Source of the DNA: Rhizodiscina lignyota | Taxonomy: Eukaryota | Assembly (NCBI GenBank): GCA_010015805.1 | Contig: ML978126.1 | Coordinates: 2,108,001-2,163,113, forward strand | Reading direction: 5' to 3' | DNA length: 55,113 nt | In this document: piece by piece, positions 1 to 55,113 of the stretch | Layout: each line of letters starts with the position of its first letter | How positions within the stretch are numbered: the stretch's first letter is position 1 | Translations under genes and position numbers: made by a program | The notes under the pieces: model-generated | What the model was told of the DNA's origin: nothing | The model's database searches: none | Seen by the model: only the letters and a program-made list of their open reading frames with translations

Positions 1-186
1 CATGCGAGGGCATCGATAAGTCCGAGCCCGACACGCGAACTTTCGGAAGCAACTGGCGTGCCAACGTTCACTCTTCACCACTCCACAAGCCCTCAAAGCT
101 CTCGGTGCATCCTCGTCCACGTGTAATCATCGAACAACATCCAAGACACAGCCTACTCGAGGCTATTCGAGCCTTCTCAACCCAGC

Positions 187-1894
187 ATGGCCGACATGGA
201 CGCGGCGATTGCCAGCTTCACAGCCATAACGGGAGCGCCTGCCGATCGAGCAGCGCAATACCTCCAGTTGAGCGATGGAAATCTCGAAAATGCTGTTCAG
301 CTCTATTTCGAGAGCGATCTAGATGTCACAGGCGCAACTACATCACAGGCGCCGCCCGTCCCGCCACCTTCAACAAGACCGAATGCGGGACATGCGAGTA
401 ACTACCCTGAAGACAGTCATGGCGTCGTACACGTTCCATCAGATGATGATGAAGAGAATGATTTCGACATGGCTGATACACCGCCGCATGCAGCGCCTTC
501 GCGTCCGACTATAAATGTGGACGATGATGCAGAGATGGCTAGGAGGCTTCAAGAAGAGTTCTACACTCAAGGAGCCGGAGCGGGCGGAGACTCTGAGACT
601 GAAGGTGTTCGGGCGCCGATGGCTCGGAGAACAGAGACACTCGTCGGCCCTGACGCAGATTGGGGAACAGACACAGGCGATATGAGGACGGCAATAACGG
701 AGCAGCTTCGCATGCGAGAGCGAGCTCGAATGGGTAAGACGACACATGAACTGTCTTATGGAATTAACTGTTATGTCAGGTCGCCCAGGCATCTTTAACC
801 AGCGAGACACATCTTCGATTTGGAGCGAGGGCGCAGCGTCGTCCGCATCCCCAACACTTATGCACCAACGAGAGCTTTCAGCTGCAACAGGTGGCGCATC
901 TGATTCTTCTTCCAAATCGAACCTCCTTGCAGAGCTGTTTCGTCCACCATTCGACATGATGTTCCACGGCCCCTGGGATTCAGCGCGAGACAATGGCAAG
1001 GAGGAAGAGAAGTGGCTGTTGATCAACGTTCAGGACCCTTCAGTCTTTGACTGCCAAGTCCTGAACCGTGATATCTGGAAGAATGAGGGTATCAAGGAAA
1101 CCATCCGCGAGAACTTTTTGTTCATCCAGTACAACAAGGACGATCCTGCGGGCCTGGAATACATTCAGTACTACTTTCCCGCACATGAGTCGCATGATGC
1201 GTACCCACATATCGCCATTGTCGACCCAAGGACTGGCGAACAAGTCAAGATCTGGAGTGGCAGACCTGTCCCGCAACCAACGGACTTCTTGATGCAGCTG
1301 CATGAGTTCTTGGATCGCTACAGCCTGAAGGCTAATGCTCGAAATCCAGTAGCGAAACGGAAGCCAGAGCGCACGAAGCTGGACGTCGATCGCATGACTG
1401 AAGAGGAGATGCTTGAGATGGCCATGCAGAACAGCTTGGAGAACAACGGCGGTCCAGTGCCAGATGATCCGGATGCGTTGACGAAGAGCGACATCTTGAC
1501 TAGAGACAAGGGTAAAGCGCCAGCTCACGTGGACTCTGGAATTGGGACGGACCTTACTCAGCCAGACACAAACGGTACTGCAGCGGATTCGCCGTTCGCA
1601 CAGATCTCATCTTCTGATCCTCATGAGGAACCCGCACAGAACGCTCCAGGTATAACGCGCATTCAGTTCAGACATTCGGGAGGTCGCGTTGTACGGAGGT
1701 TCGCCACTAGTGACCCAGTTCGTAGGATTTACGAGTGGATGAAGGCCGAGCCGCTTCCTGGCAAAGAGGGCCAAGAATTCGAACTGGTAGCGATGGGCAA
1801 GAACCTCATCGAAAGTCTCGATACGACCATTGAGGATGCCGGACTCAAGAACGGCACAGTGATGGTTGAATTTGTCGGTGGTGATGAAGAGTAG
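187..1894 (+). CDS. ubx5: UBX domain protein (UBA-like + UIM + UAS/thioredoxin-like + UBX), Ubx5/UBXN7-type Cdc48/p97 adaptor
   Basis: Exons 187-733 and 780-1894; the 46-nt intron GTAAGA..TTAAC..TCAG joins M-G-R-P-G in frame. N-terminal FTAITGAPADRAAQYL (UBA-like), UAS signature KWLLINVQDPSVFDCQVLNRDIW, UIM MTEEEMLEMAMQNSL, and C-terminal UBX TRIQFR..RVVRRF..TIEDAGLKNG. Confidence 0.92.
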
Positions 1895-2207
1895 ACATGG
1901 GTTATTGGCAAGAACAGTGACTCGGTCATCTTGCGTGCATAAAAATGGCGTTCATTCGGCGCTTGATCTCTCACGGCATCATATTGAGCATTCTAGTTAA
2001 GCTCTCGGCGGTGGTTTTCCCATAGCATTCACGATTCTCACCCGTAGCTGAAACGGCACATCATCAGGGAATCGGCATTTTTCCGTAGCACTTGCAGCCC
2101 ACAGATTAGCGTGCTTCTCCTATATAGCGTAATCAAGCACTTCCCCCAAGTATTTAATATACTTCTACCTCTGGTATCTATCAATTGCTCTCATGCTTGT
2201 GGGACCA

Positions 2208-3473
2208 TCAGGCCTTACCATCCCCAAACAAACTCACGGCATTCTTGTACATTGAGACCTCGCGATCCTCTGGTTCCCACTTCGCAGTCATCTCATCCAT
2301 CTCCTTAGTAACCATCTCGACGAACTCTCTCTTTGTGAAAGGATAGTCGCTCCCATACAGCAGTCTATCCTTCCCAATTCCCGCATTTGCCACCAGACCT
2401 TCAACCTGGCCACGCATTGACATTCCCGCCAGATCAAAGTAGAACCTGTTGCGAAAAGCTTCCTGCACAATCTCATGCGTGACTTTGCCTGATCCGGAGA
2501 CAGAAGGCAGAGGGATGAGCGAGCCATATACTGCGAACCGGTATATCAGAGGCGGCATCGCGCCGCCGACATGCGGGATCAACCAAGTGAGATCCGTATA
2601 TTTCACAATCGTACCTTGGAGGAATAGGTGAATCACCGTCCGCGCAGTATCGAACAAGAACTCCATCATCGGCGCTGGATAGAACATATCCAACGGCGTC
2701 GCTAAGAGCACCTTCCCCGGCTCCTGATTGTTGATCGTCGAGCCCTGGGTCGGCGGGGCGCGCTGCGGCGGGTATGGATGCGGATTACACAGACATCCTG
2801 CGGTGGGATGAATGAAGATCTTCGCGTGGTGTCTGTTCATAGCTGCGAAGACGGGATCGAAGGCCGCGTCGCCGAGATACACGCCATGGCAGTTCGACAT
2901 GAGGCAGAAGCCGTCGGCGCCCTCGCGGCATGCGATTTCGATCTCTTTCAGGGCACCATCGACATCTGGAAGCGGGAGGGATGCGAAGTAGCCAAAGTGC
3001 TTTGGGTCTCGACGCTTGAGGTCTGCTCCGAAGGCGTTGATGCGCCGGGTCAGGGAGCGGGCGGACGGGTTGTCGCCTGGTGTGAGGTGAGTCCCTGGAG
3101 AGGAGATGGAGAGGATGGAACGGGAGATGTTGAGGTCGGCCATCATCTTGAGATGAGTCCCTTCGGACCATTCCTAGATATAACTTAGTTGTAGCTTTGC
3201 GGAATGCCTTTTATTGAAATCTTGTTCAAATTGGACTGTGGAGGACACACTGAGGGCTTTGGTGTGCTAAAATTAAGCACATATGATAGTAACAGCAATT
3301 CCATTCACAAAAGATGGCCATATTTCTTCATGAATCGAATACGACGAATATATACTCACTGGTATAGCGGGCATGCCATCGAGATTCGTATGGCCGGTCC
3401 TCGCCAACTCTTCACGGTAGAAATCAGGGAGATAATGGACATGAGTGTCAATTCGCATCGGTTGCGTAGCCAT
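2208..3473 (-). CDS. Amidohydrolase_2 family metal-dependent decarboxylase (6-methylsalicylate/orsellinate decarboxylase-like)
   Basis: Exon 1 3473-3360 carries the IDTHVH metal-binding HxH. Intron 3359-3174 (GTGAGT..TAG). Exon 2 3173-2208 has IFIHPT, EFLFDTAR, IPHVGG, FYFDLAG and LLYGSDYPF. Confidence 0.88.
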
Positions 3474-4533
3474 TGTGAATCACTTCGTGAACAATATCAA
3501 AAGAAACGAGAGATTGAATTTATAGGAGAGTGTCGCACGAGAATCAGAAATCGACTTTTTCGATAAATCGTCTGCATGAACCGTACACAACGGTTCCCCG
3601 CACACCGATGCTGATGTCCTGGATATATGATTCTGGGAATTCCCCTCTTGTGTGTGTGAAGTCTCACAACATCTGAAGTCCAAAGCGAGCTCACATATTT
3701 GGAGGTGCACAGCAATTCTCCCTGCCTTTCTCTGTGTGCCGACAGTGGGAGGCGGTGGAATTGCCCCGCAAAGCCGGAAGTGGCGTATACATATCAAATT
3801 GGTCCGTCTCCTTTGGCTCGGGTTTCACTCGTCCTCTGGCATTGTGGACATTTCTTGAATGTCAAATCATCTACGAAAGTCGGACATGTCTGGCAAAGCT
3901 TTAGATGTCTGTCTTAGTCAACCCCTCGAGCAGAATAGTCATCCATGCCCTGAAACTTTGATTATTTCGGATTTTCCCAGGCTTGCAAGGAACAAGCGAT
4001 TCCTACGTCGATCGAAATCACTTTTGCGCTCCAGGCGCCGGGATTCTTGGGCGAACTTGGATTTCATTTGTAAAATCAACATCTCCAACATGTAAGGCAA
4101 ACTCGCGCTGTCTTCCTTCCTGAATAATAGATGTTACTGTAACCTTTAGCAAGCCTTGATTCGGGCGCCGAGTTAGTCGCAGGACCTAGCCGAACTTCCT
4201 TCCACACGTGGGGGCTTGGAATGGAGATCTCTCGTACTATACTGCACCTGACAGAGCCCTACGGCATTGGCACGAAAGCCACAGGAGGAAGAGGAACAAT
4301 GAGAGTACTTGGATGAAACTCGTGAGCGCTCATCACTACAACGAAGTGCAACTTCGCAAACCGTTACAACGAAAGGAATCGGAAGGAATATGTGGAAATA
4401 GGCAGGTCAAGTATAAGGACGATCATTTTTCGCGTATAAATATAAGCTATTTGTTCACCTTTTGGCCCCCACTCAGTCCGCGAAACAGACATCTTTTCAG
4501 TTATCACAAGTCTGACCACGTCCAAACGCAAAC

Positions 4534-5205
4534 ATGAAGGCTTCTTGTGCTAACATCCTCCCACTTCTCACATCCCTTGCAGGTCTTGCATCTGCCACTG
4601 TCCAAGGCTTCGATGTCTCTCATTACCAGTCCAGCGTGGACTGGTCCGCAGCCTACTCTGGTGGCCTCCGCTTCGTCATGATCAAGGCCACCGAAGGAAC
4701 GACCTACAAAGATCCCTCGTTCTCAAGCCACTACGAAGGTGCCACCAACGCAGGCTTCATCCGCGGTGGCTACCACTTTGCTCATCCAGGCGAAACCACT
4801 GGTGCTGCTCAGGCTCAGTACTTCTTCAAGAATGGTGGCGGCTGGACCGCAGACGGCATCACGCTCCCCGGTATGCTCGACCTCGAGGGCGACTGCGCTG
4901 GTCTCAGCGCCTCAGCAATGGTCTCGTGGATCAAGGACTTTGTCAACGAATACCACAGCCTGAGCGGACGGTACCCCATTTTGTACTTCAGCCCATCGTG
5001 GTGGAAGGAGTGCACCGGAGACTCGACTGCATTCTCGAGCACCTGCCCGCTCGACCTGGCCAGCTGGAACTCGGCGATTGGACCAATTCCCGGTGGATGG
5101 CCATTCCAGACATTCTGGCAGTATGCGGATAGCAACAAGTACGGCGGAGACTCAGACAGCTTCAATGGCGCGATCGCGAACCTGCAGAAGCTTGCCACTG
5201 GTTAA
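4534..5205 (+). CDS. Secreted GH25 lysozyme (Chalaropsis-type N,O-diacetylmuramidase)
   Basis: Intronless 223-aa ORF with signal peptide, then TVQGFDVSHYQ, FVMIKATEG, RGGYHFA, TLPGMLDLE (DxE catalytic) and FWQY..GGDSD. Confidence 0.95.
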   Translation: MKASCANILPLLTSLAGLASATVQGFDVSHYQSSVDWSAAYSGGLRFVMIKATEGTTYKDPSFSSHYEGATNAGFIRGGYHFAHPGETTGAAQAQYFFKNGGGWTADGITLPGMLDLEGDCAGLSASAMVSWIKDFVNEYHSLSGRYPILYFSPSWWKECTGDSTAFSSTCPLDLASWNSAIGPIPGGWPFQTFWQYADSNKYGGDSDSFNGAIANLQKLATG

Positions 5206-5502
5206 ACGCGAACCAGATGCTGAGAAAGGCGAATAAGGAAGTTGTGGAATTGTAGGCTTGGTAAAAGATTGAAGTCCAGCCTTTGACTCAGTGTCGAGCG
5301 TTGTGATCGTAGTGCATAGAGAGAGTGACCAATGAAAGACCGTTCCGAGTGTGCATGTTCCCCTTATCCTTGAATATTGTGAAAATAGTCCAGTTGTGTA
5401 GCAGTGGACTTTCTGTTCTGCACCTAGCTGCAGATGCAGTGATGATCGTGCCCTTCACACTCACATCCCACAGACGCCCAGAATACTGGTTTATTCCTTG
5501 CC

Positions 5503-6327
5503 CTAGGCCGAAGGAAGGATTGCCTCTTGCCATCGTCGGCATGAACTGGATACGGACTGGGACGAAAGTCTCTTGCTCAGTATCTCTTGCACCGTTTCGC
5601 AACAAGAAACGTCCGATTCTCGGTCGCAATGTTTATCAGACATGTAAAATACCAGCTCGAGTTGAACTAGCGGCCTCTCTCTCGTACGACTGACATCCAG
5701 CATATCGCATAGCAATGCGAAATTTTCCGCTCTGTAATCTGTCACGCTAGAGAGGCAATCACATTGCTCGTGCTCTGAAGAATACGCGTGATGATCCAAC
5801 TGCTCAGGTATGGTCAGATGGGATGCATTTGCGATAGCAGTCCATTCATATCGAGGGGCTCCAGAGCGAACCCAGCCGCCACCACCAACGGCCACACAGA
5901 CCTTGCGCATCTTGCGCCATGCGCTGAGGGGGATACGATTGTACGAGCGCCCAGAGACGGGCCACGGGAAGCCGATTGAGCTGTTTTGTACTGGTGGGAG
6001 AAGCTGGATTTCACACTCTCCTTCGAAAATAAACGGGATCCAGAGATCGAACGTGTTGTTTGTGAAGAAGTAGTCAATCGCTTCCTGGGAGACCTGATGA
6101 TTGACGAGAAACAGTGCAAGGTTCTGCTTCGAGCTCCGCCACGCAGAAAAGAGACGCGGATAGGTGAGTTTCTTGTCTGGAAATGGGTCCTCGGACATTG
6201 TTGATGCCTTTCGCAGTGACTGAGGGAGCGCATAATGGTATACGCGCTGACGGAGCTCGAGAGGAAGATCAAGAAGCCTAAAGGGCTCCATCTCCTCTTG
6301 AGATGGCTGTGCGACTGTCGGGACCAT
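5503..6327 (-). CDS. Hypothetical protein with F-box-like N-terminal motif
   Basis: FRLLDLPLELRQRVYHYAL and LALFLVNHQVSQEAIDYFFTNNTF follow the common fungal LPxExRxxIY ... LLxVxxQxxxEA pattern. The first ATG in the ORF is at 6327. Confidence 0.6.
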   Translation of the reverse strand: MVPTVAQPSQEEMEPFRLLDLPLELRQRVYHYALPQSLRKASTMSEDPFPDKKLTYPRLFSAWRSSKQNLALFLVNHQVSQEAIDYFFTNNTFDLWIPFIFEGECEIQLLPPVQNSSIGFPWPVSGRSYNRIPLSAWRKMRKVCVAVGGGGWVRSGAPRYEWTAIANASHLTIPEQLDHHAYSSEHEQCDCLSSVTDYRAENFALLCDMLDVSRTRERPLVQLELVFYMSDKHCDRESDVSCCETVQEILSKRLSSQSVSSSCRRWQEAILPSA

Positions 6328-6729
6328 CTTATTGAGAGAATCTGTAGCTGAGAGGTCTTGAAAGAGCTTCTTCAATGTTCTGAGTGGTGATACGCGTCTG
6401 CCTAGTCGCGTTGTTGTTTGGTAGAAGACGGCGTGAATCGATAAGCTGCTGACTAAGTCGACGATCCCTACATGTATGTACGAAGTAGAACGACAGAGAC
6501 AGCTGTGGGTGGAATGGTACTGAAACTTGGGTGGAGTAGCCCCTGAATCGGATGATCTGCGGGTACCTCTGTCGCTGAAGAACGCCCGATGTCCTCCCTA
6601 GCACATCCTCGGTAGAAAGAGGATCGCCAATCCCCGCCAAAGAAGGATGTGTTCCACAAAAGATGCGAACTTCATCTTCGAAACACAATTAAACATCAAT
6701 TGCTTCTCACCACTTGGACTTTTGCGAAT

Positions 6730-7220
6730 ATGTCTTCGAAAAAATCCAAGGTACCGTCGACGAAATCCTCCTCGTGTCTCTGCGGAGCGGTCCAACTCTC
6801 CGTCACTGGCAACGATAAGGGCGCTGTCGTCTGCCATTGCTCCAACTGCCAGCGAGCGAGCGGAAGCGCTTTTCTGCATAACTATCGATTCACGAGCGCA
6901 GATCTCAAGTTCACCAAAGGCGAAGAGCTGGTCAGAGAGTATGAAGATAAAGAGACGAAGACGGGGAATACGCTGTACAGGCATTTCTGTGAGAAGTGTG
7001 TAAGTGCAATCGCGCCGTCGAACCCTACGACCAAAGATTGGATCGTACTGATCTCACGTAAAAGGGCTCTCCTTTGTATTTGAAGAACTCGGCGTTTCCT
7101 GGCCTGGTTGTGTTGCACTGTGGCACGATGGAGGCAGAAGGACCGCAGCCGTCGATGGAATTGTTCCCGGAGAATAAGTATGCTTGGATTGGGGATGTGA
7201 TGGGTAAACCAAGGCTGTAG
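6730..7220 (+). CDS. GFA / CENP-V / Mss4-like zinc-binding protein
   Basis: SCLCGAV, CHCSNCQR and RHFCEKC|GSPL motifs. Intron 7000-7064 (GTAAGT..CTGAT..AAG) restores CxxCGS. Exon 2 ends ELFPENKYAW..PRL-stop at 7220. Confidence 0.9.
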
Positions 7221-7751
7221 ACTGCGCTTGGCCACTCATGCCCTGGATTAGTCGTTTAATTCAGTCTCAATACGACTCTTTCAGGATACCCACGGGCCAC
7301 GACAAGCTTCCTGCAAGCTCTCATGTGGCTGTTCCAATTCGTCGTGGAAAGTTGGTGGCTGGAGCTAAAGCTTCTCATGCTTCCGAGCTGAATAGAGCTG
7401 AAACCCTTCAAGATGAATCAGTAGGCAGCAACGATTTTATTTAAACCTCCATTATTTCGTCTTTCCTTGATGTCGTCGCTCTTCTACATGACGATCCGTT
7501 TACAGTTTTAAGAGCATCGCAGTCATGTTTTTCGGTGGGTTTGGAATGGGTGGTGCTGCCGATAGCAGAGGTTTCAACTCCATTGGAGACCGTATGCAGC
7601 ACCTTACCAACTTTATGGAAACAAAATTTACGCATGGATTATCGGAGAGTGGATCGATATTGATCAATACGCTGAGCCGCGCAAACTGACTAGCGTTAAC
7701 GACATACCCGTCCGAATACCGGGAGCCGCTACCGAAAGCAAATACCGCCGC

Positions 7752-9404
7752 ATGAAATACCATTCGTTGGAGAAAGGCTAGATACGGATCCTCGAGCTAC
7801 TGCCATTCGACAATGAGAATGCTGAACCGCAAGATAATCTCCTTTAGTGTAGGATCATGACGAAGCATCTCGACGAACGATTCGAATACGAGGCACTCTC
7901 TTATACTTGGGAACGATTCAAAGGGATTGTACCGGTGCTAGTGGCCGAAGAGCCGGATGCAACTGATCTAGTAGATGAGGGTTGTATCGGATATCCATCA
8001 GGAGGGCGCGATCCCGGTACGGCTCAGCTCAGCTCAAGTCCTTTGATTGCGGTCGCCCTAATGCCAGAGAAACGAAACTTGCCGAAAGAAAGCAATGCTG
8101 AAGCGACCCGAGGAAGCTCAAATCCTTCAACTGCAGCCGCTCCAGTGCCAGAGAAGCAAACATACACGGTCGAAGATCTTGATCCCATTTCGAAGATGGT
8201 GCTATCCAAGCATCATGGACAGAAAAAATTGGAAGACTGGGTGAAATCACCCGCGGGGAAGGCACACATTAAGCCTTAAAAAGACCACTCGAGGACACGA
8301 CATGCTTCAATCAATCAATTCTACTCTGCTGGCTCGAGAGAAGGGAGAGCAGACATCCGAGAACTTTCTGTCTTTACTTATGAGACTCCTTCATAACGCT
8401 GAAGCCACGGATCCCAGAGATCTGATTTATGGCTTCCTTGGCTTCTACAAACCCACAGATCCAGACAATGCTATCACTCCGGATTACTCGTCCTCGGTAC
8501 ACATAACATGGAAGGATGAGAATCATCGCCGATAGCGGATCCCCTGACATTTTCGCACTTGTACCAGGGACATGGTCAACGGAAAATCCAGATGATCCCG
8601 CATATCATCTCTCATGGCTTCCAAAGTATAACCAAGCATCCAGATACTCAAGACCATTTTGCGGACCCAATATGGTGTCAACATTCGCCGCTGCCGGAGG
8701 AGCGCCATATCAGCCCCGCAAACACAGTGAAAGTAGCACATTGGTTGCTCGCGGAAAGATCCTTGATCGCATCGAGTGGCTCTGCCCTTTGAACTTTGAG
8801 AAGGCATACTACTATGATGGGATGCCGAAGATCCTGCAGCTGGACGAGCACGTCAACCAGGTCCGACACCATTTTGGTTTCCGCGATTGTCCGCAGCCAG
8901 CAACTTCCCAGCTTGCGCAAAATCTGAGATCTGCCGTGATGCGAACCCTTCTGTCGGATGGCGCGAACGATATGGTCCAGCAGCTTCCACTGAAGATGGA
9001 GGAGTATTTGGAAATGTATGGTCATGATGAAGAGCTGTGTCAGCTGAGGGACAGGATTGTAGACAGGCGAGCGTCTCACCGAGGAGGATGCCGAGAGAGC
9101 CAATCAATACAAAACCTTTTGTGAGCTGGCTGTCATTGGACAGAAGAAGAGATTACTTCTCTCGGACGAGATGCGGCTGGGCATGGTTTCACGCGCGGCT
9201 AACAAAGGAGACGCTATTGCCGTGTTGGCAGGGTCGAGAGCACCCGTTGTTCTTCGGCAGGTCGTAGCAGAAGCGGAGCGACCGTCCTCGGAATGTACAT
9301 TTTGGAGAGTCGTCGGACAGTGCTATTTGGATGGTACGATGTATGGCGAAGATGCTCACGGAGAATCGTGGTGGGAGGATGCTGAGGCTTTCTATTTGCT
9401 ATGA
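7752..9404 (+). pseudogene. HET-6-like heterokaryon incompatibility gene relic
   Basis: Reads MKYHSLEKG*IRILEL..LL*C..YEALSYTW, with TAGs at 7779 and 7845. Later come ATDPRDLIYGFLG, ITPDY, SWLP, GDAIAVLAGSRAPVVLR and WRVVGQCYLDGTMYGE in shifting frames (about 8270, 8510, 9070). The central WxDAICINQ..W..QE core is not visible. Confidence 0.85.
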
Positions 9405-9686
9405 TACAACCAGGGCGTTGAGCATCCTAAATGAGCTACGGAGAAGCTAGTTTCCAGCGAGCAAGCAATATTCAGAGCCGCTCTATTACAGTCGCCTTCG
9501 GCATTTCCAAGAAGCTTCCGCGTATTGGTGAGTTTGCATTCGAGGTTGTCAGGGAGTAGCTTACCAAACCTGCCTTGGAAGATTTGCTTTGTGGCTGAAA
9601 AAGGACTCCCCTTACAGATCTTATACACTCACGAGAAAACAACTCCTTCGTAAAGCGTCTGAACTGATTCAATGAAGAGCTAGTTC

Positions 9687-11570
9687 CTAAGCCACCACCT
9701 CCACGGTCAAGTCTTCTGGCCATTTCGGCTTATCCACGCCGTTTGTCCTCGTGCTGACATCGTATCGCAGCTTCACCTTTTCCTGCGGGAATTGGATGAT
9801 GGGTTTGACAGTGGCGATCGGCTTGTCGTATCCGAACGCCTTTCTCTCTTCAAAGAATTCTGGGTTGAAAAGCACTGACTTCGAATTCTTGAGTATCATG
9901 CCCATGAATTGTGGAAGCGTGTAGCCCATGTGGTGATAGTGGCGGAACACTTTCCGGCCATTGCGCATCCAGACGTCTTCCCATACCGACGACGGATACG
10001 TTCCACAGCTGTTCACCAGCCACTGCGAGTAGTAGTTGAGGGCAACCTGCGGAGCTTAATTAACAAGCGGAACAAATAAATAATAGCCAATTTACTCACG
10101 TCGATCTTGTACGAGCCGCCTTCTTCAGCTCTCCGAATCAGTGCAGTTAATATACTTGCGACCCCGGCGACGCCTGTGCAGAAGTCGGAGTTTGGAAAGA
10201 CGGGAGTGACAGGTTCATCATTGCCCATAGCTCGACCGAACTCTAGGCTGACTCCGGTATTCCAAAGAGAGAATCGTGTGTTAGTCCATCTATTTTACAC
10301 AGGGAAGATTTGGTAATATACTCACTGCGTCGCTAATCTGCTGCCACCCGCTCCGATAACTCCAAGGCCCATACCAGCCGTAACAATTCTCTCGCACGAC
10401 GATCAAGCCCCTCTCTCGATCTTTGCAGATATCCAAGAGGCCGTCGAGCGAGAAGCCGTATTTATCTAGCACGCCGGGTCGATAGCCTTGCACGACAACA
10501 TCTGCCTCCCTTACCAGGTTTCGCATCGCCTCGCGATCTTCCTCCTTTCTGAAATCAAGTTGAGTGTTCCATTTTCCCCAGCTCAGATCCGGAAGGAGAG
10601 CACAGTAATCAGTAATATGCGAAGTAGTAACTCTCATCACGCTTGCACCAAGCTCCGCCAGACCTCGAGTAACAGCCGGTGCGGCGATAACGCGTGTCAG
10701 ATCAACAACCTTGAGACCTGCAAGCGGTCGCTCAGGACTAGTTCGAGGGCTGTCTGGCCACCAGCATGGCTTTTGGGCCTGTGAAGGTATATTCTTAATC
10801 TCAAACAAACCAACATGAGCGTTCGCTTTGCCATGCTCGGAGTTCTTGAATTCTTCCGTCGACCAGCAGATCGTCCCGGCCTGCTTATACACGTCGCTCG
10901 CAAGTTTCTGCAGATCCTCGCTCTCAATCTGGCTAATCTTTTCGACGAAAGGCTCTAGACTCTCCTCGTAGCTGCTGACTTCTCGATCGTGAGGTAGCCC
11001 CAAGCTGTCGAGCGTTGGATCTGGATCCATACTGCCGTGCAAATGGAAGAATCGCGCATCCTTTGTCTTATAGATGTTCGTTGCGGCCTTTCTGTGCTCA
11101 CCGTCTCCTAAGCGATGCAGGTCTAATGTGGGAGGGAATGCTTTGAGGAAGTCTGGGTCATTCCTCATGGTCGCCATGTTCAAAGCCTTTCCCCTGGGGT
11201 CTGCGGTCCAGGTCAATATACTCATGATGAATAGCTGCGCATGATCGGTGTTAATGATAGCTTCTTGTGGCTCGATTCCGTATTTGCGCTTGAGCAATGT
11301 ATTGATCAGTGTTGCTTCTAAGGCTTTGAGCGCTGAGATGGACTCCGCGAAACGCCAATTGATGGGGATGGAAGGCTTGCGGGTGCCCTCAAAGTGAACC
11401 TTTTCGGCATATTGAAATGTCTCCGGAGGCAGGTCTTTCGATATGAGAGGATTTTGCAGGATCCCTTTAAAGAACAACTTCTTGGCTTCGTCCGGTACAG
11501 AATACTGTCCAACGGCTTCGTCTGGATGCCCACTGGCATTACCATTCTGAAGACTTCCGTTAGTAGCCAT
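9687..11570 (-). CDS. Family III CoA-transferase (CaiB/BaiF type); first intron acceptor appears mutated
   Basis: RPLAGLKVVDLTRVIAAP, ADVVVQGYRPG, GWQQISDA, PVFPNSDFCTG and VALNYYSQWLV. Intron 2 (10099-10047, GTGAGT..CAG) is canonical. Intron 1 (10325-10262) ends in TGG rather than AG. Confidence 0.9.
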
Positions 11571-12064
11571 TACAGTTAGAGTACGGAAAAACAAGAAGAG
11601 GGACCTAAAAGCGGAGATGTTGTAGGCATTCCTGACCTTATCTACATATGCACTTACCTTGACCGCGGTTCGTGTCGAACACGCATCCGTAACCCCACCT
11701 CAGCAGGCCGACGTTGCCGCCATAAGACCCATCCAAAGTACCAATGAAGATTAAAGACGACCCAGTTATACCTGAATAAACACGATTGGACGGCAACACC
11801 TGAGAAATGGGGTGTCGCGTAAAAGACGACCTGGGGATGGGAATGAATGGAGTACACGGGGGAGAGATGGAGAAGTTCGCGTCGTGATCGAATATGAAAA
11901 CACGTAATATAGTTTTGGAAGGTCATTTATGTAACCCTTGAGACCCTTTTATTCTATTGATTCTGGACTTACCTTGATGCTAACTTCCATCAAACGAAGC
12001 AGCAGAAGTTTCTCTTCAGTTCTTACTCAGAAGCATCGTTATTCCTGCGCGCGCCCTCTTCTCG

Positions 12065-12253
12065 CTAGCTCGCGGCCTCCTTCTGAGAAGCCTTCTTTGC
12101 CTTCTCCTCAGCGACCTTCTTCCTGAGCTTTCTTTCAGACTTTCTCGCAACCTTCTTGTCGATGCCCTTGTCGTTTAGTCCGCGCACGTCAGTAGACTTA
12201 TTGCTTGTGTTGCCTGCGGAACAAAGTCCTCTAGCTCCGATATGACCTGCCAT
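12065..12253 (-). CDS. Possible small basic (Lys-rich) protein, 62 aa
   Basis: ATG in ACAATGG context; ends in a K/E/A-rich helix-like run (KKVARKSERKLRKKVAEEKAKKASQKEAAS). No recognisable family. Confidence 0.3.
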   Translation of the reverse strand: MAGHIGARGLCSAGNTSNKSTDVRGLNDKGIDKKVARKSERKLRKKVAEEKAKKASQKEAAS

Positions 12254-13824
12254 TGTGTCTTCAGTCTTTATTAAGAGTATGGAGCTTGAGCTGTTAGGTG
12301 AGGAATGAGATTTATGATGTATACTACCACCTGGCATTTCCTACAGGAACGTGGAAAGTGATGTTTCCACGACATGGGTTTCGTCCTTCAATGCAAGAAA
12401 GAGTTAATGTTATTGTTTGCTAATTCTGCTTCTACGGGCTGCTAGCAATAAATTCTTTGTTTGACTGCTATACCAGCTAACACTACTGCTTAGTCACGAT
12501 CTGTGTTGTGTTTCTTTATCCTTGCCCGAAGTACCGCTGCAGTCGGCCTTGCTATCGGAATGACATGCTCCAAAAAGGCCATTCTGGATCAGCAATCGGA
12601 CCCAAATGTAGTGTATCTCTGCTACTTCTTAACATTAAAACCTTATCTGAACCAGGATCACATCCCTTACCAGGCTCATTCAAGACTTCACGAATAAGTG
12701 TACTCTATCCTAAGCAGCTGTTTAGTTCCCTTATATATTCCTTTAGTTTGGTTCAAATTAAAATACATGCATGAGGTGACTGCAGTGTAACAGGAGTCCG
12801 TTTCATTATGTCAGTTCGAGACACAATATCCGGTTGCAAAGCTTTGGAAGGAGAGGAGAAAAATGGTCAAGCCAGTGATAGTCGTGGATTTACCACAATC
12901 TCCTCGATATACAAACTATGCTATCTCAAAAAACTCCGGCTGTACGCGTGAGTAGCACCATTCTTCGGCAAAATGATGTGAACTAGTTCCTTCCAATCCA
13001 GTTGCGCATCAATCTCAAGCGTCATTGACGAAATCATCCAGTAACCAGTTCCTGTTCATGTCGTTCCCAGTCCAATTCATTTATGAAACCTCTCTCCGGT
13101 GACCAGGCCCTGATATCCCCCATTTGAGCTCATTTTCAGTATTATTTCCCGAGTCTTTGTTATTCGCATGGTACCAATAGAGACATACCATGTCTGGACA
13201 TTGGATTCAACAAGCCATGAGACAGACGAGTACCACTGTTTAGCGAGCTTCGACATTGAAGCGGAAGGAATGACCGAGTTAGAGACGGGCTAGAAACAAA
13301 AAATTCAAACACGAATAGCTTGCAAGCAAGAATAGCTAGCGCTGGCGAGCGGATGTCCACGACATGCGTAAGAGGAGCCTGCTGATGTTCGGGCTGGCTC
13401 GGGAGCTACGACGGATCGATGAGCAGGTACATAACAAACGTTGTTCTAGCAGTGGGATTGTCCAAGTAATATTGGCATTATGGTTCGAATATCAGTTCGC
13501 AATGATAAGGAGACGAAGGCCTCCCAACATAAGGAGCTTAGAGAAGGATTACAGAAAGAAAGAGAGTTTGAAGCAGCGGAAGGAAAGAAGCCGCGACACG
13601 CTTAGTCAGGGGTGATTCAGCCATAGGATATTCTGCTTCCGCCCCCCCAGCGGCGAAGCGAAATCAATGCCAATTGCGCATTTTCCCTGCGCCATCCGAT
13701 CCAAGGAGATGGAGCCTGCAAATGTGGAAAAGAGTGCGGTATCAGGATCTAGGGGTTCACTCGTTTGCGGGGTGCGCCTCTTTTGCAGATAGACAAACAG
13801 CTCGCAGAGAAACAGCTCGCAGAG

Positions 13825-13830
13825 CCTCGG
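13825..13830 (+). promoter_or_regulatory. CCTCGG, candidate FarA/FarB-type fatty-acid response element
   Basis: Exact CCTCGG about 130 bp upstream of the Fox2-like ATG, immediately after a 15-bp tandem duplication (AAACAGCTCGCAGAG x2). The hexamer alone is weak evidence. Confidence 0.35.
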
Positions 13831-13961
13831 CATCCATCCCCGCCAGGTCCGCATCAACCACGGGTAAGATGGCATCGTAATCCAGGTTTTTATTTGAGTT
13901 CATGATTTTCTCATCTTGGAGCAAACTGCCTTGAACGATATGTGAACAAGCTCTTCTCACT

Positions 13962-16038
13962 ATGGCGGAACTGCGTTTCGATAATCAGGTTGTTGTCATC
14001 ACCGGAGCGGGAGCAGGATTGGGCAGAGAATATGCGAGACTGTTCGCGTCACGGGGCGCCAAAGTTGTCGTGAATGACCTTGGCGGCTCGTTCAGGGGAG
14101 AAGGGAGTAGTTCAAAGGTATGTCTCGGGCAATGTTAGAGTGGAAGTCATGTTATGATTCTGACATGTTTTCGCAGACAGCCGACGCGGTGGTGAAGGAG
14201 ATCAAAGATGCCGGCGGAATCGCTGTTGCAAACTACGATAGCGTGGAATATGGCGAAAAAATCATCGACACTGCTATCAAGAACTTTGGTAGAGTTGATG
14301 TTTTGATCAACAATGCTGGCATCCTCCGTGACATCACTGTCAAGAACATGAAAGATGCGGACTGGGACCTCATTATGACCGTTCACCTGACGGGGGCTTA
14401 CAAGACGACGCGAGCAGCATGGCCGCATTTCAGACGCCAGAGGTACGGCAGAGTTATCAACACGTCGTCGAGCTCGGGGTTGTTTGGAAATTTTGGGCAG
14501 GGTAACTACGCTGGTAAGTCGAGACATCTACCATTCAACCCCAGCTATGGGAGACATGGCCGCAATGAGAAGCTCACAAGAATTAGCTGCAAAACTTGCT
14601 CTTATCGGATTGACGGAGACGCTTGCGAAGGAGGGTGCAAAGTACAACATCCATGCGAACGCCCTCGCTCCTGGAGCCGCCAGCCGTCTCACAGAAACTG
14701 TTTGGCCGCCCGACATGATGAAGCTCATGACACCAACATGGGTGGTACCGCTCGTAGCGGTTCTCGTTCACTCCTCCAACAAGGAGACGGGTAGTATCTT
14801 TGAGGCAGCAGCTGGCCATTTTTCGAAAATCCGCTGGGAGCGCTCAAAGGGGCTACTGCTTCGACCAGATGATTCGTTGAACCCAGATGCTGTCCTCAAA
14901 GGTTGGAATACCATCATCGATTTCAAGGATGCAGAGCACCCGAATAGGGTGGCCGACAGCATGGGCCTGTTGCGGAAGGCATTGCAGCTGCCGAAGAATG
15001 CGCCCAGCCAATCATTCGACTTTAAGGGGAGAGTTGCCCTTGTGACTGGCGGAGGTGATGGTCTCGGTCGGGCTTATTGTCTCCAGTTCGCTAAACTCGG
15101 AGCGAAGGTTGCCGTCAACGATCTCGCTCGTGCGGATAATGTCGTCCAAGAAATTAAGGGCATGGGCGGCGATGCCATTGCGATCAAAATGTCGGTGGAG
15201 AAAGGTGATGAAGTCGTAAAGGCAGTCATCGATGCGTTCGGCCGTATTGACATTGTCATCAACAACGCCGGCATTCTGCGCGACAAGGCCTTCCAGAACA
15301 TGACAGACAACCTCTGGTTCCCTGTGCTCAACGTCCATCTTCGCGGTACTTACAAAATTACAAAAGCGGCGCTCCCGCACATGCTTCGGCAGAAGTACGG
15401 TCGCATAGTTAATATCACGTCGACAAGTGGGATATACGGAAACTTTGGACAGGCGAACTATGCCGCTGCGGTACGCACGAGAGCAGGACCTGTTTGATTC
15501 GCACAAGCTAACGATTTTCAGAAATGCGGTATTGTTGGGTTCACAAAGACGATGGCTCGCGAGGGTGCCAAGTACAACATTTACGTCAATGCGGTCGCAC
15601 CATCAGCGGGGACAAACATGACAAGAACGGTTCGGCCAGAGGAAGAGGTTCAAGCAATGAGACCGGATTTTGTTGCGCCACTTGTTGCTGTGCTGTGCAG
15701 CGATAAGTGTCCGACGCCAACGGGTGGGCTGTACGAGGCTGGCACGGGATGGTTTGCGGCTACAAGATGGCAGCGTACGCGAGGTGCGGACTTTGCTCAC
15801 GACCAGGGGATACCGGCTCCAGAGGCCGTTCAAAAGGTAGGTACCCCTGATTAGCGACAGCTTGTGCTTTGGAAAAACTTGCGCTAACGCTTTGCAGCTC
15901 TTTGCCAAGATATGCGACTTTGATGATGGCGAGGCTGACAACCCAGAATCACCGGCGGATGGCAGCAAATGGAGTATGGCGAATGTAGCAAGAAGCACCG
16001 GCACGCAGCTCAGTCGCCGGAGAGGACCTCATCTGTGA
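13962..16038 (+). CDS. Fox2/MFE-2-like peroxisomal tandem 3-hydroxyacyl-CoA dehydrogenase (two SDR domains, no hydratase-2 domain)
   Basis: Exons 13962-14117, 14177-14513, 14587-15470, 15522-15836, 15898-16038, all with GT-AG introns. Two copies of TGxGxGLG / NNAGILRD / GNFGQxNYAAAK. Ends ...RRGPHL-stop (PTS1-like). Confidence 0.9.
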
Positions 16039-16616
16039 TTGGAAATTGTATCAGAGTGGGAAAAGTATGATCGTTTCAAACCTGAATTGGTCGACCTTGG
16101 GTGGGTACGTTTCTTGTACATGGAGTTATGCTTGAAATCCAGCTCAACTCTGTGGATCATGCCCAGTCGAGAACCAGTTCTTCAAGCCCCTTAAATTACA
16201 GTGCAATTGCCGCCGACTATAACTATCATCATGATCCACAGGCTCGTGCCCATTTTCATCCCCATATTGTCCAAATGTACGCATAGGTAAGGCGTAACGA
16301 TAGGCTCAGCCATGTTGTCGCCTGATTGACTCTTATGTGGGGGATTTTTGCTCCGTGGACTCCTGCATTTTCTGGCTCTGGGCTTTGATATCGTGGATCG
16401 GGTGTACTATGGGAGAACTCCGGGATTTCCTCGGGATGGAGCTGGACGTGATATTCAGTGGCTTCCTTGCTTGGATCCCAGTTTTCGATCAACGTCATTG
16501 TACCACGAGCACAATGTCAATGGCTGTGGCTGTGCCAGAGCACCTTCAACTTCCTCTACTTAGTGGAGTTGCTCCCTTCTTCCTCATTCCGCCCGACATA
16601 ACATGAATCCATCACC

Positions 16617-17764
16617 ATGCGGCTTGCTTTACCCTTCTACGCGTCACAGCTCTTCGTGCTGGCAGATGCCATCTACCATCACCATTCTCGAGAGATCGTC
16701 GCACGAGAAAGTCCGAGTTCCAAATCCACAGTTCCACTTGTTATCACGAATAGCTGTAGAGACACAATCTGGCCTGGGATAGAGACTCAGGGCGGTGATG
16801 GACCTGACAGCAATGGCTTCGAACTCCAGCCAGCCTCGCAGAAGAACCTGAGTGTCGCTATCAACTGGAATGGGCGTGTCTGGGCGAGGACAAACTGTAC
16901 ATTTGATAGTATTGGCACAGGCTCCTGCGGGACGGGGGACTGTGGAGGGAAGCTCAATTGCACGGGCACTGTATTGTTCCTCCCAGCAACTATGCAATTT
17001 TGTTGACTAACGGGGCTTTAATGTAGGGGACAGCTGCTACTCTCGCTGAGTTTAACCTGCCAGCATACGAAAATCAGTCGTTCTATGACATTTCGCTGGT
17101 CGACGGTTATAACCTTCCACTTGCGATTCAAGTGATTCCAAACCCACATGGGGGAAGCGCACCGCCGCCGAACAACACGAACCCTTCTTGTGTTGGAAGC
17201 GTCGAGTATCTCGCACCAAGCGACTTCAATCCATACTCTTCTCCCAATCAGCAATTCCTTGGCACATCGTCTTCGAACCCTCTGCCCTTCGACTCCGACA
17301 TAAGCTCACGAGACGCATCCACGTGGTGTCCATACGATCTCCAACAAAATCCATTGAAGGACATTGGCGGGGAACGATGTCCTTGTCTGGCAGGCGCAGA
17401 CGCGGCACACCCACCTTTCAATCCATGCCTCTCTGCTTGCTCAAAGTATGGAGATGCGAAATTTTGCTGCGTCGATAAGTACGACTCGGCGAGCAATTGC
17501 GGCCCGAATTACTATTCGGAGGCAGCAAAGCGCATCTGTCCGGACGCGTATAGCTATGCCTATGACGACGACAAGTCGACATTCGCAGTATCGACCGGTT
17601 CTGGCTTCGAAGTCGTGTTTTGCCCAGGAGGCAGGAGCACCACCATCTTGAAGACACTTGCGATGGGCAACAGCGCAACGTCGGCTGGTTTCCAACTGGC
17701 CACCGATTGGAAGTGGACGTTGGTGGCCATCTCCATTTCCATGTTTGTTACTGGTTTTGCATGA
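16617..17764 (+). CDS. Secreted thaumatin-like protein (PR-5/GH152) with hydrophobic C-terminus
   Basis: Signal peptide, TNSCRDTIWPG, WNGRVWARTNC and CGTGDCGG. Intron 16971-17026. Then ATLAEF, FYDISLVDGYNLP, CPDAYSYAYDD, FEVVFCP and a terminal hydrophobic segment. Confidence 0.93.
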
Positions 17765-18277
17765 TTTGCGTTGGATACCCGATTGTACTCACTGAAGCGT
17801 AGAAGAGCTTGCCTGGCGCAATCTCTACTGAGCATATCCGAAGCCTGTAAATGGCTGATTATTATCATTTGAATGATATGTTGATATCAAGTTCATCTAT
17901 TTAGAACAATTTCTCCACCATCGTGAATGTAACACTTCGGATGACCAACTCGGTAAACTCCATCATTCGCGGTGAAGCCGCCAATACTTCGTACTGAATA
18001 TAGATAGCAATAGCATGCCCCTCTACCCGCCTCCAGCTCATAAGAAATATCGTACTGCGGATGTGAGACGGGCCAGTGATGCAGGGATGTCCCAAAAAGT
18101 GTAACGGCAAACCATTCGGCTGGTGGCCCCAGCGTCTGGAACTTCCGCCATCTGCATCAAACTAAACACGATTAAAGTTTCGCGCAGAGCCAGCTCCACT
18201 CTATGTCAAGAATGTTTATGACACATGTCTATGAATGAAACTTCTTCTTCGGTGCAGCAATCTCGATCGAAGCGAGA

Positions 18278-20739
18278 ATGGGTGGACTTGATGACAAGTC
18301 GATAGAGAGAAAGCACAACATCAGCTACGGCTTGGCTATTAGAAAGTTGAAGAATGTACTCTACAGAAGCAATTTAGGTGCGCATAAAGTCCTTAGTTTG
18401 GATAAAGTTGACATTGCTCCGCAGACACCACAGAAAGCGCACGAACGAAGCGTTCAGCGAGCAAAGAGAAGCAATTAGGAAAGCGCGGCGGGTGCGACAC
18501 ATGCAGAAAGATCCTCAGCGCAATTCAAGACCACGGTAAAGATCACTTCTCAGTCAGCCTGGGCAAAGTGCATGAGTTACTCTCATCACGCTGTCCTCGG
18601 CATTGCGCAGTGGTCGAGCAGGCATGGGTGAAGTTCCAGCAACAGCTAGATCACCCCGATCAAAGTAGCCAACACGACTACGAAATCATGGTCTGGCGGT
18701 CCTGCTTCTCGACATCAATCAGCCTCAACTTTAAACAGAACGACGAATTCTGTGCTACAAAGAGTCCACTCCCACTACTAGAGGTTGTCAGGAACGCTTC
18801 CCCATCCGGCAAACATGGCCAAGGTCTCTTACTGGATCGCTCTTGGATTAACATCGATCGCCTGTCCGAATGGTATAGCGACTGCAAAAGCAGTCATGGC
18901 GACCACTGCGCGAGCCCTCTATACCTTGCACAGTCTCCGTATCCGACTCTTCGATTCTTGATCGACACGGCCAACAAATGTCTCGTCTCAGCTCCGCCGA
19001 AATGCTCATACATCGCGTTAAGCTACGTTTGGGGCCAGGTTGAATGCCTCAAGGCAACTTCTGCAAACTTGGCCGTGCTCTGCGAATCCCATTCTTTGAA
19101 TCAAGCAACCGTGAAGGGCAAGATCCCGAAGACCATTATGGACGCCATGTACGTGGTAGAGTCGTTAGGAGAACGCTATCTGTGGACAGATGCCATCTGC
19201 ATTGTCCAAGATGATGAGGATATGATGAGAGAGCAACTGAATTCAATGGCCTCCATTTACGCGCACGCGAGCCTCGTCATTGTGGCTGCGACCGGATCCG
19301 ATGCTGGACATGGCCTACCTGGCATCCAAGGTGTTCCAAATGCAGTACCACGATGCCTTGAGCAAAAAACTATACTTTTCGGAGATGCGTTGCTTTTGCA
19401 GCGCAACTTTTCCGAGTGCAATGAACGATCCGGTCGACAGGAAGAGTATTGGAAACGCGGCTGGACATTTCAAGAATACATGTTTGCTCGACGACGAATC
19501 GTTTTTGAGAAAGACAGCGTCTGCTTCGAATGTTGTACATTTACTCAGTATGAAGACATAAACACGAGCACGGAGAACCCAGTTTGGGATCCAGGAGAGT
19601 TTCGGACCTTGCTCGAGGTTGGGTATCCGTCGCTCACAATGTTCATGCACATTGTCAACAGATTCAACCAGAAAGACCTGACATATCCGGAAGACTGTCT
19701 CAGCGCATTTGCAGGCTCTCTCTCGACGTTTGCGAAGGCTTTTAAGGGTGGGTCATTATGCGGCCTGCCGGAATTGTTCTTCGATGTCGTACTGCTGTGG
19801 CAGCCTGCGCACGACTTGAAGCGGCGTGTGCCTCTTAGAAATGAATACCGCAGAGGTAAAACAGCTTCGAGTCTGCCAAGTTGGAGTTGGGCTGGCTGGC
19901 AAGGCGGACTTGACGGGTGGAGCTGGGCAACTGGCTGCGATTTCATCGCGACCTGTAGTGGGCTCATTGCCGTCACCAAGAGAGAGACAATCCCTATCAC
20001 GACGTGGTACACTGCAGCAACACCGGATGCCAGCAAGGCTGGAAGACGTCCTATCAACGCCGAATGGTCTCATTGGAGAGATAAATACAAAACCAATCGA
20101 GGGGAGCTTCCGCCTGGTTGGCGAGCACATAGGCGTATTCTAAAACGCTCCCTCACTAATGAGCATGCTCCTCGTGGCCATGGAGACTTCCTTTATACTC
20201 ATCCATATGCTCAACATCAGGCGAGATTCTGGTATCCCGTACCCATTTGTGATCCCGATCCACAGCCAAAGATAAATCCCGACACACCCTACCTGTTCAG
20301 CCGCATACAGTCGGCGTGGCTCTACACATCTGGCGAAGTACTTCCATGTCGGCGACGTATCACATTCGTGCCCGATCCGCCCGACCCGGCACCATCCATT
20401 TCTCTGAGGGATCATCTTGGTGTATGGGCCGGCGTCCTTCGACTGCATTGCCGACAGGATATTGAAGACCTCCTGAAACAATCAAACTCCGTACCAACGC
20501 GCACCCAGCTCGTTGCAATATCTCGAGGGAGTATTCCCAATAACGCGGAGTACCCTGATGATTACCTGGAGGAATATGAGTTTGACGAGAGACCGAAAGA
20601 CAGTGATGTGTATGAATACTACGATGTTATCTGGATTGTGTGGGAAGATGGCGTCGCGTATCGGAAAGCACTCGGCAGAGTGACGAAGAAAATGTGGGAA
20701 GCGCAAGATGTGGAAACGATTGACCTGGTTTTGGGATGA
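18278..20739 (+). CDS. HET-domain (PF06985-type) heterokaryon incompatibility protein, intact
   Basis: Exon 1 18278-18377, intron 18378-18424 (GTGCGC..TTGAC..CAG), then an open frame to 20739. CDTC, YIALSYVWG, IPKTIMDAM, YLWTDAICIVQDD, MASIYAHA, WKRGWTFQE, LTYPEDCLSAF and PSWSWAGW. Confidence 0.92.
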
Positions 20740-20977
20740 AGCGACTTGTTTTAAGCTGAAAACTGGCTCTCCTATTCATGTCGTACTGCTAGGAGAGGCG
20801 CGGCTTATGGCTGAGGAGGCCATTCTTCCGCACAGGTTGCCTAATGCATCGAGGTGCGATATGCCAACCGAAACCTACTCTTCAATGAGGCTTCTGAGAT
20901 GTCCTGAAACCTGACGCTCAGTCACTAGTCCACGTCTGAAGTGACGTGGATGGCCCATTCTGTCTGCCGACTTCTCT

Positions 20978-21982
20978 CTACTCGCCACCCGAGTGACAAC
21001 CTTCCACGCTCCTGTTATCGACTGCTCCGGAGTGTGTGCTGAGTAACGGAGAAGTCTCACTTGCGCTGTAGTCCTGTGCTGCCTGCGTGTCCTCACGACG
21101 ACCGATCCATACACACCTGAGATACAGCACAAATTGTCCGATCGAGAATATCCCGAAGTCCAGAGTCGTCCAGCCACAAACCCAGCAAAGCCACAAGTAC
21201 AATGCGAGTGACCGGCCGTCACGCCGCCAGAAGTCAGGATCATTCTGAACCCTGAAAGCTTGGCTTCCGGCCAGCACAGCGTAGAGAACAGCTTGGGCAA
21301 GCAGCGTAGATGTGCTCAGAGTTTGCGGAGGTCCATTGAGATCGATCTCTACGTTCTGCGCGACAGTCGCAATGATTAAAGCTAGAGGGCAGAGAGGAAT
21401 CATGAACAGGTTGAGGAAGTCCACGAACGTTGGCAGGAGCTCGAGCGGGTTACGGAATGCATGTGTGGCGTGGTATATGCACGGCGCGAAGCACACAGTG
21501 GTTGCTGCGGCCCATAAAAAGATGAGGAGGAGCTTCAAAATTCGCTGGGGAGTGTAGGTCGCCCAAAGGAAGAAACTGCAGCTCATGAGATTCTTCCGAT
21601 GTGGAATGCAATTTGCAGACACGTACAAGGTACTTGCGCAGAGATAGCTCACGCCCAATTGCACAATACTAAGCCAGTCTCCAACAGAAGGCGGAGAGTG
21701 CATGAGGCTCTCCGGGATGTGAAAGACTCCGTTGTGCACGAGCGCCGCATATTCCAGAAAAACGGTGAATTGTACAAGGGCAACGAGATTGTTGATGAAG
21801 ACGTAGATTGGGGATATGCCAGTGCTGCTACCCTTTGATATCATCCGCTGGTATTGTGGGAGATATGAGGACGCTGTCAGGATAATGAGGAGTCTGGTGA
21901 GATTAGCGCACATTGCTGGTTTGGAGAGCGCATGGGAGCAGTACGAGTTGAAGATGGAAAGGGACAGCTTTTCAATAGACAT
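20978..21982 (-). CDS. PQ-loop-like multi-pass membrane protein
   Basis: SYLPQYQRMISKGSSTGIS PQ-loop motif, about seven hydrophobic segments, a probable in-frame 51-nt intron at 21626-21576, and an acidic dileucine ETSPLL near the C-terminus. Confidence 0.7.
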   Translation of the reverse strand: MSIEKLSLSIFNSYCSHALSKPAMCANLTRLLIILTASSYLPQYQRMISKGSSTGISPIYVFINNLVALVQFTVFLEYAALVHNGVFHIPESLMHSPPSVGDWLSIVQLGVSYLCASTLYVSANCIPHRKNLMSCSFFLWATYTPQRILKLLLIFLWAAATTVCFAPCIYHATHAFRNPLELLPTFVDFLNLFMIPLCPLALIIATVAQNVEIDLNGPPQTLSTSTLLAQAVLYAVLAGSQAFRVQNDPDFWRRDGRSLALYLWLCWVCGWTTLDFGIFSIGQFVLYLRCVWIGRREDTQAAQDYSASETSPLLSTHSGAVDNRSVEGCHSGGE

Positions 21983-22486
21983 GATCTGTAGATCCAGCGA
22001 TGCAGGCAGTGAATATGTCAAAGTAACTGTGTCAAATTTTAAGAGGATTCAGCTTCGTGTTCTTTCATAATCGGCATCTATTGGCCCACTCGTCTCCAAC
22101 CAGCCCCTGGCCTACTCCAAGATGAAATGATTCCGCATTCTCCATCAAGTCCAGTATATTGCGAGCTCCGTACAGCATTGTGCCAATAAAGAATATGCTT
22201 AACTAGCAGCTTTTGAGAACATAGATGAACATCTTGACTGTAACTTGAGGGCCTGGCCAATCATCGAATGTCGTCATCTGCCGCTTTTGCTCCGCTCGGC
22301 TCCTCCACCGAGGTCGAAGGAACATATTCCCGTAGCGCCATTTCTCTGGACCTGATTGTAAAGCATCTTTTCTAGCGAAAGACATGCAGTACTTGAGCTT
22401 CAATGCAGTGTCCCCGTTGATTTCATTTATTGGACTAGTTAAGAACATAGAGAGCGCTTACTGAGATCCTCCAGGCTCGATCAACC

Positions 22487-23458
22487 ATGGCCCCGAGTAA
22501 AGAATCCGGAGCGCTCGCAGAGCTTTTCAAATCGTTTGCACAGAATTTTCCCGACGATGGTAATGTCTACAAGCAGCGAGCAATCTACGACCAAGTGCAC
22601 AAAGCTGCATCAGAGGCGCCTGGCGTATCGTATGAAGACATCCACATTGCTGGGGGCATCCCATGCAAGTGGGTACGCCCTGAAGGAGCTTCCAAAAAGC
22701 ATGCCATTGTATTTATGCATGGCGGAGGTACGTTCTATCCATTCGCGCTGTTTACCGGCCCATCGTGTACTGACATGACTGCAGGTTTCAGTTTCGGCTC
22801 GACCAATGGACACAGAAAACTTGCGGCCCATCTGGCCAAGGCGTGCAATTGCCTAGCGCTGAGTGTAGAGTACCGTCTCACACCCGAGCATGTCTATCCA
22901 GCAGCGCTTGATGATTGCGTGACAGCCTACCAATGGTTACTCGACCAAGGCTTTGAAGCAAAGAACATTGTTACTGCTGGAGACTCGTGTGGCGGAGGCC
23001 TGAGCACGACCGTGCCATTGGCAGCTGTCAAAAGAGGTCTGCCAAAGCCCGGGGCTGCGGTATCGATCTCTCCTTGGTACGACTTGACGGGAGCTGGAGA
23101 GACGATGACGATCAATGAGGCCAACGACGTGCTGAACACGAAACCATTTGTCGCGGAACTCGCAAAGCGGTACACCAAGAATGCTAAGATGGAGGATCCG
23201 CTGATAAGTGCGCTTTTCGCAAGCGAAGACGAGTTGCGCCAGCTTCCGCCGCATTGGATTTCCGCAGGTGGCTATGACATGCTTTTGGATAACGCAACGC
23301 GCTTCGCGGAAAAAGCGAAGAAGGCGGGCCTCGAAGTTGTGCTCGAAATTCAAGAGGGCCAGCAGCATGTCATGGAATTCATGGCAGGCATGGCACCGGA
23401 GGCTGATGAATCGTTGAGAAAGATTGGCGAGTGGGTGAGGCAGAGGATTGGCAGTTAG
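22487..23458 (+). CDS. HSL-family alpha/beta-hydrolase (esterase / lactone hydrolase)
   Basis: HGGG oxyanion motif split by an in-frame 57-nt intron (22728-22784), EYRLTPEHVYPAALDD, nucleophile GDSCGG, GGYDML (Asp) and GQQHV (His). Confidence 0.92.
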   Translation: MAPSKESGALAELFKSFAQNFPDDGNVYKQRAIYDQVHKAASEAPGVSYEDIHIAGGIPCKWVRPEGASKKHAIVFMHGGGTFYPFALFTGPSCTDMTAGFSFGSTNGHRKLAAHLAKACNCLALSVEYRLTPEHVYPAALDDCVTAYQWLLDQGFEAKNIVTAGDSCGGGLSTTVPLAAVKRGLPKPGAAVSISPWYDLTGAGETMTINEANDVLNTKPFVAELAKRYTKNAKMEDPLISALFASEDELRQLPPHWISAGGYDMLLDNATRFAEKAKKAGLEVVLEIQEGQQHVMEFMAGMAPEADESLRKIGEWVRQRIGS

Positions 23459-24888
23459 CAGAATCATAGAACCAAAAAAGAAAAGCCTCGGCAAGATGAG
23501 AATGTCATTCTCGCTGCTTGTTTTGATGATCGAGCGCTAATAATTTGCGATCGGAGGCAAGTGTATCGTGTGGCGGTGGGTCTCCATGCTTCTCTGGCTT
23601 ATGAATGTTATGTTAGCTGAACAATCTGCCCAGATATGTAACCATTGTACTTTGAGAGCACCATGGTCGGTCTCTATACGAGACGGCTAACTCAAACCAC
23701 AATTGCGTCCGCGCCAGCGTGGCTCGGAGACAGTGGCCTTCTGACCTCTCAACGCATCCGCTTGTGCACAATGTCTTAGAGTATGTTCTCATGCAAATTG
23801 TTCGCTCTCTAGCCCTGAGGCCTGACAGACATTCCTGTCCGTCCCGTATGTTGACCAGAACTTCATCTGATGTCTCACTCTTGATTGTGCTGAATCTCCC
23901 GTATCGAGCGCACTGTGTCCCAAGACATCCACCGATGCATCCATTCACTGCGACAATAGTCTTGCTTCCATCCACAATACACAACGTTGCAATGATGCTT
24001 CAGAGTCTACGGTCCGGTCGAGTAAGGTTTGGAGAGACTGTGGGAGAAGGAATTGATTCTCGAGCTCGGCTGACAGCGCTTAATATGGAAATCTCGAAAA
24101 AGACGTATGATTGAGTTGACATCGTGCACTGTCAACCTCGTTTCAGTTGTTGATGGGTTCGCATGTGAAGGATTCGAAGGCGTACTTTCTAGGCAGAAGT
24201 CATCCTGGAAGTATTCCTTGCGGCGTGGCTCAGTACTTGACAGCTATGTTGTGGTATCGGAGTGTTGAATGGATGGATCCTCAATCTTTCTCGCTGTGGT
24301 GAAGAATTGGTTAGTCAATTTACAATGTAGCATTCGGAAAGCTGGGATGGATGGAAAGATGTTCACAACGCGGAATCACGTGGCCGCGCGAAATGACCTC
24401 GGAATTGAAGCCCTAACCCTGCAGCAATGGAGCCTGATAATATCAAGTGTAAGATTACCTAGAAGAGCCTCTATCGAACTTAATGAGTACATTTGGCATG
24501 AGATGAACCTCCGTACATGTTGGGCAATACGATCAGGATCAGACGGCAAGACATGGGCAGCTCCATCGGGCTTGCAAACATAGCACATCTTCGATAAGCT
24601 CAAGACCACCTTACGATTCCTTCGTTTGCTTTGCCATTTCAATTAACAAACCCAATTGAGAGACTCCCGACTTAGTACTGCAAGCAATGTGGAGAAGTCT
24701 GGCATGAATGAAAGTCATGCCCAGGCATGGATGCCATAAGTCCAATGAAGCAAATATGAGATTTGCTCTTTCGAGCGCAGGCCCTGATGCTAAGTACTTA
24801 AGGATTAAGTTAGATAAGTGTCGAGAAGATTCATTGCTGTGTGAAAGTAAGCCATCTTTTTGCACAGTATCGTCCCGTACGTCTCGTA

Positions 24889-25584
24889 ATGTCAGACCAG
24901 CCACTGCACAACGCAGAGAATACTGCTTCAGAGGATATAGAAGCAAGAAGTGTGCGTCTCAGAAGCGTTGAAGAGAATCTGCGTTGTGAAGCTTCTCCAC
25001 CTGGTTCATCAGAGCAGCTGCCATTCATCTCAGAGCCTGGCCTTCCCTCAAATCTTAGAACGTTAGGCTTTCAGAACAGCACAGAAGGGATACAGCGGCC
25101 TCAATGGTCTCATACTTCCGAGTTCACTCCAATAAATCCTCCCGGCAGTGCGTCCCATAGGCCACGTCGGAATGCGAACATTGCCCCACGTCCAGTGGCA
25201 AGCCCAGGAGCGGTGGGGTCGCAGCAACCTGAATCAAGATCACGTTTATATTCTAGTCCGACTCTGGATGAGGATCAGAGGCTTCGTTTTCTGGCTGCGC
25301 ACTACGAAAGAACTTCTTTCGAGTGGTTAAATGTTCGACGCCGTCTGGACTAAGCGTTGCTGGCCTTTCATGCCAATATTCCAGTTGATATACTGAATGG
25401 AGGAGCTTTGACAAGAGCATGGTACGATGTAGACCAGGTCTGGCGTTCACCTTATGTGTCCAACCACTTGGTACGCATTGCCACGAACGAATTATGCTCA
25501 TTGCTATTTGGCCTGAATGACCCAGACATCCGGAGGGTTGCGCGTGAGCTACACACGCTCGGGAATCTCTTGCCTAGAAGTTAA
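24889..25584 (+). pseudogene. Hypothetical gene with one in-frame TAA
   Basis: ORFs 24841-25353 and 25357-25584 share a frame and are separated only by TAA at 25351-25353 (RRRLD*ALLAF). No family recognised. Confidence 0.4.
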
Positions 25585-26785
25585 GGAAGTGAGTGAGGCC
25601 AGAGTGTCACGGTAGACGGGAGAATAAAATGTGATATCAGATTGTGACTTCTTTCGCTTGCATCGGTAATGATGAGATGGAACTGCGAGACATTGACTAT
25701 GAAGCTCCAACTCTTCAGGAAGTGGCTAAAACAAATGAATGCAAGCACCAAAGTCACCAAACCGATGTAGTGACAACCATTATTCATGAATATGAGTGAG
25801 CTGGTCCGGTTTTGTATGAGCAACGAAGCCGGACCCGCCGCCTGCGCCGACCCGGTTCGGATTATAGCGAGAGAATCTGTATATCAGAAGGTTGATAATG
25901 CGAGAAAAACGCCGCCGAATGAAGCGGAAGTAGGGACTGGCCTCATATTTGAGCGGTTGTCTGGAACTAAAGCTGAATAAGATGAAGGTGTTTCAGATCG
26001 ACATTGACGTTGTTTTAACCTCCCGAGCCGACCGACGCGGGGACGCGCCACAGCGCTTACATCAAGTGCCTTTGAGGGGAGTCGGATCGTTTAGCGTTAA
26101 GGTTATTGCGGCGGTTATTTTACTCAGCGATCTACTTTCCTCTTCAGTCCCAAGTGCTGACTTCCAATCACCTCTCGCACATGACATCCACCACTCCTCC
26201 ATGCGCAGCCCCTCCCAGCGGTGACGAAAAGCATGCCGCGAGAGTGGGTATCAAAGACATCGGACCTCGTTGGCGCGCCGACTTCCATACCTTTTGAGCC
26301 GACTGCCGCTCGAGCGTCGAATTTCGAGACTGTACGACTACCGACTCCGAAGAAATTGTCGAGAAGAGCTTCGTATTCGTCGGCACTCTCCCTGCCTGGC
26401 CGCAGACTACGCTAAATTCCAATTTCACCTTCAGCCGACTGTTCTGAGTGAAGCAAGGTTCCACTTGCGCAACCTTTCCTTCCAAATACTGCTCTTAGCG
26501 TCTCGTCTGCGTGCGAATCACGGAAATGTCGTGCTTGATTAACGGAGATGCTTTGGAGTACTCAAGCTCAGAGTCCACCGCGCATAATTGCTTTCTCTTT
26601 GTGCGGCTTATATGTCTCGCGCGACAGAATGTCGGGATGCCAGGGAAGTGAATACAGCATTTCCATTTTAATGCCGTTGTCTGCCTCTCTACTTACCCGA
26701 AAGCATTCCTCGTCCTCCGCATTTTGAATTCGTTCTTCTCCAAAGTCTGAAGGTCTGCCAAGTTCCAAGCTACCGCACCGTCAGA

Positions 26786-28249
26786 ATGCTTCCTCGACTG
26801 TCCTGGCTCTGTCTGTCACTCCTGGTTTCTGTTCCACTATGCGCCTCTCAAGCTCAACCGCCGGCTCTACCTGGCACTGGAGCACCTGCTTCGAAATCGG
26901 ACCGCATTTACTGCGGTGACCAGACGTCGAACACCGTCACGGTTATCAGACCGTGGGATAACAAAGTCCTCGGCACCATTGCGCTCGGCCAGCCGCGACT
27001 GTCCTCGTTGCTTAACCCACAATACGTCGACCGCGTCAACTCTCATGGGCTCGGATTTTCACGTGACGGCAAATATATCGTCAATCTGAGCACGACCAGC
27101 AATACCGTCACGGTCATTCGTACCCTTGATAACAGCATTGTGAGCACGACAAGCGTTGGTCGGAATGCACACGAAGCGTTCTTCTCGGCGGACAATCGCA
27201 CTGTCTGGGCCGGTACTCGAGGTGTTGAGACACTCGCAATTGTAGATGGGCTCAAAGGCGGCGTGATTGAAAATATTCCAGCACCCGGCGGACCAAGCAA
27301 AGTGGTCTTCTCCCCGAATAGCGACCTCGCATACGTCAATCACATCCGCGCTGCTTACATTGGCATCTACGACGTTGCGAGCCGAAAGTTGCTGCGTAAT
27401 ATTACCGGACTGGCGGACACTTTCTCCTCCGACATGATGATTGATGCGACAGGCCAGAGGCTCTGGGTTGCGCATAAGATGACTGGTCAAGTGTCTGTAC
27501 TTTCTCTGGTGACGAACAAGGTCGTCGGAATCTTGAACACGGGCCCAGAGACGAACCATCCGAATCATGCCATCATAAATGGGATCCACTACGGGTTTGT
27601 TACCGTGGCGGCAGAAAACACGACCAAGGTGTACACACAAAACGATCCAGAAAAGATTCCCACGCTCGTCGGCGAGATCAGATCCAGCGGAGTTGAGCCG
27701 CACGGGCTGTGGCCAAACGCGGATAACAAAAGAATGTACATTCTGAACGAGCACAGCGATACTGTGGATGTCGCGGACTTGACCAGCTGGCCGTTTAAAA
27801 TCATCGACACTATGAATGTTGGTCAAGAAGGACAAGCGTTGGTATACGTTTCGAATGCGGTCCCCTCCGGCAACGGCACGCAGAACCTTGGAACGCAAGG
27901 TTTGACAGGGAAGCCAGCAATGAATGCCCTGATCAACGTCGATGAAGGGCCGCGGGAGACTTCATGGGAGAATGTGAGCTCTACTGCGCTCATCACCGTC
28001 CGGCCCGCCGCTGGCTTGGAGATGTTTCAAATCATTGGCAGGAACATGGAACTTAATGCCACGTATGTCGCTTCAGCTTCGTGCCTCCATTGCCATGGAG
28101 CTCGGATCCCGTTAGTCGAGTTTGTCGCGAGCACGCCAGTTCCGGGGATGATGGGATGCGGAGGGGCGCCACAAACACTGGCCTTCTTCAAGTTTGACGG
28201 AGTGTACGATATTAAGAGCGTGCAGATACATCGAAAACAGGATGACTAG
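26786..28249 (+). CDS. Secreted YVTN/YncE-like beta-propeller protein
   Basis: Intronless 487 aa with signal peptide. Repeated blades SNTVTVI, HGLGFSRDGK, AHEAFFSADNR, GPSKVVFSPNS and PHGLWPNADNKRMYILNEHSDTVDV. Confidence 0.85.
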   Translation: MLPRLSWLCLSLLVSVPLCASQAQPPALPGTGAPASKSDRIYCGDQTSNTVTVIRPWDNKVLGTIALGQPRLSSLLNPQYVDRVNSHGLGFSRDGKYIVNLSTTSNTVTVIRTLDNSIVSTTSVGRNAHEAFFSADNRTVWAGTRGVETLAIVDGLKGGVIENIPAPGGPSKVVFSPNSDLAYVNHIRAAYIGIYDVASRKLLRNITGLADTFSSDMMIDATGQRLWVAHKMTGQVSVLSLVTNKVVGILNTGPETNHPNHAIINGIHYGFVTVAAENTTKVYTQNDPEKIPTLVGEIRSSGVEPHGLWPNADNKRMYILNEHSDTVDVADLTSWPFKIIDTMNVGQEGQALVYVSNAVPSGNGTQNLGTQGLTGKPAMNALINVDEGPRETSWENVSSTALITVRPAAGLEMFQIIGRNMELNATYVASASCLHCHGARIPLVEFVASTPVPGMMGCGGAPQTLAFFKFDGVYDIKSVQIHRKQDD

Positions 28250-28369
28250 AGAAGTGTTCATGTGTACCGACGTTTATGCCGTTATTTCCGATGAGCAAAT
28301 CGACCGAGTTTTGAAATAATGTCTTGCACTTTATGTGAATTCTGGAAAGTACAACTAATAACAGCCCCC

Positions 28370-29323
28370 TCACTGCAGCTGCAAAGAGAATGATGGCACT
28401 GCGGCCTCGCCATCCTCCAGCAGATCCTCGCTCGATAGCTCTTTCGTCCCGCCCATGTAAACAATTTCCATCGCGTCTTGTGCGTCTGAGGAGTTGTCAA
28501 AGCCTTCTTCATCAGAGTCAATAATATCTTCATTTTCGCTGTCATCCCCAGAGAATGCGAGATGCTTGGCCGTTGCTCTCTTTGGGCCGACGTTTATCAA
28601 AGCCCTCTTGAGGTAGATGCTGTTATCGCGAACAACCTTAAATGCGCGCGAGATCTTGATGACATTGTAAGCCACCGCGAACACTAGCTCATCTTCTGTC
28701 CTCTTGCTTTGCTCCGATCGTACCGACTTTTTAATGCTCGGCGCAAACTGAGGGTCGGCCAAGCCTGGTAGCGGCGAACCTACAGCCTCGAGCACCGGAA
28801 CTGTAACATTGACTCCGGATTTCCGTGAATATACGTTAAACTCTTTCCATTGAGTGCCTTTGGTAGTGAGGAATCCTGCGACGAAATAGGCTCGTGTACG
28901 ACGCGTTCGCTGTAAGAAATTTCGTACGTCTCGGGCGAAGAGCTCATTCTTCATCAGAGTTTCGAAATGTTCAGCAGAGTTCGCCAATGAGTAGCACTTC
29001 AACTCTTCACTTTCAATGATGATGCCATTTTCTGTCGTGTGACTGTACCCGATTCCGATTAGTGACGACAAGCCACCACGGACAGTCCAGCCTGAGGTTC
29101 GCGACAAGAAATCCTTTCGATCTAGCCACACTACGGGGTCCGGGAGGAGATCTGGTATTATGTCTACAGCATTGTGGAGAGGTTCATCTGATCCTGAAGC
29201 AGTATTGGGCGCGGATGACTTGAGTGGAAGGAGTTTGTTGGCGACAACCGCGCCGAGCAACTTCGATATCTCCGATGCCGGCAGGGGCTCCTCCGGGATG
29301 AAATATCGGCGTTCGGACGGCAT
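28370..29323 (-). CDS. Fungal gasdermin-like pore-forming protein (HET-Q1/RCD-1 superfamily), intact
   Basis: 317 aa, intronless. Motif order as in fungal gasdermins: YF..P, LLGAVV..P, a Gly/Ser-rich amphipathic hairpin, a helical VRNFL segment, AYFVAGF, a second hairpin (GVNVTVPV..), and ELVFAVAYNVI. After HLAF comes a 60-aa D/E-rich tail. Lies next to a CHAT protease gene. Recognised by pattern, not by HMM. Confidence 0.75.
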   Translation of the reverse strand: MPSERRYFIPEEPLPASEISKLLGAVVANKLLPLKSSAPNTASGSDEPLHNAVDIIPDLLPDPVVWLDRKDFLSRTSGWTVRGGLSSLIGIGYSHTTENGIIIESEELKCYSLANSAEHFETLMKNELFARDVRNFLQRTRRTRAYFVAGFLTTKGTQWKEFNVYSRKSGVNVTVPVLEAVGSPLPGLADPQFAPSIKKSVRSEQSKRTEDELVFAVAYNVIKISRAFKVVRDNSIYLKRALINVGPKRATAKHLAFSGDDSENEDIIDSDEEGFDNSSDAQDAMEIVYMGGTKELSSEDLLEDGEAAVPSFSLQLQ

Positions 29324-29740
29324 CCTTCTTAAACAGTGAAAGTGCTTCTGATCCGAGTGAAATCTTTGACATCAACCTTTAAGAGAGGAATTTTTGACTC
29401 CACGTCTTTTAGGGCATCGCGAAACCCCGTGGTGGCTTTAGACGCCAGGATGGTGGTGGCTTTTGCGCGGTGGCTGGCGCCTCCAAATCATGAACTCAGC
29501 TCAATTGGGTGTAACCACCTCAGCTCACACCGCACCTTCGAATACGGCAGAAGCAAATCAGGGGCAAGGCTGAGGTCTTGAAATTCCCGTCTCCCCTTGA
29601 TTAACTTCTGATATGGTCGACTCATCTGTGCTGATGAGTCAGTCAACGTGCTTGATGATCTGGACCTGTTGAGTACGTGCGGGCTCAGCCTCTCGGACAA
29701 TTGTAACTGTTCTGGTACGCTTTGATAACGCAGAGTTCCG

Positions 29741-32700
29741 ATGCGACTCAAGATTGTTGCGACCCCTGAGTCCAGGGAGGGCAAGGAGAGACTGCGCTGG
29801 AGAGTCGACGTCTTCTCGGGCGGCCAACTCGTCCGCAATAGTGTGGCACTCGAAGATCCACTGGACGACAAAGATAAGGAGCTCTGTCGATGGTATCTCG
29901 AACAGTATCTGCAAAAGGAACCGTACTCGGCATCTACAGCTAAGAAGGCAACGAGCACTTTGGAAGGCTACGGAAAGTCATTGGCAGAGCAGCTCCAACT
30001 TCCTGAGCTGGTCTTACAGAGTGACAACGAGATCCAGGTCGAGGTTGAGGATGCCACGGTCGATGGAACTCATCCTCATGACTCTGTACATCAGCTATTC
30101 TGGGAATTTCTTGAAGATCCAAGCGTATGGCCGAGCACAGTATCAGCCATCTGCGTCCGCCGAGCAATTGAGACTGCTATCCAACCGCTTCGATTCAGTC
30201 AGAGAATATCGTCCTGGCCATGTTCAGGGCAAGCAAGGCAGAGAGTCAACATCTTGCTTGTTACCGCTCGTGACCTGAGAAGAGATTCTAGTCTTTATAC
30301 CGATATCAGTCCTTCAATAGTTATTGATCTTCTGTCTGAAATCCAACATCGCTTGACTTTGGGAGGGTCTGCAATCGACATTGCCATTGAAGTTGTCCGA
30401 CCTGGCACGCTAGATGCTTTGAAACAACACCTGGCCGACTCCAAACGCATCCACGGTCCTGGGTACTATCAAGTTATTCATTTAGATGTCCATGGGAAAG
30501 TGGGAACTCACAGAGGCGCCCTTCGAAGTTCAAAGTATGGCGTCCTCTACTTTAGCAACCCGGATTCATACAGTGTGAAAGCTATCCGAGCGAGCGAAGT
30601 TGCAAAAGTTGTCGGGCAACACTCAATTCCAATTGTTGTTCTCAATGCCTGCGAGTCCGCTCGGGCAAACGCTGGTGATGATGCGAACATTGCGAAGACA
30701 TTTGCCAAATCGGGTGTCAGGAACGTCCTCGCATGTCTTACAAGGCTTCCCAGAGCGCAATGGCAAAGTTCTTGGAGACATTCTACAGAGAGTTTCTTCT
30801 GGAAGGCCAAAGTTTCACAATCTCGGCAATGGCTGCAAGGCGCGTAATTCGTATGGAGCCAAATCGAGATGCCCGATTCCAAATGAGCACACCTTTGTGC
30901 GACTGGTTCGTTCCCGTCGTCTATTCCTCCGCGGAAGAGATTCATTTCATCCGTCCAGACTCGCTGAACAACCTGCCGGCGGATCCCTCTTTTCAGCAGC
31001 CTACACACACAGATGCCTTGCCTGGACGCGGATTTGATCTACTCCGCCTGGAGAAAGCCCTGGCCACTGGAGGAGTAGTCTATCTCACTGGACCTGCTGG
31101 AGTTGGAAAGACCGCCTTGCTTCACTATGCAACAAGCTTGTGGGTGAAGACGTCCTTTGTCGAAGTTAGTGTTTTCCTCGACTTCTCGCGCCAGAATCTG
31201 CTGTCCATGGACGCGATCCTCGACAGCATAGCTGACCAATTGTCCCAAAGTGACATCACATCTGATACCATCCAGTTCATGTCAGAATCGACGGAAGAGA
31301 AGTCTAAGAGGCTGCTCGATCTCTTGCACGACTCGCGAGTGGCCTTTATTTTGGATGGACTCCTCGACTTGCGATACAAAAATGATGCGGAGCCCAGGAA
31401 CCAGACGGCTGCGCCCTTGCTACAATTCCTGCAACTGGCACGAGCCCAGCGGCATGATCTTCAGGAACCAGATCATATTATGATCATCTCTGGCTGCGTA
31501 AAGAATTTTCCAGACAACCTTGCACTGGGCCGGCTGCCCGTATACGAGCTGAAAGGACTCTCGATCTCAGAATCCGTGGATATCATCCATCAAATCAACA
31601 CAGTTGGATAGCCAAGCCAACTCGATCCAGCAGGGAACAACTTGGCTGAGTCTCGAAAAATCGAACCATTCGTGCATCTGTTGCAAGGCAATCCTGCTGC
31701 AATAATGCAGTTCACCTGGCTAGGACGAGACTCGGGATGCTCACCGCGGCAAATGTACGATATAATGCACTCTGAAAACCTCATGCACTGTTTGGACCTC
31801 AGCTTCCTTAATAAACGTGACGGACTGTTTGATCAATTTAGGGGCTTCATTTCGATGCTGTCGGTAGAGGGCTTTGCGACCTTGCTCATGCTGGCCTGGT
31901 ACTGGTATGAGGGGCCCAACATATCTACCTTTGTTGATATGCTTGTGACTTCAAAGATTGCTTCAAACAAACAAGGAATTCTCGACGCACTTGAAATAGC
32001 CTCTCAATGGGGCTATGTTGAGTTCGACGCTGCCAGTCACATTTCCTGGATCCATCCTCTGTTCACACTTTACGCACGGATAGTCGCAAGTAGTACGTAT
32101 TCGAGATTGATATTCAATTCCAGTGATCGGAGGTGCCATTTCCAAAGGAAGTTTGCAGCACTGACAATGGGTCATCTCGTAGCGAATGGAGATGAGTACA
32201 TCAGTTGGCCCGAGGCCCCGGTATCTGGCCTTGAGTATGCCGTACGACTTATGTGCGCTCTTCTCAGCCATTATGCTGACCGCGATCGCGATAAAAACTA
32301 CTGGAGCTATGTGATACTGTTCCTCGCCACATGCAAAGACTCGCACCAACGCATTTCCGGTCGCCTCATGTCCCGTGGCCTGACTTATCCTGGCATCTGG
32401 GATGATTTCGACCTTTGCAAACAGAACTTCATCTTCACCTTGAAGATCTGTCGCGGCCGTGGCCCACTTCCGCTGCCATCAATCGGATGGCCGACAAGTG
32501 CAATCGTTGGCCAGGCCCATTTCGTTCGCAAGGTATGCAGCGCCGAGGAAATTCGAATCATTGCTGGATACCTGGAAGAATTGCTGAACGGGGGCATTGC
32601 CATGAGCAAAACATTCAGCCCCAAAGATGCTGTCCAGCCCAATGATCTGCATGACCTTGTTTCCATTGCTGCATCTCTGGCGGAAATCCATCGTCGAGAA

Positions 32701-34491
32701 CTCCCATTCGTGGAAAGGCGGCACATGGAGATTGTTAAACACGCATTGGAGATCCTTGAGGAATCCGAGGCTGCATTTGGGAAGTCGACCGACCCGCAAG
32801 TCGCATGTTCTAAGTCGCTGCTGTCCATAGTCAAGGCAACGGCGCTTCTCGAGAACGGCGAAACAGCGGAGGAAGCGAAATTGGAAATGCACAAGGCATC
32901 AATAGAAATGCAAAAGGTGTTTGCGACTCCAAACCCGGAGCTCAACTCCCGGGTCGAAGAGTTTTTGAAAGGAAAGGATCCCGAGGAAGCTAAGCTGTGG
33001 AAAACCTTTATGCAATCGTTCCCCACCAGCTTCGGCTCGTTTGAAGACGCATGGGATGTCATGGCGAAAGGAACTCTCGGCGAACCAATCCTCGAGTTAC
33101 CCGAATCCATCAGACGGAATGTGCAAAACACCGAGGTGCCTGTCATGGATTTCTGGAGAGCCTTTCCAGAGCACCTGGAAAAACACGATACCCCAAAGTT
33201 CTAGCTTAATGCGCTCGAGACGGAGATGAACAAGGGTCATTGGCTTCGCGCGATTGGTATTCATTCAGGGTTTACGTTGAAAAGCATTGAGAAATTGGAT
33301 TTTGAGGAGGCAAGACGGCATGTGGATATTCAAGCAGACCTGGCAAAACAACACGATTCGGAAGGAACTCTCCTCGACAAAACCGCCGATGCGAAAAAAT
33401 TCATTAACAGCTTCGAAGCGATGACCAAGTCCTTTTTCCCCGATAAAAGCCCCACACAAGCTACTTTCGAAGCCGTTGAAGAATTCGCAAATGCCACGAC
33501 GGAGATGATGCGAGAGCACAACCTTGACTCCCCCGAGCAGAATGAGATTATGGAATATATGCGTGAAAGCTTCGTTCAAGACAGCGACCCAGCGCTGAAT
33601 CATAACCAGGCTCCGGGTATTTTCAACGTCACTGGCGAAACTCATGCCTGGATGCAGTCTCTTCTTGCAAGGCATCTGACAAAGGCCTCGCGGAGTACAG
33701 AATACCGACAAAGATGGCTGCGCGCATTATCCAGGATGTTCAGGACATTGAGAGAGCTGGAACATGGCGAAGATGAAGACGATGTAGACAAGATCTTCCA
33801 GAGTTTGAACGAGCTGCGAGAGATGTCGGAGGATGACTACTACACCGAATTTGTCAACAAAGACAAAATTGACAAAAGACGCTCATGGAACACTGAACGG
33901 CTATTCCGTAGTGCCATAATTCCATTGAATGACATGGTAAAGACGAACAAATTCTCCGAAGCGCGCGAATTCTTGGCAAAAGCAGAAACGGTCGCTAAGT
34001 TGGGCCCTCTGAACAACCCTCAGTTCGAGAAACTCCTGCCGCAACTCCCGGACTTGGTGGAGGGACAGCATCTGCTTTCCTTGGGTCAGCCCGCACAGGA
34101 TGCTCTTGACGCACGCGACTATCCCGGGGCCATTACCATGACCAGCCAGTATGGCAGTTCGATCGTCGAGAAAGAGGGACTTTGTAAAGACATTTACTAT
34201 ATGCAAGACTTTTTTCAAGCGCTGCAGGAGTTGGACTTGATCATGGGTGCGTCACGGTTACAGGGTCTGAGAGACCGTCTCGAGCAGCAGAAGAGTGTCA
34301 GGCACAATGGTCGGGATACCTCAACACCAGCAGGACATGTCACTGAAAGCCTTGTACACCAGTGTGGGAAGGCTGCCGCCGGCGTTCTTAATCGATTGTC
34401 TACCAGTGGTGCGAAGTGTGCTCGGGAATTCGCTAGTGTCTATGTCAAGGTAATGAGGGACGCGGCGACGGGTACGACTTTTACATTCTGA
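29741..34491 (+). pseudogene. CHAT (caspase-like) protease - STAND/NB-ARC-like NTPase - long helical C-terminus (NLR-like), interrupted
   Basis: RWYLEQY, EVVRPGT, catalytic HLDVHG and VVLNACES, and CHAT end DWFVPVVY. Walker A GPAGVGKT, Walker B AFILDGL, LQGNPAAI (GxP) and WIHPLF. One-base frameshift at 30731-30733; in-frame TAGs at 31609-31611 and 33202-33204. About 1583 aa if repaired. Confidence 0.85.
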
Positions 34492-35417
34492 CCATGATGT
34501 AATTACCGATCTGTATTTTAAATCGTCCGATTTCTCGTTCCACGCCTTCTCCTCACTTCGGGTTTCTTCTCCTCCACCTTCTAGGAATGAGGGACCGTCA
34601 GCCTCATGCAAACATGGATACAGAAGGTGAGACGCTCGAAGGACGCCCTGACCATGCCTGCCTTCTTCCTAAGCGTATCAATCTCATTCTCCTCATTTGA
34701 GAGGCTCGTGAAGATTGTATCAATGATATCTGCACCGCATATCGGAGGAGTGTTTGCGGCGCCGCGCGCTAGAGAGGACGAAGACGAGGACGGAAGTGAT
34801 GCCTTCCAATGTGTGCAGCGATATACATGCCAGTGACCAACTCGACTCAAGTCAGCCGCGTTCGCACCTGCAGTTCCCATTAGTATTTGGAAATTCTAAA
34901 CACGAATTACAAAAAAAGCGTGTGAAATTCCCATTTCAAAACAAGAAGTGAGAGGGGAACATATGCAATGTCCAGCAGAAGCTCGTGGAGACGTTCGCAA
35001 GGTTGTGCGCGTAGACTTGGGTACATGTAAGAGATTGGTAGTGTCTATTTGATGGTAGTAACGCTTGATGGGTGATGTCCCGGCCTTTGTGCAGGACTGT
35101 GCGGCCGATGACGAACAAGAGCAAAAGCCTCCGGTTTGGAGGCGTTTCTCTGTCGCGGAGCTTGTTGTAGTGGTTTTCAATGTTCGCCCACCAACGCGAC
35201 TCGCGGCACAGGATAGAGTGTCCGGATCAGAGTGACCGTACTCAGTAATAGCAGAATATTAAAAACTTGTGTCCTGTATTATCTAGAGAATATAGACTGG
35301 TATGGCTCAGTGTCTTACTGTCTTCCGCTTTTCAACTCATTTTGCTCTTCAAAGTTCTCCCTTTCCAATCTCCAAGAACATAAACCCATGCGACGTTGAG
35401 CTTTTACCTGTTCGCAA

Positions 35418-37323
35418 TCATATGGTCCCTCTCGATACTACGCGAATGCTTAATGGCTGCTTCATCCTTGCGAAAAAGAATGACCTTGACACAGGAACCT
35501 CGGGTCTCGACTCGGGATCAATGGTAAGCTCAACATCGAAGTAGAGCAACAGCGTCCCAACCAATTTTACAAGCTGTCATAGCTCCAGTCAGCACAAAGG
35601 ACATTTGAAGTATATTCAATCGAAGGGAAATGTGAACGGAGGAGAATCTTACCTCCATCATAGCGACGTTTTTGCCGATGCACTGGCGGACACCATGACC
35701 AAAAGGAATCCAGTACTTGCTCATCTCCTCCGGCGTCAATCCCTCCGAGCCGCTGATCCACCGATCTGGATTGAATATATCCGCATCCGGGCCAAAGTTT
35801 GAGGGATCCAGGTGCACGGGCAGGGCAGAGACTCCAACCGTGGTCTTTGCAGGGAAATACATTCCGGCGATAGTTCTCCCTCCCTCTGGCACGTACCTTG
35901 GCAAGTGGATTGTTGCAGGTGGCGTTAGTCGAAGGGACTCTTTGATGCAAGCTTGGAGATATGGGAGAATGGCGAGACCGGAATATGTCGGTGGAGACTT
36001 GTCTGCTTCATAGCTCCGATCTGGGAATCTGCTTCGAAGTTCTTCAGTCAAGCGTTTGTAAACGTCTGGTCGCCGAAGGATATGGTAAAAGGTATATGTC
36101 AAGGCTGAAGAAGTCGAATCGCTCCCTGCCACGCTGAACAGAGCGTCAGTATTTGCAAGGACAGACTTGGCGGGGAAGAGAGAAACTGTGCGTACATGCT
36201 GGAGAATGCTTCAGTGCGTAGATCAATCATATCCAATTTCTCTCCTGTCACAGGATCAATAGCTTCGATAAGGCGGCCCAGAAGATCTTTTCGGCCGGTA
36301 TCTTTCTCTTTGCGTCTCTCAACTCGTGATCTTGTCAGCTGTTCCAAAGTCAGTTGTCTCCGCGCTACTTCAATGCTAGATCAGGCATCACCTCTTTCAG
36401 TCTTTCACGCCCAGCCTGCAGGCTCTGAAGCCAGGGAATAGGCAGAAACGTCCATTTGGTATACGGAATAAGTTCGGGCATCATCCCAATCGTTGAGCCG
36501 AATTCAATCTGAATGCCAATGAGGCGAATATGCTCATCCTCCACACCACTCTCAAGCATCCCAAAGCCTTCGCTGAAAGCCTGAGTTTGAGTCAGCATAA
36601 CCAGCTCCGCGCTGCAAGAACAGGAGATCGAAGCTAACCAGTTCACCGATCACATCGAAAGCGAAGAAGTGACACCACTTTCCCAAATTCGTTTCCTCCC
36701 CGGATGCCGCAAAGCCTGCCATTTTTGATAGCAGGATCTGAAGCCGAGCCTGGACAAACTCTTCCATTGATTGGAGGGCATTCATGGAATAGCCGTGAGA
36801 CACAATCCGTTTTCGCTTCGCATGAGGAAATGGATCGCGCTGTCCGAATATCGTGGGACGAAATGCCGTGAATGCACTGGTTGGAAAGTTACTTTGAGCT
36901 CCGACATGGTCTTCATACATCATACTCGTAATATTTTGTCTGGGAAACGCATTAGCATACGAAAGAAGATGGAGAAGATTATGAATGCAATACTTTTAGA
37001 AAATCTCGTCCGTTTGTACTGCTGTATATCTCTCGAACCGCCGATCCATCAGAAATCATCACCTCCGAAGGCGCAATACGGACGATTGGTCCATATTTGC
37101 GATGCAGCTCCAGGATTCTCTCGTGGAAAGTCCCTTTGCTAATATAATAGAGTTTCCAAACAGGAGAAAGAGATGCCCAGAATGGACCTGGAACTTTTGA
37201 CAGTGGCGCAAAAGTTCTTTGATAGATCAAGTACGCCAGGCCCCAAGTGATGAGCAATACCACGGGAAGGCTCAGTAGCCACGGGAGCGGGATGTGAGAT
37301 AGACGCAAAGCATTTCCTTCCAT
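35418..37323 (-). CDS. Cytochrome P450 (benzoate 4-monooxygenase-like clan, substrate unknown)
   Basis: N-terminal TM + PLSKVPGP, LHRKYGPIVRIAP, I-helix AGSDST, K-helix ESLR, FNPDRW and heme FGHGVRQCIG. Seven exons can be joined in frame with GT-AG introns, including a 14-nt exon. Confidence 0.93.
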
Positions 37324-37442
37324 CTTTACACTTGAGGCTTGGATCAATGCATGAACTGCAAGATTTCCTTGAGCTCCCATGTATCTGTCCTTATACACCG
37401 TAGCATGGCATCTTGAAGGTTAAGGATCATCCCTCCTCGGGT

Positions 37443-37473
37443 CGGAGCCGAACCGAGTATCGTAACGGCTCCG
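37443..37473. promoter_or_regulatory. Inverted pair of CGG-N2-CCG sites upstream of the P450 (candidate Zn2Cys6 binding sites)
   Basis: CGGAGCCG at 37443-37450 and its exact reverse complement CGGCTCCG at 37466-37473, 120-150 bp upstream of the P450 ATG. Confidence 0.45.
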
Positions 37474-37560
37474 TTGCGTGATCAACACCCCGTGGGGTTC
37501 CCATCCCCATCATGCAGCTAGGTCCAAAACAACTGACTGCAGATTCTGCATCTCGGTTGT

Positions 37561-39909
37561 TCAAAGGGAGAGCTCGAGAGCTGACCAGTCCCATCCGGAA
37601 GGAAGCAAGTCGCGAGGTAAGCCCGTCCCGAAGAGCAGCCCATCGAGCTCAGAAAAGTCTACTGTAGTCACATCCTGTGCAAAGTCCGACGGTCGTGGTG
37701 ACCAAACAGTACTATCTCTCGCACCAGAAACCTGATCCTGGGCTGCAACTTCGGCGCATCCGTCTCTGTTCCCATTGTTGCGGGCTTCAGTTTGCAAAGG
37801 CTCCGCACTTACTCCCTTTCTGCGAAGATTCCTCAACATCTCCACGTATCGCGCAGCAAGAGCGCTGACACTACTCGCTGTCTCGAGAAACTCCATTCCA
37901 AGTTCCAAGACTTCGTCATCCCGACCGTACTCAAGTAAATTCCTCTTTGCAGGATCCATGAACTGGAGCGTAAGCAAGATTCCCATGGCAGTGAAGATAT
38001 CTGAAATGTAGTCAATATACACCCATAGCGTCTACGATCGCCATTCTTACAATGTAGGTTGTACCACAAAGAGTTCAGCAGGCCGCGACGAGATTCTGCA
38101 TGGATCTTACGTATTGTGTCGCATGCTGCCTTGATGCAACTGTTTGACGATGCTATGGCAACCGTTTGGTAGAAGGTGTCGGCGATTTCATGGCGGTGGA
38201 AGAAGAGCAATGATTGTCGATGCAGTAGAAGACGAATATTAAGAAAACTACAACTCCGTCAGATCTTTCAAGGATTACAATTCGCACAGTGCACTCACCG
38301 GATATAGATGACGTTGCGTTGTTGTTGATATTTCGAGCCGTCGATCGCATTGGACGGCCACTTGAGATGCGGAGAGACACCTTCCCACCATGCAAGTAGT
38401 TCACCATCCAGAAGAACCGCAGCAGAAAGCGTTCGAGAAACGATTGAAGCAGGAGAGGAAAAGCGGCCGGCGATCTGCTTGTCTCTGCCAACACCCCAAG
38501 GATTATACAGATCCGTCAACATAGTGTCGACAATGTGAGATAGTTTTATCGTCTGGTGGAAGAAATCCGTGATAGAGGGAGCACCTCTTGGCTGCCGAGG
38601 CAGAAACGAGTCGGCGGTGATGTACTGATCGTCAACGTTTATCGGCAGTTCGACTGTAGCACCCTCCGCACTTCGTATAGTCGGAGGTCGTCCAAGTTTC
38701 ATACTCAGCGTACGATCGATAACGAAACAGCCCCACCATATGCGCTTTCTCATCTCATTTTCAATTGCTGAGATGGAAGTGTCCTGCTTGTTCAGGTGAA
38801 GTCCAATGCTAAAGGCAGAGCGGATCATGAGTCCAACAAGATTCCAGCACTCGTTAAGATCCATTGCTCCCTGAAGAGTATGACACATCAGAAGCAGAGC
38901 TTGTACGATCTCAAGCGAGCCAGTGCCAAACATGACCTGATCCAGAAAATATCGCGCCCGGTTGCAGAAAATACTTGTTGTCTCTGAGAGTTCTGCTCTG
39001 GGGATCGTGCTACAAAATTCACAACCGAGTGTGAAGACCATATTCAGAAGTGCCAGCCACGATGGCTTCGAAGCTTGCGGCGATGATTGCTGCGACCACA
39101 GTCTTTCATAGGTAGATCGAAACGAAGGCTCGTGGATAAAGGGATAGAGGGGGTGGACATGATCGAAGTACGCATCGACCAGACTGTCGGCGTCGGAGCG
39201 TGAGGGCAACTCATAACGATCGGTAGTTGATCGTGGACTGATACCGAATCTTGAACTCGAACCTGGGGAAGATATTGAGACGAGTCGACGTTTTCTTCGA
39301 TGCTGATCCGAAGCCATGTCATTGTTTCGTGGTTGAATAGTCGAGACATATGCTATCGTAGAAGAGTCGCCGAAATAACCGTTGTGAGAAGTGGATGACA
39401 GAGTTGAGGTTTGCGATTCATTGCCGTCGTTCAGTAATGCCCCATCAGCCGGCACAGTGAGAACAGCGCCCTCAGTCGCCGAATGATGCTGAAAGCCATT
39501 CCTTCGGTCCCCATTGAAAGCATCATCAAGTAGAGCATGATCTACCGAAGCAGCGCTGTGTACATTCTCTGATATGTCGATGCCGCTTCTTGTATGTTCA
39601 GATGAACTGGCACGATCAACGTGTTGTGGAGTCCTTCGTTCTTCTTGCTGCCTCACATGGACGAGTGCTTCGAGCCTTGAACAGAGAGAAGACTGAGTTA
39701 ATATCTGAGAAGACGACATTTCAGAGAACATCTTACTCTTTCAGAGATAAATCAGTAGTAATCAACGCGTCGTAACCACACGTCAGTCCGCGAGCCCGGC
39801 AGGCTCCACAGCGCGGTTTGCCGCCATCACATCTGTTCTTTCGTTTTCGGCAATTTGTACATGCTCGACCAGATCCCAATCTTTGGGCCGATATGCGCTC
39901 TGCAGCCAT
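37561..39909 (-). CDS. Zn(II)2Cys6 transcription factor with Fungal_trans middle homology region
   Basis: First exon (missed by the ORF track) reads MAAERISAQRLGSGRACTNCRKRKNRCDGGKPRCGACRARGLTCGY. Later LVDAYFDHVHPLYPFIH, SLEIVQALLL, IGLH and RKRIWWGCFVIDR..KLGRP. Several introns. Confidence 0.92.
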
Positions 39910-40145
39910 ATGTAATGTGAAGGGTTAAATGTGATCGTCATCCAGCAAGACATGGGCGGCGAAATGCTGGGTGAATCCCGCGGACCGAGAATTTGGGAAT
40001 TGCGGGGAATCTGGGGAGTACATTGAATGTGCACGTTCACGCCGGGGATATAAATAAAATCGAAGTCTTATCACTGAGAATTTGTCGCAATCTGATTTCA
40101 AAAGAGGCTTTGATATATGTGGTAGTATTCATGTCATGCAAATGG

Positions 40146-41885
40146 TTAGATATCCTTGTGAAATTGTGGCTGTCCAAGCCTTTCCCTCCATCTCTCGCCC
40201 CGGAACATGAGCACCACAATGCCCACAGACGCCAAAACAGTAATCAATGCCATTGTAAGCCATGCCCATTCAATTCCAATGCGGTTGGCAAAGGGAAGTC
40301 TATAGAATTTGTTAGTCGCAATTGCATCATGCATTCTGGGAAGAGTTTACTTACGCGTAGAAGCCTAACGGGAATGCAAATATCTGCCTGCCAAAATTGT
40401 ACAAGGTACTCATTTCCGCAGATTGTGGCTTATAACAGTCACTGCAATATGCATAGCTGACGGTGGTCACGAGTTGGAGTCCGAAGCTCGAGATGGCCAT
40501 GCCCATGACTGGGCCCATCCAATGCGTCTTGTGCTGCAGGGTGACTCCGTAGATGATGATGCCGGCCGGACAGAGGAGCAGACTTCCAAGTGCGGCAACC
40601 AAACGGGCCTCAGGCTTCCTTTTGCCGTCATGCCTCTTTGCGTATCGGTACATGAACCAATCCGAGAATGGGCCGGAGAAGATCTCTCCGAGCGCCGATC
40701 CGAGGAGTAGCGGTAGTCCAAGCATCAGTCCGATAATGCCGGTCTTGAAATGATACGTCTTGGTGAAGAGGATCGCAACCGTGACGGCTGGCAGGATTGA
40801 CGCGTATGCAAACGAAACGATGTAGTAGATGCAGGTCAATGTGACGGAAGGGTACCGCAGCATCTCGAAAGGCCGGACGATATCGCGGATATGTACTCTT
40901 CTGCCTCTAAGAGCGTTCTTGCGGAAGCCAAAGAGCATTTGGAAATACGTACGTTCGCGGTGGAAACTCAGGGCCTCCTCAGAGCGTGCGAACAGCGTCT
41001 CTGGAAAGGCGAAGATCATGGTGACGAGGGCGGCGGAGTTGACTATTGCAGGAAACCAATAGCACCAGCGCACTCCAGCTGCCTGTGCAAGATATCCTCC
41101 AATGACCGGGGCAACGTGAGCGCCGTTGGTGAGGAAGACTGTGAAAACACCCATCGTAGTCCCCCTCTGATTTTAATTAGCCGGTATCAGTCAAGGAAGT
41201 CTCTGAATCATACCTCATGCAAGAAGAAGAGGTCGTTCACCGTTGCGGCTCCGAGGGACATGGCAGCGCCAACACCCAAGCCGCTGACAACTCTTGCAAA
41301 AATGAGGGTACCCCATGATTTTGCGACCGCACTGCCAATGGTACCAAGAATACCAATGACCGTTGAGCAGAGGTACACAGGACGCCGTCCGTACACGTTG
41401 GCAAGCGGAGTCCAGAACAATGGTGACACTCCGACGACAACAATGACCGTTGTTGTTTGATATGATGCACTTCCGACGGGGATCTTGAACAATTGCGCAA
41501 GTGGCACCAAAGCTGGATTGACGACGGAAGAGTTGAAAGGGCCCAGCATCGCAAGGAACGATGCTTGGAGCAGAACGGTGAATTTGAGCCATGTCGGCCA
41601 ATTCTGTGCGATGTATTAGCATCTCTTTTCTTCATTGGTCGATTGCAGGCTTGCCAGTGGGTCGTCTCTGAAGCTACTGGGCGCAGGTACTAAAGCGAGT
41701 CCATGTCTGTCGCGACGAACCTCCACCCCCTTTTGTTGCGCATCGGCTCCAGGTCCAGGGCTGAAAAGCTCAACGTGTGTGGTCTCCGTCTTTCCTTCCA
41801 TGATTTCGTCGTGACTGCGGAGACGTACATGATGTGAGGGTGGAAGATGCGACTCTTTAACCATGACCTTGTTCGAATGCCCCAT
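40146..41885 (-). CDS. MFS transporter (DHA1-like drug:H+ antiporter family)
   Basis: DDPL|NWP, ANVYGRRPVYL (motif A), DLFFLHE|RG, FPET, GPFSDW and KPEARL. Three introns, the first of them GC-AG. Confidence 0.92.
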
Positions 41886-43104
41886 TTCGGGGAGGAATCG
41901 TGCCGGAGGTGAGCCGCGGGTCGAGCCGCGAGGTGGATGGCGCGGTGCGGAGACTTCGGATGATTGCTTCCCTACTCTAACACTAAAGTTGAGCCATTCA
42001 AGAACCAATTAGTGATATACAAATGCGACCAAAAGAAGATGTGTGCTCAACCATTGCTATCAAAGGAGTGTGATATGGAGAGGATAAAAGATGTGCCAGA
42101 GGTTCAATGCCTTGATTCTCCAATGCTTCATAATCTTTCGCAGACCTAATGTTGTTCATAGACTCATGTCGCCTAACCATTCGCAAATGTCGAGAGAAAA
42201 GATGCCTCGCTTCAAATTCCAGATACCCAGAACCAAAATTGTAAACCCAAGTAATCTGTTAAGCTCAAAGAAGCCGTCTATCGACCATCTTCGCCAGCGA
42301 TCACTCAAACGCAATCCCCGCAAGGGTGCATTCCGCATTCTCCAATCCGCCTTGCAGTCGCTCATAGATGGCCTTCACTAAGTTTCCCTTCGGTAACTTG
42401 AAGATTTGTAGCCACGGATGATTGCGAGCCGGCTTCGAATCATGAAGACAATTCCTCTCAATAGCAATCCCCCTTGTGATCGTGTTCGCTCTGAGGGATT
42501 CTATCGAAGAGCTTTCGCGGCATCATGGCAGCCCAGTCCATGTCATTCTCTTTGAAATCTTTGAATCGGCGGCATACGTTGCAGAGCGGTGCATATTCCA
42601 CAGCCTTACCACACCGCTTCAGACTTAATCTTTGATATGTTCCCAGTCCGGGCGCAGGCGCATTGAGCAGAGTCTTGTAAGGATCAGGTAGACGTCTCGA
42701 CGCAGCAGAAGAGAACAATGTCGCGTACGTCTGGGCGCGCCGTTTCGACGTCTTTGGAGGCCATGCGCAGGCGGGAGGCGTCTTATTTCGCAGTGCGCAT
42801 CCACTCGCTAAGCTTGTCTACGCACTTCGGATCACAAGCTGTGCCACGTGGGTCTACGACGAATCGGGACAACAGGAGAGAGAGGACCGTAAAGCTACAT
42901 CAGTTGTCATTGCATGCCTTTACCGGTAGTGCGCGCAGGGTGTGTCTGTCCTTTTGCGGGGGTATGTCGATGAAAGAGGAATCATGCGGATGGTGTTCAA
43001 GAACATGTTCTTGAATTTCAGAACGAAGAAGTCGTAGATGCAGCGAGCCGGTCACAGAACAATCCATGGGAAGTCGCATCATACACGGCACATCGAGAGA
43101 GAAT

Positions 43105-44736
43105 TCATCGGCGAATGCGTCGGTCAAGCTGTTCGTTGCCGGCAGGACACGGACGCTCACCAACCCAAACGACATCCGAGAGAAATGCTCTTGCCTCGCT
43201 CCACCTGCTGACTTGAAGCATTGACGCAAGTTGAAGAATCCACAGTCTGAACCAGTCCTCTTGTTCCACTGTCGAGGCTTCAATTGATCCCATAATAATG
43301 AGCCAGAGGACAATGGCAGCATGTGACACGAGGCTGTTGTCAAAAGAGTGAAACGTGAGGTGCTGCGAGAGTACGGATTAAAGTCTTGTCAAATGGAGGC
43401 GGCTATGCTCATGGAAAGAGTTTGATCGTCTCTTGATCGAGGCAAGGCTGAGTAAAGCAGCAACGCGAACCGCTTCTTGAAAGGGGAATATAAGTCGTTT
43501 GGTCTTCTCCGACCGCGGCTGGATCATGAGGATGCGCCGAAGAGGCGGACTGATGGAAATGCCAGACATTTGATAGTCGAATGCATTCTCCCAAATTGTA
43601 AAATCTGTAGACAGCTCGTGATTCAAGGATTTGTCCATGGTAGAAAGGTCCTGTAGCACATCCGAGAGCCGCGTTTCGCAGTCAGGATCGCAGTCGGCAA
43701 AGGGTTGAGGGAGAGAGGAGTTGCTTAGGACAAATGACTCCACGGTATCGCAATGAGTTGGAGATATATCCAAAGGTATTTGTAGTCGCGGATCCACTTC
43801 GTGTCGCCTGTCGATGCTCGAAAGAAGTGTGCGAGCTTGCTCTGGGAGTTCTAGCTCGGGCCAGCCTCCAGCGAGCTTCACAACTTTCATAATCGCTTCG
43901 AGATGTGAATTCAACATCTCATAGTCGGCCAAGATATTCGCATAGCCTGCCAAAGCTAGAATGGACGAAATAATACCACCTGCATCGTGTCGGGCGAAAT
44001 TGCTCAAACGATTGTTGACAGAGCGGACAGCTAGGCGGTGGTAAACCAAGGACAATTGAGAGTACTCGTTATTTGACGGGTCCAGGGCACCAAGTCCAAG
44101 GCAGATGTTTGACAGAAGTTGGTAGAAGGCGCTTGCATCCGTAATTGTTGCAGGAAGCCAGAGTGTGCGGGATATACGCCAATTAATTCGGATGTCATTG
44201 GAAACTAGAGTAAAGAGTAAACAGATTGATCAAGAAGGGATCGAACGTCGGAGAGATTACCCACGGTGATCAATGAGAATATGCATCTGGAGATCCATAT
44301 CCAGAGGGTAGCGTATGAATGGATTGCGACGACCACATCCTGGATCAAGGTACGAGATCGAGAGCAGTGGGAAGGGGTCCTGCATTCCTAATAGACAGTC
44401 CGCCGGATCGCGAGCAAAACTCTGACAGCACTTTACAGTCCACGTGACTCTCGAACCCGTCTGTCGACAATGTCTCTGAGAATCGGAGTTCTCCTCGCTT
44501 GTGTCATCTGTAATGACTTCGCTAATAAAGAATCGTGAGACAGGGGAGCCAATTGCAATTACTGAAGCTGGTAGTGACGCGGAGTCCTGCAGATCCAAGG
44601 CATATCGCGGGACTTTGCCCTTACGCTGCCTCCATAGTCCAGCTTTCTGCATTGCCTGCTTTCGGATGATGTTGCGGGTTTTTGCATCGGATGGCTTTGC
44701 ATCTTTGCCATGGTTAATGTTGATGAATTGGAACAT
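43105..44736 (-). pseudogene. Fungal transcription-factor-like protein (FxFIN..RxxIRxxAM / GRxDPF type) with one premature TAA
   Basis: MFQFININ..TRNIIRKQAM and GRRNPF..YP, an intron near 44260-44210, then YHRLAVRSVNNRL, HLEAIMKVVKLAGG and LWLIIMG..WF..WSEARAFL..VVW. In-frame TAA at 43380-43378 (LTRL*SVL). Confidence 0.7.
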
Positions 44737-46531
44737 TGGCGTAGAGCAAAGGACCAGAGTCGGAACGAAATGATTTCCAAAACGTCGGTTAGTAGAAAGT
44801 GAGAGAACCTTGGAGTGTCCATAAGATATATGATCTCTGACTCTCTCACAAGCTAAGAGATTGGTCTTCGACATGGCATCCCGTGGTAGAAAACACTCAA
44901 GCTCTGTCAACCTTAAAGGCCCCAATTCACTGAGTCGCAGAGCACCGGTATTACGGCAGTTTCGAATAGGCATATCGGTCGTAGGCAACTGTTCGCACCC
45001 TGAGCTTGACTAAGCTGGTCATCGAGTATTGCCTCCACAACGCCATGAATTGATGTCGGCGACCAATTTCTTGAAGTGCTCGCAAGATCACCTGATCAGC
45101 CTTCCCTGATCAAGGTGGTGGTACCCAGGCCTGTACCTTGATGCGGTTACTTTGCCGACACGAAAAGCGACTCCTATCGCGTTAGCGAGATTTTTGAGAC
45201 GCCGCGCCCTGTCCTGTCCTTTTCGGGGACATTAGAAATTACAAAAGATGAAACGGAAATGGTAAAATGGATTGTGGCGCCCTTTGATCCCCAGAGACCG
45301 ATGTTCGTGCAGTGAACAAGCATTTCAAATTGATGACAAGCGCCAAACTTGCAGAACAACAGATCAATTGAAGAGATTACTTGGAGGAGAAAAATGGTTG
45401 TCTCTCGCAGGATAGTTTAGTCGATGGAAGATTGAACCTGGGGAAAAGGTATTCTGGATTTGTAATACTTGGCCGTAAGGTTTGGATGGACATCACAGGG
45501 TTCGAGACATTACATTGACATGACTGTCGATTGCTGTGCCCATTCTTCCGAAATGTAACGATCCAGTCGCATACACCATTGACGTCTGATGCGGCCGAAG
45601 ACTAGAGATGCGTCGATGAGCAGTTTCCGGCGCTCCCAAATCGCGCCCTACCACGAACAAGTATCTCGCCGGCGCCAAATTGTCGACTGTTCACCGCAGA
45701 GAGCCTCAGGATAACGTTTCAGCAGATGCGCGGTATCTTCTGCTGATTCTCGGACAGCAGAGCGATTGATTGGTGGACTCGGAATCCGTGAGAAATGATT
45801 CGTTATCCAAAGCTTGTCGCTATAAGACGTGTCTGATGTGGACCTGATCTGTGCTCTCAGCCACTTTGTATGTCCTCGCTCCACCTTTGCCTCTTGTGAT
45901 GACGATAGTGCGAGTGTTCCAGGTCAGGTTGCGAGATTTCATGTCAGTGCAGACAGGATGCATTGCTCAAGGGCGGTTGGGCAGGATCGTTCCGTCGAGG
46001 AGGTGAGTACTCAATACGCTTGGCGGGGTCACCAGTGAATGAGAAAGAGGGATGAGCGCGCGATGTTACAGAACACCTGCATATCCCCGTCACGGACTGA
46101 TGAGAGTGGATTCGAGAATGCGTGGGCGAAGAGGAGTGGGTGGGATAAGAGATCATGTCGGTCAGCAAGATGAACGCTTCAGCTCGGGCCATTCCGCTTT
46201 CGGTGCCAACACCAGACGGGTTGCTCGTTAATTCTCATCGCAAACTCCGTGTCTACTTCTTAACGGAGAGATGAGCTCATTAAATATCAATCCAGTTCTG
46301 TGGAAACAGCTCATTGCTGTCAAGCATTTATATCATCTTCATTGTACCAATGTAACCGGTAATTGGATACGACATGGATATGAGATTAAAATGTATTACA
46401 TCGTGCTCGCTTGTTTTATATCTCGACAAAGCTTACAAAAGGAACCATTAGAGGCAGAGTAGTGTACCCCGAATATCTCACATCTCGCAGACCTCAGACT
46501 TTCTAGGTCCAGCAACACCGTTCTCAAACGA

Positions 46532-47074
46532 TTAAGCCTCTCTTCCTCTTATTCTCCAAAGCACTGCACTCTGTTCCGCAATGATCTTCTTTGCCCTTCT
46601 TAATCTGGCCCGAAATATAATCAAAGCTAACAACTCGCCAATTGCTACCACACCCAGTATAGTTCCAAGGCTCGCCCCGAGAATGGCCGTACGCTGATTG
46701 CATTCCGAGAGGGCTTTCGGCGGATTCGAGACACAGCTCACATTGGCAGCTGCGGTGTACGTACAGATGCTGCTTCCGATTGGAAGCGAAGGGGCTGTTG
46801 TCGAAGATGCTGTCGTCGAAGATGCTGTCATCAAGGAGGTAGAGCGTGCCGACGAAATACTGCTTCGGGACGTCGTAATGGGTGTGGTGTGGGTGGAGGT
46901 TCTAGATGTCATTGATGCTGCATGATGAATGGTGCTGGTCCGTGATCGTGATATGCTTGTTCGCGATGAATGCGCGGTAACGTCAATGACAACAGTTGTT
47001 GTGGTTACTCCGACAGCTAGACAGCTAGGAAGATTAACTGCAACGAGTAGGAGAATGATAATGGCGTATGCCAT
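46532..47074 (-). CDS. Small Ser/Thr-rich single-pass (type I) membrane protein
   Basis: Signal-peptide-like MAYAIIILLLVAV, a Ser/Thr-rich ectodomain with TASST x2, three Cys, TM segment AILGASLGTILGVVAIGELLALIIF and basic stop-transfer RARLRRAKK. Confidence 0.65.
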   Translation of the reverse strand: MAYAIIILLLVAVNLPSCLAVGVTTTTVVIDVTAHSSRTSISRSRTSTIHHAASMTSRTSTHTTPITTSRSSISSARSTSLMTASSTTASSTTAPSLPIGSSICTYTAAANVSCVSNPPKALSECNQRTAILGASLGTILGVVAIGELLALIIFRARLRRAKKIIAEQSAVLWRIRGREA

Positions 47075-47793
47075 GAACCAAGTTGAAATGAAGAGTCGCA
47101 TCATGGGACAGGTCTGCCGAAGCAGTGACATGACTCTGTCAAGCAGGATGTCGAAAATCTCACGAAGTACATAGTGTATTCACCAAGAACGAAGCTGGAC
47201 ATCGTTTGCGGCACGCGTGCTGATTTCTTTGTTCGCGACAAGTGTGAAAGAATGGCTAAGGCCAGGCGACGCATTCCGCACCTGAAGTTCTGCAGCTCGG
47301 CGGTCGGGAAGTCTTCGGATGATTCGCGGCTCCATAAGAAGGACATATTTACTTTGGTGGTTACAGGGGATTTATATCATGGTTGAGTATCTTGAAAGGC
47401 TGCGATGAGCATTTTGCCACCCTCGAGGGGGCTCGCTGTAGCAATTGGAGATTTATGCAGATAGTTGCACGATTACGATAGTCATTTCGACGGCGATCAT
47501 CTCAATGCTGAACGTATGTACATGTCTCGAAGCTGTCATAGCGGTCGGAGTTATCTGCCCGTCCCATCTTGGACTTTGGGTGTCTCCAACTCTCTAATTC
47601 AGCTATTTCCAGCTGTCATCTACGAGACGGCCCTTCAGATAACCAGCGCCGAAGATATCTGCATGCTGATTCGAATGCGGACCATCTCCAATATTACTGG
47701 AGCGTTGATGCGATTCGGCATCATGAGTGGGCTGCTGTTGTCACTCGGAGAGTGCGTGAAAACTGTTGTTGAGCAGTTTGTCACCCCTCCGCT

Positions 47794-48717
47794 TCATCGC
47801 TTCCGTTTGAGTGTGCCGAGAGTTTCAAGCGCAGTTCGCAGCTTCGACACTTCGAGCGCACACTCTGTCGATTCTTGATCGCTCTCATGCTCATGGTAGT
47901 TGCACCATTCCCAGAAATCCTTGTACAACGGTCTTTTGGACGCCTTTACATGCGCGCTCTGCATGCAGAGAAAGTCCAGAGTGAAATCGGATGGGAGCTG
48001 ATCCCAAATTTCTCCAAGCCACTTCTTCCGGGTTGCCGTGTGCCAGTTGATGCTTGTCGCGTGTCGTTTCAGTAGATATCGACGTAATGTCGACTGGCTT
48101 GGTGTTGACAGAATCGCGCGCAGGAAGACGTTGTTATCCAAACCAGGATCGGGGTAAGGGTCGGATGCAATCTCCTCGTAGCGCCAGACGTCCATAATGT
48201 CGTTCCTGAGCTCCCGGATGTCGTATCGGTCGGCGAAAATGTAGAGGTTGAGCAGATTCTCTGCCGCAGCGGACGCGAGTGAGGACGGGCTTGGCATTGG
48301 TACGCCCTCGTCGTTTCCATTTGAATTCTGTGAATCAGGTGACGAATGCGTAGCTAGTGGAGCGGAAGTATGCTTCTTTAGGTTATCGACGAGCCTCAGG
48401 TTATGAAAGACCCAGTATTGACGTGTCAAGGGAGTGTTGTTTCCTTGGTCGTGAAGCCACTGCGCGACATAGCGGAACGTTTCCACGTTAGTGTCGTCCA
48501 GAACCAGCTCTCGCTTGCTCGCTTCTCGAAATTCACCATTAAAGGCATTGCGAAAGTACTCTGAGTGATGACATAGAACTTCTTTGTACAGATAGAATGG
48601 TTTCTTCTCCGAGCCAACTAAGACGGTGACTATGGTCAATTCATGTGTCCTGTGAAGCATGAGTGTTGCGCGTCCATGCTGACGGGAAGGAGACGTACAG
48701 AAATGATGGAGGAGCAT
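47794..48717 (-). CDS. BTB/POZ domain protein (fungal expanded type)
   Basis: IVTVLVG..FYLYKEVLCHHSEYFRNAFNGEFRE..LDD..TFRYVAQWLH and LLNLYIFADRYDIRELRNDIMD. The true 5' end may involve an intron. Confidence 0.88.
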   Translation of the reverse strand: MLLHHFCTSPSRQHGRATLMLHRTHELTIVTVLVGSEKKPFYLYKEVLCHHSEYFRNAFNGEFREASKRELVLDDTNVETFRYVAQWLHDQGNNTPLTRQYWVFHNLRLVDNLKKHTSAPLATHSSPDSQNSNGNDEGVPMPSPSSLASAAAENLLNLYIFADRYDIRELRNDIMDVWRYEEIASDPYPDPGLDNNVFLRAILSTPSQSTLRRYLLKRHATSINWHTATRKKWLGEIWDQLPSDFTLDFLCMQSAHVKASKRPLYKDFWEWCNYHEHESDQESTECALEVSKLRTALETLGTLKRKR

Positions 48718-49140
48718 TCATCATGGAGAGCGTTCGCAGTCCAACTGCTTTTCTTGTTCTCGGATTTAGCTGAGCGTGATGTTCGTGATGGTGCGAGAGT
48801 AGAAGAGAAACTACTCCTGAAGTGGCTGGGCTGGGCTGGTCTGGGTGGGATAATCTACGCTATACCACTTTAGGTTAGACTACCACTGACACTGTCGCGC
48901 CTTTGACACGCAGGGTCGCTGCTGAAAGGCCACGTTCAACGTTGCAGAAGAAAACTCCGCAGCACAGAAGCTAGGAAATGAGTATCTACTGTCTACTGAA
49001 CATGTCTTTGGGAATGCTTAATGTCACTCGAATACGCTACTCACGTATCTCTTCATAGCGATGGAGTTCTACACGGCAGACATGCGCGAAGTGATTGACA
49101 CAGAGAAGATCGTCATGCGCAATTCTGCATCCAAAGCACA

Positions 49141-49902
49141 TCAAGCCCTGAACGGGTCTTTCGATCTCCAATACTCAATCGCTCGTTGAATTACCTGCAA
49201 CGCCTCCACCTCATCGCCTTCAGCTTTATTCCGCCCTCCGCGCTTCAGCCTTTGCTCCTCACGAAACTTTTGCTTCTCGTAGAGTTTTCGGGACAACCTG
49301 CGATAGACATCCCTCTCTTGACCTTTGTTTGTGTCCGCCTTGCTGCGTTGGCTTCGTCGAAGTTCTTGGGGGGTACAGGTGGTCGTCTTGTTCTCTTTCC
49401 TGCCCACGTCGGACGATCGTCTCAACAGATGCAATGTCAGCTTCGTCCGCTTTACAGCAAGACTCCCATCACAGCTCGCCATGGAATCTCTGATTTTGAT
49501 CGCAGTATGCGCTTCGCTGTATTCGTCTTTCCTGCCTATCCACATCTGGTAGCTCCCTGTTTGTGCTTGGCCAACGCCTCGGCGCAGAATGCAAAATAGC
49601 TCAACGCCCGCAAACCGAAATGGATATACCCAGATCTGTGACTGCTTAGCTAAGTGAATCAAGCTCCGGCTGACTATCCATACCCATCTTGTCCTTCCGT
49701 CTCTTTTCCCACAAGGCACGCAGTGGATTTCGACACCCTCGTGCGGTATCCCTTCCTGAGAGCACCGCAAGCAATACACGACCTTGGAGTCTCGTCTGCT
49801 GGCCAAAACTGACTCCCTCAACTCTTCGTTCTGTAATACCGAGCGGAATGATGCCTTGTCCTTTACCGTTGCCTTGTGGTTATCCAGGACGCCAACATAC
49901 AC
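49141..49902 (-). CDS. Hypothetical basic protein with two CxxC motifs
   Basis: 253-codon ORF with CLRC and CVPC and an R/K/E-rich C-terminus. No family recognised. Confidence 0.4.
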   Translation of the reverse strand: MYVGVLDNHKATVKDKASFRSVLQNEELRESVLASRRDSKVVYCLRCSQEGIPHEGVEIHCVPCGKRDGRTRWVWIVSRSLIHLAKQSQIWVYPFRFAGVELFCILRRGVGQAQTGSYQMWIGRKDEYSEAHTAIKIRDSMASCDGSLAVKRTKLTLHLLRRSSDVGRKENKTTTCTPQELRRSQRSKADTNKGQERDVYRRLSRKLYEKQKFREEQRLKRGGRNKAEGDEVEALQVIQRAIEYWRSKDPFRA

Positions 49903-50662
49903 ATCACCTAGGAAACACGTCTCTGCATCGGGCCGAGGAGGACATGCAAACAGCCTCTATTCTTAAAACAGACACTGTGATAGTTGCTGGAATTGCGATG
50001 TTCAGGAAGCGATTGGGGAATCAAGGGGTCCTTCGTGAAGGAGTGAAGGCAGGGCCCGTCTATGCTTTACATTGCAACAGGGAGCAACCCGACAGCGGAG
50101 TCGAGGTGGCTTAATGAAATTTACAGTATTTTCAAGGATCAATAAACGGCATTCATTTCTATTTTGATCAGACTCCCGTAGCAGCGTAGGCTCACTGGAG
50201 TTGCAGGGCGCTCAATCTCAACGACCAGACCCCAAGGTCTCATGAATATCAGGTACCAGTTACGCGCATAATGCTTAAAGGTCTTTCAAAAGTGGCACGG
50301 GAAATGCTGATTCCAATTTTTGCAGCAATTCTTTACCCTCACCATTGGACAGTATGCGCCAAGAGACAACAATACTCTACGCTGGAGGAGTTGAATGACT
50401 ACGAAGCAACATACGACTTTCAGCCCCCCTAAATACCTCGGAATGATAATCCTAAAATCTTTGATATCGATCTGATTACAATCTCGAATTATTGCCTCCG
50501 TGTGTACAATATTTGACATCCGCTAATCTTCTCCTTTTCCACCCAACTGAGCAATCTGTCAAAGTCAGCTTTTATAGGAAAATACGTCCTGGCTCGAGGA
50601 GGCTTACAAGATTTGCAATTTCGCGAATATCTGTTTGGCCTTGGATGATCTCGCTAACACAC

Positions 50663-51478
50663 TTAATTTTCTGCTTCTCCGTCAGCGGGGTGCTTCACCT
50701 CGGGAATAGCAAATTGGTATACCTCAACATCCAAACGTACATGCCATGCTTTGCGCTCCTGCGACACTTCATTGCGCAATCTTATGAGCTCATGACAAGG
50801 CCGTTTCGACAGCTCATCCCGACTTATCGGTGGATCCGGTGACAAATTCCTGATTCTGATTTCAGCTTCCTCTTCATCAGAATCTCGTGGAAGACGGCGT
50901 TTCCTGTTGAAGCTTTCGCCTGGTTGAATAGGCGTCTGAGGCACCTGAAGTCTATTTAATGCGCTGTTCGATCGTACTTGTGAGGAGTTGCTTTCGGCCG
51001 AAGTTGTCATATCCACGAATACTTTGGGTGATTCTACCGCTCGCCTTTTTGTGCCGTGCTGAGGAGCCGCCGGCGTTGGCGGGGGTAGATGAATATCTGT
51101 TGCTATAATCGCACTCGCCGTACTGAATGGATCAGGCGGGGAAGATCGTAGGCCCCCTGCTTCTGACAGAACACTGTCTGTTGATGATTGGGTCTGCCTT
51201 GTTGGTGCAATAGAAGCTCTTACTCCGGCAGTATTCGCTGAACGCTCTTGCTCCGCACTCTCAGCTACTCTTGGGTGAGAACGTGGCCTCTGTTGGTCGG
51301 AAAAGTAGGAACTCGTAACGCCATCGTCGAATACGCTGTCGTGGCTAGCGCTAGGTTCCTCATTCGTTGGTCTCTTCGGCTTGGTAATTAATAGCTTTTC
51401 CTATTGTCTACTTATCCTTTGGCCACGAATTTGCCCTGAGACCTGATTCAAGCTGGAAGTGTACAAGGCAAGCTCATA
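50663..51478 (-). pseudogene. Truncated low-complexity (S/P/R-rich) gene at the edge of the RIP block
   Basis: The frame of ORF 50663-51016 stays open upstream to 51400, hits one TAG at 51403-51401, and continues to about 51478, where the sequence becomes AT-rich. Confidence 0.45.
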
Positions 51479-51479
51479 C

Positions 51480-54400
51480 GTGTATGTATGCAACTATACA
51501 ACTAGGACTTATTGGAATACACGTATATTCCAATTTTTTCGCTAATAATCTGATTACCTAAAAACTACGTATTCTAATTTTTTTTAGGACTATATTCTAA
51601 TTTAATAGCTATAGGAATTAATCTTTAAACTAAATTAAACTTAAGAATTATAAGCTATATTTTTAGATAAAGTAGAGTATAAAATACTAGGTATAATAAG
51701 TATAACTATTAAGTATAACTACTAAGTATAACTACTAAGTATAAGTACTAAGTATAAGTCTATTACTTAGATTTAAGTTAGGGCTTAGGTATATAGTAAG
51801 CTTAAATAGGGGGTAAAAAGAGTAGGATAGTAAGTAGTAAGTATAAGTAGTAGAAGGTAGGTCCTATTTACTAAATAGTTTATAGTATAGTAGTATAGTA
51901 AGTATAGTAAAGTTAAAGAGGTTACTAGTAAAAAGGGTAAAGTATAGAGGTAAATTATAATACCTATATAACTATAAGCTAAGAGTTAAGATAAGAGTAT
52001 AGCTTACTATATACATGTGTATAAGAGATAGTATATACTATATAATAATTAGAGAGAAGAGTAGAGGAGGGTATAAAGTAGCTATATATACTTTTATTCT
52101 TACTCTATTTAAGGCCTTATACTACTTAGTACTACTTTTACTACTTATAAAGTAGAAAAGTAAAAGGCTAGTACTAAATTATAACGTATACCTTATATAA
52201 TAAAACGAGTTCGACTTAAACCTATTTAGTACTCTATACAAATTTAGCGCTAGTAGTTTAAGTAGGGGGTTAGACCTAATTTAAGGTTTTAAGTTAAACC
52301 TAATTTGCGAGAAATTAGTAATATAGCGCGTATACGCGCTATTTAAGCGTATAAAAGTATATTTTTAGGCATGCTTAATCTATTAATATAGTTAGAACTA
52401 TTAAAGTCGTAGTATATTATCGTATTATTATAGGGGTTTAGTTTATAGTATAGGTTTTTCGATTTTTCGATTTTCGTAGTTACGTAGTTTTAAGCGCTAC
52501 TAAGCGCTATAGCCTATAGCCTATAGCCTATAGCCTATAGCCCGTAGTATATAGTATATTATAATAGTAAAATAGTAAGTAGTAGTAAGTAGTAAAGAGA
52601 TTTAAATAGGAGGAGAGGACTAAAAGGTTTAAATAGGCAAATAAGACGCGTATTTAACTTATTAAGATCTATCTACTTAATAGTTATCTAATTGTTAAGA
52701 AGAAAGAGGTAAGAAGAAAAGGGAAAAAAGATTAAAGATAGTAAGTTTTAGCGATTATTTTAAGTATTTACTATAGTATAAAGTAGTTATTTATAAGTAG
52801 TATAAGTATACTATTATTAAGGCTAGTATCTAGTCCTAATATATTAGGTTCTACGCCTTTACGCTATAGCTCTAATTCTTTAGGTAGTTATTAATAGGCG
52901 TATAAGCTGCCCTCTTATATAGCTTTATTTTACGACTATATACTATAGCTCTATTTCCTTTCCTTCTTAGTAGAGTTAATATAATATAGCGTAGTTATAT
53001 ATATAAGCGCGTATAGGCGTACGTAAGTATATATAAGTCTATAAGAGTTTTTTATAGTAAAGGCGGATAGTAGGGTATATAAGCGCGTATAGCTATAGAC
53101 TAACTAGTATATACTAACTACTATATACGTATATATATACATATATATATACTAACCGTTTATAGCTTAGATTTAGGTTAGGGCTTAAGCGCGTAGTAGG
53201 CCTAAATAGGGGGAAAAAAGAGTAGGATAGTAAGTAGTAGGTATAAGTAGTAGAAGGTAAGTCTTATTTACTAAATAGCTTATAGTATAGTAGTATAGTA
53301 AGTATAGTAAAGTTAAAGAGGTTACTAGTAAAAAGGGTAAAGTATAAGAGTATAGCTTACTATATATATATATATAAAAGAGATAGTATATACTATATAA
53401 TAATTAAAGAGAAGAGTAAGAAAGAGTATAGAGTAGCTATATATACCTTTAATTCTCGCTTTATTTAAGGCCTTACGCTACTTAGTACTACTTTTAGAGT
53501 AAAAGTCTAGTACTAAATTATAACGCCTATATAACTATAAGCTAAAGTTAAGAGTATAGCTTACTATACGCGTACATATAAGAGAGATAGTATATACTAT
53601 ATAATAATTAGAGAGAAGAGTAGGAGAGGGTATAGAGTAGCTATATATACCTTTTATTCTCGCTTTATCTAAGGCTTTATACTACTTAACGCTACTTTTA
53701 CTACTTATAGAGTAAAAGGGTAAAGAGCTAGCGCTAAATTATAATACCTATATAATAAGCGCTATAATAGAGTGTAAAGTCTTACTAGTATATATATATA
53801 GTATTAATAAAGCGGAAATAAAGGCGTAAGTAGCTACTTTACGCCTTTCTCTACCTTTTTCTCTAATTTTAATATAGTATTTCTTAGCCTTTTATTACTT
53901 ATTACTACTACTACTACTACTATAATACTACTACTATACTACTTATAGAGTAAGATAGTAAAAATAGGCGCTTTAATCTAATTTTAGATTATAATACCTA
54001 TATAATAAGTATAGTAGTAGTAGTAGTAGCTATCTACCTATCTCCTATTCTCTCTCTCTCCTCTTTAATTACTTATCTTTTACTATCTCTTTTATTATAC
54101 TATATACTATAAATAGATTGAAAGTTAGAGATACTATATATATAAAAGGTAGAAGAAGAGTAGGATAGCTATAAAAAGAGAGATAGTACTACTATTAGTA
54201 CTACTATTACTACTACTACTAGTACTAGTACTAGTAGTAGTACTACTAGCCTTAGGCCCTAAGAAAGGATAGCCCCTATTAATTAATACTACTAACTTAT
54301 ATACTTTTAGTTTATATAAGAGTATTATAAAGCGTATATAGTAGTACTAAGTACGCTAAAAGGAGAAAAGGGAGCTATAATAAGAGAAGAAGGTATAATA

Positions 54401-55113
54401 GCTATACTAGACTATAAAGTAGTTATAGTAGGCTAATACTATTACTAAGTACCTATTTAATAAATTAAACGCTATATATACGCTTAGTAGTATTACTAGC
54501 GTTAGCTAGTAGCTATAAGGCCTTAGCCTTAGCCTTAATATATAGGAGTAGTAGTAGTAAGATAGAAGAAAAGAGGTAGAGAAGGTAGAAGAGTATAGCT
54601 AGCTATATTAGTAATAGTAGCTATTACTATTATTATTATTACTATTATTATTAATAATAGTAGTAAAAGAAGAAGTAGTAGTAGTAGTAATAGTAGTAGT
54701 AATAATAGTAATAGTATAAATATACCTTTTTATTTACTTAAACCTACTATACTTAAAAATAGTAGTAGTATATAGGCCTATTAAAACTAAGACTAAGGCT
54801 AAAGCTAGGGAAAAGCTAAGGCTAAAGTTAAAGTTAAGGTTAAAGTTAAAGTTAAAGTTAAAATCCCTATTAATAGTAGGATAATATAGTATTTACTAGT
54901 TTTTCTAAACCCTTTTACCTACTATAGTATCTTTATCTACTATATTACTAGTACTACTACTAGTACTACTACTAGTACTACTATTAGTACTATTACTACT
55001 ACTAGCTATAAGTATAGCTATAAGTATAGCTACTAGTATCCTTTTTATACTATAAATCTCTCTTTTACCTAACCTACCTTTATATTAACTAAACCTTACT
55101 ATTCTAACTATAC
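51480..55113. repeat. AT-rich RIP-degenerated repeat / transposon relic block
   Basis: Abrupt drop in GC, pervasive TA, near absence of CA/TG beyond about 51550, no ORFs in the track, internal direct repeats differing mainly by transitions, and many microsatellites. Confidence 0.92.
51766..53745 (+). repeat. Imperfect direct repeats inside the RIP block
   Basis: Unit A (about 51766-51945, CTTAGATTTA..GGGTAAAGTAT) recurs at about 53166-53345. Unit B (about 51993-52185, AAGAGTATAGCTTAC..TAAATTATAA) recurs at about 53346-53525 and 53551-53745. Confidence 0.85.

What the first reader, a model, noticed from the sequence alone, without database searches (positions are those of the whole stretch)
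29741..34491. The activator is broken while the gasdermin is intact: relic, allorecognition allele, or recoding?
Seen in sequence: three lesions in an otherwise continuous 4.75-kb frame. The first is a missing base at 30731-30733 (CTC GC ATG TCT; RNVLA/MSYK), downstream of the catalytic Cys but before the end of CHAT. The others are GGA-TAG-CCA at 31609 and TTC-TAG-CTT at 33202. The partner gene has no lesion. Inference: (a) recent inactivation, with both TAGs being CAG>TAG RIP-type changes (favoured); (b) a gasdermin-only haplotype that dies on fusion with strains carrying an active protease, analogous to het-Q1/het-Q2; (c) UAG>UGG A-to-I restoration as known in Sordariomycete sexual stages, which would not repair the frameshift; (d) assembly error at the frameshift. 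A weak 69-nt in-frame intron (33136-33204) could remove the second TAG but has no branch site.
Basis: partly seen in the sequence, partly recalled or inferred. Interest (0 to 1): 0.72.

Follow-up and report, generated by a model that had tools for sequence, protein, structure and literature searches.

The report
Broken protease-receptor gene beside intact gasdermin
In this wood-dwelling fungus, the gene for a caspase-like protease receptor that would normally switch on a neighbouring pore-forming cell-death protein has recently been knocked out by ordinary mutations, which makes it a commonplace young pseudogene.

Summary
Window 29741-34491 (+) is one CHAT-NACHT-helical NLR-like gene of Rhizodiscina lignyota (a Dothideomycete, not a Sordariomycete). 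It carries a 1-nt deletion at 30731-30733 and in-frame TAGs at 31609 and 33202. I add a fourth difference: about 69 codons are missing in frame near 34137. An independent read-derived contig (word depth about 153) is identical over 28000-35000, so this is not an assembler error, although the run is probably the assembly's own sample. All lesions lie in sequence that is collinear and coding in 24 homologues, so no intron rescues them. The public gene model hides the damage with a late start and spurious introns. The divergent neighbour (28370-29323, -) is an intact 317-codon gasdermin: its AF2 model has pLDDT 80, and all 9 Foldseek hits with E<=0.001 are gasdermin pores. Best reading: a recently inactivated gasdermin activator (0.85). 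RIP origin is unsupported, because the gene's RIP indices are normal. Editing to Trp is contradicted, because no homologue has Trp at either site and the frameshift would remain. The allorecognition idea is untestable here and mechanistically weak. It has noted broken CHAT-NLR genes in other genomes. This is an ordinary member of a known kind.

The parts
28370..29323 (-). Intact gasdermin-like gene (317 codons plus TGA), the presumed substrate and executioner
   Evidence: Uninterrupted ORF. Identical to annotated protein P0016 and 40-55% identical to 10 homologues of 313-352 aa. The family has 401 representative clusters at E<=1e-3. The 111-sequence profile hits RCD-1-1 (8jyz_A) at E 5.2e-5. 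The AF2 model has pLDDT 80.4 and pTM 0.74. All 9 Foldseek PDB hits with E<=0.001 are gasdermin pores, the best being the RCD-1 pore at 1.5e-10. No Pfam hit.
29324..29740 (.). 417-bp shared intergenic region between the two divergently oriented genes
   Evidence: Coordinates. A promoter function is inferred from the head-to-head layout only.
29741..34491 (+). CHAT-NACHT-helical NLR-like protease gene, disabled (read-through length 1583 residues)
   Evidence: Four abutting frames. Pfam CHAT E 3.3e-10 and NACHT E 4.2e-6. 42-45% identical over its whole length to P0006, P0007, P0176, P0177 and P0178, which are 1571-1699 aa.
30080..30860 (+). CHAT (caspase-like) protease domain. His251 at 30491-30493 and Cys304 at 30650-30652 are both retained. 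The frameshift falls inside the domain.
   Evidence: Pfam match covers residues 114-337, profile positions 33-234 of 289. The HLDVHGK and LNACES motifs were located and are conserved in homologues. The domain end is approximate.
30731..30733 (+). Lesion 1: one base missing from an Ala codon (GC|ATG). The upstream frame then runs 38 out-of-frame codons to a stop at 30845-30847.
   Evidence: The alignment column is Ala in 23 of 24 homologues and Gly in 1, and flanks are collinear. The context CCTCGCATGTC is not a homopolymer.
31075..31410 (+). NACHT nucleotide-binding domain. Walker A GPAGVGKT at 31090-31113 and Walker B-like AFILDGL at 31342-31362.
   Evidence: Pfam NACHT 27.1 bits (cut-off 26.7) and NPHP3_N 26.5 bits (cut-off 24.8). 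Motif coordinates.
31609..31611 (+). Lesion 2: in-frame TAG (read-through residue 624) in a variable linker after the NACHT domain
   Evidence: In the 24-homologue alignment only 2 sequences have a residue in this column (Val) and 22 are gapped. An ungapped reading against P0176, P0177 and P0178 puts Ser there. No Trp or Gln.
33136..33204 (+). The 69-nt 'intron' of the public gene model, which is not a real intron
   Evidence: P0005 lacks exactly these 23 residues. All 24 of 24 homologues have at least 80% occupancy in these columns. The donor GTGCCT is weak and there is no CTRAY branch site.
33202..33204 (+). Lesion 3: in-frame TAG (read-through residue 1155) in the helical C-terminal domain
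   Evidence: Homologue column: K 8, R 7, Q 4, N 2, E 2, M 1 of 24, with no Trp.
34135..34140 (+). Junction of an in-frame gap of about 69 codons relative to homologues (possible lesion 4). Position is uncertain by a few codons.
   Evidence: Gap blocks of 23, 41 and 5 columns after residue 1466, occupied in 19-20 of 24 homologues. Between win residues 1440 and 1500 the window has 60 residues where 19 homologues have 107-129 and 2 have 183-189. First seen. Coordinates.
34489..34491 (+). Native TGA stop of the receptor gene
   Evidence: The C-termini of homologues align with the unspliced reading ending here. The public model instead splices 34450-34623 into unrelated sequence.

Best explanation
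This is a two-gene gasdermin cell-death cassette of the known fungal het-Q1/het-Q2-like type, and its activator gene has recently become a pseudogene. In the intact ancestral state (inferred from the family), a large receptor with an N-terminal caspase-like CHAT protease, a central NACHT ATPase and about 950 residues of helical sensor would oligomerise on an unknown cue. It would activate its protease, cut off the inhibitory C-terminal tail of the neighbouring gasdermin, and let the gasdermin form membrane pores. In the sequenced strain of Rhizodiscina lignyota the receptor gene has four changes. It has a 1-nt deletion inside the CHAT domain, two nonsense codons, and an in-frame loss of about 69 codons in the sensor. 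From its own start it can encode at most a 368-residue fragment that lacks the last fifth of the CHAT domain and everything downstream. The gasdermin ORF is still whole. The lesions are ordinary spontaneous mutations. The inactivation is young, of the order of 1% neutral divergence, because the protein sequence shows no extra decay. Shown here: the lesions, their presence in the reads, their position in homologous coding sequence, the domain identities and the gasdermin fold. Inferred: the activation mechanism, the loss of function and the timing.
For: The lesions are real and present in the reads. Searches show them, and a Logan contig at word depth 152.7 is identical over 28000-35000 with 0 differences and 0 gaps. 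Homologues are collinear across all three breaks (24 homologues). The frameshift column is Ala in 23 of 24. The 23 residues that the annotator's intron removes are occupied in 24 of 24. Every mechanical GT..AG candidate across the frameshift or the first TAG would delete aligned, conserved residues. Domain identities come from Pfam: CHAT E 3.3e-10 and NACHT E 4.2e-6, with the His/Cys dyad and Walker A retained. The neighbour is a gasdermin: profile hit to RCD-1-1 at E 5.2e-5, and all 9 Foldseek hits with E<=0.001 are gasdermin pores. The cassette type is known. Clave et al. 2022 (PMC8851545, passages read) report 353 of 1,884 fungal gasdermin genes near CHAT protease genes, some with NLR architecture, and a CHAT domain that cleaves its neighbouring gasdermin. 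The inactivation looks young. The window matches 73.1% of columns where P0006=P0007=P0008, against 70.4% and 67.9% for the reciprocal tests. It mismatches at 6 of 91 columns invariant in the other nine sequences, within the range of 1-11. In this ORF 3.7% of substitutions create stops, so two stops imply about 54 substitutions, or about 1.1% (rough, wide error). Two TAGs are unremarkable: TAG makes up 43.5% of possible new stops here, so the chance that both are TAG is about 0.19.
Against: No RNA or protein data exist for this locus (one search listed no RNA run), so silence or non-function is not shown. Only one genome of the species could be examined, and run X1 is probably the same sample as the assembly, so a mutation private to the cultured strain cannot be excluded. 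The absence of accelerated divergence fits a very young pseudogene, but it equally fits a gene still under some constraint. The in-frame gap of about 69 codons could be a tolerated lineage-specific loss of repeat units rather than damage. The gasdermin stays intact, which needs explaining. The possible explanations are too little time, use by another protease, or selection.
Confidence: 0.85

Rival explanations
1. Balanced gasdermin-only haplotype acting in allorecognition. Under this reading the broken activator is one of two maintained haplotypes, and fusion with strains that carry an active protease kills the heterokaryon, as with het-Q1/het-Q2.
For: het-Q shows that a gasdermin and a protease can form an incompatibility pair (PMC8851545, passages read). 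The gasdermin ORF is retained while its partner is broken. A HET-domain gene lies 9 kb away. That is only a weak hint that the region holds non-self-recognition genes.
Against: In het-Q the two genes are idiomorphs at one locus, and the protease is a free, unregulated domain. Here both genes sit in cis and the protease is embedded in a full receptor. An intact haplotype therefore already carries gasdermin plus receptor without dying, and meeting a broken-receptor haplotype adds nothing new (inference). The allele carries four independent changes (three disabling lesions and an in-frame gap), which looks like decay after loss of constraint rather than a maintained allele. No population data are available.
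Confidence: 0.07
2. The two TAGs were made by RIP (repeat-induced point mutation), which would make RIP the cause of the inactivation.
For: RIP works or has worked in this genome. The block 51500-55113 has GC 27%, TpA/ApT 2.15 and (CpA+TpG)/(ApC+GpT) 0.04. Any transition that yields TAG (from CAG or TGG) is by construction a CpA>TpA change.
Against: The gene itself shows no RIP signature: TpA/ApT 0.46 and composite index 1.44, against 0.56 and 1.34 for window 1-50000. No duplicate partner was found. The only other R. lignyota relative found is 31% identical in protein. The first protein search returned only this locus from the species. The nearest homologues have N, K, R, R and K at the second site and Val or Ser at the first. 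That favours transversions from AAG or TCG as much as CAG>TAG. RIP does not make 1-nt deletions or 207-nt deletions. The RIP-like block is 17 kb away.
Confidence: 0.1
3. The gene is functional through recoding. This would need sexual-stage A-to-I editing of UAG to UGG at both stops, and/or splicing or ribosomal frameshifting across the breaks.
For: Both stops are TAG, the triplet that fungal editing favours (PMC11156358, abstract and passages read). In the minimum-energy fold the first TAG sits in a 9-nt hairpin loop. A -1 ribosomal slip at GCA|TGT would restore exactly the homologous ...LAMSYK... reading.
Against: Editing cannot repair the frameshift. Trp is found at neither site: 0 of 24 homologues at the second TAG, and at the first only 2 have a residue (Val), so editing would not restore an ancestral residue. 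Genome-wide editing is reported for Sordariomycetes and Pyronema, was not found in Aspergillus nidulans or Botrytis cinerea, and is undetermined elsewhere. This fungus is a Dothideomycete. The local folds are no better than shuffles: z -0.48 (69 of 200 shuffles fold as well) and z +0.46 (131 of 200). There is no X XXY YYZ slippery heptamer at C CTC GCA TGT, and the downstream fold has z -0.68. All intron candidates delete conserved residues.
Confidence: 0.02
4. Sequencing or assembly artefact: the real gene is intact.
For: Single-base indels are a classic assembly or polishing error. Only one run could be examined, and it is probably the assembly's own source.
Against: An independent contig built from the reads at word depth 152.7 agrees at every one of 7,001 positions. 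The deletion is not in a homopolymer. Three separate lesions plus a gap of about 69 codons would need four independent errors.
Confidence: 0.03

Closest known systems
het-Q1/het-Q2-like gasdermin-protease gene clusters of filamentous fungi, CHAT subtype (Clave et al. 2022, PNAS, PMC8851545; for example Podospora anserina Q1-6/Q2L-6)
   Same: A gasdermin-like gene lies directly beside a gene for a multidomain protein with a caspase-like CHAT protease. The receptor has an NLR-like build with a P-loop NOD and a long repeat or helical region. The gasdermin has a short C-terminal tail. The paper (passages read) reports 353 of 1,884 fungal gasdermins near CHAT genes and shows that a CHAT domain processes its neighbouring gasdermin.
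   Different: Here the protease gene is broken by a frameshift, two stops and an in-frame gap. The domain order is CHAT-NACHT-helical, whereas Q2L-6 is TPR-CHAT, and the NLR example named in the passages I read is S8/NACHT/WD40. No Pfam repeat family is detected in the C-terminal 950 residues. Rhizodiscina did not occur in the paper's cluster table (file 1). It appears only in file 3, with 4 gasdermin genes.
RCD-1 gasdermin-like proteins of Neurospora crassa (PDB 8jyz, 8jyy) and HET-Q1 of Podospora (PDB 9uv9)
   Same: They share the pore-forming gasdermin fold. The best Foldseek hit is the RCD-1 pore at E 1.5e-10. The family profile hits RCD-1-1 at E 5.2e-5 and RCD-1-2 at 0.013.
   Different: Sequence identity is only 11-14%. 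The HET-Q1 pore scores only E 1 by profile. RCD-1 is activated by meeting an antagonistic allele rather than by cleavage (PMC8851545 passage). This protein has a longer, acidic, low-confidence tail (residues 274-308 have pLDDT below 50).
Decayed NLR genes of fungi (birth-and-death turnover of NLR repertoires; recalled background, no call)
   Same: A large NLR-type gene with a few disabling mutations and an otherwise recognisable reading frame. The scan has noted other broken CHAT-NLR genes in other fungal genomes (unchecked notes).
   Different: Here the decayed receptor is the dedicated partner of a still-intact executioner gene, so the cassette is half dead.
Restorative A-to-I editing of premature UAG codons in Fusarium graminearum pseudogene-like genes (PMC10776026, search listing and abstract only; review PMC11156358, passages read)
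   Same: In-frame UAG codons inside an otherwise conserved fungal ORF.
   Different: The class of fungus is different and has no reported editing. No ancestral Trp is present. An accompanying frameshift cannot be fixed by editing.

Membership tests
Fungal gasdermin-like proteins (HET-Q1/RCD-1 family): neighbour gene 28370-29323 | Gasdermin N-terminal pore-forming fold | tested here: met
   The AF2 model from 111 sequences has pLDDT 80.4 and pTM 0.74. All 9 Foldseek PDB hits with E<=0.001 are gasdermin pores: RCD-1, bacterial GSDM, GSDMD, Trichoplax GSDM, GSDME and GSDMA3.
Fungal gasdermin-like proteins (HET-Q1/RCD-1 family): neighbour gene 28370-29323 | Sequence relationship to characterised fungal gasdermins | tested here: met
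   The A2 profile hits RCD-1-1 at E 5.2e-5 and RCD-1-2 at 0.013. HET-Q1 scores only E 1. The single sequence and the 11-sequence profile found nothing.
Fungal gasdermin-like proteins (HET-Q1/RCD-1 family): neighbour gene 28370-29323 | Match to Pfam Gasdermin (PF04598) or Bact_GSDM (PF26164) | tested here: not met
   0 of 11 members at E<=10 and 0 of 111 members at E<=0.01 match either family. The Atlas gave Bact_GSDM and Gasdermin only as leads.
Fungal gasdermin-like proteins (HET-Q1/RCD-1 family): neighbour gene 28370-29323 | Short inhibitory C-terminal tail released by proteolysis, and pore formation | not testable with these tools
   The tail after about residue 247 is acidic and has low confidence (274-308, pLDDT below 50). 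It ends in a conserved S-F-x-L motif (S311 invariant, F312 and L314 nearly so in 11 sequences). Cleavage and pores need experiments.
HET-Q2-like CHAT protease / NLR partner of gasdermins: gene 29741-34491 | CHAT caspase-like domain with catalytic His and Cys | tested here: met
   Pfam CHAT E 3.3e-10, 40.3 bits against cut-off 24. His251 in HLDVHGK and Cys304 in LNACES are conserved in homologues. The domain is interrupted by the frameshift at profile position about 234 of 289.
HET-Q2-like CHAT protease / NLR partner of gasdermins: gene 29741-34491 | Central NOD (NACHT/NB-ARC) with P-loop | tested here: met
   NACHT 27.1 bits (cut-off 26.7) and NPHP3_N 26.5 bits (cut-off 24.8), both only just above threshold. 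Walker A is GPAGVGKT. Homologues carry precomputed NACHT, NB-ARC or AAA_16 labels.
HET-Q2-like CHAT protease / NLR partner of gasdermins: gene 29741-34491 | C-terminal tandem repeats (TPR, ANK or WD40) | tested here: inconclusive
   No Pfam repeat family at E<=0.01 in the C-terminal 950 residues or so. The region is conserved in length and sequence among homologues. No structure was predicted for it.
HET-Q2-like CHAT protease / NLR partner of gasdermins: gene 29741-34491 | Adjacent to a gasdermin gene | tested here: met
   The genes are head-to-head, 417 bp apart. Three homologue pairs share contig lengths. That is a hint only, because adjacency in those contigs could not be read.
HET-Q2-like CHAT protease / NLR partner of gasdermins: gene 29741-34491 | Open reading frame able to give the full protein | tested here: not met
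   One frameshift and two in-frame stops, confirmed in a read-derived contig.
Unitary pseudogene | Disabling lesions inside sequence that is coding in relatives, not removable by splicing | tested here: met
   (24 homologues: collinear flanks, and 24 of 24 occupied across the annotator's intron).
Unitary pseudogene | Signature of relaxed constraint (faster protein evolution) | tested here: not met
   No acceleration: 73.1% against 70.4% and 67.9% in the three-way test, and 6 of 91 mismatches at otherwise invariant columns, within the range of the others. This is compatible only with a recent loss.
Unitary pseudogene | No full-length transcript or protein | not testable with these tools
   No RNA run was listed for this DNA.
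Fungal restorative A-to-I editing targets (premature UAG corrected to UGG) | Ancestral or orthologous Trp at the stop position | tested here: not met
   Second TAG column: K 8, R 7, Q 4, N 2, E 2, M 1 of 24. First TAG column: Val in 2 and gaps in 22.
Fungal restorative A-to-I editing targets (premature UAG corrected to UGG) | Organism belongs to a group with demonstrated sexual-stage mRNA editing | tested here: not met
   The organism is a Dothideomycete. The review passages list only Sordariomycetes and Pyronema as positive, list A. nidulans and B. cinerea as negative, and call other classes undetermined.
Fungal restorative A-to-I editing targets (premature UAG corrected to UGG) | A>G changes at the site in RNA reads | not testable with these tools
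   No RNA run available.
het-Q-type allorecognition idiomorphs | Gasdermin and protease on alternative haplotypes of one locus, polymorphic in populations | not testable with these tools
   Only one genome is available. In it both genes are in cis, unlike het-Q (passage).

The most novel reading that the evidence does not exclude
The half-dead cassette is not mere decay. It would be one arm of a presence/absence polymorphism of the activator in Rhizodiscina populations. The gasdermin would be kept intact because it can still be fired, either by intact receptor alleles met after hyphal fusion or by a paralogous CHAT protease in the same genome (for example P0200, NA57DRAFT_73836). That would capture an early stage in the birth of a het-Q-like incompatibility system from a cis-acting immune cassette.
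Probability: 0.06. Interest if true: 0.6.

Novelty: new member of a known kind. Interest (0 to 1): 0.25.

Why it matters
The finding mainly serves as a clean, checked example. It shows that a gasdermin cell-death cassette can lose its activator while the executioner stays whole. It also shows that automatic annotation hides this. The public model starts after the first stop, splices out the second stop and drops the protease and ATPase domains, so the gasdermin looks like an orphan. Clave et al. report that 20% (373 of 1,884) of fungal gasdermin genes have no protease neighbour (passage). Cases like this one suggest, by inference and untested, that some of those orphans have decayed, unannotated partners. 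For the biology of this fungus, one of its four reported gasdermin genes (supplement file 3 of that paper) probably cannot be triggered by its own sensor.

Tried and rejected
- No whole genome is held for the window, so paralogues and other gasdermin clusters could not be searched at DNA level.
- Only one run was listed and no RNA holder, so expression, splicing and editing could not be examined.
- A scan of metagenome contigs with the gasdermin alignment matched 114 pattern stretches, but none was a relative. The loci of the homologues, and hence true synteny, could not be read.
- Pfam did not recognise the gasdermin in the single sequence, in 11 members or in 111 members.
- The single sequence and the 11-sequence profile found no PDB relative.
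- The AF2 model from 11 sequences failed with pLDDT 31.6. Only the 111-sequence alignment worked.
- RNA folds around both TAGs and downstream of the frameshift were no better than shuffles: z -0.48, +0.46 and -0.68. I therefore drew no editing hairpin or frameshift stimulator from them.
- Mechanical GT..AG candidates exist: 10 were listed across the frameshift and 9 across the first TAG. All were rejected because they would delete residues aligned in homologues. For example, 31603-31650 removes the conserved LAE of the LAE-x-RK motif and leaves a linker shorter than in any homologue.
- I considered -1 ribosomal frameshifting, because it would restore the homologous reading. I rejected it for lack of a slippery heptamer (context).
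- I considered TAG as a sense codon and rejected it. The neighbouring beta-propeller ORF ends in TAG, and long TAG-free ORFs fill the window.
- Scan notes near the locus and by sequence returned nothing.
- Rhizodiscina was absent from the per-gene cluster table of Clave et al. (file 1), so their classification of this gasdermin could not be read. The paper's SI appendix PDF could not be read.

Full report
**What is there**

The stop-to-stop ORF list shows four abutting + strand frames: 29729-30847, 30682-31611, 31612-33204 and 33205-34491. Translated, they read as one protein.
- Pfam finds a CHAT caspase-like protease domain. E is 3.3e-10 at 40.3 bits (cut-off 24), over residues 114-337 and profile positions 33-234 of 289.
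- Pfam also finds a NACHT/NPHP3_N P-loop domain, at 27.1 bits (cut-off 26.7) and 26.5 bits (cut-off 24.8).
- The catalytic His251 (30491-30493) and Cys304 (30650-30652) and the Walker A motif GPAGVGKT (31090-31113) are all retained.
- About 950 further residues match no Pfam family.

**Organism and public annotation**

The best database hit is a 962-aa protein annotated in Rhizodiscina lignyota (P0005, NA57DRAFT_56846).

P0005 is identical to the window's reading, with three exceptions:
- It starts at Met656 (31705), after the first TAG.
- It lacks exactly the 23 residues encoded by 33136-33204.
- It swaps the last residues for unrelated sequence through a further intron, 34450-34623.

The public model therefore hides the lesions and drops both the protease and the ATPase domains.

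**Check of the three lesions**

I aligned the read-through (X at each break, built in a script from the window) with 9 homologues and then with 24 homologues.
- The 24 are all proteins of at least 1,387 aa, plus P0008 and P0012, which are also.
- I left out the five short or partial hits (P0188, P0189, P0195, P0198, P0199) and the three TPR-type hits (P0201-P0203).
- I also left out P0009, P0010, P0011, P0013, P0014 and P0015. Five of these (all but P0014) were in the first alignment.

Results at each break:
- *Frameshift.* The flanks are collinear (...GVRNVL-X-MSYKAS... against ...GVKNILAMVYKAS...). The column is Ala in 23 of 24 and Gly in 1. So exactly one base of a GCN codon is missing at 30731-30733.
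- *First TAG (residue 624).* It lies in an indel-rich linker. Only 2 of 24 have a residue in that column (Val). An ungapped reading against P0176, P0177 and P0178 places Ser there.
- *Second TAG (residue 1155).* The column is K 8, R 7, Q 4, N 2, E 2, M 1 of 24. The five closest homologues have N, K, R, R and K.
- Trp occurs at neither site.
- *The 69-nt 'intron'.* The 23 residues it removes are occupied in 24 of 24 homologues. The stretch has a weak donor (GTGCCT) and no CTRAY branch site.

Other mechanical GT..AG candidates across the frameshift (10 listed) or the first TAG (9 listed) would all delete aligned residues.

**A fourth difference**

After residue 1466 (about nt 34137) the window lacks about 69 residues, in blocks of 23, 41 and 5 columns. 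These blocks are occupied in 19-20 of 24 homologues and include a conserved W-x-D-G segment. The gap is in frame and might be tolerated, so I list it as a possible fourth lesion. A 6-residue gap after residue 559 is occupied in all 24 homologues.

**Are the lesions in the reads?**

One public run holds the stretch. Its Logan contig is 63,346 nt long at word depth 152.7. It covers 28000-35000 with 0 differing letters and 0 gaps. The run is probably the sample the assembly came from. This rules out an assembler or polishing artefact, but it does not rule out a mutation private to the sequenced culture. The deletion context, CCTCGCATGTC, is not a homopolymer.

**The partner gene**

The ORF 28370-29323 (-) is 317 codons and begins 417 bp from the receptor's start, head-to-head.
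- It has 10 homologues of 313-352 aa at 40-55% identity.
- A profile search finds 401 representative clusters at E<=1e-3.
- Pfam recognises none of 111 members.
- A profile of the 111 sequences hits the Neurospora gasdermin-like RCD-1-1 at E 5.2e-5, RCD-1-2 at 0.013 and the HET-Q1 pore only at E 1.
- An AF2 model from 11 sequences failed with pLDDT 31.6.
- The model from 111 sequences reached pLDDT 80.4 and pTM 0.74.
- All 9 of its Foldseek PDB hits with E<=0.001 are gasdermin pores. The best is the RCD-1 pore at 1.5e-10.

So the neighbour is a gasdermin and its ORF is whole.

There is one caveat. It has Ala at position 25, where at least 90% of the 111 family members have Arg. It ranks 6th most deviant of 111 at the nine most conserved columns.

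**Known context**

Clave et al. 2022 (PMC8851545; passages read) report the following:
- 80% of 1,884 fungal gasdermin genes lie within 10 kb of a protease gene, and 353 (19%) of these are of the CHAT type.
- Some partners have NLR architecture.
- A CHAT domain processes its neighbouring gasdermin in Podospora.
- 373 (20%) of the gasdermin genes have no protease neighbour.

Their supplement file 3 lists 4 gasdermin genes for the Rhizodiscina genome. The genus does not occur in their cluster table, file 1.

Three gasdermin homologues and three receptor homologues list equal contig lengths (14301, 52988 and 15634). This hints at conserved linkage, but I could not read those contigs (one search found nothing).

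**How old, and by what mutations?**

The window protein is not more diverged than its relatives.
- It matches 73.1% of the columns where P0006=P0007=P0008. The reciprocal tests give 70.4% and 67.9%.
- It mismatches at 6 of 91 columns invariant among the other nine. The other sequences range from 1 to 11 mismatches.

With kappa=2, 3.7% of single-base substitutions in this ORF create stops. Two stops therefore correspond to roughly 54 substitutions, or about 1.1% (a rough figure with wide error). TAG is the commonest possible new stop here at 43.5%, so two TAGs have a chance of about 0.19.

RIP does not explain the lesions.
- The gene has TpA/ApT 0.46 and (CpA+TpG)/(ApC+GpT) 1.44, against 0.56 and 1.34 for window 1-50000.
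- The AT-rich block 51500-55113 has 2.15 and 0.04, so RIP exists in this genome but has not marked this gene.
- The only other R. lignyota relative found is 31% identical (P0200), far below what RIP needs.
- Every transition that yields TAG is CpA>TpA by construction, so 'RIP-type' does not discriminate.

**Recoding rivals**
- Editing of UAG to UGG would put Trp where no homologue has it.
- Editing cannot mend the frameshift.
- Editing is reported only for Sordariomycetes and Pyronema. A. nidulans and B. cinerea were negative, and other classes are undetermined (PMC11156358, passages).
- Local RNA folds are no better than shuffles, with z of -0.48 and +0.46. The first TAG does fall in a weak 9-nt loop.
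- A -1 ribosomal slip would restore the homologous reading. However, there is no slippery heptamer and no notable downstream structure (z -0.68).

**Allorecognition rival**

In het-Q the gasdermin and a free protease are idiomorphs. Here both genes are in cis, and the protease is part of a full receptor that is presumably auto-inhibited. An intact haplotype already holds both without dying, so a broken-receptor haplotype adds no new interaction (inference). This reading cannot be tested without other isolates.

**Verdict**

This is a known kind of two-gene cell-death cassette whose activator has recently become a pseudogene through ordinary mutations. The executioner ORF is still intact. It has noted broken CHAT-NLR genes in other genomes (unchecked).

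Noticed in passing
window 51500-55113: AT-rich block (GC 27%) with extreme RIP indices: TpA/ApT 2.15 and (CpA+TpG)/(ApC+GpT) 0.04. This is probably a RIP-degraded repeat at the window's end. It shows that RIP acts or has acted in this genome.
   Followed up: partly
window 31705-34623 (public model P0005, NA57DRAFT_56846): The public gene model is an annotation artefact. It starts after the first TAG and splices out the second TAG with an unsupported 69-nt intron. It also replaces the native C-terminus through a further intron, 34450-34623. As a result the protease and NACHT domains are unannotated.
   Followed up: yes
window 29249-29251 (-), gasdermin residue 25: The gasdermin has Ala where at least 90% of 111 family members have Arg (LGRVV motif near the N-terminal helix). 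Within its 11 closest relatives it is the second most deviant at conserved columns, with 9 of 96 against a median of 2. This may be a first sign of relaxed constraint or simply lineage drift.
   Followed up: partly
window ~34135-34140: An in-frame gap of about 69 codons in the receptor's C-terminal helical domain relative to 19-20 of 24 homologues. The length is roughly two 34-residue repeat units.
   Followed up: partly
window 18412-20739 (+): A 775-codon ORF with a HET (heterokaryon incompatibility) domain, Pfam E 1.4e-30, lies about 9 kb upstream of the cassette.
   Followed up: no
window 26672-28249 (+): An ORF with weak YNCE-like/lactonase beta-propeller matches (E 2e-6) and an N-terminal hydrophobic stretch lies directly downstream of the gasdermin gene. 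It ends in TAG.
   Followed up: no
P0200 (NA57DRAFT_73836), another scaffold of the same species: A 1,498-aa CHAT-domain paralogue that is 31% identical to the window's CHAT region. Clave et al.'s file 3 lists 4 gasdermin genes for this genome. Other cassettes may therefore be intact.
   Followed up: no
window 35530-36210 (-), 38295-39740 (-), 40351-41172 (-): A cytochrome P450 exon-sized ORF, a fungal-specific transcription factor and an MFS transporter lie downstream. This is ordinary gene-dense surroundings, possibly a small metabolic cluster.
   Followed up: no
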